The notes under the pieces: generated by a model
What the model saw: only the letters and a program-made list of their open reading frames with translations
Database searches by the model: none
Told to the model about the DNA's origin: nothing
In this document: positions 1 to 64,000 of the stretch, in pieces
Position numbering within the stretch: the first letter of the stretch is position 1
Layout of the letters: every line of letters starts with the position of its first letter
Position numbers and translations under genes: made by a program
Assembly (NCBI GenBank): GCA_021733985.1
Contig: JAIPJT010000008.1
Span: forward strand, 13,092-77,091
Direction: 5' to 3'
Length of the DNA stretch: 64,000 nucleotides
Source: Victivallales bacterium
GTDB taxonomy: Bacteria; Verrucomicrobiota; Lentisphaeria; Victivallales; GWF2-38-69

Positions 1-417
1 TTTTATGTGTTCAAGCCCGGAAGTGTAAGCAAAAATTTTATGAAGTTTATGGAACAGGAGTATATCTTTTAAATATTTACCCGGATATGCTGTAAGTATA
101 GACTGTTCTATCTTAGTTTTATTAATGCAAGGCTGGATTTTAGTGAAGTGTTCATGCAGGACACATTCATATTTCCGTTTTTCGTAGTAAAGCATAAATT
201 CTGCTGATATTGCATCAAAAGAAATTTCAGAAAAGTCAAAACCGATATTTTTATAAAATTTTTCTGCGGGAAAATCAAAAACCTCAGAATATATTTTTTC
301 TGTTATCTGCGGTTTGTCTCGACTGGACAACATTTTATTTATAATTTCAATACACAGCCAAGAATCATTTATTATAGTTCCGTTCCAATCCCAGATTACA
401 TGTTTGACATTTCTCAT
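1..417 (-). CDS. HAD-superfamily hydrolase (phosphatase-like); C-terminal end runs off the window
   Basis: Absent from the ORF track because there is no stop in the window. Reverse-strand ATG at 417-415. My translation MRNVKHVIWDWNGTIINDSW... stays open for all 139 codons down to position 1. WDWNGT fits HAD motif I and SILTAY fits motif II. Confidence 0.55.
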   Translation of the reverse strand, partial: MRNVKHVIWDWNGTIINDSWLCIEIINKMLSSRDKPQITEKIYSEVFDFPAEKFYKNIGFDFSEISFDAISAEFMLYYEKRKYECVLHEHFTKIQPCINKTKIEQSILTAYPGKYLKDILLFHKLHKIFAYTSGLEHIK

Positions 418-550
418 TTAATTTTCCTTACTAATCATTATTCAGAGTTTAACATTTGACCTGACAGAATATAGTTTACATTATCACCTATTTAAAGCTT
501 TCAGTTGATTTTTATATTGTACAAAAATGCAGTCAACAGGCTAAAACATT

Positions 551-2359
551 TTATTCGTGAGTGATGTCTTTATAAGTAAAAATATTGAATTCTCTATCTG
601 TTAAATTAATTGTTGAAAATTTGACACTAACCACTCGTATCTCGCCATTAGGCCTGGTTATTCTAAATTTTCTTTTAGCGGGAAAAGAATTGTCAATTAT
701 ATATTTCATCTCAGTTTTTCTATCATTGGGGTGAACACAGTGACTCAACCAAAAATCCGTTCCTCCCAGATATAACTCTTCTTCAGGATATCCGAGCAAT
801 TCCGCAACAGCTCTGTTGATGAAATAAACGTCTTTCCTGTTTGAATAATTAATTATGAAACCGTCAGAAGCAGTGTTTAGAGAAAATTTAAGTAACTGTT
901 TAACATCCTCTTTTTTCTTTTTTTCTGTGATATCCCGGCTGACTGTCAGCGTATATTCGGTACCGAGGAAATATTTCTTACGCCTTGTAGCCTCTATCCA
1001 TATAACGCTTCTATCTGATTTGATTATTCTGTATTCATCTCTTTCCGGCCATGCTCTTTTTTCAAGGTAGTTCATCTCCCTTTCTTTATCCAAAGGGTGC
1101 AGGCACTCTAACCATAAGTTAACCCCGGATTTATTAAAAGATTCAGCAGTATAACCAAAAATCCTTTCTGTAGCATTATTTGCATATTTTATCAGATGAC
1201 TGGAGGTGGCTTTATCATAACTGCTCAATGTTAAGGCTGATTCCATTACATCTGCATTTAGTCTCAACAATTCGCTGACTTCTTCATTTTTCCTTTTATC
1301 TGTTATATCCCTTATAACAGAACACATAACTTCTTTACCGAGAAAGTGCTGGAAGTCGCAGGTTGCTTCAATCAAACGGATCTGCCCGTCCGGTTTGATA
1401 ATCCGGTATTCTCTACGATCGGGCCACGACCTGTCGCGATAGTATTTACTCTGTTCGGAACGGTCGTTGGGGTGTACACAGTTTTTCAGCCAGTAGTCAA
1501 CTCCGCCTTTCTTGTATTCCTTTGCATTAACTCCCATTATATTTTCTATAACTTTGCTGACAAAAAAATATGAATTTTTATTTAATTCGCGTATGCAATA
1601 GGCATCAGATACGGAATTAAGTGATAATTCCAGCATTTCCCGTATTTCTTCATTCCGTTTTCTCTCAGTAATATCAATAAAAGTTCCAACTATACCGCCA
1701 ATTTTCCCTTCCGAATCAAATATTGGGTATTTTGAGATTAAGCCCCATTTCTTTTTTCTTGTCCCTGGAATTATATCTTCTGAATCAATAATGGGTTTGC
1801 CTGTGAGAAGCACTTCTGTATCCTGCTTTTCATTGTTCTTGGTTTCATTTAAACTGAAAAAATTATGATCTTTGTGACCGAGAATCTGATTTTCTGTGAG
1901 CGGAGAAGAAGTATTATTTAAAAAAGCCCTGTTAGCCGTTATATATTTCAGTTTTGTGTCCTTAACATAAAACATAAAGTTCATGGAGGACATGATTGCT
2001 TTTATAATTATTGAAGTCTGATTAAATTTTTTAAATAATTCTTCAAGATTACTGAGAAAAACTTTTTGGACCGACTCCTGGTCTATGTCTTTTTTACCTG
2101 AAAAAATATGCCATGAATTAGCCAGTTCACTGATATTACCTTCAGATAAAGGATATTCAGCTTTTAGATCCGATATTTCTGTAACAGGTATATTTAATAT
2201 ACTTGCCAGGTTCCTTATCTTCGGTGACGTAGGCTCAGTCCTCCCCTTCTCCCATGACCATATTGTTCCTCGGTCAACGCCTAATTGTTTTGCAACTGAA
2301 GTTACAGATATTTTATTTTTCCGGCGCAACTCTTTAAATTTGTCGTAATAAAATTTCAT
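551..2359 (-). CDS. XRE-family HTH transcriptional regulator fused to four PAS-like sensor modules
   Basis: 602-aa ORF. The N-terminus KISVTSVAKQLGVDRGTIWSWEKGRTEP is a typical XRE/Cro-type HTH. Four repeated modules each end in a DIT-E/D-K/R-K linker (FIDITERKRNEE, IRDITDKRKNEE, SRDITEKKKKED, YKDITHE) with WLxxxVHPxD cores typical of PAS. No kinase or other output domain is present. Confidence 0.75.
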   Translation of the reverse strand: MKFYYDKFKELRRKNKISVTSVAKQLGVDRGTIWSWEKGRTEPTSPKIRNLASILNIPVTEISDLKAEYPLSEGNISELANSWHIFSGKKDIDQESVQKVFLSNLEELFKKFNQTSIIIKAIMSSMNFMFYVKDTKLKYITANRAFLNNTSSPLTENQILGHKDHNFFSLNETKNNEKQDTEVLLTGKPIIDSEDIIPGTRKKKWGLISKYPIFDSEGKIGGIVGTFIDITERKRNEEIREMLELSLNSVSDAYCIRELNKNSYFFVSKVIENIMGVNAKEYKKGGVDYWLKNCVHPNDRSEQSKYYRDRSWPDRREYRIIKPDGQIRLIEATCDFQHFLGKEVMCSVIRDITDKRKNEEVSELLRLNADVMESALTLSSYDKATSSHLIKYANNATERIFGYTAESFNKSGVNLWLECLHPLDKEREMNYLEKRAWPERDEYRIIKSDRSVIWIEATRRKKYFLGTEYTLTVSRDITEKKKKEDVKQLLKFSLNTASDGFIINYSNRKDVYFINRAVAELLGYPEEELYLGGTDFWLSHCVHPNDRKTEMKYIIDNSFPAKRKFRITRPNGEIRVVSVKFSTINLTDREFNIFTYKDITHE

Positions 2360-2465
2360 TATAAATAATTTTTCAGCTAACTAATGCATAAAGGTTAAAT
2401 TAAACCTTGCGACTAAACACGTTATGCTGCTCCTTATGTGTTAAAACTGTATATGTCCCTCTTTT

Positions 2466-2514
2466 TTAATTCAACACATTATGTTAAATATTCAACTCTT
2501 GTTTGTTGAATTAA
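2466..2514. promoter_or_regulatory. Candidate operator: perfect 11-bp inverted repeat TTAATTCAACA-N27-TGTTGAATTAA in a divergent intergenic region
   Basis: Arms at 2466-2476 and 2504-2514 are exact reverse complements. The heptamer ATTCAAC occurs three times: 2469-2475, 2490-2496 (21 bp apart) and inverted at 2505-2511. The site lies between the HTH-PAS gene and the acn operon. Confidence 0.35.
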
Positions 2515-2564
2515 TAATAATTTAAAAAAAAGTATTGAGATTTGAGTTCAATATTATTTATTTT

Positions 2565-2573
2565 TGGTATAGT
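2565..2573 (+). promoter_or_regulatory. Possible extended -10 promoter element TGGTATAGT upstream of acn
   Basis: TGnTATAGT at 2565-2573. No good -35 at 17-bp spacing. It would give a leader of about 165 nt before the acn ATG at 2747. Confidence 0.25.
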
Positions 2574-2746
2574 CAAAAGGCACTATTGAAGCTTAAGGAT
2601 GTTTATAATGAAATTAAACAGACAATTAGGAATAGCCGATTACTTTCCTCACAATGGGGAAATTACGGTATATCGTGTCCTTTGCCGAACAAGAAAACTT
2701 TCCGCAGTTATAATTCCAATACCCAAACAAACAAGAGGAAATTATT

Positions 2747-4660
2747 ATGAATGTCACAAGGAAAATTATCGAGGAGCATTTGATTGAAGGGAAAATGGTT
2801 CCCGGTGAAAAAATTGCAATCCGGATTGACCAGACCCTTACTCAGGATGCTACAGGTACAATGGCGTATCTTCAGTTTGAAGCACTGGGGATCCCCAGAG
2901 TCAAAACAGAACTGTCTGTCTCCTATGTGGATCATAATATGCTCCAGAGCGGTTTTATGAATGCAGACGATCACGCTTTTCTCCAGTCTATAGCAAGAAA
3001 AAGCGGAATAAAATTTTCCAGGCCGGGTAATGGCATCTGCCATCAGGTCCATTTAGAAAGATTCGGGGTCCCAGGTAAAACACTTGTCGGTTCGGATTCT
3101 CACACGCCTACAGCCGGCGGACTCGGAATGATGGCAATAGGTGTCGGCGGGCTGGATGTTGCATTATCAATGGCCGGGCAGAAATTTTACCTGACTATGC
3201 CTGAAGTTGTTGAAGTTAGATTGACAGGTAAATTAAATGATTTTGTAAGTGCTAAAGATGTTATTCTGGAGCTGTTAAGACGTCTGAGCGTAAAAGGGGG
3301 TGTTGGAAAAGTGATGGAATTTACCGGCCCGGGTGTTGAAACTCTAACAGTTCCAGAGAGAGCTACTATAACCAATATGGGTGCCGAACTTGGCGCAACA
3401 ACTTCTTTGTTCCCTTCTGATAAAACAACAAAGCGGTTTCTTGAAATACAGGGACGGGGCAGAGATTGGAGAGAGATGAAAACCGATGCAGATTCTTCAT
3501 ATGATGACCTGGTTGAAATAAATCTATCAGTACTTGAACCGTTAATAGCACAGCCTCATATGCCGGATCAAGTTGTAAAAGTTAAGGAAATTGAGGGAAA
3601 GCCGGTTCAGCAGGTAGTTGTAGGCTCATGTACAAATTCCAGTTACAAAGATATTTCAGCCGTTGCGCAGATGCTTAGGGGCAGGAAAGTACATGAAAAT
3701 GTATCAATGGGGCTTCTGCCCGGCTCTAAACAGGTATTGAGGAAAATAACTCAGACCGGAGAACTTGATACAATTCTCGCCGCAGGAGTAAGAGTTCTTG
3801 AAAGTTCATGCGGTGCATGCATAGGAATGGGATTCTCGCCCGGCACTGACGGTGTGACACTCAGGACTTTTAACCGAAACTTCCTTGGGAGGACCGGAAC
3901 TAAAAGCGCTTTAGCGCATTTGTGTTCGCCTGAAGTTGCGGTTGCAGCTGCTATTACAGGGGAAATCGCTGATCCGAGAACACTCGGTATCCCGAAGCCT
4001 TTTGTAGATGATGAAACAACTTTTGATATAGATGATTCAATGATCCTTGAGCCCGCAGAGAATCCCGATGATATCGAAATTGTCAGAGGGCCCAATATTC
4101 AGCCCTTACCAATCAATGAAGGAATAGGAAACAAAATTAAAGGAACAACTGTTTTAAAAACCGGCGATAATATAACAACTGATCATATTATGCCTGCCGG
4201 AGCCAAAATTCTTCCTCTGCGTTCGAATGTTCCGGAAATTTCAAAACATGTTTTCGAAGTTATAGATCCTGATTTTCCGGAAAGAGCTAAAGCCGCAGGC
4301 ACCGGTATAATCATAGGCGGTGAAAACTATGGACAGGGATCCAGCAGAGAACACGCTGCGCTTGCGCCTATGTATTTAGGGATAAGAGCAAAACTGGTTA
4401 AAAGTTTTGCAAGAATTCATTTGGCTAATCTAATCAACTTCGGCATAATGCCTCTAACGTTCAAAAATCCGGACGATTATGATTCAATTGACCAGGGGGA
4501 TAAACTGGAAATCGATTTAAACACTATCCGTACCGGAGAAGTTGAAGTTAGAAATATAACCAAAGGGACAGCTTTTAAAGCCGAGCACCAGCTTTCAGAT
4601 AGGGAAATAGATATAGTTAAAGCCGGCGGAGCATTGGGTTATGTTAAGAAATTCATTTAA
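2747..4660 (+). CDS. acn: Aconitate hydratase (single-chain, about 640 aa, Aquifex-type aconitase family)
   Basis: 637-aa ORF with RBS AGGAAA upstream. Fe-S ligand and substrate motifs GSDSHTPTAGG, VGSCTNSSYKD and SCGACIGMG, plus the C-terminal swivel-domain motif GENYGQGSSREHAALAP. Confidence 0.9.
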   Translation: MNVTRKIIEEHLIEGKMVPGEKIAIRIDQTLTQDATGTMAYLQFEALGIPRVKTELSVSYVDHNMLQSGFMNADDHAFLQSIARKSGIKFSRPGNGICHQVHLERFGVPGKTLVGSDSHTPTAGGLGMMAIGVGGLDVALSMAGQKFYLTMPEVVEVRLTGKLNDFVSAKDVILELLRRLSVKGGVGKVMEFTGPGVETLTVPERATITNMGAELGATTSLFPSDKTTKRFLEIQGRGRDWREMKTDADSSYDDLVEINLSVLEPLIAQPHMPDQVVKVKEIEGKPVQQVVVGSCTNSSYKDISAVAQMLRGRKVHENVSMGLLPGSKQVLRKITQTGELDTILAAGVRVLESSCGACIGMGFSPGTDGVTLRTFNRNFLGRTGTKSALAHLCSPEVAVAAAITGEIADPRTLGIPKPFVDDETTFDIDDSMILEPAENPDDIEIVRGPNIQPLPINEGIGNKIKGTTVLKTGDNITTDHIMPAGAKILPLRSNVPEISKHVFEVIDPDFPERAKAAGTGIIIGGENYGQGSSREHAALAPMYLGIRAKLVKSFARIHLANLINFGIMPLTFKNPDDYDSIDQGDKLEIDLNTIRTGEVEVRNITKGTAFKAEHQLSDREIDIVKAGGALGYVKKFI

Positions 4661-4707
4661 CTCGTTAAACTTTATATATTAATAAGAAAAATAAATTGGA
4701 GTATTAA

Positions 4708-6021
4708 ATGGCACAGAAAGGTATATTGGAGTATGACGCAAAGGCCTTGATTGCCAAAGTCTGGGATAATTACTTTGGAACCGACTTCAAGTTTAATTTC
4801 AAATCGGTTTTGATTGATGAACAAAATTCAATGAAAAACCGGTTAAATTCAAATTCATGGTTAAAAGAACAAAACCTCGTTGTAAAACCTGATATGCTTT
4901 TTGGGAGCAGAGGTAAAAACAATTTGGTTTACTTTAAAGACAGGGAAGCCGGTGATGTGTCTCTAGACAAGGCTCAAAAATGGCTGAAGGATAAAATGGG
5001 GAGTGAAATCACATTGCTGGATGGTACAAAGGGGAAGTTGACAAGGTTTATTGTAGAGCCTTTCATCGTTCATGACCCCAAAAAAGAATATTATATTTGT
5101 GCTTCCGCTAAGCCTGAATGTGATATACTTTATATGTCATCTACTGGCGGAGTGGAAATTATGGAGGAATGGGACAAAGTAAACAGTGTAGAAATTCCTC
5201 TTGATGTCGATATTACAGAACTGCAGAAACTTATTTATGATAAAGTCCCTCAAAATATATTTAATAAAGAACGGTTCTGTAATTTTGCAGTAGGCTTCTA
5301 TCTGCTATTTAAAGATTTGCATTTAACATATCTTGAACTGAACCCTTTCGTATTGGAAAATGAAGAGGTATTTGTTCTGGATACAGTTGCAAAACTTGAC
5401 GATACTGCCGGTTACCTTATGCACGAAACATGGGGTGAAATTCAATATCATTCACCTTTCGGACAAAAAGAACTTTCTCCGGAAGAACTTATGATTAGCG
5501 AAATGGATGAAAGGTCCGGGGCAAGTTTGAAGTTAACTATCCTTAATCGTAACGGAGCTGTCTGGCCCCTTATTGCCGGCGGTGGCGCCTCAGTTGTTTT
5601 TGCAGACAGTATTGTTAAGACCTATGGCGCCGAAGAACTGGCCAATTATGGAGAATATTCGGGGAATCCTTCACAGGAAGAAACTTATCACTATGCTAAA
5701 ACAGTGATTGACTTAATGTGCCGGAAAAAAGATTCTAAAGGCAGGGACAAGGTTTTACTGATTGGAGGCGCTATTGCGAATTTCACCGATGTGGCAAAAA
5801 CCTTCAACGGTATAATTCAGGCTTTCAATGATATGGCTGATAAATTGAAGGACACCGGTGTGCGGATATATGTAAGAAGGGGCGGCCCTAATTATAAGAC
5901 CGGACTTAGAAACATTAGAACAGCTGCAAAAAAACTGGATTTAAGCATAGAAGTTTTCGGCCCTGAAACTCACCTGACAGAAATTGTTAGACTTTCGAAC
6001 GAAGACATGAAAAACTATTAA
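4708..6021 (+). CDS. aclB: ATP-citrate lyase, beta (small, SucC/ATP-grasp-like) subunit
   Basis: 437-aa ORF with GGAG RBS. Succinyl-CoA synthetase beta-like fold signature (LVVKPDMLFGSRGK, GGGASVVFAD). Immediately precedes aclA in the aclBA order known from Chlorobi. Confidence 0.88.
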   Translation: MAQKGILEYDAKALIAKVWDNYFGTDFKFNFKSVLIDEQNSMKNRLNSNSWLKEQNLVVKPDMLFGSRGKNNLVYFKDREAGDVSLDKAQKWLKDKMGSEITLLDGTKGKLTRFIVEPFIVHDPKKEYYICASAKPECDILYMSSTGGVEIMEEWDKVNSVEIPLDVDITELQKLIYDKVPQNIFNKERFCNFAVGFYLLFKDLHLTYLELNPFVLENEEVFVLDTVAKLDDTAGYLMHETWGEIQYHSPFGQKELSPEELMISEMDERSGASLKLTILNRNGAVWPLIAGGGASVVFADSIVKTYGAEELANYGEYSGNPSQEETYHYAKTVIDLMCRKKDSKGRDKVLLIGGAIANFTDVAKTFNGIIQAFNDMADKLKDTGVRIYVRRGGPNYKTGLRNIRTAAKKLDLSIEVFGPETHLTEIVRLSNEDMKNY

Positions 6022-6039
6022 AGAAGAGGGAATATATTA

Positions 6040-10153
<4,114 letters not shown>

Positions 10154-10201
10154 AATTACAGCTCTGATAATTCTAAAATATTTAACCCGGATTAGGCAAT
10201 T

Positions 10202-10260
10202 ACGCAGTGTGCTATAGCTGCAAGGCAACAAAATGCAGCTTTAGTATCTACTGCATACCA
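10202..10260 (+). repeat. Copy 1 of a second short repeat (ACGCAGT ... TAGCT-N29-TACTGCATACCA), in the icd 3' region
   Basis: Aligns without gaps to 29537-29582 over 46 nt: 12 mismatches in the first 34 positions, then an identical 12-mer TACTGCATACCA. ACGCAGT lies upstream in both copies, with 8 nt different spacing. Confidence 0.3.
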
Positions 10261-10350
10261 CTCATGCAGCGACAGTGAACATGCTGTTGAAAATCTATAA
10301 AAATAAATTACTTAAAACCTTTGTAATGTTCAAATCCATAATTTGGGTTT

Positions 10351-10394
10351 AAATCCTGCCGGAGCCAGTATATATAGCTCAGACAGGATTTTTT
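10351..10394 (+). terminator. Candidate intrinsic terminator for icd (hairpin plus T-run)
   Basis: AAATCCTG (10351-10358) pairs with CAGGATTT (10383-10390), with additional GAGC/GCTC pairing inside. Followed by a run of seven T (10388-10394). About 200 nt downstream of the icd stop. Confidence 0.4.
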
Positions 10395-10402
10395 TATAGA
10401 CT

Positions 10403-10432
10403 TTATACCAAAAACGATTTAGTTTTCGAAAA
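10403..10432 (-). repeat. Truncated copy (3' box only) of the dispersed ~115-bp element family
   Basis: TATACCAAAAACGATTTAGTTTTCGAAAAG. ATACCAAAAACGATTTAGTTTT within it matches the reverse complement of copy A (ATACCCAAAACGAATTAGTTTT) at 20 of 22 positions. Similarity ends about 40 bp before the IS630-type remnant. Confidence 0.45.
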
Positions 10433-10473
10433 GTAGATTGAGATTTTCTTCAACCTGCTTAAATAAAGAACCT

Positions 10474-10993
10474 ATGAAGAGTTACAAGAATTCCCTAAAA
10501 CCAGAAGAACGATCTAAACTGCTAATCCTGAACCGTGCAGAAAATTCATCAAGATATGCAGACAGGATTAAAGTATACTTCAAGTGGAATCAGAAGCATT
10601 CTGCATAAACTTGGATTTGTTTATAAAAACATCCCATGTTCCAGGTAAAGCCAATAGAAAAAAGCAGGAAGAGTTTATCAAAAAGTTTAAGCTCTATCTT
10701 CCGACACTACGGCTTTCTTTATGGATGCTTCACATCCGCAGTTTAATTCAATGCCTGCTTACGACTGGATTTATAAAGGAGAACGGGTTGAAGTTCCATC
10801 CAACACAGGCAGAGAAAGAATAAATTTAAACGGTGCGGTTAATGCAGAAACACATGAAGCAGTTGTATTAGACCGTGCTACTGTTAATGCAGACGCTACT
10901 ATTGAACTTTTCAAAGAACTTGAGTACAGGTACCCAAAAGCTCCTTCAATATAGGTATTTTCAGATAATCCTAAATGCTATTATTCTAAATAA
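10474..10993 (+). pseudogene. IS630-family (DDE) transposase remnant, broken by stops, frameshifts and deletions
   Basis: Three frames carry pieces: an HTH-region piece (LKPEERSKLL...RYADRIK), a linker (SGIRSILHKLGFVYKKTSHVPGKANRKKQEEFIKKF) and the DDE core (FMDASHPQFNSMPAYDWIYKGERVEVPSNTGRERINLNGAVN...), then an in-frame stop and VFSDNPKCYYSK. Track ORFs 10584-10823 and 10721-10954 are fragments of it. Confidence 0.6.
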
Positions 10994-11069
10994 GGTGAAG
11001 GAGTTTTATTAATTTTTCAACTTTTTGTGCAAATTCTAAAAAATACTAATATAATTATAAGAAAATTAG

Positions 11070-11237
11070 AGGCATTGCCCCCAGTTTAATGAAAAGGAAA
11101 TCCTGAATAATCCAGGGTGGATCTTTGTAAATATAGCAAAGGCCTTCACCGAAAGTGAATTTGAGAAATATAAACCGATTAAGGACCGACAGTATGTTTC
11201 CGGCTTTGACAGAGAAATTAAAAAACTACTGGAATAG
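11070..11237 (+). pseudogene. Short C-terminal gene remnant (tail resembles RhuM-family proteins)
   Basis: 55-codon open frame without a start codon, ending ...IAKAFTESEFEKYKPIKDRQYVSGFDREIKKLLE*. I associate an EYEKF...SDFD(K/R)..KK tail with RhuM-family island proteins. This is from memory only. Confidence 0.25.
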
Positions 11238-11273
11238 AATTATGCAATCGAATACAAATGGAAGACAATTAAA

Positions 11274-14099
11274 ATGAAAGTTATTGCATATAATGAACTT
11301 GATACAAAAGGAGTCAGCAAACAATATGCAAAGGTAGTAAGGATGCTTGAAAATGAAGATTTCAGGTCGGCTGAAGTTAAGAAAATTTCCGGCAATTCTC
11401 TATACAGGGCTAAACTTGACTACACTAACCGTCTGCTGTTTAAACTTGTAAAATACCGGCATGCTGTTTATGCTCTTATTCTTGAGATAATCAGGAATCA
11501 TAATTATGCCGGTTCAAAGTTTTTAAACGGCGCTGCCGTTAATGAAGAAAAGTTGAAAGATGTTCTAGATACAGCAAGCTTAAAAGAAAAAGACTTTTCT
11601 CCAATAACCTATATTAATGATAAAAATTCGAATTTTAATGTTCTTGATAAAATTCTTTCATTTGATGATGTTCAGAATGAAGTTTTTAATTTAAGGACAC
11701 CAATAATTATTATTGGTTCCGCTGGAAGTGGAAAAACAGTTCTAACTCTAGAAAAACTAAAACATCTCCATGGAGATGGACTTTATGTTACACTTTCACC
11801 ATATTTAGTAGAAAATTCCAGAAATCTCTATTATTCAAATTATTATGTTAATGACAAACAGAACATTGATTTCCTTTCATTCCGGGAATTTATTGAAACA
11901 ATTAAAATTCCCGCCGGTAAAGAAATTTCAGTAGAATCTTTTAATGAATGGTTTTTAAGAAATAAGGCAAACTTTAAAATAAAAGATTCACATAAAATCT
12001 ATGAGGAATTTAACGGTGTTTTGTCAGGTTCAACTGTTAATGCACAGTATTTAACAAAAGAAGAATATTTAAGTAAAGGAATAAAACAGTCAATATTTAA
12101 TAATTTTGAAAGAGAAGAAGTATATAATATATTTGAACGCTATTTGAAGTTTCTTAGTATGTCCGAATTTTATGATACCAATATAATTTCTTATGATTAT
12201 CTCAAACTATGCAGCCCTAAATATGATTTTGTTATTGTAGATGAAGTTCAGGATTTAACAGCCAGCCAGCTTAATTTAATTATTAAGTCTCTAAAAAATG
12301 TTCATAACTTCATACTTTGCGGTGATTCAAACCAAATTGTTCATCCCAATTTTTTTTCCTGGGCGACCGTCAAGACTCTATTCTATGAAAAAAAAACATA
12401 TGAGCCTAAAAAACTAATCAGAGTTTTAAATAAGAACTTTAGAAATTCACCCGAAGTTACAAATATCTCTAATGATCTTCTTTTACTCAAAAATAGAAGA
12501 TTCGGTTCAATTGACAAAGAATCAAATTTTCTGGTAAATAGTTCACTCTCAAATTCGGGCAGTATTGAACTTCTGAAAAATTCGCCGGCTATAAAAGCAA
12601 AGCTTAATAATAATACAGCTTCTTCTACTAAGTATGCTGTAATAGTAATGAGAAACGAAGACAAAGCTGAGGCTTCTAAATTTTTCAAAACTCCTTTGAT
12701 TTTTTCTATTCAGGAAGCAAAAGGTTTAGAATATGAAAATATTATTCTGTATAATTTCGTATCTGCCAATGCAAAGGAATTTACTCAAATAACAGAAGGA
12801 GTTTCAAAAGAAGATTTAAAAAAAGAGCTGAAATACGCAAGAAACAGAAACAAGGCTGATAAAACTCTCGAAACATATAAGTTTTATATTAACTCACTTT
12901 ATGTGGCTTTTACGCGCGCCGTTAAAAATCTTTTTATAATTGAAAACAACCGAAAACACAACCTGCTTGAATTATTAGGATTAATTGATTTCAGTGATCA
13001 GACAAATGTAAAAAAACAGGAATCAAATTCAGACGATTGGAAAAGAGAAGCACACCGCCTGGAATTACAAGGAAAAAAGGAGCAGGCAGATGCTATTAAA
13101 AGAAAAATTTTAAAAACTATAGACGTACCATGGGATGTTCTTACATACGAAAGTCTACCGGATAAAATAACAGAAGCATTTAACCCGGAAAGATATAACA
13201 ATCAGGTTAAAATGCTAATTTTTGAATATGCTGTGATTTATCATGTTCCGTATCTTATTGATAGGCTCATAGAATTTAAATTTAACAGAGCGAAAAGAGC
13301 TGATATTGAAATTAGAAATATCCAAAGAAAATATTATTCAGAGTATACCGCCAAAAACTATAACAACCTGAATCAGAAAATTAATAAGTATGGAATAGAT
13401 TTCAGAAATAAAATTAATCAAACTCCGTTAATGATAGCAACAGAACATGGTAAAGTCGACTTAATAAAATCGTTAATTAAAAATGATGCAGATATTTCTC
13501 TTCGTGATTCAGTAGGCAGGCAGGCTCAACACATAGCTTTACGAAAAGCTTTTACGGATAGTAAATATGCTGAAAATGTTCTTGCAGAAGTTTACAGGCT
13601 TTTAGAAACATCAAGTTTCAAGGTTAAAGTTCATGATAAAATGATTAAAATTGATAATAGATGTATGCCTTTTTTCATATTTAACTTAATGTTTTCGGCA
13701 CAAGTTGAACTTATGAAAAATAAAATTGATTACGATGTACCAGCATTCCAGGCAGGTGATTTTGTAAAGGCATTAGCAGCTTTTCCTGAGTCAATTATGC
13801 CTGCTTACAGAAAGAAACGTTCATACATTTCTTCTATACTATCTGGAAACGAAGTAATGAAAACCACAGGTAGTGGTTATAATAGAAAAATATTTCTGAG
13901 AATTAGGACAGGTTATTATATGATAAACCCAATACTCGAAATTGATGTTAATGACAAATGGGTAAATGCCTATGAATTGATGCAGATGGAACATTATAAA
14001 AGCTCTTCTATATCAATACACAAGAGAGTTATGGAATTCCTGGAAACAAGGAAAAAGGATATAACAGAACATTTGGAAATGATCACCAATTATGGTTGA
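11274..14099 (+). CDS. Superfamily-1 (UvrD/Rep-like) helicase with RelE/ParE-like N-terminal module and C-terminal ankyrin repeats
   Basis: 941-aa ORF. Walker A IIGSAGSGKTVLTL, Walker B/motif II FVIVDEVQDL, C-terminal SF1 motif LYVAFTRAVKNLFIIE. N-terminal KKISGNSLYRAKLDYTNRLLFKLV...ILEIIRNHNY resembles the RelE/ParE toxin core. Ankyrin signature NQTPLMIATEHGKVDLIKSLIKNDADISLRDSVGRQAQHIALRKA. Confidence 0.8.
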   Translation: MKVIAYNELDTKGVSKQYAKVVRMLENEDFRSAEVKKISGNSLYRAKLDYTNRLLFKLVKYRHAVYALILEIIRNHNYAGSKFLNGAAVNEEKLKDVLDTASLKEKDFSPITYINDKNSNFNVLDKILSFDDVQNEVFNLRTPIIIIGSAGSGKTVLTLEKLKHLHGDGLYVTLSPYLVENSRNLYYSNYYVNDKQNIDFLSFREFIETIKIPAGKEISVESFNEWFLRNKANFKIKDSHKIYEEFNGVLSGSTVNAQYLTKEEYLSKGIKQSIFNNFEREEVYNIFERYLKFLSMSEFYDTNIISYDYLKLCSPKYDFVIVDEVQDLTASQLNLIIKSLKNVHNFILCGDSNQIVHPNFFSWATVKTLFYEKKTYEPKKLIRVLNKNFRNSPEVTNISNDLLLLKNRRFGSIDKESNFLVNSSLSNSGSIELLKNSPAIKAKLNNNTASSTKYAVIVMRNEDKAEASKFFKTPLIFSIQEAKGLEYENIILYNFVSANAKEFTQITEGVSKEDLKKELKYARNRNKADKTLETYKFYINSLYVAFTRAVKNLFIIENNRKHNLLELLGLIDFSDQTNVKKQESNSDDWKREAHRLELQGKKEQADAIKRKILKTIDVPWDVLTYESLPDKITEAFNPERYNNQVKMLIFEYAVIYHVPYLIDRLIEFKFNRAKRADIEIRNIQRKYYSEYTAKNYNNLNQKINKYGIDFRNKINQTPLMIATEHGKVDLIKSLIKNDADISLRDSVGRQAQHIALRKAFTDSKYAENVLAEVYRLLETSSFKVKVHDKMIKIDNRCMPFFIFNLMFSAQVELMKNKIDYDVPAFQAGDFVKALAAFPESIMPAYRKKRSYISSILSGNEVMKTTGSGYNRKIFLRIRTGYYMINPILEIDVNDKWVNAYELMQMEHYKSSSISIHKRVMEFLETRKKDITEHLEMITNYG

Positions 14100-14154
14100 T
14101 TTTGCATAACCGGATTAACAAAAAAAAGTATTCCGATAGCTTTTGAGGTAGAAC

Positions 14155-14231
14155 TGGTGGTTCCGGCAGGACTCGAACCTGCGACCAGACGATTATGAGT
14201 CGCCTGCTCTAACCAACTGAGCTACGGAACC
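14155..14231 (-). tRNA. tRNA with CAU anticodon (Met or lysidine-modified Ile2; the anticodon arm looks Ile2-like)
   Basis: Manual cloverleaf, 77 nt: GGTTCCG TA GCTC AGTTGGTTA GAGC A GGCGA CTCATAA TCGTC TGGTC GCAGG TTCGAGT CCTGC CGGAACC A CCA. The GGCGACTCATAATCG arm matches E. coli ileX as I recall it, rather than elongator or initiator Met. Confidence 0.9.
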
Positions 14232-14382
14232 GATTCTCATTATCAGAGGCTATATAAACTAACCAAAGAATCCTGAAACGCAAGTGCTGTAAATATATTT
14301 TTACTTTTTTTTTCAGGAAGTACTTCAAATACGTGGAAAATACAGTTTAAATGTCAAGTCCTGTTTTTATAAAAAATTTATA

Positions 14383-14453
14383 TACAAGTGTATGCAGTTT
14401 TATGGTTTTTGTTCCTTGTAACTAATTTCTAAAACTAATTCGTTTTGGGTATA
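14383..14453 (+). repeat. Dispersed element family, copy A (internally deleted, 71 bp)
   Basis: 5' box TATACAAGTGTATGCAGTTTTATGGTTTTTGTTCC and 3' box AAAACTAATTCGTTTTGGGTATA match copies B, C and D. The middle section is missing. Confidence 0.6.
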
Positions 14454-14458
14454 TATAC

Positions 14459-14509
14459 ACGCATTAACGATTGATTTTCGAAAAAGACAAAAAATCAATC
14501 GTAGTGCGT
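14459..14509. other. Long hairpin/inverted repeat just downstream of the ATP-grasp gene
   Basis: ACGATTGATTTT (14467-14478) and AAAATCAATCGT (14491-14502) are perfect complements around a 12-nt loop. The stem extends 7 more bp (ACGCATT/AGTGCGT, one G-T pair, one bulged A). No U-tract on either strand. Confidence 0.4.
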
Positions 14510-14522
14510 ATATTAATCGAGA

Positions 14523-15680
14523 TTACTTTGTTTTTTCAATAAAGGCAATAGCTTCTTTAAGATATTTTAGTTCAGGATGTCTTATAATGTAAATATAATC
14601 CCCCATAGCTGTGCTGAATACTTTAGGCATTTCCAGATGAAGAGCCATATGTTTACCATATTTATGCATTATTTCCTTGTGGTTGTGAACATAATTAAAT
14701 CTGTCTCTTCTGGCAACACATCCGACATTATATTTACGATTAAAAGTGATGTACTGTTCATCGTTTACCACCAGATCAGCCCAGTCCTTATATAGGTCAA
14801 TATCACACATATAATTCAGCATATCCATACAGTAACCGCCGGGAGGCCTGATATTAACTTCAAGAGCCTTATGGTTACCTTCGGGGGTTCTGAAGAATTC
14901 AAAATGGAAAAACCTTTCTTTTACATTAAAAGCCTTTACAAGCCTTTGTCCAAAATCCTCCAATTCGGGATTTAAATTTTTCTGATAAATGTAATGAACG
15001 GGGCCTCTATTGTTTACTACATCCATAATACTGTTACTAAGCTCCATCGATGAAGCGAACATTACTTCACCATGAATATTGGCAAGACCGTCATAGGTAA
15101 CAATTGTTCCTTCGACAAACTGCTCCAGTATAAGCCCTGAAGGCATATTAGCCAAGTTTTCGTTAAGCTGTTCATATGTTTTAACCTTACAGGTATGCTG
15201 TGCCCCTACCCCAATATCAGGTTTTATTATTAACGGGAAACCGTAGGTTTCAACAAACTTTTTTACCTTTGCATTTGAAGTTATTCTAATAGCCTTAGCA
15301 GCAGGGACATTTGCCTTTTCAAATTTCTTTTTCATTCCAAGTTTACTTCTGTTGAATGAAAGATCCTTTAACCGCTGGCCGAAAATATTAAAATCTTCCC
15401 TCAAACAGGCCTCCTGGTCAAGCCAGAATTCGTTATGAGATTCAACTCTGTCTATTTTCCCGTATTTGTGTGTAAAGTATCCCATTGCACGGACAAGAGA
15501 ATCATAGTCGGATAGAGATTCGACAAAATAGTATTCCGTTATAGATTTTTTCAATTCCGGTCTGAATTCATCGTACACCCCATCACCAATTGCTAAAACA
15601 TTCGCACCATTTTTTTTTAGATGAATACAAAAATTATAAAAATTGGGGGGGAACTGCGGGGATAAAAAAACAAAATTCAT
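14523..15680 (-). CDS. ATP-grasp domain protein (carboxylate-amine ligase-like), function unknown
   Basis: 385-aa ORF. Pre-ATP-grasp N-terminus MNFVFLSPQFPPNFYNFCIHLKKNGANVLAIGD and central ATP-grasp features (FPLIIKPDIGVGAQ, LILEQFVEG, EVNIRPPGG). Confidence 0.7.
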   Translation of the reverse strand: MNFVFLSPQFPPNFYNFCIHLKKNGANVLAIGDGVYDEFRPELKKSITEYYFVESLSDYDSLVRAMGYFTHKYGKIDRVESHNEFWLDQEACLREDFNIFGQRLKDLSFNRSKLGMKKKFEKANVPAAKAIRITSNAKVKKFVETYGFPLIIKPDIGVGAQHTCKVKTYEQLNENLANMPSGLILEQFVEGTIVTYDGLANIHGEVMFASSMELSNSIMDVVNNRGPVHYIYQKNLNPELEDFGQRLVKAFNVKERFFHFEFFRTPEGNHKALEVNIRPPGGYCMDMLNYMCDIDLYKDWADLVVNDEQYITFNRKYNVGCVARRDRFNYVHNHKEIMHKYGKHMALHLEMPKVFSTAMGDYIYIIRHPELKYLKEAIAFIEKTK

Positions 15681-15809
15681 ATGTTTTCCTTTTTTTAATT
15701 TTAGTATTTATATATAAACAATTGTTTTCTTTAATTTGTTATTTCCTATAAGTTTATGTTTATTGATATTAGAAAACAACCTTTAAATCACGAATGAACA
15801 CAATTTCTG

Positions 15810-16568
15810 CTATTTATCATTTTGCTTCAGCTCCTCATGAACCCATGACGGAAGTTCAGGACTTACTTTCACAGGTTTTTTTTCTTTTTTGAAAACGGGT
15901 ACTTTTTTTACAGTTTTCTTCTTTATTTTTTTATTCTCTTTATAGAACTTCTTTTCATCAGTTACTTCAGTTTCTTTTTGACTTTTTGTTTCAGCAGCCT
16001 TTGGGGGCTGTCTTTTTACTTTATGTTCTTTGCCTTTTTTCTCCTTCTTATGTTCTGCTTTTTTGATTTTTTCTTCTTCATGAAGAGTTATTGCGTGGTC
16101 TTCAACAATATTATCCTTTTCAACAGCTTTATTTTCCACTTTACCTGAGTTGGCAGGTTGCGGAGGAGTAATCAGCCTTTCAGGCAGTTTCATTTCTTTT
16201 TGGGGATGTCTTCTTTCAGTTTTCCCCGCCCTTCCGGCCGGGAGGTCATAAAACGCTTTCTTTAGTAAAAATGGAATACTTCCGAAAACGGCACCGAATC
16301 CTTTTGAAGTGCAGGCAATCATATAGTACCCTATTATATCGCACCAGGGACTGTTTGGGACTATAAGCCTTAACGGCTCAGTAGCTATTGCTGCGGGATA
16401 CCCCATTATAATACATCCGACAGCACTTCCTGCATAAGCCGGAACCTCGACAAAACTGCCTTCATGGCTGTAACCCTCGAATGCAGATTGTTTAATCGGA
16501 TTGTAGGCCGCTAAACTGTAGACAGAAAATAGAAATATAATAATAAGTATTTTTCTCATTAGATTCAC
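15810..16568 (-). CDS. Secreted or membrane-associated protein with a Lys/Glu-rich C-terminal tail
   Basis: 252-aa ORF. N-terminal signal-like MRKILIIIFLFSVYSLAA, a glycine/hydrophobic middle, and about 120 aa of KE-rich low-complexity tail (KKAEHKKEKKGKEHKVKR...KKIKKKTVKKVPVFKKEKKPVK). Confidence 0.5.
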   Translation of the reverse strand: MNLMRKILIIIFLFSVYSLAAYNPIKQSAFEGYSHEGSFVEVPAYAGSAVGCIIMGYPAAIATEPLRLIVPNSPWCDIIGYYMIACTSKGFGAVFGSIPFLLKKAFYDLPAGRAGKTERRHPQKEMKLPERLITPPQPANSGKVENKAVEKDNIVEDHAITLHEEEKIKKAEHKKEKKGKEHKVKRQPPKAAETKSQKETEVTDEKKFYKENKKIKKKTVKKVPVFKKEKKPVKVSPELPSWVHEELKQNDK

Positions 16569-16656
16569 TATGCCACCTTCAAAACTACTGGAATGCTGTA
16601 TAATTTTATTATTTTTTTACTGATTATAATCAATTATTCAAGGCTATTCAATATTA

Positions 16657-17421
16657 TCAATAAAATATTTTTCTGTTATCATCGGTACTGAAATACTCAT
16701 TATAAAGGATAGTCCCTCCCAAAACACCGCCGGGAATAAAAATTGCCGCCGCAAAAGGTATTAGAAGTACCGTATAGGCCGCCAGACCAAAGCCGAGAAT
16801 ATACAGTCTTCTACCTTTAATTACTTTTTTAAATTCTTTTCTTTTTAGCATCCTATGCTCGACACTGTAAATTAAAAAGGACATTCCAAGGAAATATGCT
16901 CCGGAAAGAGTACCGGGTAAATAACCGAAAACAGGTATGATAAAGTTTAGGGGAAACAAGACAGTAACCCAGAAAACAGTTAAAAAGTTCAGCCATATTC
17001 CGTTCCATACCGACATATAATACCCTCTAATTGCATGTTTAATACCTTTTCCCTGAATCTGGACAAATCCGTAAACTTCCTTTTCGACCTGAACCGACAA
17101 ACCGTCAAGATAAGGAGATGTTATAGCAAAAAAGACTGTATTGAACAAAAGCGCAGCTATCAGCAACACAGTAATAACTATTACAAAATTAAAAATCCAG
17201 ATCAGTGCAAAAAATATTGTCGAAAAATAAACATTGCCGCTATCCGGCAGAAAAGAATCCAGGTAAGGTAAAAAATATCGGAACAGAAAGAAAAAAATAA
17301 TTATGTAAAATATTATATTAAGAAAAAGTGAAACTTTAGCGTATTTCCAATACTGCTTATTCTGCAGCAGAATCTTTGTTCCTTTAAAGAATTTCAACAA
17401 CCCGGTAATTAACTGTTTCAT
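16657..17421 (-). CDS. Polytopic membrane protein, EI24/CysZ-like
   Basis: 254-aa ORF with several long hydrophobic segments. The N-terminal pattern (GLLKFFKGTKILLQNKQYWKYAKVSLFLNIIF...) resembles the EI24/CysZ family. Assignment is by recollection only. Confidence 0.4.
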   Translation of the reverse strand: MKQLITGLLKFFKGTKILLQNKQYWKYAKVSLFLNIIFYIIIFFFLFRYFLPYLDSFLPDSGNVYFSTIFFALIWIFNFVIVITVLLIAALLFNTVFFAITSPYLDGLSVQVEKEVYGFVQIQGKGIKHAIRGYYMSVWNGIWLNFLTVFWVTVLFPLNFIIPVFGYLPGTLSGAYFLGMSFLIYSVEHRMLKRKEFKKVIKGRRLYILGFGLAAYTVLLIPFAAAIFIPGGVLGGTILYNEYFSTDDNRKIFY

Positions 17422-17589
17422 CCTGTATTAGTTCTTCTGTTTAATGAATTTAAACGGTTTTGAGTTTAATTTTAAGCTTTACTTTAAGTAATTAACAACT
17501 TAACATAAATTCATCTATTTAATATATTGATTTTACAGGTAATTCAAATTATTCTTTATAATATATAAAACAGGACAACAAAATAAGCT

Positions 17590-18414
17590 ATGAATATCAG
17601 CCCTTATAACTCTATTGAAACTTTAAATGCAATAGAATCGAGACTGCGAAAAAATAAAAGAGTATTTTTTGTCCGTTTCGGTGACGGTGAAATTGTAAGC
17701 ATGATGGGTAAAGACCACAGAAACTACTCTTATAGCCCTCAGCTTCAGAAGGAACTAACTGAATCTTTTAAAATAAAAAATAAAAATTATCTAAAAGGTA
17801 TCGCAGTTAATATCCCATATGAAAAGGGAATGTCAAGAGGTGTATTTCTTTCACATGATCAAAACAGCAAACTGATAGACTTTCTGACAACGAATAAACT
17901 AATAACTATCAAAACAGATTTATACAGTGCTGTTTCCTTTTTATATATATCTGCTTTTAAACCGGAATTAGTCTATAATTTTTTTGAAAAATATATCAGG
18001 CCTGTTCCTGCTTTGTTCATAGGGAGTACTTCTCCTGGTATGGTAAAAAAATTGTATGGAGAAAATACTAAATATATCAAAATACCAAGTAAAAATTGTT
18101 ATAATTCTATTGACTCATGGTGGCCAAAAGTCATAGAAGAACTCAGGGGCGTTAAACTTATTTTACCATCTGCAGGCGCTGTCTCTAATGTAATAGCAAA
18201 AAGGCTATGGTATCTCGAAAAAGATATCAATGTTCTTGATATAGGCTCTCTTGTTGATGCACTGGAAAATAAAACAACGCGGACATGGATCCGTTTAGTT
18301 GGTCACCGTGTGCAGAAAATACTGCCGGCGGAACATAGGAACAACAGTTTTACTGATAAAATTAAATATTTTAAAAAAGATTTATATTATTTATTTCGTC
18401 AATTTAAAAGATAA
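17590..18414 (+). CDS. Putative GT-D-fold glycosyltransferase (DUF1792-like)
   Basis: 274-aa ORF. VFFVRFGDGE near the N-terminus matches the RFGDGE signature I associate with DUF1792/GT-D enzymes. Lies in a glycosyltransferase cluster. Confidence 0.45.
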   Translation: MNISPYNSIETLNAIESRLRKNKRVFFVRFGDGEIVSMMGKDHRNYSYSPQLQKELTESFKIKNKNYLKGIAVNIPYEKGMSRGVFLSHDQNSKLIDFLTTNKLITIKTDLYSAVSFLYISAFKPELVYNFFEKYIRPVPALFIGSTSPGMVKKLYGENTKYIKIPSKNCYNSIDSWWPKVIEELRGVKLILPSAGAVSNVIAKRLWYLEKDINVLDIGSLVDALENKTTRTWIRLVGHRVQKILPAEHRNNSFTDKIKYFKKDLYYLFRQFKR

Positions 18415-18545
18415 TTCTTGTATTTCCCGTACTATATGTTTAATTCAGTTTTATCAGCATTAAATTAAGACTTATTTCTTGTTTTAAAAATCTTCGAACA
18501 GCAGGGAAAGCTTTATCCGGTTGTTTAACGGGAACAAATTTAAAA

Positions 18546-18574
18546 TTCCAACTACCGGTTTCTACTGCTATAAT
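18546..18574 (+). promoter_or_regulatory. Candidate sigma70-type promoter for the glycosyltransferase operon
   Basis: TTCCAA (18546-18551), 17 nt, then TATAAT (18569-18574). About 70 bp upstream of the GT4 gene start. Confidence 0.3.
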
Positions 18575-18641
18575 GCTTGAAATTTATTTACTTTTTTTTT
18601 ATGATTAAATATGCCGTTTTCAATTTAATATCTTTATACTC

Positions 18642-19697
18642 ATGATAACTATGAAAATAAACTTATGCCACATAAATTTATCTAAAGATTTCCGCGGAGG
18701 TGAAATACAAACTATATTGCTTGCGGAAAAGCTTAAGGAGTATAATATAAAGCAGACTATAGTCGTCAGAAAAAAAAGCCTTTTTGAAAGAAAGGCAAAG
18801 TCTCTTAAGGGAATAAAAATTATAAGTTTGAGAAAGCCTTACTTTCTTAAATTCTGGAAACTTAGAAATTTTGACATAATCCACAACCACGAGGCAAAAG
18901 GAAAGTATATCTCATATTTGGCGAAAAGAGCTTTCAAGGTTCCATATGTAATAACCAGACGAGTGACTTTCCCTCCTACTAATACTAATTTTTCCAGAAA
19001 TGCTTTATTTAATGCTGACAGAATCACGGTTTTATCAAAAGCCATAAAACAAGCTTTAACTAAAGTTGACAATAGATTGAATATTGACATTATCCCTTCT
19101 GCAGTTTCATGTACTGAATCCAATCCTCAAAAAGTTAAAGCCCTCCGTGAAAAGTTCAAAAATAAATTTACAGTGGGAAATATTGGCGCTGTTGTTGATA
19201 ACTCAAAGGGGCATAAAAATATAGTTGAAGCAGCGGAATATTTTGAAAAACAAAACAAAGATATCCTTTTTATTGTTATTGGATACGGAAAAGATTATGA
19301 TTATTATAAAAATAAAGCTCGAAACTTAAGCAATATCATTTTTATTGGTTACACTGAAAACATCAGTAATTATATAAAAAACTTTGATGTTTTTATTTTT
19401 CCTTCACTTTCAGAAGGACTCGGTTCATCGATTATTGATGCTATGTATCACAACGTTCCGGTAATAGCATCCAATGTAGGAGGAATACCTGAATTGGTTA
19501 CAGATCATAAAACCGGGCTTTTAATCGAACCTGATAATACAAAAGAGCTGTGCGAAAAAATTTCTATACTATATAAGGACATTCAACTACGTTCAAAACT
19601 GATTGAAAATGCAAAAAAAAATTTATCTAATTATAATATCGATATTATAGCTGATAAATACAATAAATTATACCGGATAATTTTAGGAAAGAAATGA
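18642..19697 (+). CDS. Glycosyltransferase family 4 (GT-B fold)
   Basis: 351-aa ORF. C-terminal EX7E-type region FIFPSLSEGLGSSIIDAMYHNVPVIASNVGGIPELV. An alternative start at 18651 is possible. Confidence 0.8.
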   Translation: MITMKINLCHINLSKDFRGGEIQTILLAEKLKEYNIKQTIVVRKKSLFERKAKSLKGIKIISLRKPYFLKFWKLRNFDIIHNHEAKGKYISYLAKRAFKVPYVITRRVTFPPTNTNFSRNALFNADRITVLSKAIKQALTKVDNRLNIDIIPSAVSCTESNPQKVKALREKFKNKFTVGNIGAVVDNSKGHKNIVEAAEYFEKQNKDILFIVIGYGKDYDYYKNKARNLSNIIFIGYTENISNYIKNFDVFIFPSLSEGLGSSIIDAMYHNVPVIASNVGGIPELVTDHKTGLLIEPDNTKELCEKISILYKDIQLRSKLIENAKKNLSNYNIDIIADKYNKLYRIILGKK

Positions 19698-20602
19698 TTT
19701 CACAACTTACAATGCCAACAAAAAAAATCATAATCTGCCTTTTTTTTATAGTTATGATTGCAGCAGGACTGCGTACATGGTATGCATATGAAAAGAAAGT
19801 GTTTGCCCCGGACTCATATTTGTATTCTGCTATCGCTGAAGATATGTCAAAAGGAGGTATTGCCTATGCTTATTCTGTAAACTCTTCAGGCAGGCCGCCT
19901 CTTTTGCCTATAGTTGAGTCTTTTGGAAGTTACGTTAACCTATCACCAAGGATTACAGGAATACTGATCGGTGGAATTCTGGGAAGTTTAACCCCTTTAG
20001 CTGTATTTCTCATCGTAATAAATATTATGGATACAGCAAAAAACGAGCCGGCAGCAGTAAAAAGTAAACTTTCTAATAAACCAGAAGATAATAGCAGAGA
20101 ATTAGAAACAGACTCTTCTAATCTATTAACAACAAGTTCACTTGCGCTGTTGGGGGCATTCCTGGTTGCTATACACCCCAAATTAATAATAGTCAGTGTG
20201 ATAGGTATAAGAGAATGCTTATATATACCATTATTTATATTTTCAATTACAGTAGGAGTCATAGCTATAAGAAGACAATCCGTATGGCTGTGGGGAATTG
20301 TCGGAATTTTAGCTGTACTGGCAAATATGTCCAGACGTGAAGGATTAGAAATTATAATAATTTTTTTGATTTGGCTTGCTGCTGATATTATTATATTTTT
20401 TCTGAAATTCAGGAAAAAAAATTTTCCCGTTAAAAAGAATGTAACTTACTGGCTGAAATTATCTGCAGTATTTATGATAACATTCTGGGGTTTGATCATC
20501 CCTATTGAAAAATATTTACAATCGCAGAACTGCACATGGGGCATTTTCAAACAGGCCGTTAGGGGCAGTAATATGGTAGAAAAAATAACTGATAAAAAGT
20601 AA
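19694..20602 (+). CDS. Membrane protein resembling the N-terminal transmembrane half of a GT-C (ArnT/PMT-like) glycosyltransferase
   Basis: 302-aa ORF whose start overlaps the upstream stop (ATGA). LRTWYAYEKKVFAPDSYLYSAIAEDMSKGG...GRPPLLPI resembles the first periplasmic loop of ArnT/PMT_2 proteins. Multiple TM segments and an inserted low-complexity loop. Confidence 0.4.
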   Translation: MISQLTMPTKKIIICLFFIVMIAAGLRTWYAYEKKVFAPDSYLYSAIAEDMSKGGIAYAYSVNSSGRPPLLPIVESFGSYVNLSPRITGILIGGILGSLTPLAVFLIVINIMDTAKNEPAAVKSKLSNKPEDNSRELETDSSNLLTTSSLALLGAFLVAIHPKLIIVSVIGIRECLYIPLFIFSITVGVIAIRRQSVWLWGIVGILAVLANMSRREGLEIIIIFLIWLAADIIIFFLKFRKKNFPVKKNVTYWLKLSAVFMITFWGLIIPIEKYLQSQNCTWGIFKQAVRGSNMVEKITDKK

Positions 20603-20631
20603 TAAAACTGACAGTTGGGGCATTACATAAA

Positions 20632-21423
20632 ATGGATATAATTGAAATTATACTACATACTTTTTTTGAAAAATGTCTATGGAAAGCAGTTTTCCCGACT
20701 TCACTTGTTCTCCTTGTATTTGCATTTTTTAATTTAAAAGCATTTAAGAAAAACCGCCGCGAATTTATTTTTATTTTAGTTGGGCTGATTGTCCTTTTAG
20801 CTATCCGTTTAATCTGGTCTGTAGGATATACTATAAAACGTGATTACGAATTCTATTCACCGATAAGAAGATTTTATGATTTTGCTATATTGTCAATACC
20901 TGTAGCAGTCGCCGGATTTCCAGTTTTGATTAATTTTTCAAAAAGAATTCTTCTTATTTTTATAAGCGATAAAAAAGTAAAGACTGTTCATATTATAATA
21001 TTCTGGATAATCATTTGTTCAGCTTTATGTATATCCCAGACAGTCCCTGGAGGTTTGTCTACACAGTATTTAAGTTTATACAACTTAAAAGAAACTATAA
21101 AAAATGACTTGCCTTCTAACAAAAAATCCCTTTTTATTTACGGTTTTGCAAAAGCCAAGGGCAGTCAATATTACCGGATGCAATATTTTGCTGATGCTGA
21201 CAAAAGTGTAAACATGAAGAGTATCTTAAACATAAAGAAGCCCGAATATTTCTACGAAGGCCTTAGTAAATTAGGAAAAATGGGGTATCAGCCCTATATT
21301 TTCGAAGACAATAGAGAAAATAAATTTAAAAAAATATTTACAGATAGAAATCTGAGATTCAAATTTAAATTATTAAAAGAGTGGGGAAATGGCAAATACA
21401 GTTTATTAAAGTATATTGAATAA
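20632..21423 (+). CDS. Membrane protein with a soluble C-terminal domain (possibly the second half of a split GT-C enzyme)
   Basis: 263-aa ORF with about 4-5 N-terminal hydrophobic segments followed by a hydrophilic C-terminus of about 110 aa. No motif recognised. Confidence 0.35.
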   Translation: MDIIEIILHTFFEKCLWKAVFPTSLVLLVFAFFNLKAFKKNRREFIFILVGLIVLLAIRLIWSVGYTIKRDYEFYSPIRRFYDFAILSIPVAVAGFPVLINFSKRILLIFISDKKVKTVHIIIFWIIICSALCISQTVPGGLSTQYLSLYNLKETIKNDLPSNKKSLFIYGFAKAKGSQYYRMQYFADADKSVNMKSILNIKKPEYFYEGLSKLGKMGYQPYIFEDNRENKFKKIFTDRNLRFKFKLLKEWGNGKYSLLKYIE

Positions 21424-21544
21424 GTTTTAACATAGTTAAACTGTTTTGGAAAACAATAGTTTTATTCAGTCAATTTTATAACTGCTCTATAACATAACAG
21501 CAGCAAATTTTACAAATAAAAATGAACACATTAAACATAGATTT

Positions 21545-22318
21545 GTGAATGATATGAGTCTTTCAGTAGGAATTATTACATTTAATGAGGAAAAAATAAT
21601 CAGCAGTACATTAGCGGCTGTTAAAGAAATTGCAGATGAAGTAATTATAGTTGACAGCCACAGCACAGATAATACTGTAAGTATAGCTAAACAGTTCGGA
21701 GCTGAAGTCTATGAAGAAGACTGGAAGGGATTCGGACCACAGAAAAACTCTGCCCTGGATAAGTGCAAAGGTGACTGGATACTTTTTTTAGATGCAGATG
21801 AAATCGTATCCCCTGAACTGCTTGAAAACATAAAAAAAATCATTAACGGTAACTGTAGTTTTTCAGTTTATAAAATTAGTATGGAACCTGTCTGCTTCGG
21901 TAAACATATTAAGCACTGCTGGGGAAACGACAGCCACATAAGATTATGGAAAAAAGGTACTGTACGTTATAACAACCGCTTTGTCCATGAAAAAATGCTG
22001 ACAGATAAGAAAGTCGGCCGAATCAGAGAAAAAATATATCACTACACTTATCCCACCTTGCATGATTATTTTGAAAAACTTAATAAATATACAATACTCA
22101 GTGCTGAAGAATACTATGAAAAAGGAAAAACTGCCGGCGGGATAAAAATTATTTTAAGGCCCTTTTATACTTTTTTTAAAATGTATATTTTGAGAAGAGG
22201 TTTCCTTGACGGACTGGAAGGTTTTGTAATTTGTTTTTTAAATGCAGTCTATGTTATGGCAAAATATTTCAAGCTCAGAGAAATATATAAAAATAACACT
22301 TATAAAGAAAAACTATAA
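21545..22318 (+). CDS. Glycosyltransferase family 2 (WaaE/KdtX-like)
   Basis: 257-aa ORF (GTG at 21545, alternative ATG at 21554). LSVGIITFNEE...VIIVDSHSTDNT...ILFLDADE (DxD) is the canonical GT2 N-terminal domain. Confidence 0.8.
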   Translation: MNDMSLSVGIITFNEEKIISSTLAAVKEIADEVIIVDSHSTDNTVSIAKQFGAEVYEEDWKGFGPQKNSALDKCKGDWILFLDADEIVSPELLENIKKIINGNCSFSVYKISMEPVCFGKHIKHCWGNDSHIRLWKKGTVRYNNRFVHEKMLTDKKVGRIREKIYHYTYPTLHDYFEKLNKYTILSAEEYYEKGKTAGGIKIILRPFYTFFKMYILRRGFLDGLEGFVICFLNAVYVMAKYFKLREIYKNNTYKEKL

Positions 22319-22324
22319 CCTTTT

Positions 22325-23188
22325 ATGGGCAAAAACATCCCCGTCAGCTACATTATATCTTTCTATAATAATATAAATGCTTTAGAGCTGATTTTAAGCG
22401 CTCTTAAAAGGCAGACTTATAAGAACTTTGAAGTTATTATTGCAGACGACGGTTCACGAAAAGAAATTGTAGACCGGATAAAAAAACTGCACTCTCACTA
22501 TAGCTTTCCTATAAAGCATGTCTGGCATAATGATTTAGGCTGGAGAAAAACTAAAATATTGAATAAAGCCGTTACCGTTTCGGGAGGAAATTATTTGATC
22601 TTTACCGACGGTGACTGCATCCCGCATAAATGCTTTATAAAAAATCACTGGGAACAAAGAGAAAATGATAAAGTTTTAACTGGCAGAAGAGCTTTCCTTA
22701 CTAAATTCATTTCAAAGAAGCTGACTCAAAAAAATGTAGAAAAAGGTATCCTGGAAAAAAGCTTCTTAATAATATCACTGGTTATGGGTTTATTCAGGAA
22801 AGGTAAACATATCAGTAAAGGCATATACATTAAAAACCATTACTTTAGGAAATTACTAAGTAAAAAAAATAAAGAAATATTAGGAAGTAATTTCTCAATT
22901 CATAAAGAAAGTCTTCTAAAAATTAATGGTTTTGATGAACGTTATTTAGCTCCGGGCACCGGTGAAGATACAGATATTTTTGTGAGAATAAAAAATGCAG
23001 GTTTACAGGTCAAATATCTAAACCACTCTGCTATACTATATCATATTTATCATAAAATTCCTAAATCCTATGAAACCTCTGCAAACAGAAAAATTTTAGA
23101 AGAACATAAAACAAACAACACCACTTATACTATATATGGAATAAATAAAGAAACAGTTACAACTGAAAACTCTTTATATTCTGAATAA
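22325..23188 (+). CDS. Glycosyltransferase family 2
   Basis: 287-aa ORF. VSYIISFYNN...EVIIADDGS...LIFTDGDCIP (DxD) and GSNFSIHKESLLKINGFDERY...GEDTDI. Confidence 0.75.
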   Translation: MGKNIPVSYIISFYNNINALELILSALKRQTYKNFEVIIADDGSRKEIVDRIKKLHSHYSFPIKHVWHNDLGWRKTKILNKAVTVSGGNYLIFTDGDCIPHKCFIKNHWEQRENDKVLTGRRAFLTKFISKKLTQKNVEKGILEKSFLIISLVMGLFRKGKHISKGIYIKNHYFRKLLSKKNKEILGSNFSIHKESLLKINGFDERYLAPGTGEDTDIFVRIKNAGLQVKYLNHSAILYHIYHKIPKSYETSANRKILEEHKTNNTTYTIYGINKETVTTENSLYSE

Positions 23189-23253
23189 AAACAAAATCAT
23201 GTAATCGCCCATGATGGAAATATATCGAAATTCTTAATCTTTCCTGTTATTTA

Positions 23254-23368
23254 ATACCCCAAACGATTTATTTTTATTTATCCACGTTGAATAACCGTAG
23301 TGAGAAATGCTGTCCGATTTTGGGCTGGGCACCGTTAAAAAATCTCTAAAAACCGCATACACTTGTGT
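23254..23368 (-). repeat. Dispersed element family, copy D (inverted orientation, divergent middle)
   Basis: The reverse complement reads ACACAAGTGTATGCGGTTTTT ... TTCAACGTGGATAAATAAAAATAAATCGTTTGGGGTAT. It has the same end boxes and the same 115-bp core length as copy B. Confidence 0.55.
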
Positions 23369-23437
23369 AAATTATTTTCAACTTCCTTACAGCTAAAAAT
23401 TAAAAATAATTCATTTATTTAAAAAATATCTATTGAT

Positions 23438-23487
23438 AAATTCAAACATTTGTTTTAAACTTTAAATTAAAACAACTGTTTGAATTT
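23438..23487. promoter_or_regulatory. 50-bp near-perfect palindrome overlapping a candidate promoter; likely TetR operator
   Basis: Arms 23438-23458 and 23467-23487 are complementary at 20 of 21 positions (AAATTCAAACATTTGTTTTAA / TTAAAACAACTGTTTGAATTT). TTGATA (23433-23438), 17 nt, then TAAACT (23456-23461) overlaps it. The palindrome ends 33 bp before the tetR ATG. Confidence 0.45.
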
Positions 23488-23519
23488 TATTTATTAACTT
23501 AACACTTAAGCAATCAGCC

Positions 23520-24146
23520 ATGAATACTAAAGAAAAAATTTTATTAACAGCAGCAGAAGAGTTTGCTAAAAACGGTTATCACCGCACTACAATTCGAGAA
23601 ATATGCGAATCAGCCAAAGTCAACATTTCTGCAATAAATTATCATTTTAACAGCAAAGAAAATTTATATAAGACTGTTGTGGATTATTTATTTGAAAAAG
23701 TGCTTAATGACAGCATAGAATTTAATTTTACTAACTTAAAGGAATGGAAGACTGAATTCAAAAAGCTGATCCTTGATTATCTTGAAAAGGTAATGGGCAA
23801 ATCCTTATACGGTTCATTCCTGAACAGAATTCTTTTCCGTGAAATGATAGATCCATCAATAATTTTCTATACAATTCACAAAGAATACATCCAAAAACAC
23901 TTTTCAAGGCTAAAAAAATTTATCAATTATATATCGGTACAGGCAGACAGTGAAGAAAATTTAAATTTACTGGTTTATACCTTAGCCTCTCAGTATATTT
24001 TTTACGGGCAGAATAAATATTTAGTTTCTTTAGAGCTTGGAGACGAATATTTGAACAGTCATGAAAATCTGGATTACCTCGCAGGTTTTATTACAGAAAA
24101 CTGTTATTCAATATTGAGAAGTAGAAAAAAGATAAATCTTCTGTAG
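23520..24146 (+). CDS. TetR/AcrR-family transcriptional regulator
   Basis: 208-aa ORF. N-terminal HTH KEKILLTAAEEFAKNGYHRTTIREICESAKVNISAINYHFNSKENLY. Confidence 0.85.
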   Translation: MNTKEKILLTAAEEFAKNGYHRTTIREICESAKVNISAINYHFNSKENLYKTVVDYLFEKVLNDSIEFNFTNLKEWKTEFKKLILDYLEKVMGKSLYGSFLNRILFREMIDPSIIFYTIHKEYIQKHFSRLKKFINYISVQADSEENLNLLVYTLASQYIFYGQNKYLVSLELGDEYLNSHENLDYLAGFITENCYSILRSRKKINLL

Positions 24147-24200
24147 AAGATTAACGGATATAACGTGAACCTAAATTAAAAAAGAGAAAAAATTATTATC

Positions 24201-25397
24201 ATGAATAGAATGACAAATAAAATACAGATTTTATTATGTTTTATACTCTTACAGCTTATCACCTCCTGCAATGAAAGTCCTGAATTTCAACCTCAGGCAG
24301 TGAGGGTTGAAACATCACATCCCCAATATATGACATTCAGGAATACTCTCAGGATACAGGGGAATGTAGAAGCTGAAAATTATGCTAATATCTGCGCCAG
24401 AGTAGACGGAAACTTAGATATAATGAAAGTGGACAAAGGAGATAAAGTTAAAAAAGGACAAACCCTATTTCAGGTCGATAAGGAAAACCTTGAGCACGAA
24501 GTAAAAGTCAGTATTAATAATTGTAATGTGGAGAAAATGATTCTTGAAAAAGCAAAACTCGATTATCAGATACAGAAAATCAAAACTGAAAGTGCCAGGG
24601 AAGATTATCTGCGTGCAAAGACACTGGTCAAAAAGCATGCGGTATCTGAAAGTTATTATGAAGATATGCTGCATGACTACAGTAGTTCAAAGTCCCGTTT
24701 AAAACTTGCAAAAACTAATGTTAAACATTCAGAGATCAGTTTGGAAAGAGCAGAAAATAATTTAAGAATTGCTCAAAAAAAACTTGCTGATTCCAAAATC
24801 ACGGCGTCATATCCAGGTGTGATAACTAAAACCTTTCATGAAACCGACGAATATGTAAAAAAGGGTGATTGTGTAGTAAGACTGGAAGAACTTGATAGGC
24901 TGAATGTAACTGCCTACATTAATTCAGAATATTACTCTCAGATCAGAAAAAACAAAACAGAAGCCAATATATATTCGCTTAACGGCAAAAAGATCGTCAA
25001 AACTTATATAACCTATAAGTCACCTAATATAGACACAACTACAAGAAATTTTGAGATTGAACTCATTTTACCAGAACAAAAAAAACTTGTTTCAGGTATG
25101 CTTTGCAATATTGAAGTAATTCTTTCCGAAAAAAAAGCTTATGGCGTTCCGGAAGATGCTGTAATCATGAGAAGCGGAGGCAAAACCTCAATTTTTATTG
25201 CTAAAAAAAGCAAAGCCGTAGAAAAAAATGTAAGAACCGGCCTGATTTACAGAGGTTATATCGAACTAACAGGCAAAATTAAGCCTAATATAAATGTTAT
25301 TACAAAAGGGCAGGCTTTCCTTAATGACGGCACAAGAATTAAAGTAATGAACAAACAGAATAACAAACACGAAAAAACAGATAATGTTTCTAAGTAA
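24201..25397 (+). CDS. RND efflux periplasmic adaptor (membrane fusion protein)
   Basis: 398-aa ORF with a lipoprotein-like signal (LLQLITSC). Lipoyl-like halves (VKVDKGDKVKKGQTLFQVD; ITASYPGVITK) flank a coiled-coil hairpin. Overlaps the start of the downstream RND pump. Confidence 0.8.
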   Translation: MNRMTNKIQILLCFILLQLITSCNESPEFQPQAVRVETSHPQYMTFRNTLRIQGNVEAENYANICARVDGNLDIMKVDKGDKVKKGQTLFQVDKENLEHEVKVSINNCNVEKMILEKAKLDYQIQKIKTESAREDYLRAKTLVKKHAVSESYYEDMLHDYSSSKSRLKLAKTNVKHSEISLERAENNLRIAQKKLADSKITASYPGVITKTFHETDEYVKKGDCVVRLEELDRLNVTAYINSEYYSQIRKNKTEANIYSLNGKKIVKTYITYKSPNIDTTTRNFEIELILPEQKKLVSGMLCNIEVILSEKKAYGVPEDAVIMRSGGKTSIFIAKKSKAVEKNVRTGLIYRGYIELTGKIKPNINVITKGQAFLNDGTRIKVMNKQNNKHEKTDNVSK

Positions 25398-28300
25398 TTT
25401 TTCAATTAAACGCCCGGTTGCTATGACAGCAATAATAATTGTCCTTATCCTCTCGGGAATTAATTCCTATAGAAAAATAGGTTTGGACAATATGCCCGAA
25501 ATAGATATCCCGTATGTAACAATTAAGACCTTTTACCCCGGAGCTAATCCTGAGGAAATAGAGATCGATGTAGCAAAACCTATTGAAGATGCAGTGTCAA
25601 ATATTGACGGACTTAAGCACATGAACTCCATTTGCATGGATGGAGCATGTATTACAACCCTTGAATTTAATCTCGGCGTGAATAAAGATGTGGCAGCAGT
25701 AGATGTCAGAGAAAATATTGACCTGATAATTGATGACTTCCCGGAGGGAGTTGAGTCTCCGAGGATTTTAAAATTCGATGTTAACGCACAGCCTATAATA
25801 ACTTTGCTTTTAACGGGTGATAAACCACTTGATAGACTATATGATTATGCTGATGAAAAATTGTCCGACCGACTGTCAGTAATAAGAGGTGTAGCTAATG
25901 TCGAGATATCAGGCGGAGATGAACTCGAACTTCATATAACTTTAAATAAAAACAAACTTACTTCTATTGGACTCAATACTGCAAATATTGTTAACGAATT
26001 AGCCTTGAACAACATTAAAATACCTTCCGGAACCATTAAAACAGATTCGCGGGAATTATCTGTTACATTTGACGGAGAATTCAATAACATAGATGAAATA
26101 AAAAATTTTGAAATTGCGCAGACAGATAACGGAACCGTATACCTTCGTGATATTGCAAATATCTCAATGTGCTCCAAAGAAAAACGTACTGCAGCTTATT
26201 ATAACGGCAAACCGGCAGTCAACCTTAAGATCATAAAAAAAGGCGAAGCCAATGCGGTAAGGGTTACAGAACGAGTAAAAAAAGTGATTCGGGAAATTAG
26301 AAACAAGAATCTGCTGCCGAGCGGAATGCAACTTGTCTGGTTTACCGATAATGCAGATTTCATCCAGGCAAGTGTAGATGATGCCTGGGGCAGCGTTATT
26401 TTGGGAATTCTGCTTACAGCTCTGATTCTCTTTATATTTTTACATGAAGTTAGGTCAACTTTTATAGTAGTTCTTACGATGCCTGCGTCAATCATCGTTA
26501 CTTTTGCCATTATTTACTTTTTCGGCTATACATTTAACAACTCCACTCTTCTTGCACTGGGAACTTCAGTTGGAATTCTTGTGACAAATTCTATTGTTGT
26601 AATAGAGAATATAATAAAAAAACTTCACTCAGGGAGCACATCTGAGACAGCTTCAGCAGACGGGACCGGAGAAGTAGCGCTTCCGGTTTTTGCTAGCGCC
26701 ACAACAAATGTCGTTGTTTTTGTACCAATTGCCTTAATGTCTTCTTTAGTGGGAAGATACTTTATCCCTTTTGCTGTTACTATGACAGCCGCTACCTTGG
26801 TATCTCTTTTTATCAGTTTTACGATGACACCTATCCTGGCTTCCTATTTCCTTAAGAGTAAAATGCCAGATCATAAATTTCTTATGAAAAGCTACACTAA
26901 ATACTGGAACATTTATTATACTAAGTTCGAGAACTGTTACAGTTCAAGCCTCATGAAATTAAGTAAATATCCCTGGATAACTGTTTCAGCCGTTTTTTTA
27001 GTTCTGATTTTGACTCTTGCATTCCTCGCCCCTAAAGTCGGAATGTCATTTTTCCCGGATAATGACAGAGGAGAATTTATAGTCAAGATTGAATATCCTT
27101 CATATTATAATATTGATTCTAATATCTCAAGAACACTCAAATTTGATGAACGCATCAGAAAGCTTCCTGAAGTAATATCAACATCAACGGTAATGGGTAA
27201 AATACAAGGAGTATTGGGAAAAGTTTCAGAGGGGGTGCATCTCGCAGAAATAACTGTAAAAACTACAGATAAAATTTCCAGAGACAAAGACATGGAACAG
27301 ATTAAATCAATGCTCAGGAACGAATTTAAAAATGAAACAGACTGCATAATCAATGTCGGAGTTCCCACTGTAGTGGGAGGGTCAAGCTCCGATATAGAAT
27401 TTGAAATACTCGGCCCCGACTTAGCAGTTCTGGAAGACTTAGGGCGCAAAATAACGGCTGAAGCAGAAAACAGTCCAAAGTTAATAGATGTAGATAATAA
27501 TATAAGATCAGAAAAACCACAAATCAAAGTTAGGCCTAAACGAAGAATTATTAAAGATATGGGACTTAACTCACAGCTGATCGGAAAAGTGCTTAGAGGT
27601 AATATAGAAGGTATGGAAGTAGGAAATTATAAAATAGGAGACCGTTCATTTGATATAAGAGTAGAACTAAAAGAGGAAAAAGGCCTTAGTCAGCTTAAAG
27701 AGTTTACATTATTGTCTAAAAATGGAAAGCCTTTAGGGCTGGAAACAGTAGCAAACTTTAAAGATGACAGTATCCCTCTTCAAATTTCAAGAGACTCAAA
27801 AACCAGAATAGTCAAAATATTTGCAGATCCGGCTTCCGGTATCGCTATGGGAGATGCAATGAATTTTATTAAGAAAAAAACTGCAAAAATTTTGCCGGCC
27901 GGTTATTATATGAAATTTACCGGCAAGGCGGAAAAAATGGGAGAAGCTCAGCTGGATTTTCTCGAGGCAATAATAACAGCCGCTGTACTGACTTATCTTT
28001 TGATTTCTGCAGTTCTGGAATCCTGGGCACAGCCTTTAATTATTTTATTAACCCTTCCACTTGCACTGATAGGACTATTCACAGCATTGTATATTGCCGG
28101 CATCCCCCTATCAATGATGGGGCTTCTCGGGGTTGTAATGCTTATAGGAATCGTTGTAAATAATGCAATTCTGATTATGGATAATGTTATTGCTCTTCGA
28201 AAAGAGGGGATAGAACCGAAAGAAGCTATGCTGATATCCGCAAAAGAAAAATTAAGACCGATAGTTATGACAAGTATCGCCGCTATGCTGGGTATTGCCC

Positions 28301-28482
28301 CAATGGCTTTTTCAAGCGGTCTCGGTTCAGAACTCCGCTCAAGCTGCGGTATAGCTGTAATAGGCGGACTGATATCTTCAACAGTTCTTTCTCTTTATAT
28401 TATACCCTTAATTTATATTCAATTTTCTAAATTTGGAAAGAGTAAAACCAAGAACCCTATAAAGGAGAAACTTCAAAATTAA
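25384..28482 (+). CDS. RND-family efflux transporter, inner-membrane permease (AcrB-like)
   Basis: 1032-aa ORF. N-terminus FSIKRPVAMTAIIIVLILSGINSY and 12-TM/two-loop architecture with typical motifs (LGILLTALILFIFL, GLLGVVMLIGIVVNNAILIMD). No outer-membrane factor gene is adjacent. Confidence 0.9.
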   Translation: MFLSNFSIKRPVAMTAIIIVLILSGINSYRKIGLDNMPEIDIPYVTIKTFYPGANPEEIEIDVAKPIEDAVSNIDGLKHMNSICMDGACITTLEFNLGVNKDVAAVDVRENIDLIIDDFPEGVESPRILKFDVNAQPIITLLLTGDKPLDRLYDYADEKLSDRLSVIRGVANVEISGGDELELHITLNKNKLTSIGLNTANIVNELALNNIKIPSGTIKTDSRELSVTFDGEFNNIDEIKNFEIAQTDNGTVYLRDIANISMCSKEKRTAAYYNGKPAVNLKIIKKGEANAVRVTERVKKVIREIRNKNLLPSGMQLVWFTDNADFIQASVDDAWGSVILGILLTALILFIFLHEVRSTFIVVLTMPASIIVTFAIIYFFGYTFNNSTLLALGTSVGILVTNSIVVIENIIKKLHSGSTSETASADGTGEVALPVFASATTNVVVFVPIALMSSLVGRYFIPFAVTMTAATLVSLFISFTMTPILASYFLKSKMPDHKFLMKSYTKYWNIYYTKFENCYSSSLMKLSKYPWITVSAVFLVLILTLAFLAPKVGMSFFPDNDRGEFIVKIEYPSYYNIDSNISRTLKFDERIRKLPEVISTSTVMGKIQGVLGKVSEGVHLAEITVKTTDKISRDKDMEQIKSMLRNEFKNETDCIINVGVPTVVGGSSSDIEFEILGPDLAVLEDLGRKITAEAENSPKLIDVDNNIRSEKPQIKVRPKRRIIKDMGLNSQLIGKVLRGNIEGMEVGNYKIGDRSFDIRVELKEEKGLSQLKEFTLLSKNGKPLGLETVANFKDDSIPLQISRDSKTRIVKIFADPASGIAMGDAMNFIKKKTAKILPAGYYMKFTGKAEKMGEAQLDFLEAIITAAVLTYLLISAVLESWAQPLIILLTLPLALIGLFTALYIAGIPLSMMGLLGVVMLIGIVVNNAILIMDNVIALRKEGIEPKEAMLISAKEKLRPIVMTSIAAMLGIAPMAFSSGLGSELRSSCGIAVIGGLISSTVLSLYIIPLIYIQFSKFGKSKTKNPIKEKLQN

Positions 28483-28620
28483 TCTCCGTTTAACTGCCGG
28501 CAGTGCTAAAAGAACCCCCAAGAATACTACTAAACTATTTAAGATTTGTATTATTTATAAAAAAAAGAAAAATTAAAACAGGAAACACCTTTTCATAAAC
28601 CGAAAAATTATATAGAATAT

Positions 28621-28735
28621 ACACAAGTGTATGCGGTTTTTTGGTTTTTGTCCTTCGTAAACGAACCTGGACATACATTTTATTTTCAACCATATCATTT
28701 GATACGGATAAATAAACCAAAACGTTTTAGGTATA
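28621..28735 (+). repeat. Dispersed element family, copy B (full length, 115-bp core; conserved flank starts at 28601)
   Basis: ACACAAGTGTATGCGGTTTTTTGGTTTTTGTCCTTCGTAAACGAACCTGGACATACATTTT...GGATAAATAAACCAAAACGTTTTAGGTATA. By manual alignment it shows about a dozen differences from copy C over about 120 nt. Confidence 0.7.
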
Positions 28736-28840
28736 CTATATATTAAACTATTTGTAAATTTTAAATACACATTGGGGATTTAAAACACTTTGAGAATATT
28801 TAAAGTTAATCAAAATTTTAGATAAAAAAAGGAACAGTAA

Positions 28841-29257
28841 ATGATCGATAAAAATAACAAAAGAGAGGATACTGACACTTTTAGAAAGCAACCTACTCCT
28901 AAATATCAGAAAACTATATTTAAGATCTGTATTATAATCATTACGGTAGCAACAGTTATACTATGCTATTTTCTAATCGCAGTTTTTGTTAATATACAAG
29001 AAAAAATCACAGACATGGATTCACACCTGGTTGAAGTCGATAAACGACTTCAAAAAACAAACACTTCCATAATTAGTTTAAAAAGGTCACTGCAAAATAC
29101 AAATAAAGAACTGAGACAAACAAATGAACGTCTTTCCAGCTTGCACATAGATTTCGACCATAAACTCGAAGATTTCCCCGTTAAATTTAAAAAACTCCAT
29201 AAAAACCTGGAAAAAACAGCAAGAAAGCTGGATGAAAGCTGGCTGCTTTCATTGTAG
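28841..29257 (+). CDS. Small single-pass membrane protein with an extracytoplasmic or cytoplasmic coiled coil
   Basis: 138-aa ORF with AGGAA RBS. One hydrophobic segment (IFKICIIIITVATVILCYFLIAVFV) followed by heptad-like, K/L/N-rich sequence. No recognisable family. Confidence 0.5.
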   Translation: MIDKNNKREDTDTFRKQPTPKYQKTIFKICIIIITVATVILCYFLIAVFVNIQEKITDMDSHLVEVDKRLQKTNTSIISLKRSLQNTNKELRQTNERLSSLHIDFDHKLEDFPVKFKKLHKNLEKTARKLDESWLLSL

Positions 29258-29299
29258 TAAACAAGTCAATCCTATAAAAGCAGTCGAAAAATCAAATAT

Positions 29300-29415
29300 A
29301 CACAAGTGTATGCGATTTTATGGTTTTTTTCCTTCGTAAATGAACTTGGACATACACTTTATTTTTCAACCATATCATTTGATACGGATAAATAAACCAA
29401 TTCGTTTTGGATATA
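29300..29415 (+). repeat. Dispersed element family, copy C (full length, 116-bp core; conserved flank starts at 29285)
   Basis: ACACAAGTGTATGCGATTTTATGGTTTTTTTCCTTCGTAAATGAACTTGGACATACACTTT...GGATAAATAAACCAATTCGTTTTGGATATA. It is a direct repeat of copy B, 679 bp downstream. Confidence 0.7.
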
Positions 29416-29515
29416 ATTACGCGTATATATGAATTTCCTGTTGTTTACAATGTAATAATCTGGAAATTTTATTAGTAAAATATTAGACAGTATCATTGAT
29501 TTATAAACCTAAATA

Positions 29516-29582
29516 ACGCAGTTGATTTTGAATCTGTAGCTACGAAGCAGCAAAGCGAAGCTGTACTTCGTACTGCATACCA
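29516..29582 (+). repeat. Copy 2 of the second short repeat (ACGCAGT ... TAGCT-N29-TACTGCATACCA)
   Basis: See 10202-10260. It contains a local hairpin TACGAAGCAGC/GCTG-TA-CTTCGTA (29541-29572). Confidence 0.3.
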
Positions 29583-29637
29583 GTTAACCACGGCACATGA
29601 GTTGAAGCTAACAAAGTAGATATAGGTTCAAATTCAA

Positions 29638-32600
29638 TCATAATGATTTATCTAACAGCAACTTCTCAAAAGTTCTTAGAGCTAAAGGTTTTGAATAATA
29701 AAACCCCTGAATGTAGTCTGTATTGTTTCTAAGCATGAAATCAAGCTGTTCTTTAGTTTCCACCCCTTCCGCGAGTACTTGCATTTTAAGACTTTTAACA
29801 AGTTTTATTATTGATTTTATTATGTTTGCCGAATTGATCTTCGGATTTTCAATGTTTTGAATAAAGCTTTTATCGATTTTTACAATTGAAGTGGGAAGCT
29901 CATTTAGAGTTAGCAGAGAAGAATATCCGGTACCGAAGTCATCAAGGGAAAATTCTATATTCATAGAACTTGTGAGTTCATTCATTATTCGTTTAGCCTC
30001 TTTCAGATTTTTGAGAATTTCCGTTTCTGTAATTTCAAAATAAATCTGAGGCTTGATTTTTTTAAAATTTTTATCAAATAAATATTTTACACTGTTTATG
30101 AAATTAGGATAGAATAGCTGAACTGCTGAAATATTTATTGCAAAATAAAATTGTTTAAAATTATTTCTATTGTAAAGTGTTATATAATCTGAAAAGACTT
30201 TATTCATTATCCAGTTGCCTATAGGAATAATCTGTCCGTTACTTTCAGCTATTTCAATAAATTTCTGAATAGAATGGTTTTTGAATTCTCTACGGTTCCA
30301 CCTTAATAGAGCTTCAGCTCCTATAATCTCAGCTTTTTTATTATATACCGGCTGGTATAAAAGCGACAGCTCTTTATTATTTATTACTTCTCTCTGGACA
30401 ATTTCTATTTTTTGTCGAGTGATTATTTCTGAACTGAGTTCTTTGTCAAAAAAAGCATAAGTATTTTTCCCATACTGTTTGGCTTTATACATGGCAATAT
30501 CAGCGCGTCTCAACAGTTCTTCCGAGGACATATTAGATGAACTGCAAATTGCTATCCCGATACTGGTTGATATTTTTAAATGTATTTCTTTTACTTCAAA
30601 AGGTTCACGAATAAGATTCAGATAACGCTCTGCAATTTCATACAGGTTCTTAGTATCTTTATATCCTTCTATAAGGACCCCGAATTCGTCTCCGCTTAAC
30701 CTTGCACTGAAATCTCTTTTTCTCGCTATTTTTTTAAGGTTCACCCCCATTCTTTTTATAACTTCGTCACCAACTTTATGTCCATATGTATCGTTAATCC
30801 CTTTGAAACCGTCAATATCAATAAAAAGCAGAGCAATATTATAACTCCTGTCTTTTCGTAATATTGATTTAGATAAGAAATGTGCAAATTTGTTTCTGTT
30901 GTACAATCCAGTAAGCATATCAAAGTCTGCCTGTCTTTTCAGGTCAAGCTCATTCTGCTTAAGCTCTGTAATATCTGTATGAGCACCTATGATTCCGACA
31001 GTTTTATCTAAGGGGGCAATTATATTTGAGAATTTAACTAAATGCCATTTTACAACTTTATCTTTACCTAACATTTTTAGTTTAGCTGTAAATTCTTTAC
31101 TGAAAGTATAGTCTTTAAAATTATTGAAAAGTATTTTTATCTTTTGAAGGTCTTCAGCACAAAACAGTCTTTTATATCCTTCGAATGAATCCGGAATATC
31201 ATAAATTTCAAAACCGAGATTTATTTTTAAACCCGGAGAAATGACAAACTCTTCTTTTTCAAAGTTCCAACTGAACCATCCGCATGAAATTCTGTCAAAC
31301 GAAAAATTACTTTTACGGCACTCTTCAAATCGACTGGAGCAATTCAAGCCTTCTAAATACTTTTCGTTGCTAATATCTACTAAGAGCCCTCTAATGTGGG
31401 CTTTGTTGTAATAATAACCTCTGCTTAATAAAGTTTTCGGTAATTTATCCGTTCTTGTAACCTCTACTTTTTTATCGAAAGACATAATGTCTTTTTCATA
31501 ATTCAGGAGTTCTTCGCTTCGTTTCTTGTCATGAGGCATGATCAAACCAGTAATTTCATCTTTTGTAAAAGTTTTTTTCCCTTGATCAAGCCCAAGTATT
31601 CTATAGCCGCCTTTATCAAAAATAAAGGTTTCATTTTTAATATCATAAACGTAAGTACATGCTGAATTACCGACTAAATTATTTTCTATATTTAAAGCCT
31701 TATCAGCTGCATTAACAGCTTCATTTTTAAGCCTGGTTATATCCTCAAAAGATACAGTATATCCTAAATACTTCTTATTGTCATAATATCCTGTTATATT
31801 GATTTTTACCCAGTTTCCTGTATCAAGTTTAACTTCTTTGGTAATTTTAGTTTTTTTCTGATCAAATTCCCCTAATGCATCTATAAGTTCAAAATCATCT
31901 ATATCAATTTCCAGCTCACTGATTTTTCTTCCAATATCCTCTTCTCTTAACGATATATATTTATCAATATTTCCTTCATAGCTTTTCAAGCGGAAATCGT
32001 TATCCAGAAAGAGGAAACTTATATCTGTATTGCAGATAGCATTCTCATTATAAATATTCTTTTCATGTATTTCTTCTATCTTTTTCTCATATTCGGAGTG
32101 CAGTTTTTTTAGTTCCTGTTTCTGCTTATTAAGCTCCTGTCTTTTTTGGACAAGTTTAGTTATATCTACAATAGTAAAAAGAATGAATTCGGAATTGAAA
32201 AATTTTATCCTGTTCAAATATAAATTGCAGTAAAGTTCTTCAGTTAAAGTTGCCGGAGAAAATTTTATTTCTCTAAATTTAAATTCATCCTCTGAAGTCA
32301 GATTGGAAATTTTTTCTAATATTGTAATCATCTCACCGGAAGAGACTATCAAATTCTTTAAGTTATTGCCTTTCAGCTCTTTTTCAGGCATATTGAACAA
32401 TTTGGCTGCAGCAAGGTTGGAGTAAGTTACTTTTCCATCCCTGTTTACCAGGATTGAAGCTACAGGAAGCCTGTTAACCATATGATAAAATTTATTTTCC
32501 TGAAATTTTTCCTCTGTAATATCAAAACATACGCCTATTATCCCGGAACTCCTTCCGGACTTAACTTTATTATAACTACCGGTGAACTTAATATAACCAG

Positions 32601-35433
32601 CATGTTTTCCAGGTAAAGTAACCTTTGTTTCTCCTTTAAATAAAGACTTTTTCTTTATAGTAGCTTTTAGTTTATTCCTAAATTCACGGACTTTTGATTT
32701 AGGAAGTATTTTCTTTAGCGACAAGAGAGTTGGAGTAAAAGTTTTTTCTTTTCTTCCGAAAATATTATACATATTGGGATTCCAGCTAAATCTATAAGTT
32801 TGTAAATCCCATTCCCATATCCCCATTTTTGCAATATCAACAGCCTGTGAAAGTTTTTCTGCTTGTTGCCTGAGTTTTCCCTGTGAACGCTTGAATTCAT
32901 CTATGTCAATAAAAGTAATAACAGCTCCGTCAACCTTATTTTTCTGTGTAAGATAAGGCAGAATTTTCAAAATATAATATTTATATTGCTGAGATATAAT
33001 TTCTTTTTTGAAGACTGTTCCGTTCTTTATTACTTCATCTGTTTTTTTGACGAAATTAGAATAGTTAAAATTATGAGAAAAATTTTTAATCGATCTGCCG
33101 ATATCATCCTCTCTGAAATTAAAAAACTTCTGAACTGTGGGATTATAAAATTTAATATTCAATTTTTTGTCCACAAATATAATCCCGAAATCAGTGGACT
33201 TCATTAAATTCTGAAAATCAGAAGTCATCTCGTTCAGCTCTCTGATCTTTTCCTGATGTTCTGAATTTACAGTGTAGAGTTCTTCATTTACGGAATGCAG
33301 CTCTTCATTTGTTGACTGCAGTTCCTCATTTGAAGCAAGCAGTTCTTCGTTTGAAGACTGCAGCTCCTCGTTAGAAGTTTCAAGTTCTTCAACAGTCGTA
33401 GAAAGCTCTTCTTTTGTTTTCTGAAGCTTACTTTCATAATCGGATATTATTTGCTGAGAATAGTCATCAAGTTCATTTACTTTTACAACTTTATCTGTTT
33501 CTGTTTCACCGGAATCAATTATCTTTATTATATGGTTAATGATTTCTGAGTTATCAGACAGTACAGGATGAATAATCAAGTTTTTCCGAGTATATTCATC
33601 CTTAATTTTTATATTCTCTATTAATACTTTTTCTTTCAGTTGTTCAGCTTTAATAAGACCTGACCTGATTGCGGGTCTTATACTTTTATGAGTTACTTCC
33701 CTAATGTCCGGTTTTAGAATACCTTCTTTAAAAGTTAGGAATTCTCCTGCATCTCCGAATATATGTACCACATTATAATCCGTATCTATCATATATCCGT
33801 AGTTAATGACAGACTTCAAAGCAGTGTGATAAGTTGATAAACTTGAGTAGTCATTATTTTGGCTGTTTGGATTGTATTTTGTGTTCTCAGGATATTCTTT
33901 ATTTTTTTCTGTAATGTTTGAATAGCTCCTCTGTTCATTTTTTGAAAGAAGCCGCTCGTTCATTTTATTTATTAAAAGTTTTCTGTCACTTTTTTTTGTC
34001 TGCCTGTAAATTTTCCATTTCTGTGAAAGAACCTGCATATTCAAAATATTTTTACCAAGGGTTTCGCTCGGGCCGAGGACAAGATAACCCGGCGCATTCA
34101 GGCTGAACCTGAAAATGGAGATTAATTTTTCCTGTATCTCAGGTTTTAAGTATATAAGCAGGTTTTTGCAACTGATAAGATCCATATTTGTGAACGGCGG
34201 ATCGAGAATCAGGTTGTGTGGAGAGAAAACTATAGCATTTCTTATTTCGTTTGTTATTCGATAACCTTTTGAGGTTTTTTCAAAAAACTTTCTGAGTCTT
34301 TCAGGTGAAATTTTTTCTGCTTGTTCATTACTATAAAGGCCGGCGGCTGCTTTTTTAAGGTAATCCTCTTTAATATCTGTAGCAAATATTTTTATATTAA
34401 ACGGAAGTTTCTTTTCTATGGCAAATTCATTGAATATAATAGCGACTGAGTAGACTTCTTCACCGGTACTACAACCGGGTATCCAGATCCTTAGACTTCT
34501 GCTTTGTGCTTCAGCTATTTTAAACAATTCGGGAATTACTTTAATTTTCACTTCCTGATAAGAGTCTTCATCCCTGAAAAAAGAAGTCACGCCTATTATC
34601 AGATCGTCATGAAGCGTTTTCAGTTCATTGCTGTTTGCTGTTAACTCCTCTGCATAATCCCTGATATTATCGTAGCCTCCGGTTTTTACCCTTCTTTCTA
34701 TTCTGCGTAAGACGGTAGTAGGTTTATAATTTGATAAATCGAATTTATATCTTTCCTGGATAAGTTTAAATATTTTATCAAGCCCTTCAAAATTTTTATT
34801 CCTATTTCTGACCTCTTCAGAATATTTAAACCTGTCCGGAGCTTTTATATATTTACTTATAAGTGCAGGCATTTGTGTTACTGAACTAATTACTTCTGCA
34901 GTTCCGGTACCAATTGCTGATTTTGGCATGCCGTCAAACAAAGCAAGTTCAGGCTTTTGAACCATTACAAGACCGTTATTTTTTTTTATATTTACAATTC
35001 CCGTTGAACCATCGCTACCGGTACCGGACATAACTATTGCTACAGCGTTCCTCCCGTATTCATCTGCTAGTGATTTAAAGAAAATATTAATAGGTAAATT
35101 CAACAGGTGCTGCTCGCGCTGTTGCTTGACAAGCTTGAACTTATTTTCTTTTAAAAATACATTATTATTCGGGGGAATTAAAAAAATAGTGCCTTTAGTT
35201 ATAGGCATGTTGTCAGAAATAGTTTTGATTTTTAACTGTGTCTTTCTTGCAAGAAGCTGATCCATCAGACTGTTGAAATCAGGGGATAAGTGCTGTATCA
35301 CTACATAGGCGGTGTTTGTATCATAAAGTTCTTCGGTAATACTGTTGAAAAATTCCTGGATAGGCTCCAAACCGCCGGCTGATGCACCTATTCCTATTAC
35401 AAAAAGACCGCCTTTCTCATCACCCATTCCCAA
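29638..35433 (-). CDS. Giant multidomain signalling protein: CheB-like methylesterase, CheR-like methyltransferase, coiled coil, multiple PAS, GGDEF, EAL
   Basis: 1931-aa ORF. CheB motifs ([22 protein letters not shown]). CheR SAM site ([19 protein letters not shown]). Heptad array [31 protein letters not shown]. At least five PAS-like modules. GGDEF domain with an SGDEF site ([11 protein letters not shown]). EAL domain ([29 protein letters not shown]). Confidence 0.85.
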
Positions 35434-35921
35434 TTCCCCCTTATATTAAAATTTTTTAAATACATAAAACTATCACATATTGAGAAAACAGCGCACTTAA
35501 TTGGTAAACAACATCCAACGAACAGTAAATCAAAAAATTTAATTTTGAAATTTTAAAAACGTCTTCACTTTCTTAATACTTTGTAAGTATGACGTTAGTC
35601 CAATATTAATTCTACTGCAAAGTAAAATAAATTACCATTATTTTCCCAAATATTTCATTGCTTACCTTCGCAGTATCTCTTTTTAATAAACCTGCTTAGC
35701 TTTTCAGCCGCTTTAATATGGACAACTGGACTCTACAGCTGAACTGAAATTTCTGTTTCACACATCTAGGATTTTATTCAATTACTGATTTACTTTTATA
35801 AAACAGGCAATTTAAAAAAGAACTATTATGGTTTTTGTTACCGAAACGAATATAATTATTTAAATAAATTTACAGGTTTAGCAATTAAAAACTCGTTAAT
35901 AGAGAAAGGAAACTAAACAAA

Positions 35922-36554
35922 ATGAAAAACCTCAAACTTTTTGCCGCAAAAACGTTTATAGTATTTGCAGTTTTAGCGGCTGTTATGGTTCCTGTAACCG
36001 TATTGGCTGCAGATGATTTACCTAAGGGTGTTGTGCAGGTGTGGACGGCGGTAGAAGGAAATATCAGATATTATGTTAAGGAAGGAGATAAAGTAAAAAA
36101 AGGCGATCCCCTTTTTTTTATTTTAACAAGCGATAATAATTCGGCTATATACTTTAAAATACAAAGTCAGCTTGAATACCAGCACAAACTTTATTTACGA
36201 AGAAAAAAGCTTATAGAAACTCATGCGGTTTCACAGGAAGCTTATGATGAAGCATATGAAGGAGTATTAACTGCAGAAGCAGAACTTATATCCTACCTTG
36301 TTAAAGTTAAACTGGGGTTCTACAGAGCACCTTTTGACTGTGAAATAGTTAAACTGTTGTATGTACAGGGTTCTGGTATCGGAGACGGGAACCCGGCGAT
36401 AAATATTAGATGTACTGATCCGAATTATAAATTTGAGCCTCCTGTACCCGGTGGAAAATTTATGCAAATAATTAAACTGAGCGATCAATGGGTCAATGAA
36501 AAATTGAATGATTTCGAAATGAAAAAATTTAAAAAATTAGTACATCAGAATTAG
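35922..36554 (+). CDS. Small secreted protein with a biotin-lipoyl-like/HlyD-type hairpin fold (adaptor-like)
   Basis: 210-aa ORF with signal peptide (FAVLAAVMVPVTVLAADD). Lipoyl-like half VKEGDKVKKGDPLFFI, then a helical hairpin HAVSQEAYDEAYEGVLTAEAEL, then a second half APFDCEIVKL. Confidence 0.45.
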   Translation: MKNLKLFAAKTFIVFAVLAAVMVPVTVLAADDLPKGVVQVWTAVEGNIRYYVKEGDKVKKGDPLFFILTSDNNSAIYFKIQSQLEYQHKLYLRRKKLIETHAVSQEAYDEAYEGVLTAEAELISYLVKVKLGFYRAPFDCEIVKLLYVQGSGIGDGNPAINIRCTDPNYKFEPPVPGGKFMQIIKLSDQWVNEKLNDFEMKKFKKLVHQN

Positions 36555-36562
36555 CTACAAAG

Positions 36563-36595
36563 TTTCGGCAGATCATTTCTGATGAACTGCCGAAA
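36563..36595. terminator. Hairpin between convergent genes (possible bidirectional terminator)
   Basis: TTTCGGCAG (36563-36571) pairs with CTGCCGAAA (36587-36595), with inner ATCA/TGAT pairing. Flanking runs are only weakly T/A-rich. Confidence 0.4.
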
Positions 36596-36629
36596 TCTGC
36601 TCCAATATAGCCGCCTTCATTATTTAAAG

Positions 36630-39623
36630 TTACTTTCCGCAGCATTTTTTATATTTTTTCCCGCTTCCGCATGGACACGGGTCATTTCTGCCGACTTTTG
36701 CAGTTTCCCTGTGATAAGTTTCAACTCTCAGAGCCTCCTCGTAATTTTCAGGCATTTCGTCTTCCTGCCCCTGCATATGCTGTGCCGCCAGTTCCGAATA
36801 ACCTGATTTATCTTGGCCGAACTGCTCTATCTCCTTGTGTATAAGCTCCTGAGGAAGGTTTGCAAATATCTGTTCAAATGCTTCTATTTTTGTTGCTGAC
36901 CTGAACATATTATTCAGTATTTCCTGATTAAGTTCGTTCATCATACTTGTAAACATTTCAAATGCCTCGTGTTTATATTCCACAAGAGGATCTTTCTGTG
37001 CATATGAGCGGAGCATAATTCCCGATCTCATACCATCCATAGCATATAAATGCTCCTGCCAGAGCCTGTCTACGGCATCAAGTATTATATATCTTTGAAG
37101 ATTACTCAGTGATTCCTGATCTTCAACTGCTTCTTTAGCCTTGTAAGCATCCTCGACTTTTGTATATGCTTTCTTATTCAGTTCTTCCCCTCTCAATAAA
37201 TTACTCTCACTGTCCTGTAAATCGCTTTTAATGAAACCGAGGGGGAAAGTAGTATTCAGCCAGTTCAGAAATGAATCATAATCAAAATCAGTATTTTTAT
37301 CCGTTGCCTCTTCAAACAGATCAATTTTCTTGCCAATTTCATCGTAAACTATATCAAGCAGAATTTCCCTGGGTGTATCTGTTAACAGAACTTCTTTTCT
37401 GAATCCATAAATTATCTCTCTCTGCTTATTGAGGACATCATCGTAATCAAGCGTCCTTTTCCTAATTCCGAAATGCTGCTGTTCCACTCTTTTCTGTGCA
37501 GTTTCGATCGACCTGTTAAGCAGCGGATGCTGTAGTTCTTCCCCGTCATTAAGTCCGAGTTTACCCATTACCGATGAAATTTTATCTGAACCGAACAGAC
37601 GCATCAGATCGTCTTCAAGTGAAATATAAAATTTTGATGCTCCGGGATCGCCCTGCCTTGCACATCTTCCTCGCAACTGCCTGTCAATGCGCCTTGAATC
37701 GTGTCTGGCGCTTCCGACAACGTATAAACCGCCAAGCTCGGCGACCCCTTCTCCCAGTTTTATATCAGTCCCGCGGCCCGCCATATTTGTAGCAACTGTA
37801 ACCATTCCTCTTTGACCGGCCCTGGCAACAATATCGGCTTCTCTTTCATGATTTTTTGCGTTCAGGACATTATGCGGAATCTTTCTTCTTTTCAGCATCC
37901 TGCTTATAACTTCGGAAACATCTACTGAAACAGTACCTAGTAGAACAGGCTGTCCTCGTTTGTGGCATTCCTGTACCTCATTTGCAATTGCATTATATTT
38001 CTCTCTTTTAGTCCTGTAAATGGCATCATTGAAATCTTTACGGATGCAAGGTTTATTTGTCGGTATCATAATAACATCCATCTCATATATCTGATGAAAT
38101 TCCGTCGCCTCACTTTCAGCTGTACCGGTCATGCCTGAAAGTTTATCATACATCCTAAAATAATTCTGAATTGTAATTGATGCAAAGGTCTGGGTTTCTC
38201 CCTCAATAGCAACATCTTCCTTTGCTTCCAGCGCCTGGTGCAGCCCCTCGTTGAATCTTCGTCCGGGCATTAAGCGCCCGGTATGCTCATCTACAATAAC
38301 AACTTTGCCGTCTTTTATTACATAGTTTACATCTCTTTCAAACAAACAATAAGCTTTTATAAGCTGGGAAATATTCTGTATTCTTTCACTATCTACACCG
38401 AATTTATCCTGAAATTCCTGCTTTCTCTTAATTTTTTCCTGTTCTGTTAAAGACTGGTCACTGTCAATATTATGTAATTCCGAAAGCAGGTCCGGCAATA
38501 CAAACGCTTCAGGGTCATTAGGGCTTATTTCATTGCGTCCTTTTTCAGTAAGGTCCGCTTCGTGGCTTTTTTCATCAACAGAAAAATATAAATCTTCTTT
38601 AACTTCCTGAAGCAGTCCTCTGTTCTGGTCGCTTTTTATATTGCCCTCTACTCTTTCGAACTGCTTAAGTAGTGTTCCGTCCTGCAGTAGCCGCATTAGC
38701 TGTTTGTGTTTCGGCATTCCAAGTTTAACCTGAACAAGTTTTTTAAATGCGTTTTCTCTATCCTGAGCATTTGTATTTTCCTTATTAAGGACAGCTTTCG
38801 CTTCTTCAATCAGCCTTGAACATAACAGATTCTGCTTTCTATATATATTCGAAACAAGCGGTTTATACTTATCGTATTGATGAGAAGATACTGCAGCTGG
38901 GCCGGAAATAATAAGCGGAGTTCTGGCTTCATCTATAAGTATACTGTCCACCTCGTCAATGATAACAAAATAATGGTCTCGCTGTACAAGCTGGTCTTTG
39001 GCGGTAGACATTCCCATATCTCTCAGATAATCAAATCCAAACTCACTGTTTGTCCCGTAAGTTATATCCTTTTCGTACATCTCACGACGTTCTTCAGGTT
39101 CCATATCGTTCTGGATACAGCCGACAGTCAAACCCAGATATTCATAAAGCAGTCCCATCCATTCCGCATCACGCCTGGCATGATAGTCGCTGACCGTTAC
39201 AAGCTGACAGTTTTTTCCGGTAAGTGCATTAAGATAGAGCGGTAAGGTTGCCACTAATGTTTTTCCTTCACCGGTAGCCATTTCAGCGATACTGCTCCGG
39301 TTCAGTACAATCGCCCCTATAAGCTGAACATCAAACGGAACCATGTTCCAGATATTTTCATGCCCGCAAACTTCAAACTTTATGCCGCATAGCCTTCGGC
39401 ATGCATTCTTGACAACGGCAAAGGCCTCTATCATTATATCATTAACGGTTTCACCGTTTCTAAGCCGCTCCTTAAATTCATCAGTTTTAGCTTTCAGCTG
39501 TGCTTCTGAAAGGGTTTGATATTCCTCCTCCTGAAGTTTAATTCTTTCAACTATCGGACGAATTCGTTTTATATCTCTATCGGATTTTGTACCGAAAACT
39601 TTTGTTAAAAATTCTAAAGCCAT
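36630..39623 (-). CDS. secA: Preprotein translocase ATPase SecA
   Basis: 997-aa ORF. N-terminus LTKVFGTKSDRDIKR, Walker A MATGEGKTLVATL, DEAD-like FVIIDEVDSILIDEARTPLIISG, C-terminal zinc finger CPCGSGKKYKKCCG. Confidence 0.95.
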   Translation of the reverse strand: MALEFLTKVFGTKSDRDIKRIRPIVERIKLQEEEYQTLSEAQLKAKTDEFKERLRNGETVNDIMIEAFAVVKNACRRLCGIKFEVCGHENIWNMVPFDVQLIGAIVLNRSSIAEMATGEGKTLVATLPLYLNALTGKNCQLVTVSDYHARRDAEWMGLLYEYLGLTVGCIQNDMEPEERREMYEKDITYGTNSEFGFDYLRDMGMSTAKDQLVQRDHYFVIIDEVDSILIDEARTPLIISGPAAVSSHQYDKYKPLVSNIYRKQNLLCSRLIEEAKAVLNKENTNAQDRENAFKKLVQVKLGMPKHKQLMRLLQDGTLLKQFERVEGNIKSDQNRGLLQEVKEDLYFSVDEKSHEADLTEKGRNEISPNDPEAFVLPDLLSELHNIDSDQSLTEQEKIKRKQEFQDKFGVDSERIQNISQLIKAYCLFERDVNYVIKDGKVVIVDEHTGRLMPGRRFNEGLHQALEAKEDVAIEGETQTFASITIQNYFRMYDKLSGMTGTAESEATEFHQIYEMDVIMIPTNKPCIRKDFNDAIYRTKREKYNAIANEVQECHKRGQPVLLGTVSVDVSEVISRMLKRRKIPHNVLNAKNHEREADIVARAGQRGMVTVATNMAGRGTDIKLGEGVAELGGLYVVGSARHDSRRIDRQLRGRCARQGDPGASKFYISLEDDLMRLFGSDKISSVMGKLGLNDGEELQHPLLNRSIETAQKRVEQQHFGIRKRTLDYDDVLNKQREIIYGFRKEVLLTDTPREILLDIVYDEIGKKIDLFEEATDKNTDFDYDSFLNWLNTTFPLGFIKSDLQDSESNLLRGEELNKKAYTKVEDAYKAKEAVEDQESLSNLQRYIILDAVDRLWQEHLYAMDGMRSGIMLRSYAQKDPLVEYKHEAFEMFTSMMNELNQEILNNMFRSATKIEAFEQIFANLPQELIHKEIEQFGQDKSGYSELAAQHMQGQEDEMPENYEEALRVETYHRETAKVGRNDPCPCGSGKKYKKCCGK

Positions 39624-39930
39624 TATATTTTCTCCGGGATTTTCAGAAATTGTTTTAATTTTCGATTACTATAATACTCAGCTTAAATAAAACAAAATTT
39701 TTTATAATGATTAATATAACATACTAAATATTCATATTTTCTATCTTTACCGTAGATAAACAAATAATCTTTTTAAAAAAGTTTGAATTTTGTAAATATT
39801 TAAATATTTTTTATAAAGCTTTTATTAAAAGTTACACAAGAATCTTAAATTCTTCTAATCTTTTTTGTGCAGCTATAAATAATTTAGAAGTCATATAACA
39901 AACCGAAATAAATAAGAAATGAGGTAAAAA

Positions 39931-41562
39931 ATGGCTAACGGTATTTTTAAACCTACTCCTGCATCAAATGAACCGGTGAAAAGTTATGCTCCGGGTACCC
40001 CTGAAAGAGGAGAAGTAAAGAAAGTCCTCGATAAACTTTGTAATTCAGAATATGATATTCCCCTGTTCATTGGCGGCAAAGAAATTAAAACCGGTAAAAC
40101 AGCAAAATTATCATCACCCTCAGACCACTCCAAATGTTTTGGGAAATATCACCTTGCAGAAGCCAAACACCTCGAAATGGCAATTGAGGCTGCAGAAAAG
40201 GCCAGGTCAGAATGGAAAAATCTGCCCTGGGAAGAAAGAGCAGGTATATTTTTAAAAGCCGCCGCCCTTCTCTCAGGCAAATATCGGTATCTAATAAACG
40301 CCGCAACAATGCTGGGGCAGGGAAAAACAGTTCATCAGGCCGAGATTGACGCCGCATGCGAACTGATAGACTTCCTGAATTTCAATGTAAATTATATGCG
40401 GCAGATTTATACAGATCAACCTTTCAGCCCTAAAGGTACATGGAACAGAATCGAATATATGCCGCTGGAAGGTTTCGTTCTGGCAATTACCCCTTTTAAT
40501 TTTACCGCCATAGGAGGAAATCTCCCGACTTCACCGGCAATGATGGGGAATACTGTACTCTGGAAACCGGCCAGTACTGCAATATTGTCTTCATATCTTT
40601 TCTTTCAGATACTTAGAGAAGCCGGCCTTCCTGACGGAGTCATAAACTTTATTCCAGGCAGCGGCGCAGTAATAGGGCAGAAAGCTCTTGAACACGAAAA
40701 GCTGGCCGGTGTACACTTTACAGGGTCAACCGAAGTATTTCTTAACGTATGGAAAACTATTGGTAACAATATTCATAAATATAAATCATACCCGCGAATT
40801 GTCGGGGAAACAGGCGGTAAGGATTTTCTCATTGCATATAAAGATGCAGACATTGCACCGATCATTACAGCATGTGTAAGAGGCGCTTATGAGTATCAGG
40901 GGCAGAAATGCTCAGCTCTCAGCCGAGCATACTTACCAAGAACAATGTCCGAAAAAGTTATTGACGGCATCAAGTCTCAGCTTGACACAGTCAAAATGGG
41001 AGATGTAACTGACTTTTCCAATTTCCTTACAGCTGTTATTGATAAGAGTTCATTCAATAACATTAAATCCTATATAGATTTTGCAAAGGAATCTCCTGAG
41101 GCAGAAATCGTTTACGGCGGCACATGCGATGACAGTAAAGGTTACTATGTTGAACCTACGGTTATTCTAACATCCAATCCTCATTTTAAAACTATGAAAG
41201 AGGAGATTTTCGGACCGGTACTGACAATTTACATCTATGAAGATGATAAAATTGATGAAGCCCTGGATCTCGTCGATACAACAAGTATTTATGCCCTCAC
41301 CGGTGCTATTTTTGCTACTGACAGGACCATGATCAATAAAATGCTGAGAAAACTTGAACATGCTGCGGGTAATTTTTATGTAAACGATAAACCTACCGGG
41401 TCAGTAGTCGGGCAGCAGCCTTTCGGTGGATCCCGCGGCAGCGGTACAAACGATAAAGCAGGAAGCAAAGTAAATCTAATGCGGTGGATAAGTATGCGGA
41501 CTATAAAAGAAACTTTTGAACCGCCTGTAGACTACAGATATCCATTCATGGATGATGAATAA
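39931..41562 (+). CDS. pruA: L-glutamate gamma-semialdehyde (1-pyrroline-5-carboxylate) dehydrogenase
   Basis: 543-aa ORF in the aldehyde dehydrogenase superfamily, with catalytic regions FTGSTEVF, GETGGKDF and EYQGQKCSALSR. Length and end sequences are typical of PruA/RocA. Confidence 0.75.
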   Translation: MANGIFKPTPASNEPVKSYAPGTPERGEVKKVLDKLCNSEYDIPLFIGGKEIKTGKTAKLSSPSDHSKCFGKYHLAEAKHLEMAIEAAEKARSEWKNLPWEERAGIFLKAAALLSGKYRYLINAATMLGQGKTVHQAEIDAACELIDFLNFNVNYMRQIYTDQPFSPKGTWNRIEYMPLEGFVLAITPFNFTAIGGNLPTSPAMMGNTVLWKPASTAILSSYLFFQILREAGLPDGVINFIPGSGAVIGQKALEHEKLAGVHFTGSTEVFLNVWKTIGNNIHKYKSYPRIVGETGGKDFLIAYKDADIAPIITACVRGAYEYQGQKCSALSRAYLPRTMSEKVIDGIKSQLDTVKMGDVTDFSNFLTAVIDKSSFNNIKSYIDFAKESPEAEIVYGGTCDDSKGYYVEPTVILTSNPHFKTMKEEIFGPVLTIYIYEDDKIDEALDLVDTTSIYALTGAIFATDRTMINKMLRKLEHAAGNFYVNDKPTGSVVGQQPFGGSRGSGTNDKAGSKVNLMRWISMRTIKETFEPPVDYRYPFMDDE

Positions 41563-41581
41563 TAGTTTTTTGTTTTGCCGA

Positions 41582-41636
41582 AGACTATAAGCTATAGATT
41601 AAGGAAACTAAAACTTTCAGTCGATAGCTTATGTCT
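41582..41636. terminator. Imperfect long hairpin between convergent genes (possible bidirectional terminator)
   Basis: AGACTATAAGCTAT (41582-41595) pairs with ATAGCTTATGTCT (41624-41636), with one bulge. A T-rich run lies upstream (TTTTTTGTTTT) and an A-rich run downstream (GAAACAACAAAC). Confidence 0.35.
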
Positions 41637-41668
41637 GTAGGCTGAAACAACAAACTTTCCGTATAACT

Positions 41669-42475
41669 TCAATTTAAGTTAAAAGTTTCTTCGAGCTCTT
41701 TCATCTGTCTGTCATTCATCCCCTCCGGTATAAAACCGGCAGATAGGCACTTAAAAAATATTTCAGCACCTTTATTAGCTACATCTACAAAGTCAAAGGC
41801 TTCCGCAACATCCCTACCGGCAGCCAGAGCGCCATGCTTTTCCCATAAAGCAACATTATAATGTTTTAAAACTTCCACTGTCTTATCAGCTAATTTTTCA
41901 GAACTGGGCAGTTCGTAAAGAACAAGGCCTATCCCTTTCGGAACAAAAGCCCTCACCTCTGGCAGCATACGCCAAAGTTGATCAGAAACCTGCTCTGAAC
42001 TTTTGCAGTAATCCTTAGAGTGGGTCAAAGCTATAAGTTCATGCGGATGAGTATGCACAATTGCCTTATAGCTTGTTTTCCTTTTTATTAGATCTAAATG
42101 TATTTTAAAATGGGATATCAATTCCGAAGTCGGGTTGAAATCTGTTTTTTCTCCACCCCAAATAATGTAATAACCATTAGCTTTGTCATTCACTTTTAAA
42201 ATACAGCTGTTTTCTCTAAGCTTCCCCGCACTTTTAGCCATATCACGTATTCTCAACCCTGTCCCGGACGTAAAAAAAACTTTGCCTGCAAGTTGATGAT
42301 CAAGCTGGCAGTATTCAATATATTTACATCTTTCCAAATTTACTGCTACCCCCTCATATTCTTCGGTCATATTTACAGAAATATTCCCCCCGTTCCTTTC
42401 AGCCCAGCCTTTATCCCATAAATAACCGGAAATCTCCTGTATTTCTTCTAAAACAGCTTCGATTTTACTATTCAT
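41669..42475 (-). CDS. Class II aldolase/adducin-family protein (rhamnulose-1-phosphate aldolase-like)
   Basis: 268-aa ORF. DKGWAERNGGNISV near the N-terminus and the metal-binding HTHPHELIALTH resemble RhaD-type aldolases. Confidence 0.65.
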   Translation of the reverse strand: MNSKIEAVLEEIQEISGYLWDKGWAERNGGNISVNMTEEYEGVAVNLERCKYIEYCQLDHQLAGKVFFTSGTGLRIRDMAKSAGKLRENSCILKVNDKANGYYIIWGGEKTDFNPTSELISHFKIHLDLIKRKTSYKAIVHTHPHELIALTHSKDYCKSSEQVSDQLWRMLPEVRAFVPKGIGLVLYELPSSEKLADKTVEVLKHYNVALWEKHGALAAGRDVAEAFDFVDVANKGAEIFFKCLSAGFIPEGMNDRQMKELEETFNLN

Positions 42476-42623
42476 ATTTTCTTCCTTTTAATTTTTTAAT
42501 AGCTTAATAATCATTATACAGATAGAAATATCAGTATTGTTCATACTGGTATTCAACTAATAAATAAATTATAATATATATTATATCGGATTTCGATAAC
42601 TTTTAAAATTCTTCCAGTCCTAA

Positions 42624-42812
42624 GTTTTTTTTATATTCAATGAAAAACTTAATATTAATGATAGCATTATTATGTTTACGGACGGAATTACAGAAGCCTT
42701 TGATTAAAAGAACATATAGAGTATACGGAAAGCTAAATTTTTTTCAATGTTAATGCAAAACGCAAATAAACACCGGCAGAAATATGCAGAACTGTATTTT
42801 ATAATATTTTAA
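42624..42812 (+). pseudogene. Remnant of the C-terminus of a PP2C/SpoIIE-type phosphatase
   Basis: Frame at 42624-42707 reads ...EKLNINDSIIMFTDGITEAFD*. MFTDGITEA is the signature TDG-x-x-E metal-binding strand of SpoIIE/PP2C domains. After the stop, another frame continues with a plausible C-terminal tail. No start codon and no upstream part of the domain. Confidence 0.4.
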
Positions 42813-42885
42813 CATTTCAAAATAATACTTTGTCTTATAATATGACAATGGTGATTACAAAAAAAATAAAAATAGGTATTATAGT

Positions 42886-43383
42886 ATGGGAAAAAAACTA
42901 AAACCGCTGTGGGCTCCATGGAGGATCGAATATATACTCAGCCCTAAAAATGGAGAATGCTTTTTATGCAACCGCGAAAAAGATAATGATAAACCGGATG
43001 ATTTTATGGTAATTGCACGCGGTAAAAAAGTTTTTGTAATACTTAACGCATATCCATATAATTCCGGTCACCTGATGATAACCCCTTATGAGCATATAGG
43101 GGATATTTCTTCACTCTCCAAAGAAACACTTCATGAAATGATGGAAGTTTGCACAGCAGCCAAAAACACACTTAATAATACTATGAATCCTGATGGATTC
43201 AATATAGGTTTCAACTTGGGAACAGCAGCAGGAGCAGGGCTGAAAGAACATATCCACATGCATATTGTGCCAAGGTGGATTGGAGACACCAACTTTATGC
43301 CGGTTATCGATAATACAAGAGTCATACCACAGGCTTTAAGGGATACAGCGGATATTTTAAGGAAAAAATTTGTATTTATCTGA
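42886..43383 (+). CDS. HIT-family nucleotide hydrolase/transferase
   Basis: 165-aa ORF with histidine triad HIHMHIVPRW, and NAYPYNSGHLMITPYEH upstream. Confidence 0.8.
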   Translation: MGKKLKPLWAPWRIEYILSPKNGECFLCNREKDNDKPDDFMVIARGKKVFVILNAYPYNSGHLMITPYEHIGDISSLSKETLHEMMEVCTAAKNTLNNTMNPDGFNIGFNLGTAAGAGLKEHIHMHIVPRWIGDTNFMPVIDNTRVIPQALRDTADILRKKFVFI

Positions 43384-43626
43384 ATTACTGTTATATTCGG
43401 CACTTTGAAAATTAATTGATTCTACAATTATAATGTTCTGTTTCTGCATTCCCTGCAGCGTTCCTTAACTCTAAAATACTTTTACTACTTTTAAATCTTT
43501 TGTTTATCTTAATAAGAAAAAGTTTCCAGGGTATTCTTAAGGAATTGTATAAACACATTTTTTAATTTTTTTTGTATTTATTGTTTGTATTATTTTTATA
43601 ATATGATAATATAAAATTCATTTGCC

Positions 43627-43711
43627 GCTCGGGTGGCGGAATTGGCAGACGCGCATGGTTGAGGGCCATGTGGAGTAATCCGTGGGGGTTCGAGTCCCCC
43701 CCCGAGCACCA
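43627..43711 (+). tRNA. tRNA-Leu (GAG)
   Basis: Manual cloverleaf, 85 nt: GCTCGGG TG GCG GAATTGGCAGA CGC G CATGG TTGAGGG CCATG, long variable arm TGGAGTAATCCGT, then GGGGG TTCGAGT CCCCC CCCGAGC A CCA. Confidence 0.9.
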
Positions 43712-43719
43712 TTAAATAC

Positions 43720-43915
43720 AATTAGATGTTGCACGAAAAGGTTTCATATTCTGCGGCTCAGCACTTTGTGTTATTTTTGACTTTTTACTATATATTTCAT
43801 TATTGGAATATTGGATTTTTTCAGTAAAACGACGCAAAACTGCTAAAAAAATTACCGTTACGAATGGATTACTCGAAACAGGTAGTCCTTGAGTCTTTTC
43901 GTGCAATATCTAATT
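43720..43915. repeat. 196-bp element bounded by 21-bp terminal inverted repeats, between two tRNA genes
   Basis: AATTAGATGTTGCACGAAAAG (43720-43740) versus the reverse complement of 43895-43915 (AATTAGATATTGCACGAAAAG) matches at 20 of 21 positions. The interior shows further short complementary blocks (GTTTC/GAAAC, ATTC/GAAT, CGG/CCG, AGCA/TGCT, TTTGTG/CGCAAA). Confidence 0.55.
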
Positions 43916-43948
43916 AAGTTAAAAGTCAGTAATCGGGCTTAATTTGGT

Positions 43949-44025
43949 GCCCACATAGCTCAGTTGGTAGAGCACTTCCTTGGTAAGGAAGAGGCCCACC
44001 GGTTCAAGTCCGGTTGTGGGCTCCA
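43949..44025 (+). tRNA. tRNA-Thr (GGU)
   Basis: Manual cloverleaf, 77 nt: GCCCACA TA GCTC AGTTGGTA GAGC A CTTCC TTGGTAA GGAAG AGGCCC ACCGG TTCAAGT CCGGT TGTGGGC T CCA. The variable loop appears to be 6 nt. Confidence 0.88.
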
Positions 44026-44110
44026 GTTTATTTATAGCAATTTATAATAGTAAAATAATTAATAAAAAGTGATATTAAAACTAGCTTAGTTTGGAGGCTA
44101 AAGAACTATC

Positions 44111-45307
44111 ATGGCAAAACAAAAATTTGACAGAAGTAAAGAACACATTAACATCGGTACTATTGGTCACGTTGACCATGGTAAAACAACTCTTACTGCC
44201 GCAATAACAAAAACAATGTCTAAAAAATTCGGTACTGAAGTAAGAAATTTTGACCAAATCGACAACGCTCCTGAAGAAAAAGCAAGAGGTATTACTATCA
44301 ATACCGCTCACGTCGAGTATGAAACAGAAAAACGTCACTATGCTCATGTTGACTGTCCAGGACATGCGGACTATATTAAAAATATGATTACAGGAGCCGC
44401 TCAAATGGACGGTTCTATTCTGGTTATCGCCGCAACAGACGGACCAATGGCTCAGACACGTGAACATATCCTTCTTGCGCGTCAGGTAGGAGTTCCTGCA
44501 ATCGTTGTATTCCTTAATAAAACTGATCAGGTTGATGACGAAGAACTTATCGAACTCGTTGAAATGGAGGTCCGTGAACTTTTATCCGCTTATGACTTCG
44601 ACGGAGATGAAACACCGATTATCCAGGGATCAGCTCTTAAAGCTCTTGAAACCGACGGTAATCCTGAAGATCCTTCCAACAAATGCATACTTGATCTAAT
44701 GGATGCATGCGATAAATATATTCCTGCTCCTCAACGTGCAATTGACCAGACATTCCTGATGCCTGTTGAAGACGTTTTCTCAATTGAAGGTCGCGGTACA
44801 GTTGTAACAGGAAGAATAGAACGCGGAATAGTTAAGACCGGTGATTCTGTAGAAATTGTTGGTATTAAAAATACTCGTAAGACTACAGTTACAGGCGTGG
44901 AAATGTTCCGTAAAATTCTCGATGAAGGTGAAGCAGGAGATAATGTAGGCTGCCTTCTTCGCGGAGTAAAAAAACATGAAGTTGAACGTGGTCAGGTACT
45001 TGCAAAACCGGGTTCAATTACACCGCATACTAAATTCAAAGCTGAAATTTACGTTCTGTCTAAAGATGAAGGTGGAAGACATACTCCGTTCTTCACAAAT
45101 TACAGACCACAGTTTTATTTCAGAACAACTGATGTAACCGGTATCATTACACTTCCTGAAGGAACAGAAATGATTATGCCTGGAGATAATGCACAGATTA
45201 ATGTCGAATTAATTGCCCCAATCGCTATGGAAAAAACACTCCGTTTCGCTATTCGTGAAGGTGGCAGAACTGTCGCATCAGGCCGTGTTACTGAAATAAT
45301 TGAGTAA
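44111..45307 (+). CDS. tuf: Elongation factor Tu
   Basis: 398-aa ORF: [28 protein letters not shown]..., DCPGH, NKTD. Confidence 0.97.
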
Positions 45308-45334
45308 TTTATTTACTTAAATAATTTTAATTTG

Positions 45335-45369
45335 TCCCGGAAGCTATTTTCAGCTCCCGGGATATTTTA
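45335..45369 (+). terminator. Candidate intrinsic terminator or attenuator after tuf
   Basis: TCCCGGAAGCT (45335-45345) pairs with AGCTCCCGGGA (45352-45362), one mismatch, 6-nt loop, followed by TATTTTA. Confidence 0.5.
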
Positions 45370-45387
45370 CTAAAATTGGTGAACATC

Positions 45388-45540
45388 ATGGCTAGAGAAA
45401 TTGTAACATTAGCATGCACTGTGTGTAAAAGAAGAAATTACACTACAAAAAAAGAAAAAAGAAATACTCCGGGTAAACTGGAGATGAAAAAGTATTGCAA
45501 ATTTGATAGAAAGCACACTTTGCATAAAGAAACAAAGTAA
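45388..45540 (+). CDS. rpmG: 50S ribosomal protein L33
   Basis: Not in the ORF track because it is under 60 aa. My translation gives 50 aa: [50 protein letters not shown]. It has the Cys pairs and the position (tuf-rpmG-tRNA-Trp-secE) typical of L33. Confidence 0.85.
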
Positions 45541-45574
45541 TAAGATATTTTTAATAACTCTTAATAATACTGTC

Positions 45575-45650
45575 AGGAGGGTAGCTCAGTTGGTAGAGCA
45601 GCGGTCTCCAAAACCGCAGGTCGCAGGTTCAACTCCTGTCCCTCTTGCCA
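45575..45650 (+). tRNA. tRNA-Trp (CCA)
   Basis: Manual cloverleaf, 76 nt: AGGAGGG TA GCTC AGTTGGTA GAGC A GCGGT CTCCAAA ACCGC AGGTC GCAGG TTCAACT CCTGT CCCTCTT G CCA. Confidence 0.9.
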
Positions 45651-45661
45651 ACATAATTAAA

Positions 45662-45859
45662 ATGCAGAAATTTTTGACAAAAACCAGACAGTTCATATCA
45701 GGAACTCTTGATGAATTACAGAAATGTTCCTGGCCGACTCGAGAAGAATTATATGAATCAACTATAGTCGTTCTTATTGCTATAGCTCTAATTGCTCTTT
45801 TTGTATTTTTAGTTGATTTTGGAAGCCAGAAATTGATCTCATTTCTAACAGGATTTTAA
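45662..45859 (+). CDS. secE: Preprotein translocase subunit SecE
   Basis: 65 aa from the ATG at 45662: MQKFLTKTRQFISGTLDELQKCSWPTREELYESTIVVLIAIALIALFVFLVDF... It has a single C-terminal TM and the conserved KV/C-SWPTR-E motif. The track ORF start (45503) runs through tRNA-Trp and was rejected. Confidence 0.8.
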   Translation: MQKFLTKTRQFISGTLDELQKCSWPTREELYESTIVVLIAIALIALFVFLVDFGSQKLISFLTGF

Positions 45860-45888
45860 TAAAAACGTTTTTTAAAGAATAGTTGATT

Positions 45889-46473
45889 ATGACTGATAAT
45901 ATAATAAATGAAGAAAAAGGGAAGTGGTATGTCATTCAGGCAATGTCCGGACATGAGAATAAAGTGAAGGATAATCTTGAAAGACAATTACAACTTGAAA
46001 AAAACGATTTGCCAATATACGAAATTTTGATACCTGTTGAAAAAATATCAGAAGTAAAACAGGGTGAGAAAATAACATCTTCAAGAAAATTCTTTCCCGG
46101 ATATGTGTTAATACGAATGGATTTATATTCAGATGACGGAGATATAAGGGAAGACATCTGGTATTTTGTCAGAGAGACCCAGGGAGTTATTGGGTTTATC
46201 GGATGCGGAGCAGATAAACGTCCGCTGCCATTGAACCCCTCTGAAGTTAAAAGCCTCATGAATCAGGTTAAAGAAAAAGAAGAAGTTGTTGCACCTAAAA
46301 TTAAATATAATACAGGTGAAACAGTTACTGTTAAAGAAGGTGCTTTTGAAAATTTCGAAGGTGTTATTGATGAAATAGACACCGAAAGAGGAAAACTTAA
46401 GGTAATGGTCTCTATTTTTGGCAGATCAACACCGGTTGAACTCGAATTTTGGCAGGTTGAGAAGAATGACTGA
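45889..46473 (+). CDS. nusG: Transcription termination/antitermination factor NusG
   Basis: 194 aa from the ATG at 45889. KWYVIQAMSGHENKV NGN domain, FPGYVLIRM, and a C-terminal KOW domain (GETVTVKEGAFENFEGVIDEID). Confidence 0.9.
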   Translation: MTDNIINEEKGKWYVIQAMSGHENKVKDNLERQLQLEKNDLPIYEILIPVEKISEVKQGEKITSSRKFFPGYVLIRMDLYSDDGDIREDIWYFVRETQGVIGFIGCGADKRPLPLNPSEVKSLMNQVKEKEEVVAPKIKYNTGETVTVKEGAFENFEGVIDEIDTERGKLKVMVSIFGRSTPVELEFWQVEKND

Positions 46474-46565
46474 ACGGGCTTCTCAGCCAATCGTTCGTAA
46501 ATTATAACAATTTGTGGTAGGAAACCCGTTCGTTCGAACCACATATTGAACAGCAGGAAATAAAA

Positions 46566-46994
46566 ATGGCAAAAAAAGTAAAAGCTGAAATCAAATTACA
46601 GATTCCAGCAGGTGCTGCTAATCCGGCTCCGCCTGTAGGTCCGGCTTTAGGACAGGCCGGCGTGAATATTATGGAATTCTGTAAAAAATTCAATGCAGCT
46701 ACGCAGTCACAGTCCGGAATGGTAATACCTGTAGTTATTACTGTCTATCAGGACAGGTCGTTTACTTTTATCACTAAATCACCGCCAGCTGCAATTCTAT
46801 TAAAGAAGGCTGCTGGGCTTGCCTCCGGTGCAAATACACCAGGTAAGGAAAAAGTTGGAAGAGTTAGCAGTGAACAGGTTCTTGAAATTGCTAAGACTAA
46901 AATGAAAGATTTGAACGCAAGAACAGAAGAAGCAGCCGTGAAAATCATTGAAGGCGCTGCGCGAAGTATGGGAATTGAGGTGTCAGATGCGTAG
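46566..46994 (+). CDS. rplK: 50S ribosomal protein L11
   Basis: 142 aa: [43 protein letters not shown]. Confidence 0.95.
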
Positions 46995-47688
46995 AAGTAA
47001 ATTATATCGTGAGCAGACTTCTAAATATGACTGCCATAAGCTGTACAGTCTAAAAGATGCTATTCGTATTGTAAAGGAGGAAATGCCTCATTCGAAATTT
47101 GATGAAACAATAGAAATTGCTTTTAAGCTTGGGATTGACCCTAAGAAGTCTGATCAAAATGTAAGAGGAGCGGTTACACTTCCGAAAGGAACCGGAAAAG
47201 AAATAAAGGTTGTTGTTATAGCTTCTGGACAAGCAGCAGAAGATGCTAAAGAGGCAGGTGCTGATATGGTAGGCTTTGAAGATATAATAGAGAAAATTAA
47301 AGGGGGCTGGCTGGATTTTGATTCATTAATTTCTACACCGGACGCAATGCCTAAAGTAAGACCATTGGGCAGAACTTTAGGACCGAGGGGATTAATGCCC
47401 AACCCTAAGACAGGCACAGTAACAAATAATGTATCTGCAGCAGTAACTGAAGCTAAAGCCGGGAAAGTTGAATACAGAGCTGACCGTGGAGCATGTGCTC
47501 ATGTACCTGTAGGAAAATTGTCATTTTCTCTGGAAGATATTCAGGAAAACTGTAATTCAGTAATCAAAGCTATTTTAGCAGCTAGACCGTCAACTACAAA
47601 AGGTACTTATCTTATAAGTTGTTCGATATGCTCAACTATGAGCCCCGGTATAAAAGTGAATACTAAAGAATTCACAAGGAGGCCCTGA
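46987..47688 (+). CDS. rplA: 50S ribosomal protein L1
   Basis: 233 aa from the ATG at 46987, overlapping the rplK stop by 8 nt. [34 protein letters not shown] is canonical L1. The track start at 46948 would overlap rplK by 47 nt. Confidence 0.9.
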
Positions 47689-48203
47689 TGAGAATTGAAA
47701 AAAAACAGTTAGTTAATGATATAACTAATATTATCGAAAATAGTAATTTCCTTTATATGATTTCTTATAAGGGACTTAATGTAAAGCAATTCGATGAGTT
47801 GAGAATGTCTCTTGATGAAGTGAATGCTAAATGTACAATCCTTAAAAATAAACTTATAAAAAAAGCTGCAGAACTGAATAATAAAGATGATCTTTTTAAT
47901 ATGGAGTTTTCTGGAGATACTGCTTTAGTAAGCGGTAAAAGCGATCCGGGGGCTGTAGCTAAAACAATTAGTGAGTTTGCAAAAAAACATAAACAGGTCA
48001 GTTTTAAAGGCGGTTATCTTGAAGGAGCAGTACTTTCAAGTGAACAGGCTGTTTCAATTTCAAAACTTCCCCCGCGTGAAATTCTGCTCGCACAACTGCT
48101 TGGCACATTACAGGCACCGGCCGCCAGCCTTGCAAGACTGCTAAATGCAAAATTATCCGGTGTTGTTTATGCTTTAAGTGCTTATAAAGATAAAATTAGT
48201 TAA
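47688..48203 (+). CDS. rplJ: 50S ribosomal protein L10
   Basis: 171 aa. Start overlaps the rplA stop (TGATG). Position and C-terminal LLGTLQAPAASLARLL are typical of L10. Confidence 0.9.
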   Translation: MRIEKKQLVNDITNIIENSNFLYMISYKGLNVKQFDELRMSLDEVNAKCTILKNKLIKKAAELNNKDDLFNMEFSGDTALVSGKSDPGAVAKTISEFAKKHKQVSFKGGYLEGAVLSSEQAVSISKLPPREILLAQLLGTLQAPAASLARLLNAKLSGVVYALSAYKDKIS

Positions 48204-48261
48204 TTATTAATATATATATAAAATTTAAAATTAGAAAATTTAATATTTGGAGGATAAAAAA

Positions 48262-48663
48262 ATGTCTGAAGTTACTAATGTTTCACCTGAAATGGAAAAA
48301 TTTATCTCTTACATCGAAAACATGACAGTTCTTGAACTCTCAGAGTTAATAAAGACTTTGGAAGATAGACTCGGTGTTTCAGCCGCTGCTCCGTTAGCAG
48401 CAGCTGCAGCTGTACCGGCAGCAGCTGAAGGAGAAGAAGAAGCTGAAGAAAAAACAGAATTTGATGTTGTTCTAACCAGTTTCGGCAGCTCTAAAGTCGG
48501 TGTAATCAAAGTTGTAAGAGCAGTTACTGGTCTTGGCCTCAAAGATGCAAAAGACTTAGTAGAATCAGCACCTAAGGCCATCAAAGAAGGCACAGACAAA
48601 GAAGATGCTGAAAAGATCAAAAAAGATCTTGAAGGTGCCGGTGCTACTGTTGAACTTAAGTAA
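48262..48663 (+). CDS. rplL: 50S ribosomal protein L7/L12
   Basis: 133 aa from the ATG at 48262, with GGAGGA RBS at 48249-48254. Ala-rich hinge and C-terminal [25 protein letters not shown]. Confidence 0.93.
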
Positions 48664-48690
48664 GTTCAAAAATTTATAAATAAACAATAA

Positions 48691-48724
48691 CGGGAAATAC
48701 GTAAAATCGTATTTCCCGCTTTTG
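48691..48724 (+). terminator. Intrinsic terminator/attenuator between rplL and rpoB
   Basis: CGGGAAATACG (48691-48701), loop TAAAAT, CGTATTTCCCG (48708-48718): a perfect 11-bp stem followed by CTTTTGG. Confidence 0.7.
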
Positions 48725-48847
48725 GCATTATAATTTTTTACATTCCATAACTTTCATATTCTTAATATTTATTCGCTTACTTATTGAATATTAATTTCAT
48801 TATACTTAATTCGCTATTATATAGTAACAAATTTTACAGGTGTAGTA

Positions 48848-51800
48848 ATGGCTGAACGTGTTAACTACGGTAAACTTCGAGAAGTACTTGAAGTACCCAA
48901 TTTAATAAATGTACAATTAGGATCGTATACAGAATTTCTGCAGATGGATGCCCCACCCGAAAAAAGAAAGAACCAGGGCCTCCAGGAAATATTTTTGGAA
49001 ATATTTCCCATCGAAAGCTATGATCAACAATATGTACTTGATTTTGTTTCTTATTCAATTGGCAAACCTAAAATAAAAATTATTGACTGCCTTAAAGACG
49101 GTGAATCATACAGTGCGCCTCTCCATGTCGAACTCAGAATTGACTGTAAAGGAGAAATTAAAACAGAATCTGTCTATATGGGAGAAATCCCATTAATGAC
49201 AGAAAAAGGGACCTTTGTTATTAACGGTGCAGAACGTGTTATTATTAGTCAGCTCCACCGTTCCCCAGGCGTTTGTTTCGAAAAGAAACAACATACCAGC
49301 GGAAAAACACTGTACTCGTTTAGAATTATTCCTGACAGAGGATCATGGCTTGAAGTGCAGTATGACATAAATGACAATATTTTTATTTTTCTTGACAGAA
49401 GAAGAAGAAGAAGAAAATTTCTTATCACTACTTTGATGAGGGCTATCGGTTTTAGTACAGATCGGGAAATAATTGAACAAATTCACGAAATTGTTACAAA
49501 AACCCCGGCTTCGCTGTCAAAAGAAAAAGATATTTCCGTATATTATACCGTGGAAGATATCACAGACTCAGACGGGGAAGTTATTATCCAGGCATACAGC
49601 GCTCTTACCGAACATGCTTTAAAAGAAATAAAAGTACAGAAAATTAAAAAACTAAACCTGGTGTATATTCCCAATAAAGCTGATTATCTTTTGAAATGTT
49701 TGAGACGTGATCCTTCCTCAGACACAGACGAAGCATTAAAGGAAATATACAGAAGAATGAGGCCGGGCGATCCACCCAGCATAAATAACGCTAAACAGCT
49801 TTTACAGCGCCTTTTCTTTGATGTGAGGCGTTACGACCTCGGGCTGGTTGGTAGATATAAAATTAATCAAAAATTTGGTTTAGACACTCCTGATAATGTT
49901 AGAACTTTGACCAATACCGACCTTATTGGAGCAACAAAATACCTCATTAATCTTAAAGCAACGGCCGGAGCGGTTGATGATATTGACCATCTGGGCAACC
50001 GCAGAATCCGGACTGTCGGAGAACAGATACAGAACCAGTGTAGAATTGGTCTGGTAAGGACAGAGAGATTAATTAGAGAACGAATGACTCTTCTCGGTAT
50101 GAATGACTCAAATGTTACACCCGGAAAACTTGTTAATCCTAAAGCATTTGCAAGCGTAATAAGAGATTTCTTTGCCCGAAATCAGCTTTCTCAGTTTATG
50201 GATCAGACAAATCCGTTATCAGAAATGACGAATAAACGCAGGTTAAGTGCTTTAGGGCCGGGCGGACTGAATAGAGAAAGAGCAGGTTTTGAGGTCCGTG
50301 ATGTGCACAGCAGTCATTACGGCCGCATTTGTCCTATTGAAACTCCAGAAGGACCAAATATCGGTCTCATATCATCTGTTTCACTTTATACAAGAGTAAA
50401 TGAATTTGGTTTCCTTGAAACTCCTTACAGGGTGGTCAAGGACAAAATAGTTTCTGACAAAATAGAATATCTAACAGCGGACGTGGAAGAGGAATATGTA
50501 ATTGCCCAGGCTAATGCGCCTCTTGATAAAGAAGGTAAATTTATAAATAAAACCGCAATGTCAAGATTTAGAGGCGATTCAATGGAAATCCCGACAGATA
50601 AAATTAATTATATGGACGTTTCGCCTAAACAGCTGGTCAGTGCTGCCGCTGGTCTTATACCGTTCCTTGAACATGATGATGCAAATCGGGCACTGATGGG
50701 TTCAAATATGCAGAGACAGGCAGTCCCACTGCTAACAACTGAATCTCCTTTGGTGGGTACTGGTTTAGAGCACCGCATTGCTGTAGATACAAAGGCTGTC
50801 TTAACTGCTGAAAAAGACGGTATAGTCGAATCAGTTAGCGGAGATAAAGTAGTAGTAACCTCCGACGGTAAAAGCCCTGAGCACACTGCTGATAAATCAG
50901 AAATACAGATATTTAATCTTTATAAATACCTCAGAACAAATGCCGGAACTTCTATTAACCAGCGTCCTATTGTACATTCCGGACAGAAGATCAAAGCCGG
51001 TGACGTTGTAGCCGACGGTGCAGCAACAGACGGAGGAGAACTCGCTCTTGGTAAAAACTTAACTGTAGCATTTATGCCATGGGGGGGATATAATTTTGAA
51101 GATGCTATTGTAATCAGTGAGAAAGTTGTAAAAGAGGATATTTATACGAGTATTCATGTTTCAGAATATGAAACATCAGCCAGGGACACAAAACTGGGTC
51201 CTGAAGAAATTACTCGTGATATCCCGAATGTAAGTGAAGAAGCTCTCAAAAATCTCGGTCCCGACGGTATTATAAAAACAGGTTCTGAGGTTAGGCCTGG
51301 AGATATTCTGGTTGGGAAAATAACTCCGAAATCTGAAACTGAACTTGCTCCAGAAGAACGCCTTTTACGTGCCATTTTCGGTGAAAAAGCTGCAGACGTC
51401 AAGGATTCAAGCCTTACAGTTGGCAGCGGTACTTACGGTACAGTTATGGATGTACGAATCGAACACGCTAAATCAAGCAAAAGATCATCTATGACAAAAA
51501 CAGAAATTAGAAGGCAGACAAAACAAATCAAAGATAATGCAAAAGCTGAAATAGCTTCGTTGACTGAAGATTTAATTGAAGAATTTGCTGAATTTTTATT
51601 TAAAGAAAAATTGCCTCATCCGATTTTTGATGAATCATCATCTAAACCTGATATGGTTCTTATATCCTCCAACCGGAGGGTTACGATGAGCGGCATCAGT
51701 AAACTTGCCAATAAGTTCAGACATTACAGGATGAATGATTGTCCGATAAAACGTCAAATTGATGAAGTCATAGAAAAATATAAGCCCAAATTTGACAAAA

Positions 51801-52693
51801 TCGAAAGGGACAGAGACGAACAGATTGAATCAATTGAAAACGGACAGAATATCAAATTCGGTTCTATTAAAAAAGTAAAAGTTTATATTGCAACTAAGCA
51901 TAAACTGCAAGTCGGCGATAAAATGGCAGGAAGACACGGTAATAAAGGTATTGTTGCTAAAATCGTACCGGAAGAAGATATGCCTTTCCTTGATGACGGT
52001 GAACCGGTTGATATCGTGCTGAATCCTCTTGGTGTCCCGAGCCGAATGAATGTTGGTCAGGTCCTTGAAACACACCTGGGACTTGCTGCAAGACTTTTGA
52101 ACATCAAAACTTCAACTCCGGTATTTGACGGCGCAACAGAGGATCAAATTGTAGATTTACTTGTAAAAGGAAATGAACAATACGAAAAAGACAACGGCCG
52201 TAACCTTCATTTTGGTTTTATGAAAAAAGATGGAAAATGGGTTTTTGACGGAAAAGCCAATGTTTATGACGGAAGAGACGGAATAAAATTTGACCAGCGA
52301 ATCACTATAGGAAAAATATATATGCTGAAACTTGACCATCTTGTAGCCAATAAGCTGCATGCACGATCAGTAGGACCTTATTCGCTTGTTACACAACAGC
52401 CTCTTGGCGGTAAAGCACAGCATGGAGGCCAGCGTTTTGGTGAAATGGAGGTGTGGGCACTTGAAGCATATGGTGCTGCATATAGTCTGCAGGAAATGCT
52501 GACCGTTAAAAGTGATGATGTTGTGGGACGTACAAAAATCTACGAATCAATTGTTAAAGGCAAATGTTCTCTCGAACCCGGAAGGCCAGAATCATTCAAT
52601 GTTCTAATCAAGGAACTTCAGAGTTTAGGCCTTGATATTCAAATACTAAAAAAAGAAGATGAGCTTTCAACAGATGATAAGGAGACAGCATAA
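48848..52693 (+). CDS. rpoB: DNA-directed RNA polymerase beta subunit
   Basis: 1281-aa ORF with canonical blocks ([60 protein letters not shown]). Confidence 0.97.
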
Positions 52694-55600
52694 TGCTCAA
52701 AAACAATATCAACTATAAAGAAATAAAGCATTCAGAAGATAATAAATTTGACTGCGTTTCAATAAATGTTGCATCTCCTGAAAGGATAAGATCCTGGAGC
52801 CATGGAGAGATTAGAAACCCCGAGACAATTAATTACAGAAGTTTCAAGCCTGAAAAGGGCGGCCTCTTCTGTGAAAGAATTTTCGGACCTACAAAAGACT
52901 GGGAGTGCAGTTGCGGTAAATACAAACGTATTAAATATAAAGGAGTAGTCTGTGACAGATGCGGTGTTGAAGTCACTGTTTCAAGAGTCAGGCGTGAGCG
53001 CATGGCCCATATCGAACTTGCTGTTCCTGTTTCCCATATCTGGTTCTTCAAATGCATGCCGACTCGTTTAGGGCTAATCCTTGATATGACTACCAGGCAG
53101 CTCGAAAGAGTAATCTATTATGAAGAATGGGTTGTTACAGACCCTGGCGATACTCCTTTGAATAAATGCCAGACTTTAAGCGAAATCGAATACAGAGAAG
53201 CTTTTGAACTTTATGGTCAGGACTCATTTTCTGCCGATATGGGTGCTTCTGCTATACATACACTCCTCGAGAGTATTGATATATCTTCTCTTCGCAATGA
53301 GCTTTCCGAGCAGATGTTCGCTACAAAAAGTAAAGCTATCAGAAAGAAACTGGCAAAACGACTGAGGCTTGCTGAAGGTTTTCTTACAAGTGATGCAAGA
53401 CCAGAATGGATGATATTGAAAGTACTGCCTGTTATTCCGCCGGAGCTTCGCCCACTTGTTCCGCTTGAAGGAGGACGCTTTGCAACTTACGATTTAAATG
53501 ACCTTTACAGAAGGGTCATTTATAGGAATAACAGACTTAAAAATTTATTGGAGCTGAAAACACCTGAAGTTATTATAAGGAATGAAAAGAGAATGCTTCA
53601 GGAGGCTGTTGATGCACTACTTGATAACGGACGTCACGGAAGAGCCATTACCGGTGCAGGAAACAGACCTTTAAAATCGCTAAGTGATATGCTAAAAGGC
53701 AAAGGTGGACGATTCAGGCAGAACCTACTTGGTAAACGTGTAGATTATTCAGGACGTTCGGTTATTGTTGTAGGCCCCGAACTCAAACTTGACGAATGCG
53801 GTATTCCGAAAAAAATGGCATTAACTCTTTTTGAACCGTTTATAATACGCCATCTTAAGGAACAGGGACATGTTCATACTGTAAGAAGTGCAAAAAAAAT
53901 GATAGAGCGCGGTGATGACATAGTCTGGGATATTCTTGAAAAAGTCACAAAAGGGCACCCGGTTATGCTAAACCGTGCCCCGACACTTCACAGATTGAGT
54001 ATTCAGGCTTTTAATCCGGTCCTAATAGAAGGTGATGCTATTAGAATACACCCTCTTGTATGTACTGCATATAATGCGGACTTTGACGGTGACCAGATGG
54101 CTGTCCATGTTCCAATGTCAAATGCAGCGCAAATGGAAAGTAAGCTTTTGATGCTTGCACCTAATAATATTTTTTCACCTTCGAGCGGTAAACCTATTAC
54201 TACTCCGTCTCAGGATATAACTTTAGGCTCATACTTTCTTACAGTTATGCCGCCTCAAAAAGCAGAAAAACATCCGAGAACCTTCTCTGACTATATTGAA
54301 CTGCTGCGCGCTCTTGATGCTAATATTATTGATATACATCAGCTTGTAAGAATCCCTAATCCGGATTCGGGAAAAGAAACAGTGTGGGGTCTTAAAAATG
54401 AGAAGTATATTGATACAACTGTAGGACGCTGTATTTTTAATGAAATATGGCCTGACAAACTTGGTTTCTTTAATGACGTCGCAGGTAAAAAAGCTTTAAC
54501 AACTCTTGTCGGTGACTGTTACGCTCATGCCGGACATAATGAAACAATTAAGCTTCTCGATAAACTGAAAGACTTAGGCTATAAATATGCGACTGTTGCA
54601 GGATTCTCTATATCTGTAGCTGACCTTAAAATTCCGAGTTCTAAAAAGCCTCTGATCGATGAATCACGAAGCAAAATTGAAAAAATAGAAAAACAGTACT
54701 CTAAAGGGGTAATTACAAAAGGCGAACGTATAAATAAAATTATTGATATTTGGAACAAAGCCACTAACGAAGTTACGAAAGAGCTAATTACCACTCTGGA
54801 ATCTGGAACTGAAACAGAAAGAATTAATCCTGTATATGCTATGCTGCACTCAGGAGCGAGAGGAAGTAAAGATCAGATACGGCAGCTTGCCGGTATGCGT
54901 GGTCTTATGGCAAAGCCATCAGGCGAAATTATAGAACGTCCTATCCTCTCAAGTTTCAGAGAAGGACTTACTGTCCTTGAATACTTCATCAGTACTCACG
55001 GTGCCAGAAAAGGCCTTGCCGATACTGCACTGAAAACAGCCGACTCAGGTTATATGACACGTAAGCTCGTTGATGTTTCACAGGATATAATCTGCAGAGA
55101 AGAAGACTGCGGAACAGTGAACGGAATCTGGGTAAGTCCGCTTTCAGACAGTGGAGAAGAAATTGTGCCGCTGAAAAAAAGGATTATAGGAAGATATTCA
55201 GCCAGAGATATTCCTGCTAAAACCGGAAACAAAGAGTTTGTTGTTAAAGCAAACGAGTATATAACAGAAGAGATAGCTGATAAAATACATAAGTTAGGCT
55301 ATGAAAAACTAATGATTCGTTCTCCTCTTACATGCGACTCAGAATATGGGATCTGCATAAAATGCTATGGAAGAAACCTTGCATCCAATAAGATGGCTGA
55401 ACTTGGCGATTCACTGGGAATAATCGCCGCTCAGTCTATTGGAGAACCCGGTACACAGTTGACTATGCGTACTTTCCATATAGGAGGCACTGCTTCCTCG
55501 TCAATGCAGCAGTCTACAATCATTGCTAAAAATCAAGGCCGTCTGCATTACAGTGATGCCCCGCGTTTTGTAACCGACAATGAAGGAAATGTAATTGTTG

Positions 55601-56862
55601 TTAAAGCCGGCTCTGTAAAAATATTTGACAAAGATGACAACCTTCTCGAAAAAAATGAACTTTTTCTTGGATCAACCGTTTACCATGATGAGGGAACACA
55701 GGTAAAAATAGGAGATCTTATTGCAAAATGGGATCCGTTTAATATTCCAATTATTTCCGAAGTTGAAGGTATTGTCGAGTTTAGGGACCTTATAGAAGGT
55801 ATTACACTTTCAAGACAGACCCGCGGAAGCGGTATTGAGGAAATTTCTGTGATGGAACACAGAGAAGATCTTCACCCTCAAATAGTTATTTTAAACAGTG
55901 AAGGTGAAATACTTGACCACCATCCTCTGCCTTCAGGTGCTATAATTATTATCAAAGAAGAGGAGAAAGTTCAACCGGGTACCGTTCTTGCAAGGATGCC
56001 GCGTCAGTTAGAAAAAACAAAAGATATTACCGGCGGACTCCCACGTGTAGCAGAACTGCTCGAAGCCCGTAGGCCCAAAGAACTTGCTGAAATAGCACGT
56101 ATGTCAGGTAGAATTGAAATAGGCAAAATGGGACGCGGGAAAATACAGCTTCTTGTCCATGATATTGAAGATCCTTCTCAGGTCGAAGAACATTCCATAC
56201 CTGCAAACAAGCACCTCACAGTAAGAAAAGGCGATATTGTCAAAAAAGGTCAAAAACTAACTAATGGGTCAGTTGACCCTCATGACCTTCTTGAAATTTG
56301 CGGACAACAAGAGCTTCAGGAGTATCTTGTAAATGAAGTTCAGCTTGTCTATAAAGCTCAGGGTGTAGAGATAAATGATAAGCATATTGAAATTATTGTT
56401 AAACAAATGCTTCAGAAAGTAAGGATAACCGAATCCGGAACAACTAAATTCCTACCGGGGGAACAGATTGACCGAAGAAAATTCGTAAAAGAAAACTTCG
56501 AAGTAGCCCAAAGCGGGGGGACTCCGGCCGAAGCGGACCCTGTTCTACTCGGCATCACTAAAGCTTCACTTGAAACTGAAAGTTTTATTTCAGCAGCTTC
56601 ATTTCAGGATACAACAAGAATCCTGACAGATGCCTCAACCCTGGGTAAAATAGATGAACTTCGCGGATTCAAGGAAAATGTTATCACGGGACACCTTATT
56701 CCTGCCGGCACTGGCAGCGATGAATATTCTAATCTTATTGTCAAAAAACTGGCAAATGAAATAGAGCTTGAAAAAGATACTCCGATGGTAACATCTGAAT
56801 CTCAGGCAGATAAAAAAAGCTCTGCCGAAGAAATATTATCTATTAATAACGAAGAAAATTAA
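52693..56862 (+). CDS. rpoC: DNA-directed RNA polymerase beta-prime subunit
   Basis: 1389-aa ORF. Start overlaps the rpoB stop (TAATG). Zinc motif [20 protein letters not shown], catalytic [12 protein letters not shown], and the trigger-loop region. Confidence 0.97.
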
Positions 56863-56954
56863 AAATATTATTTGTATAAATTAAAAATAATTGTAAATTA
56901 AGTTCCTTTTGTTGCGAGAATTATAATAATTTATAAATAAATATAGGTAAAAAT

Positions 56955-57329
56955 ATGCCGACAATAAATCAATTAATAAGAAAAGGCAGAAAAACAAGGG
57001 TTGCCAAGAAAAAGGCAAGAGCTTTGGAAAGATGCCCACAACGCAGAGGTATTTGTACACAGGTAACAACCAGAACACCAAAAAAACCAAACTCTGCTTT
57101 AAGAAAAGTTACTAGAGTTCGTTTAACGAATGGCGCAGAAATTACAGCTTATATTGGCGGAGAAGGCCACAATCTCCAGGAACATTCTGTAGTCCTGGTA
57201 AAAGGCGGCCGGGTAAGAGACCTTCCAGGTGTACGCTATCATGTCGTAAGAGGGGCTTTAGACAGCCTTGGAGTGAGCAAGCGTGGACGTGGTCGTTCAA
57301 AATACGGTACTAAAAAACCCAATAAATAA
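56955..57329 (+). CDS. rpsL: 30S ribosomal protein S12
   Basis: 124 aa: [12 protein letters not shown]...[11 protein letters not shown]. Confidence 0.96.
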
Positions 57330-57361
57330 AGCTTAATAATTCTTAAATAATTTAATTTTTA

Positions 57362-57400
57362 AAATCTGTCGGTGTCAAATGACGACGACAGATTTATTTT
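57362..57400 (+). terminator. Terminator-like hairpin (possible attenuator) between rpsL and rpsG
   Basis: AAATCTGTCG (57362-57371) pairs with CGACAGATTT (57386-57395). The stem extends through TGTC/GACG around an AAAT loop with one G-A mismatch. Followed by ATTTT. Confidence 0.45.
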
Positions 57401-57445
57401 CATTAAAGAATATAGTTTTTTAATATTATAAAGAGGTTATAAAGC

Positions 57446-57916
57446 ATGAGAAGGCGTAAAGCTGAAAAAAGAGAACTGATTCCTGATGTTAAATATAACA
57501 GTGAATTGGTAGCAAGACTTATCAACACAGTAATGGAGCGGGGGAAAAAATCAACCGCACAGGGTATTGTATACGGTGCATTCGATATCGTTGCAAAAAA
57601 GAAAAAAGACGTTGAACCGCTGGAACTTTTTATTCAGGCCCTTGATAATGCAAAGCCAAGGCTTGAAGTAAAAAGCAGACGTGTTGGCGGGGCAACTTAT
57701 CAGGTCCCTATCGAAATTCATTCTGACCGTCAGATTGCTCTGGCACTTGGATGGATGACTACTTTTGCTAAAGGAAGAAATGGCATGTCTATGAAAAGGG
57801 CATTAGCTGCAGAACTTCTGGATGCATTTGAAAACACAGGATCAACTGTAAAGAAAAAAGACGACACTCATAAAATGGCTCAGGCTAATAAAGCTTTTGC
57901 ACATTTTCGCTGGTAA
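57446..57916 (+). CDS. rpsG: 30S ribosomal protein S7
   Basis: 156 aa: MRRRKAEKRELIPDVKYNSELVARLIN...RRVGGATYQVP. Confidence 0.96.
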   Translation: MRRRKAEKRELIPDVKYNSELVARLINTVMERGKKSTAQGIVYGAFDIVAKKKKDVEPLELFIQALDNAKPRLEVKSRRVGGATYQVPIEIHSDRQIALALGWMTTFAKGRNGMSMKRALAAELLDAFENTGSTVKKKDDTHKMAQANKAFAHFRW

Positions 57917-57945
57917 AAATGAACATAAAAGGTAGTTGAAACAAA

Positions 57946-60075
57946 ATGGGTATAATGCTCGAAAAAAATAGAAAAAAAAATGCTGAAGAATCGGCAAGTC
58001 GGATAACCCCTCTGCCGAAAGTACGTAATATAGGTATTATAGCTCATATCGATGCTGGAAAGACAACTACTACCGAGAGAATTTTATATTATACAGGAAT
58101 AAATTATAAACTCGGTGAAGTTCATGAAGGGACTGCCACAATGGACTGGATGTCTCAGGAACAGGAAAGAGGAATAACAATTACTTCTGCAGCAACAACC
58201 TGTAACTGGGAAAACAACAAAATTAATATTATTGACACCCCTGGCCATGTGGATTTTACCGCTGAAGTAGAAAGATCTCTAAGAGTACTTGACGGCGCCG
58301 TCGGTGTTTTTTGTGCTGTCGGAGGTGTTCAGCCTCAGTCGGAAACTGTCTGGAGACAGGCAAAACAATATAATGTTCCGCTCCTTGCGTTTATTAATAA
58401 AATGGACAGAACCGGAGCAGATTTTGATAAAGTTGTTGAAGAAATCAGAGATAAACTGAATATTACTGCGGTTCCATTGCAGGTACCAATCGGAAAAGAA
58501 TCCGACTTCAAAGGCATTATCGACATTTTAGAAGAACAAACTGTTTTCTTTGACATTGATGAATACGGCTCAAAGGTAAGGATAGATTCTATACCCCCTG
58601 AACATTTTTCAGAAGTAGCTGAAGCTAAAAACTATTTAGTTGAATGCCTGGCTGAAGTAGATGAAGAAATAATGGACCTTTATCTTAACGATGTGGAGCC
58701 GGATATTAAACAAATTAAAAAAGCTTTAAGAAAGTCCGTTATTAAAAATGAAATAGTCCCTGTTTTATGCGGTGCAGCTTTTAAAAACAAAGGTATACAG
58801 CCGTTATTAGATGCAATAGTAGATTATTTACCTTCCCCACTGGATATTTACAGTTTTGAAGGTATTGACCCCAGGACTGAAAAACCAAAGATGATTCAAG
58901 TTGGCGATGACAAGCCTTTTGCAGGATTGATATTTAAAATAATGAATGATCCATATGTAGGTAAACTTACTTTTTTTAGGGTATATTCAGGAATCGCTTC
59001 AAAAGGAATGAAGCTTTTTAATCCCAGAACAGGAAAAACTGATCGTCTCGGAAGAATACTTCAGATGCATGCTAATACAAGAGAAGATAGAAGTTCAGTC
59101 TTCAGTGGAGATATAGCTGCTGCTGTAGGACTCAAAAATGCAACAACAGGCGATACAGTCTGTTCACAGCATGACCAGGTTGTTCTGGAATCAATCATCT
59201 TTCCAGAACCTGTTATATCAATAGCCATCGAACCAAAAACTTCATCGGAAAGAGATAAACTTTATACTGCTCTCGGACATTTATCGGATGAGGATCCGAC
59301 TTTTAAAATAAAAACCAATGAAGATACAGGTCAAACAATCATATCAGCCATGGGTGAGCTTCATCTTGAAATTATAAAAGACCGATTAATCAGAGAATTT
59401 AAAGTAGAAGCTAATACTGGCCGTCCGGAAGTTGCTTATCGGGAGACTGTATCCTGCACTTCAAAAGGAGAAGCCAAATTTGCAAAACAGACCGGCGGTC
59501 ATGGGCAGTATGGTCACGTTATTTTAGAGATCGAACCTTGTGATAGAGGTTATGGTATAACTTTTGAAAATAAAGTAACCGGTGGAAATATTCCCAAAGA
59601 ATATATTAAACCGATAGAAACAGGAATACTGGAAGCAGCAAAAAGCGGGCTTCTTGCAGGTTATCAGGTGACTGATTTTAATGTTAATATACTTGACGGT
59701 TCATATCACCCTGTAGATTCATCTGAACTGGCTTTCAATATAGCCGGTTCCCTTGCTTTTAAGGAAGCCGCCAGAAATGCTTGTATTAAAATTTTAGAAC
59801 CAATTATGAAACTTGAAGTTACGGCCCCTGAAGCTTCTATCGGAGACATCATTAGTGATATCTCCGGAAGGCGCGGGAATGTCGTAGAAGTTGATACTGG
59901 AGCTGGGAGCAATATCTCAAAAATTATAGCCAATACACCGTTGGCTGAACTTTTTGGATATGCAACTACTCTTCGCTCCATTACAAGAGGAAGAGCCACT
60001 CACACTATGGAACCTTCAAGTTTTGAGTGTGTTCCAACAATTATTCAGCAACAAATTGTGGAGAAAAATAAATGA
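57946..60075 (+). CDS. fusA: Elongation factor G
   Basis: 709-aa ORF: [37 protein letters not shown]. It has an N-terminal extension of about 20 aa compared with typical EF-G. A start at the internal Met (57955) is possible. Confidence 0.95.
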
Positions 60076-60407
60076 GCGCAAAAACTAAAAAAAATTTAAA
60101 ACAACGTATCAGAATCAGATTACAGGCTTTCGACCATAGAGTACTGGATAAATCTGTAAAAGACATCGTCGGAACAACAACAAGAACCGGTGCTGTTATT
60201 GCAGGCCCAATTCCATTGCCAACAAAAATCGAAAGAGTTACTGTTAATCGTTCACCGCATGTCAACAAAAAATCAATGGAACAGTTCGAAACAAGAATTC
60301 ATAAAAGGCTGATGGATATAATTAATCCAACGGCAAAAACAATCGACGAACTGAAGAAATTAAATCTCCCGTCAGGAGTGGACATTTCTATTAAAGTTGG
60401 TTTTTAA
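60072..60407 (+). CDS. rpsJ: 30S ribosomal protein S10
   Basis: 111 aa. Start overlaps the fusA stop (ATGA). [21 protein letters not shown]...GPIPLPT. Confidence 0.95.
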
Positions 60408-60481
60408 TAAATTAATTGTTAAGCAGTAAACGGCACCAATGCTATTGTTTCCAATTGTGGTATGTGCCATGGAGGTTTATT

Positions 60482-61126
60482 ATGAAAGGTTTAATTGGAA
60501 AAAAGATGGGGATGACCCAAATTTACGATGAGACAGGAAGAATTTCACCTGTAACAGTCCTGGAAGTTGGCCCGTGTACGGTTTTAGACCAGAGGACTGA
60601 AGAAAAAAACGGTTATTCAGCTTTGCAGCTCGGATTTGGAAAAAAGAAAAGTAAAAATGTCACCAAAGCTGTTAAAGGACACTGTGAAAAAAGTGGAAGG
60701 AATGAGAATCCACCGGCTTATATAAAAGAAATAAGATTAGATAAAGATTCAGAGCTTGAAACAGGTTCTGAAATCAAAGCAGATATTTTTAATGTAAATG
60801 AATATGTTGATGTCACCGGTACAATTAAAGGCCGTGGTTTTCAGGGTGTTGTAAAAAAATATAATTTCGGGGGCGGCCGTTTTTCCCACGGGGGCGGCTG
60901 GAAAAGAAAACCCGGTTCAATTGGACAATGCGAATTCCCAGGACGCGTAGATAAAGGAAAAAAGATGCCCGGCCATATGGGAAATGTTCGTCGTACAATT
61001 CAAAACCTGAAAATAGTTCGTGTAGACGCTAATGACAACCTTATCTTTATAAAAGGTGCTGTACCGGGTCCTACCGGCGGCGTTATTGTTATTCGTTCAG
61101 CTAAGAAAAAAACAGCAGCTAAATAA
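60482..61126 (+). CDS. rplC: 50S ribosomal protein L3
   Basis: 214 aa from the ATG at 60482, with GGAGG RBS at 60471. MKGLIGKKMGMTQIYDETGR is the canonical L3 start. The track start at 60416 adds non-homologous residues. Confidence 0.93.
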   Translation: MKGLIGKKMGMTQIYDETGRISPVTVLEVGPCTVLDQRTEEKNGYSALQLGFGKKKSKNVTKAVKGHCEKSGRNENPPAYIKEIRLDKDSELETGSEIKADIFNVNEYVDVTGTIKGRGFQGVVKKYNFGGGRFSHGGGWKRKPGSIGQCEFPGRVDKGKKMPGHMGNVRRTIQNLKIVRVDANDNLIFIKGAVPGPTGGVIVIRSAKKKTAAK

Positions 61127-61139
61127 GGATCAGTAAACC

Positions 61140-61763
61140 ATGGAAAATAAAATAAATATTTTAAATAAAGAAGGCCAGCCGATTGGCGAATTCAATATTG
61201 AAGATAAGTGGATAGAACTGGAGAAAGGTGAACAGGCTGTTCATGATGTAGTTACTGCTTTCAGAGCTGCCCTGAGGTCAGGTACCGCTTCAGCTAAAAC
61301 ACGTTCAGAAATTAAAGCAACCGGAGCAAAGCCTTATCGTCAGAAAGGTACAGGAAGAGCAAGACAGGGATCCTCAAAAAGCCCGATACTCGTTGGCGGC
61401 GGTGTAGCGTTCGGCCCAAAACCACGGACTTATTATAAGAAAATAAATAAAAAGGTCCGTAAACTTGCCCTGAAACGTGCTTTCAGCGAAAAAGTAAAAG
61501 ATGAAAATGTTCATATTGTCGACCAAATAGATTCTCCTGATTACAAGACAAAGAATGCTGCAGAGCTTCTTAAAAAACTTAAGCTTAATAGGAAAACCTT
61601 AATCGTTGTAAAAGATTATTCTGACAATACTCTTATGGCAACAGGAAATCTTGAAAATGTTCTGCTTATGAAAGCTGCATCTGTAAACGTTTATCAGTTA
61701 CTGAATAACAACAACATTCTTTTTTCTGAAGATGCAATAAAAGATTTTGTTGAAAGATTATAA
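61140..61763 (+). CDS. rplD: 50S ribosomal protein L4
   Basis: 207 aa: KPYRQKGTGRARQGS...GGGVAFGPKPR. Confidence 0.93.
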   Translation: MENKINILNKEGQPIGEFNIEDKWIELEKGEQAVHDVVTAFRAALRSGTASAKTRSEIKATGAKPYRQKGTGRARQGSSKSPILVGGGVAFGPKPRTYYKKINKKVRKLALKRAFSEKVKDENVHIVDQIDSPDYKTKNAAELLKKLKLNRKTLIVVKDYSDNTLMATGNLENVLLMKAASVNVYQLLNNNNILFSEDAIKDFVERL

Positions 61764-61785
61764 AAGCACATGGAGGGCTAAAAAA

Positions 61786-62070
61786 ATGTTTAATCCATAT
61801 TCAATTATAGATACTATTTTAATTACAGAAAAAACGATGGATCTTAAAGATTCATCAAAGTATGTATTTAAAGTTGATAAAAAAGCAACAAAGGTAGATA
61901 TTGCCCGCGCAGTAGAAAACATTTACAATGTAAAAGTTCAGGATGTAAACGTTTTGAACCATAAGGGAAAACCCAAAAGACTTGGCCAGAGATCCCTTAA
62001 AATGGGACGCACTGCAGCTACAAAAAAGGCAATAGTTACATTATCCGAAGGCGAAATAGAAGTATTATAA
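61786..62070 (+). CDS. rplW: 50S ribosomal protein L23
   Basis: 94 aa from the ATG at 61786, with GGAGGG RBS at 61772. ILITEKTMDLKDSSKYVFKVDKKATKVDIARAVENIYNVKV. Confidence 0.9.
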   Translation: MFNPYSIIDTILITEKTMDLKDSSKYVFKVDKKATKVDIARAVENIYNVKVQDVNVLNHKGKPKRLGQRSLKMGRTAATKKAIVTLSEGEIEVL

Positions 62071-62078
62071 TTAATAAG

Positions 62079-62140
62079 CCTTCTCCCCCCGAATAAAAAC
62101 AGGGGGTCTCAAGGGCTGCGGGGATATCCTAGCTCGCAGC
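62079..62140 (+). other. Two adjacent G+C-rich hairpins in the unusually long rplW-rplB spacer
   Basis: Hairpin 1 (62079-62114): CCTT-CT-CCCCC, loop CGAATAAAAACA, GGGGG-TCTC-AAGG. Hairpin 2 (62115-62140): GCTGCG, 14-nt loop containing the palindrome GGATATCC, CGCAGC. The spacer is 113 bp, whereas neighbouring genes abut or overlap. Confidence 0.5.
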
Positions 62141-62183
62141 AGAGTTTCAAAACCTAAATTTCTAAAATGAGGTTATAAAAATT

Positions 62184-63011
62184 ATGGCTTTAAAAAAATA
62201 TAAACCATATGCTCCGGGAAGGCGTCAGATGACAGACCTTGCTAATGAAGAAATTACAGCTAATACCCCGGAAAAAAAATTATTAAAAGGTAAGAAAAAT
62301 ACCGGCGGACGTAATAACGGCGGACGTATTACGACTAGATTCAGAGGTGGCGGGTGTAAACGCAAATACAGAGTAATAGATTTTAAAAGAGACAAGTTCG
62401 ACATTCCCGGAACTGTTAAAACTATTGAGTATGACCCGAACAGAAATGCCAATATTGCATTAGTAGCCTATGCTGACGGAGAAAAACGCTACATCTTAGC
62501 GCCTGTAAAACTTAAAATCGGAAGTAAGGTTTTATGCGGTCAGGAAGCTGAAGTTAAACCCGGAAACGCAAAGAAACTGAAAAATATACCGGTCGGAATT
62601 AATATTCATAATATAGAGGTAAACCCCGGATGCGGTGCAAAACTTGTAAGATCTGCCGGCCAGACAGCTGTTGTTCGTGCAAAAGAAGGTAAATATGTCC
62701 AGGTTAAACTTCCAAGCGGCGAAATAAGAATGATTAACCGCGAATGTTTAGCTACAATTGGACAGATTGGTAATATAGAAAAACAAAATATAAATTTAGG
62801 CAAAGCCGGTAAAAAGCGTTATCTTGGCAAACGGCCTCATGTAAGAGGTGTCGTAATGAACCCAGTCGATCACCCGATGGGCGGTGGTGAAGGTAAAAGC
62901 AGCGGTGGCGGCCAGCCTCAGTCTCCATGGGGACAGTTATCAAAAGGCAAAAAGACTAGAAAGAAAAAGAAAAATACAAATAAACTCATCTTAGTACGGA
63001 GGAAGAAATAA
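62184..63011 (+). CDS. rplB: 50S ribosomal protein L2
   Basis: 275 aa: [29 protein letters not shown]. Confidence 0.96.
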
Positions 63012-63280
63012 TGCCCAGGTCAATTAAAAAAGGTCCATTCGTAGATAATCATTTGATGAAAAAAGTCGATAAGATGAACAAAAATGGTAAAAAACGCCCG
63101 ATAAAGACCTGGTCAAGAAGGTCAATGATTCTTCCGGAATTTGTCGGACATACCTTTAATGTTCACAATGGAAAAGCTTTTATCAGTGTTTTTGTTACTG
63201 AAAATATGGTTGGACATAAATTGGGTGAGTTTGCCCCGACACGCCACTTCAAAGTTCATGGTGTTATGTCCGGTAAATAA
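63011..63280 (+). CDS. rpsS: 30S ribosomal protein S19
   Basis: 89 aa: [19 protein letters not shown]...[27 protein letters not shown]. Confidence 0.96.
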
Positions 63281-63306
63281 TAAAGCCTATTATAATTTTT
63301 TATATC

Positions 63307-63340
63307 AAAGCCTTTCGTCTTCAACGAAAGGCTTTTTATT
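63307..63340 (+). terminator. Intrinsic terminator immediately after rpsS
   Basis: AAAGCCTTTCG (63307-63317), loop TCTTCAA, CGAAAGGCTTT (63325-63335): a perfect 11-bp stem followed by TTATT. Confidence 0.75.
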
Positions 63341-63402
63341 ATAAACTTCCTGCCGTAGTGATTATAAAAATTGACAAAGTACTTTAAAGGTTTTTTATTT
63401 TT

Positions 63403-64000
63403 ATGACTAATAGTACAGTAGTAATCGGAGGCGGACCGGCCGGGATGATGGCTGCAGTTCATTCAGCACGTAATGGAAATAATGTCATGATACTTGAAAA
63501 GAACAGTACTCCCGGCACCAAGCTTCTGATGACCGGCAAAGGCAGATGCAATATTACTAACGCAGAAACCTCTACTGAAAAATTTCTTCTGCAATTCGGT
63601 AAAAACGGCAAATTTTTAATAAATGCATTCCACCGATTTGGAGTAACAGAGACCATAAAGTTTTTTAATCAGCACAATCTTGATACTAAAGTAGAAAGAG
63701 GAGGACGGATATTCCCTACAAGTGACAACGCAAAAGATGTTCAGAATGTTTTTTTTAAACTTATTAAAGAGAAAAACATAGAGCTGAAACTTAACAGCAG
63801 TGTAAGGGAATTAATAGCTGAAGATAATACTATTAAAAAAATAAAATTGAATAACACAATCATTGAACCCGATAATGTCATATTAGCCACCGGCGGACAA
63901 TCCTATCCCAAAACAGGTTCGACCGGAGACGGTTATAAATGGGCTGAAAGACTTGGTCATACCGTTATTCCCCCTGCCCCAGCTCTATCACCTTTAATTG
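63403..64000 (+). CDS. NAD(P)/FAD-dependent oxidoreductase, HI0933/YhiN-like flavoprotein (partial; continues past the window)
   Basis: Not in the ORF track (no stop in window). The ATG at 63403 gives MTNSTVVIGGGPAGMMAAVHSARNGNNVMILEKNSTPGTKLLMTGKGRCNITN... and later ILATGGQSYPKTGSTGDGY. The frame is open to the window end. The GxGxxG dinucleotide fold and GKGRCN motif are typical of this family. Confidence 0.7.
   Translation, partial: MTNSTVVIGGGPAGMMAAVHSARNGNNVMILEKNSTPGTKLLMTGKGRCNITNAETSTEKFLLQFGKNGKFLINAFHRFGVTETIKFFNQHNLDTKVERGGRIFPTSDNAKDVQNVFFKLIKEKNIELKLNSSVRELIAEDNTIKKIKLNNTIIEPDNVILATGGQSYPKTGSTGDGYKWAERLGHTVIPPAPALSPLI

Follow-up and report, generated by a model that had tools for sequence, protein, structure and literature searches.

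RNases of the RelE family act in the ribosomal A site, as described in the main text of a survey of multidomain RelE/ParE toxins, which there mentions no helicase or ankyrin fusion (Gerdes 2025, PMC11980606). A RelE/colicin D-like domain, termed 'RTL', lies ahead of the SF1 helicase in CnuH of CoCoNuT, a predicted RNA-targeting conflict system; the activity of this RelE-like domain was left uncertain (Bell et al. 2024, PMC11090510). AbiO, a validated single-protein Abi that is toxic at high copy number, joins a nuclease to an SLFN-g3-like SF1 helicase (PMC13064643). AbiO, Nhi and Hna have one gene each, which encodes an N-terminal nucleic-acid-cutting effector fold, in these proteins a PD-(D/E)xK DNA nuclease, and an SLFN-g3/DUF2075-like SF1 helicase. 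In Gabija, the UvrD-like GajB requires the adjacent OLD-nuclease GajA. Eukaryotic Schlafen proteins of group III (SLFN11/13/14) carry an N-terminal translation-targeting RNase and a C-terminal SF1 helicase domain, and in CapRel-type fused toxin-antitoxin defence proteins a toxin domain is controlled in cis by further domains of the same chain, in the service of phage defence.

The window, i.e. the whole stretch of 64,000 nucleotides analyzed, contains an intact gene for a 941-aa protein (Table 1). The protein has four parts, and all four domain calls that the earlier note had made from the letters turned out to be right: a RelE/ParE-like N-terminus, a complete UvrD/Rep-type SF1 core, ankyrin repeats and a C-terminal region without a recognized motif. 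As in CnuH, a RelE-like domain is placed directly N-terminal to an SF1 helicase, and in both proteins it is detected by structure comparison only. The CnuH helicase, however, is UPF1-like, whereas the core of the 941-aa protein is UvrD/PcrA/Rep-like; CnuH has an SmpB-like OB domain and is encoded in operons with an McrB-like GTPase and McrC, whereas the 941-aa protein stands alone; and the ankyrin repeats and the novel C-terminal domain (C-domain) are features of the 941-aa protein and not of CnuH. The single-gene layout of effector fold plus SF1 helicase is shared with AbiO, Nhi and Hna, but the effector is a RelE fold instead of a DNA nuclease, and those proteins have neither ankyrin repeats nor the C-domain. 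The UvrD-like core is common to GajB, from which the architecture otherwise differs, and there is no GajA next to the gene, nor any OLD or TOPRIM neighbour at the 80 family loci surveyed. The resemblance to group III Schlafens is one of analogy only, the RNase folds being unrelated, and with CapRel-type proteins the shared concept would be restraint of the toxin domain in cis, the autoinhibition being hypothetical here. A 100% identical database protein carries the name 'UvrD-helicase domain-containing protein [Victivallales bacterium]', and exact-protein look-ups for strain-level presence or absence returned contigs of the same strain only. Searching the literature for accessions and for the domain combination turned up no paper on the toxin-helicase-ankyrin family.

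Table 1. Features of the 941-aa protein gene and its flanks (window coordinates)
Feature	Coordinates	Strand	Basis
Frameshifted IS630-family transposase remnant, upstream	10438..10954 (DDE_3 fragment 10721-10951)	+	ORF fragments; DDE_3 E 1.8e-6
Complete ORF, 941 aa + stop	11274..14099	+	ATG start; RelE/YoeB-like, SF1A helicase, ANK solenoid, C-domain
RelE/ParE-superfamily (BECR) fold domain (N-domain), aa 1-90	11274..11543	+	AF2, Foldseek PDB, Pfam, residue conservation
Variable linker, aa 91-124	11544..11645	+	Poorly conserved in family alignment; pLDDT down to 61 at aa 91-100
UvrD/PcrA/Rep-like SF1A helicase core, aa 125-560	11646..12953	+	Pfam, family profile vs PDB, invariant motifs
Walker A, GSAGSGKT, aa 148-155	11715..11738	+	Direct reading; invariant in family alignment
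Walker B / motif II, DEVQD, aa 323-327	12240..12254	+	Direct reading; invariant in family alignment
Motif VI, VAFTRA, aa 544-549	12903..12920	+	Direct reading; T547, R548 invariant
Helical hairpin + ankyrin-type solenoid, aa ~586-780	13029..13613	+	AF2, Foldseek, Pfam, PDB sequence matches
Pfam-detectable ANK pair, aa 699-758	13368-13547	+	Ank_2, Ank, Ank_3
Family-specific alpha/beta C-domain, aa 781-941	13614..14096	+	AF2 model
tRNA-Met (CAT), downstream	14155..14231	-	ARAGORN; Rfam tRNA 72 bits

The AF2 model of aa 1-100 (pLDDT 88.4) has the element order b1-a1-b2-b3-b4, and its best Foldseek matches in the PDB are nearly all RelE-superfamily toxins, among them YoeB (2a6r), YafQ, HigB and RelJK, with a probability of 1.00. 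The best structural match, 6n90 (E 4.5e-4), is annotated as 'YoeB/ParE', and Sa2YoeB aligns with a TM of 0.62 and an rmsd of 2.1-2.3. The gyrase-inhibiting ParE2 (5cw7) appears only at rank 44, RNase-type toxins standing far higher. Judged by the model, the N-domain is nearest to the RNase branch (YoeB, YafQ, HigB) of the superfamily and has the fold and strand order of the YoeB/RelE/YafQ/HigB mRNA interferases (TM up to 0.62). It differs from the YoeB/RelE toxins, which are proteins of ~90 aa, in having a single helix before the sheet and in being the start of a 941-aa protein without an antitoxin gene.

Neither a PDB profile search nor hhalign against single sequences detected significant sequence similarity between the N-domain and YoeB/RelE. 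ParE_like is the sole recurrent Pfam signal among the family N-termini, matching 9 of 35 with a best E of 0.0034 and none reaching the cut-off, and YoeB_toxin matches one member. Because the similarity to RelE/YoeB is insignificant, the mapping of catalytic residues rests on the fold and on a weak hhalign alignment, which pairs E34 with YoeB E46 and R53 with YoeB R65; by eye, H76 and Y78 come after beta-4, as do H83 and Y84 in YoeB. From this weak alignment and the strand order, rather than from superposed coordinates, D/E34, R53, H76 and Y78 are putative YoeB-type catalytic positions, supplying the acidic, Arg, His and Tyr residues. Together with K37, R45 and E71 they are kept in 60 of 60 family sequences as well as in the copies from E. 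coli, Shigella, Piscirickettsia, Methylosinus and Deinococcus, with position 34 the only one to vary among plasmid and island copies (Q in the Methylosinus copy).

Some of these data could also describe a catalytically dead ParE-like binding module on a specialised DNA helicase, active in repair or replication conflicts and recruited by protein-protein contacts. Such a protein would fit the ParE_like signal, the annotation of 6n90, the insignificant sequence similarity to RNase toxins, the resemblance of the core to DNA helicases and the likewise uncertain activity of the CnuH domain (PMC11090510). We nevertheless consider it distinctly unlikely, as the set of D/E, R, H and Y is strictly kept at the sites that the weak mapping assigns to YoeB-type catalysis, ParE2 ranks below RNase-type toxins among the structural matches, and a mobile, patchy spread is atypical for repair helicases.

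In the helicase core, Walker A, Walker B and motifs III to VI are present and in order (GSAGSGKT, DEVQD, GDSNQ, NFRNS, EAKGLEY and VAFTRA), with NYRNS as the family consensus in place of NFRNS, and their core residues are invariant in the family alignments. Across 60 homologues, no variation is seen at G148-T155, D323-D327, G350/D351/N353/Q354, R390, T547 or R548. The Pfam SF1 matches are weak but coherent (Viral_helicase1, 1.8e-9; UvrD-helicase, 8e-8; AAA_19; UvrD_C_2), covering the UvrD models only partially, and SLFN-g3_helicase matches aa 144-403 with an E of 2.8e-6. Searched against the PDB, a profile built from the core region of the family (aa 125-575) found PcrA, UvrD, Rep, FBH1 and UvrD1 at E 5e-8 to 5e-5, with PcrA, UvrD and Rep specifically at 5e-8 to 3e-6. 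On this sequence evidence, the core is assigned to the UvrD-like (DNA-type SF1A) and not to the Upf1-like helicases.

The ankyrin region extends beyond the pair that Pfam detects. In the AF2 model of aa 575-941 (pLDDT 89.8), the solenoid is longer than this pair, Foldseek searches of the PDB and BFVD with the model retrieved ankyrin proteins only, over 240-290 columns, and PDB sequence matches at aa 674-762 are DARPin and ankyrin proteins with E down to 2.8e-19. The C-domain is modelled as a beta-hairpin, helices and a four-stranded sheet that bears an 'R-G-x-Y-x-x-N-P' motif, and by eye the model looks winged-helix-like. The last ~160 aa gave no Pfam match in a per-member scan and no PDB match in a profile search. 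A C-domain profile matched only 598 clusters among 1.84e9 representatives, and in all full-length matches the domain occupies the C-terminal place typical of the family. As far as sequence profiles reach, the C-domain is a candidate fold-level novelty confined to the toxin-helicase-ankyrin family, with no detectable outside relatives. The short profile matches look like contig-end fragments.

The gene stands alone, as the earlier note had described it, and the same holds for its relatives. When all ORFs up to 5 kb from the gene were clustered by BLAST at 80 loci, no conserved neighbour was identified: no ORF cluster occurs in more than 5 of the 80 loci, those reaching this number being generic PAS/HK and RND proteins, and the 144 immediate neighbours comprise 167 Pfam families, none in more than 3, with a predominance of housekeeping genes. 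Two candidate partners, a ~480-aa adjacent ORF at three Bacteroidales loci and an SNF2 neighbour at three loci, proved to be lineage-specific; both are unrelated to the DUF1186 extension found in some family members. A third candidate, a ~180-aa ORF that precedes the gene in E. coli islands, was discarded, as the annotation shows no such ORF upstream of the copies on the Shigella plasmid and at the other plasmid loci inspected. In relatives, the upstream intergenic gaps next to unrelated genes measure ~36 nt, too little for a small antitoxin or an RNA antitoxin, and an Rfam search for an RNA antitoxin or cis-RNA found the tRNA alone.

PADLOC-DB 2.0.0 yielded no full-length or system-specific match, only partial generic ones (GajB, RTasHel, AbiO, PDC-S68), none with an E better than 1e-10. 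The best of these are weak and of a generic helicase kind, with GajB the best family by E-value (3.2e-10), and the AbiO profile matches aa 300-560 alone, within the helicase core (E 6.6e-9). NCBIfam defence models gave no specific match to the 941-aa protein. Few immediate neighbours are defence-like, with SNF2/ZorD-like genes at 2-3 loci, and housekeeping genes make up the majority, so that a defence-island enrichment is not clearly seen. Defence-like contexts are found at some loci: a Piscirickettsia plasmid, a Fic/RhuM locus, the SNF2/ZorD-like loci and E. coli CP4-like islands.

Within the window, the transposase remnant and the tRNA that the earlier note had placed beside the gene were both identified: the IS630 fragment upstream matches NCBIfam transpos_IS630 (E 8e-8, covering 149-222 of 299), and the downstream tRNA-Met has its 3' end turned towards the stop codon of the helicase gene, at a distance of 55 nt. 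The claim of an A+T-rich segment stands in part, in that the helicase gene (GC 0.306) has the lowest GC3, 0.239, among 31 ORFs (mean 0.306, sd 0.037); the bias is real but modest, glycosyltransferase genes at 17-24 kb being comparably A+T-rich. The sole tRNA-like repeat (10346-10381 against the tRNA-Met 3' end) was rejected as an island att site; it is inverted, 72% matched and coincident with the IDH terminator hairpin, and probably due to chance. The promoter scan did not rise above shuffled background, and the promoter/terminator scan was uninformative.

The gene thus lacks a partner yet is no orphan in the evolutionary sense, contrary to the earlier note; as judged from its homologues, it is a member of a large family of fixed architecture. 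More than 120 full-length homologues with 47-65% identity occur in many phyla; across phyla the whole protein, presumed sensor domains included, retains 41-65% identity, with a mean column identity of 56% in the family alignment. The family is present in at least 227 species genomes of ~185,000, from more than 8 phyla, and in 116 of 5,426 complete E. coli genomes (2%; some matches partial), including ST131 EC958. The E. coli copies reside in CP4-like islands or integrative elements alongside anti-restriction (KlcA-like), RadC, DUF932 and CbtA/YeeU modules. On plasmids, the family is carried by 144 records, 101 of them from Shigella, and the one Shigella plasmid inspected also has the virulence genes virK, ospG and ipaH9.8 aboard. 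Plasmid copies exist as well in Methylosinus, in Piscirickettsia, embedded among DruA, MazEF, RelE-HTH and SIR2+ATPase, and in Deinococcus, adjoining a DUF1778/GNAT TA pair. Many further copies are chromosomal with no recognisable mobile-element genes around them. The closest relative, 88% identical, lies at a different locus beside Fic and RhuM (PDC-S05), and its gene is truncated; several family copies are decayed or interrupted, and pseudogenes are frequent. In one subfamily a SEC-C zinc-finger motif has been added at the C-terminus, in some cases together with DUF1186. The phage collections searched are almost devoid of the family, with 0 matches in 50,697 phage records and one full-length locus in IMG/VR. 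Some of the carrier plasmids are conjugative or mobilizable.

The distribution bears directly on the possibility that the earlier note had set against its own proposal, namely an N-terminus that is not RelE/ParE-like on a housekeeping helicase that is widely conserved and keeps a fixed synteny in the core genome. The N-terminus is RelE/ParE-like, and a core housekeeping helicase is highly improbable: sequence conservation is high, as it would predict, but none of the 80 loci shares a conserved neighbour, copies are carried on plasmids, only 116 of the 5,426 E. coli genomes have the gene, and the 88% identical relative is truncated and located elsewhere. We reject this reading because the contexts are unrelated and the copies often pseudogenised.

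The same end-to-end conservation across phyla would be expected for a conserved cellular target, as in an accessory factor of RNA or translation quality control, in which the RelE-like domain would dock in the A site (or bind RNA), the helicase would clear mRNA from stalled or collided ribosomes, and the ankyrin repeats and C-domain would recognise a conserved partner in the cell. The mostly housekeeping neighbours are in line with such a role, and so is the SEC-C subfamily; SecA-type SEC-C domains bind SecB and ribosomes. Among the structural matches, HigB and Cami1 have been solved with the 70S ribosome, and the A site is where RelE-family RNases act according to the main text of the toxin survey (PMC11980606). 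The patchy spread, reaching 2% of E. coli genomes and no fewer than 227 of ~185,000 species, the plasmid and island location, the frequent pseudogenisation, the change of locus even between 88%-identical relatives and a core that is UvrD-like, DNA-type SF1A rather than Upf1-like, make a quality-control factor rather unlikely.

Plasmid and island carriage could also mean that the gene serves its carrier element, through single-gene addiction, exclusion of competitors or counter-defence during transfer. The toxin-type fold of the N-domain, the 101 Shigella plasmid records, the conjugative or mobilizable plasmids, the virulence-gene plasmid inspected, the CP4-like elements with their KlcA-like, RadC, DUF932 and CbtA/YeeU modules, and the TA pair beside the Deinococcus copy all point this way. 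Classical addiction, however, requires an unstable antidote and none is encoded, many chromosomal copies have no recognisable mobile-element genes nearby, and the frequent pseudogenes suggest that loss is tolerated, so that we assign a role for the carrier a low probability.

The reading we favour, tentatively and with a little less than even confidence, is that of a mobile, single-polypeptide conflict or abortive-infection protein. The YoeB/RelE-like N-domain would be an RNase effector that halts translation, probably through mRNA cleavage on the ribosome; the helicase core, UvrD-like and of SF1A type, would serve as an ATP-driven motor or sensor engaging foreign or aberrant nucleic acid; and the ankyrin solenoid and C-domain may bind a protein or nucleic-acid trigger and/or keep the RNase domain inactive in cis. 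A fused 'antitoxin' in cis would account for the missing antitoxin gene. The candidate role is anti-phage or anti-mobile-element defence of the abortive-infection type, as yet unproven. It is favoured by the RelE-type fold, the conserved residues, the intact ATPase motifs, the lack of a partner, the patchy mobile spread and the gene decay, by the IS630 remnant, tRNA-Met and lowest GC3 in the window and, by analogy, by AbiO and CnuH as architectural precedents. Against defence stand the lack of a specific PADLOC or NCBIfam match, the weak defence-island enrichment, the insignificant sequence similarity of the N-domain to RelE/YoeB and the unusually high conservation; immune sensors usually diversify. 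The earlier note's reading holds up in part, its defence or addiction gene being a candidate role, with some conflict-like contexts and pseudogenes on its side, and generic PADLOC matches, housekeeping neighbours and near-absence from phages on the other.

A related design, by analogy with the logic of Schlafen or Upf1-SMG6, would be a new class of ATP-driven enzyme of translation surveillance or immunity, spread by plasmids and islands, in which nucleic-acid sensing by the UvrD-like motor is converted into A-site mRNA cleavage by a ribosome-dependent RelE/YoeB-type endonuclease, while the ankyrin repeats and C-domain read a conserved cellular or viral cue; we regard this as quite improbable. 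If the conflict-protein model is right, the gene represents an undescribed single-gene immune or conflict system with a RelE/YoeB-type RNase under the control of a UvrD-like helicase. It would extend the themes of multidomain RelE/ParE toxins and nuclease-helicase defence proteins to a combination described in neither of the two surveys consulted. End-to-end conservation is unusual for a mobile gene and raises the question of which conserved target or trigger is read. The family is large and easily tested, with intact copies in the E. coli ST131 strain EC958 and on plasmids of Shigella, in hosts that are genetically tractable and medically relevant.

The earlier note had placed a 941-aa gene here and read it as a RelE/ParE-like N-terminus, a UvrD/Rep-type helicase core, ankyrin repeats and a C-terminus devoid of recognisable motifs; the gene is confirmed at exactly that place, with an ATG start, and the observation held throughout, whereas its interpretation found support only in part. 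Databases already list an identical protein under the name 'UvrD-helicase domain-containing protein [Victivallales bacterium]'. The best 120 database matches are nearly all full-length (916–1,415 aa, 47–65% identity, 96–100% of the query covered), the exception being one truncated copy that is 88% identical. An alignment of 60 homologues is conserved over its entire length: column identity averages 56%, and ~150 positions are invariant. Judged from sequence, the ORF is not a product of chance.

An AlphaFold2 (AF2) model of the N-terminal domain (aa 1–90), computed from 35 family N-termini, reached a pLDDT of 88.4 with the topology b1-a1-b2-b3-b4. In the Foldseek comparison with the PDB, a structure check that had been called for, the top matches were almost all RelE-superfamily toxins, led by 6n90 ('YoeB/ParE', E 4.5e-4) and including E. 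coli YoeB, S. aureus YoeB (TM 0.62, rmsd 2.1–2.3), YafQ, HigB, M. tuberculosis RelJK and Cami1, with the gyrase-inhibiting ParE2 first appearing at rank 44. The sequence signal is faint: Pfam ParE_like was found in 9 of the 35 N-termini (best E 0.0034), and neither a profile search of the PDB nor hhalign gave anything significant. A weak alignment puts position 34 of the family, which is D or E in 60/60 sequences, on YoeB E46 and R53 on YoeB R65, while H76 and Y78 come after the last strand, like YoeB H83 and Y84. All 60/60 sequences share K37, R45, R53, E71, H76 and Y78, as do the copies from E. coli, Shigella, Piscirickettsia, Methylosinus and Deinococcus. The model and its structural matches make the RelE/ParE assignment right at the level of the fold. 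The conservation pattern looks like that of the RNase branch, and RNase catalysis is a putative activity of the domain; that it instead serves a DNA helicase as a catalytically dead ParE-like adaptor seems quite improbable.

Within the helicase core (aa 125–560), every SF1 motif is present and invariant in the family. The family profile matched PcrA, UvrD, Rep, FBH1 and UvrD1 in the PDB (E 5e-8 to 5e-5), and the core is therefore UvrD-like SF1A, not Upf1-like; Pfam also gives an SLFN-g3/DUF2075-type signature. Close precedents of the nuclease–helicase layout are Nhi and Hna. In CnuH of CoCoNuT, a RelE/colicin D-like 'RTL' domain immediately precedes the SF1 helicase on its N-terminal side (PMC11090510); CnuH resembles UPF1 and has partners of the McrBC type, whereas the present protein is UvrD-like and stand-alone, and hence not a CnuH member. 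AbiO, a validated lactococcal single-protein Abi, joins an N-terminal PD-(D/E)xK nuclease to a Schlafen-group-3-like SF1 helicase (PMC13064643, a review that also cites Nhi and Hna), which is the same layout with a different effector fold.

The model of aa 575–941 (pLDDT 89.8, pTM 0.87) has a helical hairpin followed by an ankyrin-type solenoid at aa 586–780, extending beyond the repeat pair visible to Pfam (aa 699–758), and Foldseek aligned 240–290 columns to ankyrin and FEM1B. In the alpha/beta domain of residues 781–941, a beta-hairpin, helices and a terminal helix accompany a four-stranded sheet whose R-G-x-Y-x-x-N-P motif is invariant; this domain has no sequence relatives in Pfam or the PDB. 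Its profile found only 598 matches among 1.84 billion cluster representatives, and in all full-length matches the domain occupies the same C-terminal place as in the family. The short matches are best read as contig-end fragments, their recurrent offset of ~57 fitting a gene call that begins at the conserved Met720. The SEC-C motif binds ribosomes. A subfamily (P0108, P0129, P0131, P0137, P0127, P0054) is extended either by ~450 aa with DUF1186 and a SecA-type SEC-C zinc-finger motif or by the SEC-C motif alone. This subfamily and the high conservation speak for a ribosome or mRNA quality-control factor, a reading we consider rather unlikely.

Features of the window and of homologous loci
Feature	Locus	Position	Strand	Remark
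Aconitase, ATP-citrate lyase beta + alpha, monomeric isocitrate dehydrogenase (IDH)	window	2747-10153	+	contiguous cluster directly upstream of helicase gene
Inverted match, left arm	window	10346-10381		after IDH stop
IS630-family transposase remnant	window	10438-10954	+	frameshifted, at least 3 frames; between IDH and helicase gene
Stop-free 45-codon tail ILNNPGWIFVNIAKAFTESEFEKYKPIKDRQYVSGFDREIKKLLE*	window	11100-11236	+	ends 37 nt ahead of helicase ATG
Helicase gene	window	11274-14099	+	941 aa
tRNA-Met(CAT)	window		-	opposite strand to helicase gene, 55 nt past its stop codon
Inverted match, right arm	window	14144-14179		tRNA-Met 3' end
ATP-grasp gene	window			next after tRNA-Met(CAT)
Glycosyltransferase cluster	window	17-24 kb
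Longest ORF	window	29638-35427	-	1,929 aa
Closest relative	L001	8001-10174		1.2-Mb contig
Homologue, Shigella dysenteriae plasmid	L084	8938-11850		full-length
Homologue, E. coli ST131 EC958	L086	14049-16898		full-length
Pseudogene, E. coli	L087	12049-14898
Pseudogene, E. coli	L090	9049-11890
~180-aa upstream ORF, E. coli	L085	8339-8902
~180-aa upstream ORF, E. coli	L086	13422-13955
~180-aa upstream ORF, E. coli	L091	8401-8964
Conflict-gene region, Piscirickettsia salmonis pPSA1-3	L088	1022-14982		DruA, MazEF, RelE/ParE + HTH, recombinase, SIR2 + ATP-binding protein (ATPase), RecB-like nuclease

The two flanks that had been named, a transposase remnant and a tRNA, are both present. The remnant matches DDE_3 (E 1.8e-6) and NCBIfam transpos_IS630 (E 8e-8), the latter over model positions 149–222 of 299 only. 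The 45-codon tail, for which NCBIfam gave no match, may be a relic of a destroyed gene. The A+T-richness noted by eye stands insofar as the helicase gene has the lowest GC (0.306) and GC3 (0.239) among 31 long ORFs of the window, but these values lie just ~1.6–1.8 sd under the mean and the glycosyltransferase cluster is comparable. The metabolic cluster upstream is a reductive/reverse-TCA-type gene set, in a MAG labelled Victivallales. The 36-nt inverted match (72%) may be an att relic or may have arisen by chance; its left arm also folds into a hairpin with a T-run behind it, likely the IDH terminator.

The 88%-identical relative occupies a wholly different locus, adjoining Fic and RhuM (PADLOC PDC-S05) genes. 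Across 80 loci, no neighbouring ORF recurs in more than five, the recurrent ones being generic sensor kinases and RND pumps; the 144 immediate neighbours contain 167 Pfam families, each of them in three members at most, and are mostly housekeeping genes (PEP carboxylase, chorismate synthase, DnaB, PdxA). Gaps of ~36 nt to unrelated flanking genes leave no hidden small partner, and an Rfam search found no RNA element. With no recurrent neighbour, short gaps, no RNA element and varied loci, the gene is stand-alone, as had been claimed, accessory and horizontally mobile, which refutes a housekeeping helicase in fixed synteny, the case named against the defence reading. On pPSA1-3 the homologue sits within a dense conflict-gene region, and SNF2/ZorD-like neighbours occur at a few loci.

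At five E. coli loci inspected, a ~180-aa ORF lies ~35–110 nt upstream, annotated 'inovirus-type Gp2', 'UCP030791 putative phage-derived protein' or hypothetical; neither Pfam nor NCBIfam matches it, and the Shigella plasmid and other plasmid loci inspected show no such upstream annotation. Three Bacteroidales loci (L048, L059, L060) have a co-directional 470–490-aa ORF 5–41 nt downstream, with no Pfam match, which may be a lineage-specific partner.

When one genome was scanned for each species, the matches listed put the gene in at least 227 species, including Victivallales, Verrucomicrobiota, Bacteroidota, Gamma-, Beta-, Delta- and Zetaproteobacteria, Nitrospirota, Acidobacteriota and Myxococcales, with isolates of Methylomicrobium lacus, Mucilaginibacter psychrotolerans, Massilia, Janthinobacterium and Paraburkholderia among them. 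A tblastn search of PLSDB returned 144 plasmid records, of which 129 carry the gene at full length, chiefly from Shigella (101), E. coli (13) and P. salmonis (10); a Methylosinus trichosporium OB3b megaplasmid and a Deinococcus plasmid are further carriers. On the one S. dysenteriae plasmid inspected, the gene lies between nearby ospG and ipaH9.8 on one side and a polysaccharide deacetylase gene–capU–virK–lpxM block on the other. Among complete E. coli genomes, 116 of 5,426 have it, chiefly on the chromosome, in CP4-like integrative elements with inovirus-Gp2, a YeeP-like GTPase, Ag43, an anti-restriction protein, RadC and CbtA/YeeU, and also an AlpA-type HTH (annotated as such in the plasmid copy); the EC958 copy lies in such an island. 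The S. dysenteriae and EC958 copies are annotated only 'UvrD-helicase domain-containing' or 'hypothetical'. Intact members of the family include WP_000686652 of EC958 and WP_023636847 of Shigella. The family is essentially absent from phages (0 matches in 50,697 phage records; one full-length locus in IMG/VR). A function for the carrier element, in maintenance, exclusion or counter-defence, has in our estimate little likelihood.

We tentatively favour, at somewhat short of an even chance, a single-polypeptide conflict protein with a YoeB/RelE-like RNase effector, a UvrD-like motor or sensor and an ANK/C-domain sensor or mask. The RNase would halt translation, the helicase core would engage single-stranded nucleic acid in an ATP-dependent manner, and the solenoid with the C-domain would sense a trigger, keep the RNase masked in cis, or do both, standing in for the missing antitoxin as in fused toxin–antitoxin defence proteins. 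The evidence for a defence gene is suggestive, not conclusive. In its favour are the combination of toxin/nuclease fold, NTPase and repeat-based sensor, which is the logic of such proteins, carriage on plasmids and islands, patchy distribution, frequent decay, the one clearly defence-rich neighbourhood in Piscirickettsia, Fic and RhuM beside the closest relative and the few SNF2/ZorD-like neighbours. Against it, PADLOC 2.0.0 gave only generic, partial helicase matches (GajB 3e-10, RTasHel, and AbiO 6.6e-9 over aa 300–560), NCBIfam had no specific match, neighbours are mainly metabolic, and the whole protein, presumed sensor included, is much more conserved across phyla than usual immune sensors. 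In its main text, the 2025 survey by Gerdes of RelE/ParE toxins, both mono- and multidomain, mentions no helicase or ankyrin fusion; by its own account it left aside many multidomain proteins for which no antitoxin could be identified (PMC11980606). No paper on the family turned up when the literature was searched by accession and by combination of domains. The family is uncharacterised and falls within known kinds, namely multidomain RelE-fold toxins and nuclease–helicase conflict proteins. Its size, its presence in tractable pathogens, the family-restricted C-domain and a sharply testable mechanism make it worth pursuing.

Decay takes several forms. The closest relative is split into a 665-aa ORF and a separate 59-aa ORF, and partial E. 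coli records match only 18–53% of the gene. Of two E. coli pseudogenes, one has an internal stop and the other a frameshift and an internal stop; both lie just upstream of the cdiBA contact-dependent inhibition locus.

Follow-up and report, generated by a model that had tools for sequence, protein, structure and literature searches.

The window, as we call the whole 64-kb stretch of DNA that was analysed, comes from an uncultured Victivallales lineage. It contains four copies of a non-coding repeat (71–115 bp) and one 59-bp mini-element within 19 kb, together with the remnant of an insertion sequence (IS) of the IS630 family (Table 1); copies and mini-element were counted across these 64 kb only. 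All copies are intergenic and occur in either orientation, copy C being located between convergent genes. Read directly, their coding content is limited to an ORF of 7–9 codons that has no ribosome-binding site.

Table 1. Coordinates of the putative miniature transposons (MITEs) and of the IS remnant in the window
Feature	Coordinates	Strand	Remarks
Degraded IS630-family IS	10404–11059	+	Left terminal repeat 10404–10433; transposase pseudogene about 10468–11010
Probable degenerate right end of the IS remnant	11032–11059		AATTCTAAAAAATACTAATATAATTATA
Putative MITE copy A, short variant	14379–14453	+	71 bp between TA flanks (14381–14451); nhmmer E = 1.8e-10
Palindromic mini-element A'	14454–14512	.	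59 bp, adjoins copy A; TATACACGCATTAACGATTGATTTTCGAAAAAGACAAAAAATCAATCGTAGTGCGTATA
Putative MITE copy D	23253–23371	-	115 bp between TT flanks (23255–23369); nhmmer E = 1.7e-29
Putative MITE copy B	28618–28735	+	114 bp between TA flanks (28620–28733); nhmmer E = 8e-32
Putative MITE copy C	29297–29415	+	115 bp between TA flanks (29299–29413); nhmmer E = 1.1e-31

Copies and boundaries of the repeat

The 5' box ACACAAGTGTATGCGGTTTT was matched four times in the window when up to three mismatches were allowed, as compared with 0.01 matches expected by chance. For the 3' box, six matches were found against 1.38 expected, and five of these are the sites named in the initial annotation. Copies A, B, C and D were confirmed at the places given in that annotation. 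A sixth copy, suspected at position 35827, was not confirmed: the similarity is a 15/16 match to the interior of A, such a further match being expected 0.13 times by chance, and the nhmmer profile did not pick it up. Copy A had been described as a B- or C-like copy with an internal deletion. Its location was recovered, while a simple deletion does not account for it, since its 3' 28 nt follow the IS terminal repeat further inwards than those of B, C or D.

B and C are identical at 109 of 120 positions (about 91%) and, judged by this identity, are probably the youngest pair. The copies in general are probably old and mostly inactive. D shares with B 23 of the 24 positions of the 5' box and 11 of the 12 positions of GGATAAATAAA; the middle of D, remarked on as largely different, is unrelated to that of B (23/62 positions identical). 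The equal core length of B, C and D was likewise confirmed: measured from one flanking dinucleotide to the other, it is 114, 115 and 115 bp. Outside TATAC...GGTATA the sequence differs between copies (p 0.21–0.83, with one low-complexity A-run as the exception), and the element boundaries are therefore sharp.

Each element starts as TA-TAC(A)C... and finishes as ...GGTA-TA, where the hyphen marks the boundary, and its 3' end is a terminal inverted repeat of the IS630 type. In the 5' box, the tip is followed by a strongly conserved 14-bp palindrome, ATACAC-AA-GTGTAT (a perfect 6-2-6 arrangement), and then by GCGGTTTT. The two ends of one element have the five contiguous bases TATAC in common. 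Over the first 10 nt, the 5' end mirrors the 3' repeat at 7/10 positions in A, B and C and at 5/10 in D, and only the TATAC tip is common to the IS ends.

On inspection of the ends for target-site duplications, a matching dinucleotide was found on both sides of every element: TA/TA for A, B, C and A', and TT/TT for D. These 2-bp flanks fit the TA duplication typical of IS630/Tc1, although TA may instead be part of a conserved terminus. The TT/TT of D is the sole independent case, and it is weak evidence in A+T-rich DNA.

The IS630-family remnant and the 3' ends

A further site, E (10404–10432), had been listed as a copy reduced to its 3' box. In fact it is a terminal inverted repeat, forming the left end of a decayed IS630-family IS whose transposase pseudogene carries frameshifts and stops. 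Domains of a DDE transposase were recognized in the remnant (Pfam DDE_3, 1.5e-7; HTH_33, 7.8e-5). The repaired transposase fragment scored 50 bits (2.1e-13) against the NCBIfam IS630 model NF033545, below the cut-off of 100 bits, since about 40% of the protein is all that remains. By blastx, amino acids 1–34 and 117–263 of transposases of ~352 amino acids were covered, with 69–71% and 82–91% identity to the proteins P0126/P0127. By blastn against the intact ISs in L061/L062, nucleotides 1–172 of the remnant correspond to IS positions 1–173 (87–88%) and nucleotides 162–604 to positions 420–876 (79–80%). These alignment blocks imply a 246-bp internal deletion as well as 3' deletions. Deletions relative to the 1,157-bp ISs thus explain the remnant's size of 656 bp, the left end being intact and the right end degenerate. 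The remnant holds the only transposase gene visible in the window; no other transposase or recombinase gene was found there.

Intact IS relatives were taken from other metagenomes (L060, L061, L062 and L066–L069). The intact ISs are about 1,157–1,176 bp long, are bounded by TA and encode one DDE transposase of ~352 amino acids. With 196 and 206 bits, their transposases exceed the NCBIfam IS630 equivalog cut-off of 100, and tblastn matches in plasmid records bear the annotation "IS630 family transposase". The ends of the intact ISs read TATACC(W)AAA(M)CGA(W)TTAGTTTT(M)GAAAA...GGTATA, and they were fixed independently because one and the same IS was available in three insertion contexts.

An nhmmer profile and a position-specific scoring matrix (PSSM) were built solely from these external IS ends, which makes the comparison with the window non-circular, and 127,946 positions on both strands were scored. 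In both cases, the top five sites in the window were E, at the end of the remnant, and the 3' termini of copies A, C, B and D. All five are in register, beginning at profile position 1–2, which is the element terminus. The 3' end of A ranked first by PSSM (score 36.0), followed by C at rank 3, B at rank 4 and D at rank 5; in the nhmmer search it came second to E only (E = 1.4e-5). Of its terminal nucleotides, 28 of 30 are shared with the IS left end in L060, 25 of 28 with E and, counted by eye from the printed sequences, 26 of 28 with the P0124-type left IS end (IRL). On this sequence comparison, the 3' ends of the putative MITEs are homologous to IS630-family terminal repeats, whereas homology could not be demonstrated for the 5' ends.

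Both arms of the mini-element A' also score against the external IS-end profile, with PSSM ranks of 6 and 15 of 127,946. Its inner block AACGATTGATTTTCGAAAA resembles the IRL, and TA is found at both of its ends. The presence of A', with IS-like inverted arms, beside A shows that at least two deletion derivatives of such an IS exist here.

Interpretation of the repeat and rival readings

The ~115-bp intergenic repeat is quite probably a small family of non-coding MITEs related to an IS630-type IS. The initial annotation had preferred a mobile, MITE-like element to a UTR motif, and this preference is supported by the IS630-type 3' terminal repeat, the degraded IS630 element co-resident in the window and the matching 2-bp flanks, all of which, like the repetition and the sharp ends, were observed directly. 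With 71–115 bp, several dispersed copies and no coding content, the elements also agree with the usual picture of a bacterial MITE (below ~300 bp). We infer that the elements are mobilised in trans. An IS630-family DDE transposase supplied in trans would bind the element ends and excise the element, which would then re-insert at a TA dinucleotide that is duplicated upon insertion. The decayed, internally deleted IS copy would exemplify the deletion process by which MITEs are generated. The other label that had been offered, "REP-like", does not suit the repeat, which is not a short palindromic unit and has no RAYT-type gene nearby. REP/BIME sequences are imperfect palindromes of 20–40 nt, often clustered, with a RAYT (Y1 transposase) as their partner. 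Here, the unit measures 114–115 bp, with asymmetric ends and no strong hairpin, and no Y1 transposase was present among the window ORFs scanned.

The 5' end bears on two further readings. Beyond the fixed TATAC tip, the 5' box had no significant similarity to any of eight IS ends in anchored alignments (p 0.08–0.9), and its PSSM rank against the external IS ends was only 214–801 of 127,946 (top 0.2–0.6%). On these grounds, the box could not be shown to be a diverged IS end. Neither an IS with a 5'-box-type end nor an intact transposase was found, which also speaks against the preferred reading as MITEs. No part of the element is better conserved than this box (23/24 between B and D, as against 23/62 in their middles), and across copies its conservation (20–23 of 24) exceeds that of the IS-derived 3' box (13–16 of 17–19), which a simple model with transposase sites at both ends does not predict. 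Together with the perfect palindrome and the total length kept at 114–115 bp though the middle is unrelated, these observations favour a one-ended element, in which only the 3' end derives from IS630, the 5' palindrome box stems from an unseen mobile element or a host protein-binding site, and spread or upkeep is achieved other than by two-ended IS630 transposition. However, in all copies the 5' tip TATAC(A/C)CAA is a mirror of the 3' tip, and the flanks match, as two-ended cut-and-paste predicts. Moreover, short imperfect terminal repeats of 4–9 contiguous bp are normal in bacterial MITEs, for which lengths of 4–24 bp are listed (PMC2229807, Table 1). The window, in addition, holds no second transposase or recombinase gene. 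We consider such an origin unlikely. The repeat might also be a heterologous-end or "hybrid" MITE, with an IS630-type repeat at one end, an unrelated and more conserved palindrome module at the other, and its length held constant despite the unrelated middle; this we regard as rather improbable. If true, it would mean constraint beyond ordinary transposase recognition, possibly exerted by a host factor or second protein on the palindrome or by a fixed-length nucleoprotein architecture for mobilisation. The conserved palindromic 5' box is the only feature perhaps worth further work.

It is highly unlikely that the unit is a host repeat which serves as a preferred IS630-type target, its 3' boxes being solo IS ends left by insertion beside the repeat and subsequent deletion. 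ISs are known to lie in clusters with RUP-type elements (PMC2229807), the IS remnant shows that large internal deletions occur, and A and A' adjoin. Nevertheless, four independent insertions would be required, each with a deletion to the same junction, as B, C and D share the point at which GGATAAATAAA meets the terminal repeat. The same overall length (114–115 bp) would be needed each time, and the matching dinucleotides span the whole unit rather than the IS end alone. We assign an equally small probability to an RNA element recurring in several intergenic regions, either a structured small RNA, which had been kept as a fallback, or a cis-regulatory motif. In B and C, the 5' sequence AAGTGTATG can pair with CATACAYTT, and there is an inner hairpin; the share of paired cells is 80.7%, as compared with 74.1% in shuffles, and the observed share was reached in only 5/500 shuffles. 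For the minus strand of B, the fold has a z-score of -2.45. However, B and C, from which the structure was drawn, have 91% identity, and although the pairings hold in this near-identical pair, about half of the long helix is disrupted in D and all of it is missing in A. The RNAalifold consensus amounts to -1.95 kcal/mol with only 10 trivial pairs, and single-sequence z-scores on the forward strand lie between -1.2 and -1.8 in A, B and C, with +1.5 in D. Rfam gave no match for the elements at gathering thresholds in the whole window, where it returned only four tRNAs, or at E≤10 in 28550–29480, where only sub-threshold eukaryotic snoRNA/miRNA noise was seen. The elements have no constant orientation towards the genes beside them, and the consensus scan placed neither promoter- nor terminator-like sites inside them.

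Several other candidates were rejected. A promoter was dismissed along with a terminator: the 3' tip has a TATAAT-like hexamer, for which no -35 hexamer at a workable spacing was found by hand. A leader peptide from the ATG of the 5' box (MRFFGFCPS, MRFYGFFPS, MQFYGFCSL and MRFLEIF, each followed by a stop) has no ribosome-binding site, it is no better conserved than the nucleotide sequence, and the genes downstream of the copies are not related to one another. By eye, no GTTRRRY/RYYYAAC cores or arms spaced by 6–8 bp were visible that would mark an integron attC or Xer/pdif-type site. A DnaA-box look-alike in D, CGTGGATAA, was judged coincidental. D(-) and B(+) bracket a tetR-MFP-RND operon with their IS-type ends outward, but a composite transposon was discarded, since the outer flanks differ (AA vs TA) and each element's own flanks match.

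Known systems and distribution

For the preferred reading as IS630-related MITEs, the closest precedent is RUP of S. pneumoniae with its proposed partner IS630-Spn1. RUP is a non-coding intergenic repeat of about 107 bp (a 107-bp repeat in PMC2229807) with short terminal inverted repeats, TA termini and a TA target. Its terminal repeats are similar to those of IS630-Spn1, and this likeness to a co-resident IS630-family IS has been taken as a sign of mobilisation in trans (PMC2229807). The Victivallales element parallels it with 114–115 bp, TA flanks, an IS630-type 3' end and an IS630 remnant 4 kb away. Similarity in sequence is not expected, and the host phylum differs (here Lentisphaerota, order Victivallales). 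In contrast to RUP, only one end matches the IS convincingly, there are four copies and one mini-element in 64 kb as against 108 copies per genome, and no intact partner transposase was seen, only the degraded copy within the window. By profile score, the remnant and the intact ISs encoding P0126/P0127 are members of the IS630 family (NF033545; IS630/Tc1/mariner superfamily), to whose terminal repeats the 3' ends of the putative MITEs are homologous. Unlike these ISs, the 71–115-bp elements encode nothing and lack the entire transposase gene, and their 5' end departs from either IS end past the first 5–7 nt. The Correia/NEMIS elements of Neisseria are dispersed in intergenic regions, have TA termini and come in two sizes, ~107 and ~155 bp, distinguished by an internal segment (PMC2229807), much as short (A) and long (B/C/D) copies occur here. 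Correia elements, in contrast, have terminal repeats as long as 24 bp and an IHF site, and effects involving promoters and RNase III have been documented for them.

Further copies were sought by profile in about 4 kb past the window (L057–L059) and in the related loci L056, L061 and L063, and none was found. The exact 5' box gave 49 single matches in 185,579 species-representative genomes, none with a 3' box, as compared with ~70 estimated by chance. It gave three matches in JGI metagenomes, at one unrelated locus, and none in viral contigs; blastn against plasmids gave no match. The search of the boxes in other genomes that had been suggested thus yielded only chance-level or unrelated 5'-box matches outside this Victivallales species, where no copies were found. 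No polymorphism of filled and empty sites was seen: same-species contigs (GCA_021734965.1, SRR12088346, SRR12088347) are 100% identical through the elements, and all contigs with identical flanking proteins have the same sequence and hence no empty site. Relatives with 67% AcrB identity (L056, L063) are without the element and also without synteny. Nothing was found in the literature on the MAG and run accessions.

The repeat is an ordinary kind of bacterial repeat, neither a new RNA nor a new regulatory system, and read as above it is a previously unnamed MITE family with its IS630-type relative in an uncultured Victivallales lineage. The main use of its definition is in annotation, and a candidate novel structured RNA is removed from consideration. 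The window also serves as a small illustration of the decay of IS630 to MITE-like derivatives, comprising an IS that has cleanly lost 246 bp from its interior, a two-arm mini-element of 59 bp and elements of 71–115 bp. Finally, the repeats explain the breaks that short-read assemblies show at these intergenic sites. The same-species contigs L051/L052 begin inside D, at window position 23269, and L051 stops inside B, at position 28712, as expected of repeats.

Repeat family with two conserved ends

The sequence belongs to an uncultured Victivallales bacterium (Lentisphaerota), and it is also present, identical, in MAG GCA_021734965.1 and in the Logan assemblies of SRR12088346/7. It carries a lineage-restricted family of probable IS630-related MITEs; a decayed IS and a mini-element share the window with them. 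The positions that the initial annotation had given for the four main copies of the ~115-bp repeat (A, B, C and D) were borne out. Every copy is intergenic, and orientation relative to the neighbouring genes varies.

In the window, the 20-nt 5' box, the conserved start of the element, had four matches at ≤3 mismatches compared with 0.01 expected from dinucleotide shuffles; the 3' box had six compared with 1.38 expected, and five of these six are named sites. With a profile HMM of the copies, E-values were ~1e-30 for B, C and D and 2e-10 for A. B and C are identical at 109/120 positions. B and D agree closely in the 5' box (23/24) and in GGATAAATAAA (11/12); their middles are essentially unrelated (23/62 identical), and both are nonetheless 114–115 bp long. 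The likeness among copies ends abruptly at TATAC...GGTATA, with no significant likeness between the flanks of different copies. A sixth copy had been proposed at 35827, but the profile HMM missed this site. Here TTATGGTTTTTGTTAC matches the interior of A at 15/16, where ~0.13 such extra matches are expected by chance; after it comes TACCGAAACGAAT, with a weak likeness to the left end of an IS. Chance could account for this borderline match; otherwise the site is a heavily decayed fragment.

Positions of the repeat copies, related elements and neighbouring features (window coordinates unless a contig is named)
Feature	Position	Strand	Setting
A	14379-14453	+	between tRNA-Met and ATP-grasp gene
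B	28618-28735	+	between RND pump gene and 138-aa ORF
C	29297-29415	+	between 138-aa ORF and convergent 1,931-aa PAS-GGDEF-EAL gene
D	23253-23371	-	between glycosyltransferase gene and tetR
A' (mini-element)	14454-14512		
IS remnant	10404-11059		
E (outer end of IS remnant)	10404-10433		
ATTACGCGTATATA	29416-29429		
TTATGGTTTTTGTTAC and TACCGAAACGAAT	35826-35852		
Efflux operon with D and B	23253-28735		
Operator-like TTGAYAAATTCAAACAWWTGYTTTAAA	23433-23460; L056 ~8160-8200; L063 ~8130-8170		
Same-species contigs L051/L052	23269-28712		
Same-species contig L050	28579-33988		
Aconitase–isocitrate dehydrogenase cluster	2747-10153		
Helicase-like protein	11274-14099		
Y1 transposase and reverse transcriptase	L061 6998-7771 and 12731-13876		

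Degraded IS630 copy and its intact relatives

E, previously regarded as a partial copy with a 3' box only, reached only 0.7 with the profile HMM of the copies. It instead forms the outer terminus of a decayed insertion sequence, whose broken transposase frame lies directly inside E and matches Pfam DDE_3 and HTH_33 and the NCBIfam 'IS630 family transposase'. By blastx, the remnant frame corresponds to residues 1–34 and 117–263 of ~352-aa transposases. When the remnant was aligned to intact ISs of 1,157 bp found in other metagenomes, its nt 1–172 and 162–604 matched IS positions 1–173 and 420–876, respectively, with 79–88% identity. This split alignment indicates an IS630-family element that lost 246 bp from its interior in one clean deletion (IS positions 174–419), with further deletions on the 3' side; frameshifts and stops are also present. 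The right border is probably the degenerate right repeat near 11059. The remnant appears to be an intermediate between an IS and a MITE-like relic.

Intact relatives were retrieved as L060, L061, L062 and L066–L069. Their transposases exceed the IS630 equivalog cut-off, and the plasmid-record matches obtained with them by tblastn carry the annotation IS630 family transposase. One intact IS was found in three different contexts, which sets the IS boundaries at TATACC...GGTATA. The ends of the intact relatives read TATACC(W)AAA(M)CGA(W)TTAGTTTT(M)GAAAA, and the 3' box of the elements, when reverse-complemented, is the same sequence. The 3' end of A matches the left end of the L060 IS at 28/30, E at 25/28 and the P0124-type left end at 26/28 (counted by eye). 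On L061, a Y1 (IS200/IS605-type) transposase and a reverse transcriptase lie near the intact IS630 copy; this neighbourhood is a mobile-element-rich region.

A non-circular test used an nhmmer profile and a PSSM made from external IS ends only, with which the 127,946 positions of the window were scanned. The five best sites were E and the 3' ends of A, C, B and D, all in register with the element terminus. Ranks 6 and 15 fell on the two arms of A', a 59-bp palindromic mini-element that had so far gone unnoticed and directly adjoins MITE A. Its inverted arms are ~22 nt long and TATAC-tipped, TA stands at each end, and its inner block resembles an IS630-type left end. Directly 3' of MITE C, ATTACGCGTATATA resembles both A' tips fused, a weak likeness (7/11 to the A' start); excision may have left it as a footprint, or it may be a remnant.

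Mobilisation, RNA structure and the 5' box

The elements are likely to be MITEs that a transposase moves or once moved. IS630/Tc1-mariner elements insert at TA, which is duplicated. When the elements are read as TAC...GTA, the matching flanks are TA/TA for A, B, C and the mini-element and TT/TT for D; since a TA duplication and a conserved terminus are indistinguishable without an empty site, the flanks are supportive rather than decisive. Within the elements, contigs of the same species show no differences, and thus no empty site was found among them. The closest precedent for these elements is RUP/IS630-Spn1 (RUP is summarised in PMC2229807).

A structured RNA is an unlikely alternative, and nothing in the four sequences favours it. 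Rfam returned no match, the forward-strand folds were unexceptional (z = -1.2 to -1.8; +1.5 for D), and the RNAalifold consensus reached -1.95 kcal/mol. In B and C, which are nearly identical, the helices proposed in the initial annotation are intact; they are half broken in D and missing in A.

The weak point of the MITE reading, and its main residual uncertainty, is the 5' box. Its TATAC tip is common to the IS ends, seven of its first ten nucleotides match the element's own 3' end, and it falls within the top 0.2–0.6% of window positions by the IS-end PSSM. Beyond the fixed tip it has no significant likeness to any of eight IS ends (p 0.08–0.9), and it is more conserved than the IS-derived 3' box. 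The box may descend, with divergence, from one end of the true parent IS, may come from the end of a different element, or may be a site for a host protein.

Distribution and genomic setting

Across 185,579 species-representative genomes, the exact 5' box was not found beyond 49 single matches (~70 estimated by chance), none of which has a 3' box. It was not found in JGI metagenomes, viral contigs or plasmids, nor was the element found in relatives with 67% AcrB identity. Short-read contigs from this species (L050, L051 and L052) start or end inside or beside D and B, so the elements act as assembly breakpoints. The break in B is due to a 38-nt run common to B and C, and that in D may point to other D-like copies, or to a variant, elsewhere.

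The tetR-MFP-RND efflux operon lies between D and B, whose IS-type ends point outward as in a composite bounded by MITEs; on the outside, the flanks of the pair differ (AA vs TA). The operon has different surroundings in the two relatives examined (L056 and L063). Directly upstream of tetR, the operator-like sequence TTGAYAAATTCAAACAWWTGYTTTAAA is conserved in three genomes and is probably the TetR binding site and promoter. MITE D lies upstream of this sequence and is distinct from it, and the two relatives that have the sequence are without the element. Elsewhere in this Victivallales MAG, aconitase, two ATP-citrate lyase subunits and monomeric isocitrate dehydrogenase are clustered (a reductive-TCA-type gene set). 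Directly downstream of the IS remnant lies a 941-aa UvrD/superfamily-1 helicase-like protein with C-terminal ankyrin repeats.

Follow-up and report, generated by a model that had tools for sequence, protein, structure and literature searches.

Prokaryotic MITEs are shorter than 500 bp, have terminal inverted repeats (TIRs) of 4–30 bp, are AT-rich, and target AT-rich intergenic DNA (PMC10969869). Their transcripts form stable stem-loops, and their direct repeats decay with age (PMC10969869). Copy number can be low: for MITEAba12 it is as low as one per genome (PMC10969869). Two foldback MITEs resemble the element that we describe here, namely Coxiella QMITE2, which is ~190 bp long with TIRs of 23–29 bp and direct repeats of 7–9 bp (PMC10969869), and the Correia element of Neisseria, where RNase III cleaves Correia-containing transcripts at the paired TIRs (PMC10969869). 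The likeness extends to size, a TIR of ~21 bp, AT-richness, an intergenic position, the lack of coding sequence and a predicted stable hairpin, and our element, as we predict, also shares with Correia a position within a transcription unit. Two further systems are similar in form. 6S RNA (RF00013, and 6S-Flavo, RF01685) is a long imperfect hairpin of ~190 nt with a closing stem, and the processing stems of rRNA operons (the RNase III sites flanking 16S and 23S) place a duplex around a precursor segment, as in our element, where the expected RNase III cut would likewise separate the products.

The element separates two tRNA genes that precede tuf in a 64-kb stretch of DNA from the MAG of an uncultured Victivallales bacterium (Lentisphaerota); we refer to this whole stretch as the window. 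The features of the locus are as follows.

42886–43383, + strand: HIT-family gene (165 aa), the conserved upstream neighbor and our synteny anchor
43585–43612, + strand: promoter-like block (TTGTAT, 16 nt, TGa-TAATAT), from an alignment of relatives, with hexamers read by eye
43627–43711, + strand: tRNA-Leu(GAG) with encoded CCA (ARAGORN, Rfam), 8 nt upstream of the element
43720–43915, + strand: inserted element, 196 bp, 32% GC, with a predicted fold that makes its full length one imperfect hairpin; relatives lack it in the homologous spacer
43720–43740, + strand: left TIR, AATTAGATGTTGCACGAAAAG (pattern search, self-alignment, simulations)
43726–43827, + strand: 33-aa ORF, MLHEKVSYSAAQHFVLFLTFYYIFHYWNIGFFQ, with its ATG inside the left TIR and a hydrophobic, aromatic-rich C-terminal half
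43895–43915, + strand: right TIR, CTTTTCGTGCAATATCTAATT, complementary to the left TIR at 20/21 positions
43949–44025, + strand: tRNA-Thr(GGT) (ARAGORN, Rfam), 33 nt downstream of the element
44111–45307, + strand: tuf, which encodes EF-Tu (398 aa), the conserved neighbor on the downstream side

The first-pass annotation of this DNA had described TIRs that match at 20 of 21 positions and begin a short distance after the CCA end of tRNA-Leu. Both descriptions are borne out. The left TIR, AATTAGATGTTGCACGAAAAG, agrees with the reverse complement of 43895–43915 at 20/21 positions, with coordinates and sequences as described, and 8 nt separate it from tRNA-Leu. The sole mismatch places G43728 opposite T43907, which is a G-U wobble in RNA of the + strand and a C-A mismatch in the − strand. 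The window contains just two inverted repeats of at least 20/21 within 600 nt, one of them being the TIR pair. None of 100 first-order Markov simulations produced an inverted repeat of this quality within 600 nt, and the expected number of matches to the 21-mer in shuffled sequence is 0. The GC content of the element (32%) can be compared with 36% for the window and 23% for the neighboring intergenic region.

The second inverted repeat is a hairpin at 23438–23487, with AAATTCAAACATTTGTTTTAA and TTAAAACAACTGTTTGAATTT separated by an 8-nt loop. It is located in the gap between ORFs that end at 23188 and start at 23520, and could be a terminator or an operator.

The element aligns with its own reverse complement over its full length, but the agreement is uneven: it is 95% in the terminal 21 bp and only ~60%, with several indels, in the interior. 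This difference suggests that the termini are, or recently were, under a constraint of their own, as would be the case for transposase-binding ends.

The order of genes around the element is conserved in contigs of Victivallales relatives: HIT-family gene, tRNA-Leu(GAG), tRNA-Thr(GGT), tuf, tRNA-Trp, secE and nusG. The EF-Tu of the window is 100% identical to a protein from a MAG labeled Victivallales bacterium. Beyond this match, identity drops to 89–85% among 5.8 billion protein clusters, and hence there is no congener for comparison. A scan of genome contigs with EF-Tu yielded, among the matches listed, only 71–77% relatives that belong to other phyla. The spacing at the homologous loci is as follows.

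This window: Leu-Thr spacer 237 nt; HIT-to-tuf distance 727 nt
L082/L083: Leu-Thr spacer 36 nt; HIT-to-tuf distance 449 nt
L084: Leu-Thr spacer 49 nt; HIT-to-tuf distance 508 nt
L233/L234: Leu-Thr spacer 48 nt; HIT-to-tuf distance 340 nt
L087 (a more distant, GC-rich member of the Victivallales): Leu-Thr spacer 11 nt
L085/L086: Leu-Thr spacer 189 nt, with a sequence unrelated to the element; HIT-to-tuf distance 755 nt
P0005, P0006 and P0008 (gene spacing only): HIT-to-tuf distances 514, 514 and 507 nt, similar to L084

It had been claimed that the usual spacer in this region is short, and the relatives agree: their Leu-Thr spacers are 11, 36, 48 and 49 nt long, with the unrelated 189-nt spacer as the one exception. 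The comparison of this spacer in relatives that the first-pass annotation had proposed, which we made between species rather than strains, shows the element to be missing from the conserved locus in all those examined. Eight relatives were covered, five through their DNA (L082/L083, L084, L233, L087 and L085/L086) and three through gene spacing (P0005, P0006 and P0008). In the window, subtraction of the 196-bp element from the 237-nt spacer leaves 41 nt. Because relatives do not have the element and its excision restores a length that is normal for them, this comparison of sequences identifies it as an insertion specific to the lineage, in a tRNA-tuf cluster that is otherwise compact and conserved. 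The spacers of the relatives are too diverged for an alignment to map the insertion point to the nucleotide; by eye, the sole flanking motifs that can be recognized in relatives are AAGTT on the right side of the element and ATAC on the left.

Two of the relatives have peculiarities of their own. In L086, whose EF-Tu is 85% identical to that of the window, a block of ~125 nt upstream of tRNA-Thr is repeated downstream with ~80% identity (L086:2128-2254 and L086:2344-2438). In L087, the 519-aa “EF-Tu” P0002 (L087:789-2348) results from a gene call whose start was placed upstream of a normal tuf; its near-top score against the EF-Tu of the window is misleading, and L087 is informative only for the 11-nt spacer. 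The expansion to 189 nt in L086 is independent of, and unrelated to, the element, which suggests that the Leu-Thr spacer tolerates insertions. Since independent expansions are found in two of the lineages examined, the spacer stands out as a hot spot for insertion or rearrangement in this clade.

What kind of insertion is this? At 196 bp, with ORFs that match no homologue or family, the element is well under the limit of ~500 bp for short, non-coding MITEs. Its TIRs of 21 bp, complementary at 20/21 positions, are within the range of ~4–30 bp. The site is empty in relatives, with 41 nt left after excision as compared to 36–49 nt. AT-richness (32% GC in an intergenic setting of 23% GC) and a stem-loop with an MFE of −58.5 kcal/mol complete the picture. 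By these measures, the architecture of the element fits the published description of prokaryotic MITEs. We therefore consider that the element is an orphan or low-copy, non-autonomous relic of a MITE-like transposon, transcribed together with the tRNAs and cut away as these mature; we give this reading a probability of roughly 0.5. The element would have arrived by transposase-mediated insertion into a spacer that is normally ~40 nt long. The first-pass annotation had already suggested a MITE-like insertion. The insertion itself is upheld by the empty site in relatives and by the architecture, but the transposable, multi-copy part of that suggestion is not, since within the sequences covered we found no second copy, no unambiguous target-site duplication (TSD) and no partner IS.

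With regard to the TSD, there is no direct repeat of at least 5 bp around the element under any parse of its ends. Both ends read AATTAGAT, and the outermost bases are palindromic (AATTA...TAATT). As a result, three parses are equally good: TA with a 16-bp TIR, AATT with a 17-bp TIR, and AT with an 18-bp TIR. A target duplication (TA, AT or AATT) may thus be hidden within the palindromic AATTA/TAATT ends. Duplication of TA is the commonest type among bacterial MITEs, and the TA parse would match it. Nonetheless, TIRs this close to perfect point to a young insertion, and such an insertion should still show a clear TSD of at least 5 bp if its family generates TSDs at all; this counts against our reading. 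The TIR could have a link to the IS6, IS903 or IS630 families.

Our search for further copies covered, for the source genome, the 64-kb window and ~5 kb of additional flank. No second copy was detected in the window by a pattern search allowing 3 mismatches, blastn with a word size of 7, or nhmmer --max, all of which returned only AT-rich noise; the best weak match, at 18347–18445, is ordinary AT-rich intergenic DNA with a fold z-score of 0. The additional flank, taken from conspecific assemblies that include the NCBI MAG GCA_021734965.1, has no copy either, and the loci of relatives contain no homologue. Phage and plasmid BLAST gave no match to the element, and a pattern scan of IMG/VR viral contigs revealed no copy. 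In JGI metagenomes, the exact 21-mer of the TIR, with the variable base left free, matched zero contigs. When the concatenated six-frame translation of the element was compared with 5.8 billion predicted-protein clusters, no protein overlapped a homologous copy, and a literature search with the TIR core as a text string retrieved only irrelevant primer matches. An IS partner of the element would be expected to end in (A)GATGTTGCACGAAAAG. No partner with matching TIRs was found in the window, in the fetched loci (which have no long-range TIR pairs) or in viral contigs, where the matches to TIR 16-mers are single chance or coding matches with no inverted partner. Hence, the element differs from the foldback MITEs of Coxiella and Neisseria in that no second copy, clear direct repeat or partner IS was found for it, and in that it has no similarity to sequences in the collections searched.

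The viral scan brought up an unrelated sequence. Approximately 25 IMG/VR contigs (L164, L170, L175, L179 and about 20 others) share an identical 21-mer, ACCTTGATATTGCACGAAAAG, with no inverted partner. Presumably, this 21-mer is conserved phage coding sequence that is unrelated to the element.

A relaxed pattern of paired TIR cores, TGCACGAAAAG N139-169 CTTTTCGTGCA, matched 42 loci in metagenomes, as compared to a chance expectation of roughly two if about 10^12 bases are assumed. Nearly all of these loci belong to a single abundant MITE family from JGI soil and rhizosphere contigs (L088–L129). L100, L117 and L124, which resemble coding sequence, were rejected as members, as was L113, an unrelated AT-rich contig (Ga0099364) that has three direct copies and one inverted copy of TTT(T)CGTGCA upstream of an ORF for an EF-Tu-like GTPase (L113:2531-2730). 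Members of the family are 160–190 bp long, with a 17-nt TIR, GGCYTTGCACGAAAAGT, and a 9-bp TSD in 20 of 30 distinct copies; examples are L088:3314-3491, L092:1620-1796, and L093:1413-1601 and L108:2350-2539, of which the L093 and L108 copies share a contig. The interior contains a palindromic CTCTGCGTATCTCTGTGATCTCTGCG repeat (a conserved CTCTGCG-repeat), and several sub-families combine the same TIR with other interiors. Judged by the named cluster members of a neighboring gene, the hosts are Pyrinomonadaceae (Acidobacteriota). The GGCTTTG start and the 9-bp TSD are reminiscent of the IS903 group.

Is the element a member of this family? The two share a 12-nt TIR core, TTGCACGAAAAG, of which 11 nt were forced by the query, as well as a similar length and a full-length foldback. 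In contrast, the outer TIR is GGCYT in the family and GATGT in the element, with agreement at 2/5 outer positions, and the element has no TSD of 8 or 9 bp. The host phyla also differ, as does GC content (54% in the family and 32% in the element). An nhmmer profile of the family recovered only the core in the window, with E-values of 0.74 and 1.9. We rejected membership of the Pyrinomonadaceae family, since only the 12-nt core is common and the 9-bp TSD is lacking. Homology between the two is unproven, and at most they may share a transposase-binding motif.

The other possibility raised by the first-pass annotation was that of a structured RNA, co-transcribed with the tRNAs and released by their processing. 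The interior complementarity that had been noted is real. The + strand is predicted to fold into a single long hairpin of 196 nt with an MFE of −58.5 kcal/mol, 71 pairs (8 of them G-U) and z = −7.25, while the − strand has an MFE of −45.7 kcal/mol, z = −5.07 and 6 G-U pairs. The MFE structure of the + strand includes one-sided loops and a small hairpin on the 3ʹ side, and a two-sided central bubble is absent. The whole window was searched with Rfam 15 at gathering thresholds, and sub-windows of 521 nt and 214 nt were searched at E ≤ 10. No family was found in the element at the gathering threshold or at E ≤ 10, and only the flanking tRNAs score at threshold. Thus, the scan for 6S, SRP and tRNA-linked ncRNAs that had been proposed returned nothing besides tRNAs. 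The best match inside the element, KRAS_3UTR, scores 25.5 bits as compared to a threshold of 49 and is AT-rich noise. We rejected identities as 6S, SRP, tmRNA, a Y-RNA-like RNA or Acido-Lenti-1, the sole Rfam motif to have been described from Lentisphaerae, as none of them has an Rfam match even at E ≤ 10. In the case of 6S RNA, there is no covariance-model match and the MFE structure has one-sided loops only; the element also differs from 6S RNA in its 21-bp terminal duplex, in the lack of a central bubble, and in not being conserved at the locus in relatives. The identification of the element as a known structured RNA is thereby refuted, and the release of any structured RNA by tRNA processing is left without positive support, given that there is neither an Rfam match nor a homologue in relatives.

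Could the element nonetheless be a novel, lineage-restricted ncRNA gene within a tRNA operon? RNase P and 3ʹ processing would then free a hairpin of ~200 nt that might act, for example, as a 6S-like, protein-binding decoy. Such a gene is expected to be in one transcript with the two tRNAs from the conserved promoter-like block, the predicted fold of the + strand is more stable than that of the − strand (−58.5 as compared to −45.7 kcal/mol), the single mismatched TIR position forms a G-U pair in the + strand, and the terminal helix is far better kept than the interior, as a selected closing stem would be. Nevertheless, we consider this explanation rather unlikely. The 214-nt search at E ≤ 10 gave no match, 6S families and Acido-Lenti-1 included; the locus is without the element in 8/8 relatives and the fetched loci have no homologue; and counts of G-U pairs are alike on both strands (8 and 6). 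Furthermore, the MFE structure has no two-sided central bubble, and a duplex as long as 21 bp would be cut by RNase III and is seldom seen in stable functional RNAs. With one sequence only, there is no covariation signal to draw on. It is more doubtful still that the element represents a new class of structured RNA embedded in a tRNA operon, which would be stoichiometric with tRNA-Leu and tRNA-Thr, excised by tRNA maturation, regulatory or decoy in function, and possibly domesticated from a MITE.

An alternative explanation for the inverted repeats is that the foldback arose within the spacer by template switching or inverted duplication and has never been mobile. This is unlikely, in our view, although the alignment of the element to its reverse complement spans its whole length, our searches yielded neither another copy nor a TSD or partner IS, and the spacer is unstable in the clade, as illustrated by the duplicated block around tRNA-Thr in L086. 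A local quasi-palindrome is expected to decay uniformly, whereas the element has 95% agreement in its 21 terminal bp and ~60%, with indels, inside, which is the opposite pattern; moreover, neither arm resembles the spacers of relatives. Far less probable is a small-protein locus, encoding either a type I toxin-like hydrophobic peptide of 33 aa with its start codon sequestered in the closing helix, or the product of a 64-aa ORF on the minus strand. Type I toxin mRNAs are characterized by long 5ʹ–3ʹ pairing, and the 33-aa ORF does have a hydrophobic C-terminal half and an ATG within the left TIR. That ATG, however, is preceded by AATTAG rather than by a Shine-Dalgarno sequence, whereas tuf has GGAGG, and no homologue was found in any frame among the protein clusters, nor a Pfam family. 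The hydrophobic codons can be ascribed to the T-rich arm, of which this ORF is probably a by-product. The minus-strand ORF (43712–43906) exists as the first-pass annotation had listed it, and the view that it is non-coding is supported: neither it nor the short + strand ORFs have homologues in the protein collection or belong to a Pfam family. An assembly artifact is comparably improbable. The source is a metagenome-assembled genome, and conspecific Logan assemblies break in tRNA-Leu (~43655–43661) and in tRNA-Thr (43966), so they provide no independent confirmation of the element. Still, the breaks are at the anticodon of tRNA-Leu and within tRNA-Thr, and we attribute them to paralogous tRNA genes and not to the element; artifactual foldbacks are perfect palindromes, whereas the element is imperfect and has indels, and we saw no sign of an artifact.

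How might an essential operon accommodate a MITE-like insertion of this kind? The promoter-like block at 43585–43612 is nearly invariant in four relatives, being at the equivalent position in L082, L084 and L086, whereas the remaining intergenic region is not conserved. A T-run precedes it, 14 nt separate its end from tRNA-Leu, and its sequence can be read as a −35 hexamer with an extended −10; a consensus promoter scan did not list it, and the assignment of the hexamers is our own reading. The Leu and Thr tRNAs, 11–49 nt apart in relatives, are presumably co-transcribed there. In the window, a motif scan found no terminator-like site between the two tRNAs, and we therefore place the element, tentatively, within the precursor of the tRNAs. 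Transcription would start at the conserved promoter-like block upstream of tRNA-Leu and carry the element along in a Leu-Thr(-tuf) precursor. This RNA would fold into the 196-nt hairpin, whose 21-bp closing duplex would bring the two tRNAs together. The hairpin could then be removed by an RNase III-type cut in the duplex, with RNase P acting at tRNA-Thr and trimming of the tRNA-Leu 3ʹ end completing the removal. We propose the RNase III cut because the 21-bp duplex resembles the paired TIRs of Correia. What the sequence itself shows is the insertion, the predicted fold and the lack of a terminator motif, whereas the transcription of the element, its fold in vivo and its cleavage by RNase III are all predictions. 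Unlike the stems that serve processing in rRNA operons, this duplex, in our reading, surrounds no functional RNA and appears to be a recent, lineage-specific acquisition rather than a conserved feature of the operon. Removal of the hairpin during tRNA maturation would explain why the insertion is tolerated in an essential, highly expressed operon.

What is the significance of this element? If our reading is true, it is a modest find: an undescribed small inverted-repeat element in an uncultured lineage of the Lentisphaerota. Its significance would be greater only if the hairpin were a stable functional RNA, a question that one sequence cannot decide. It would also illustrate that a tRNA-tuf operon, though essential and highly expressed, can accommodate a 196-bp hairpin in its spacer, probably through removal of the hairpin by tRNA processing and RNase III.
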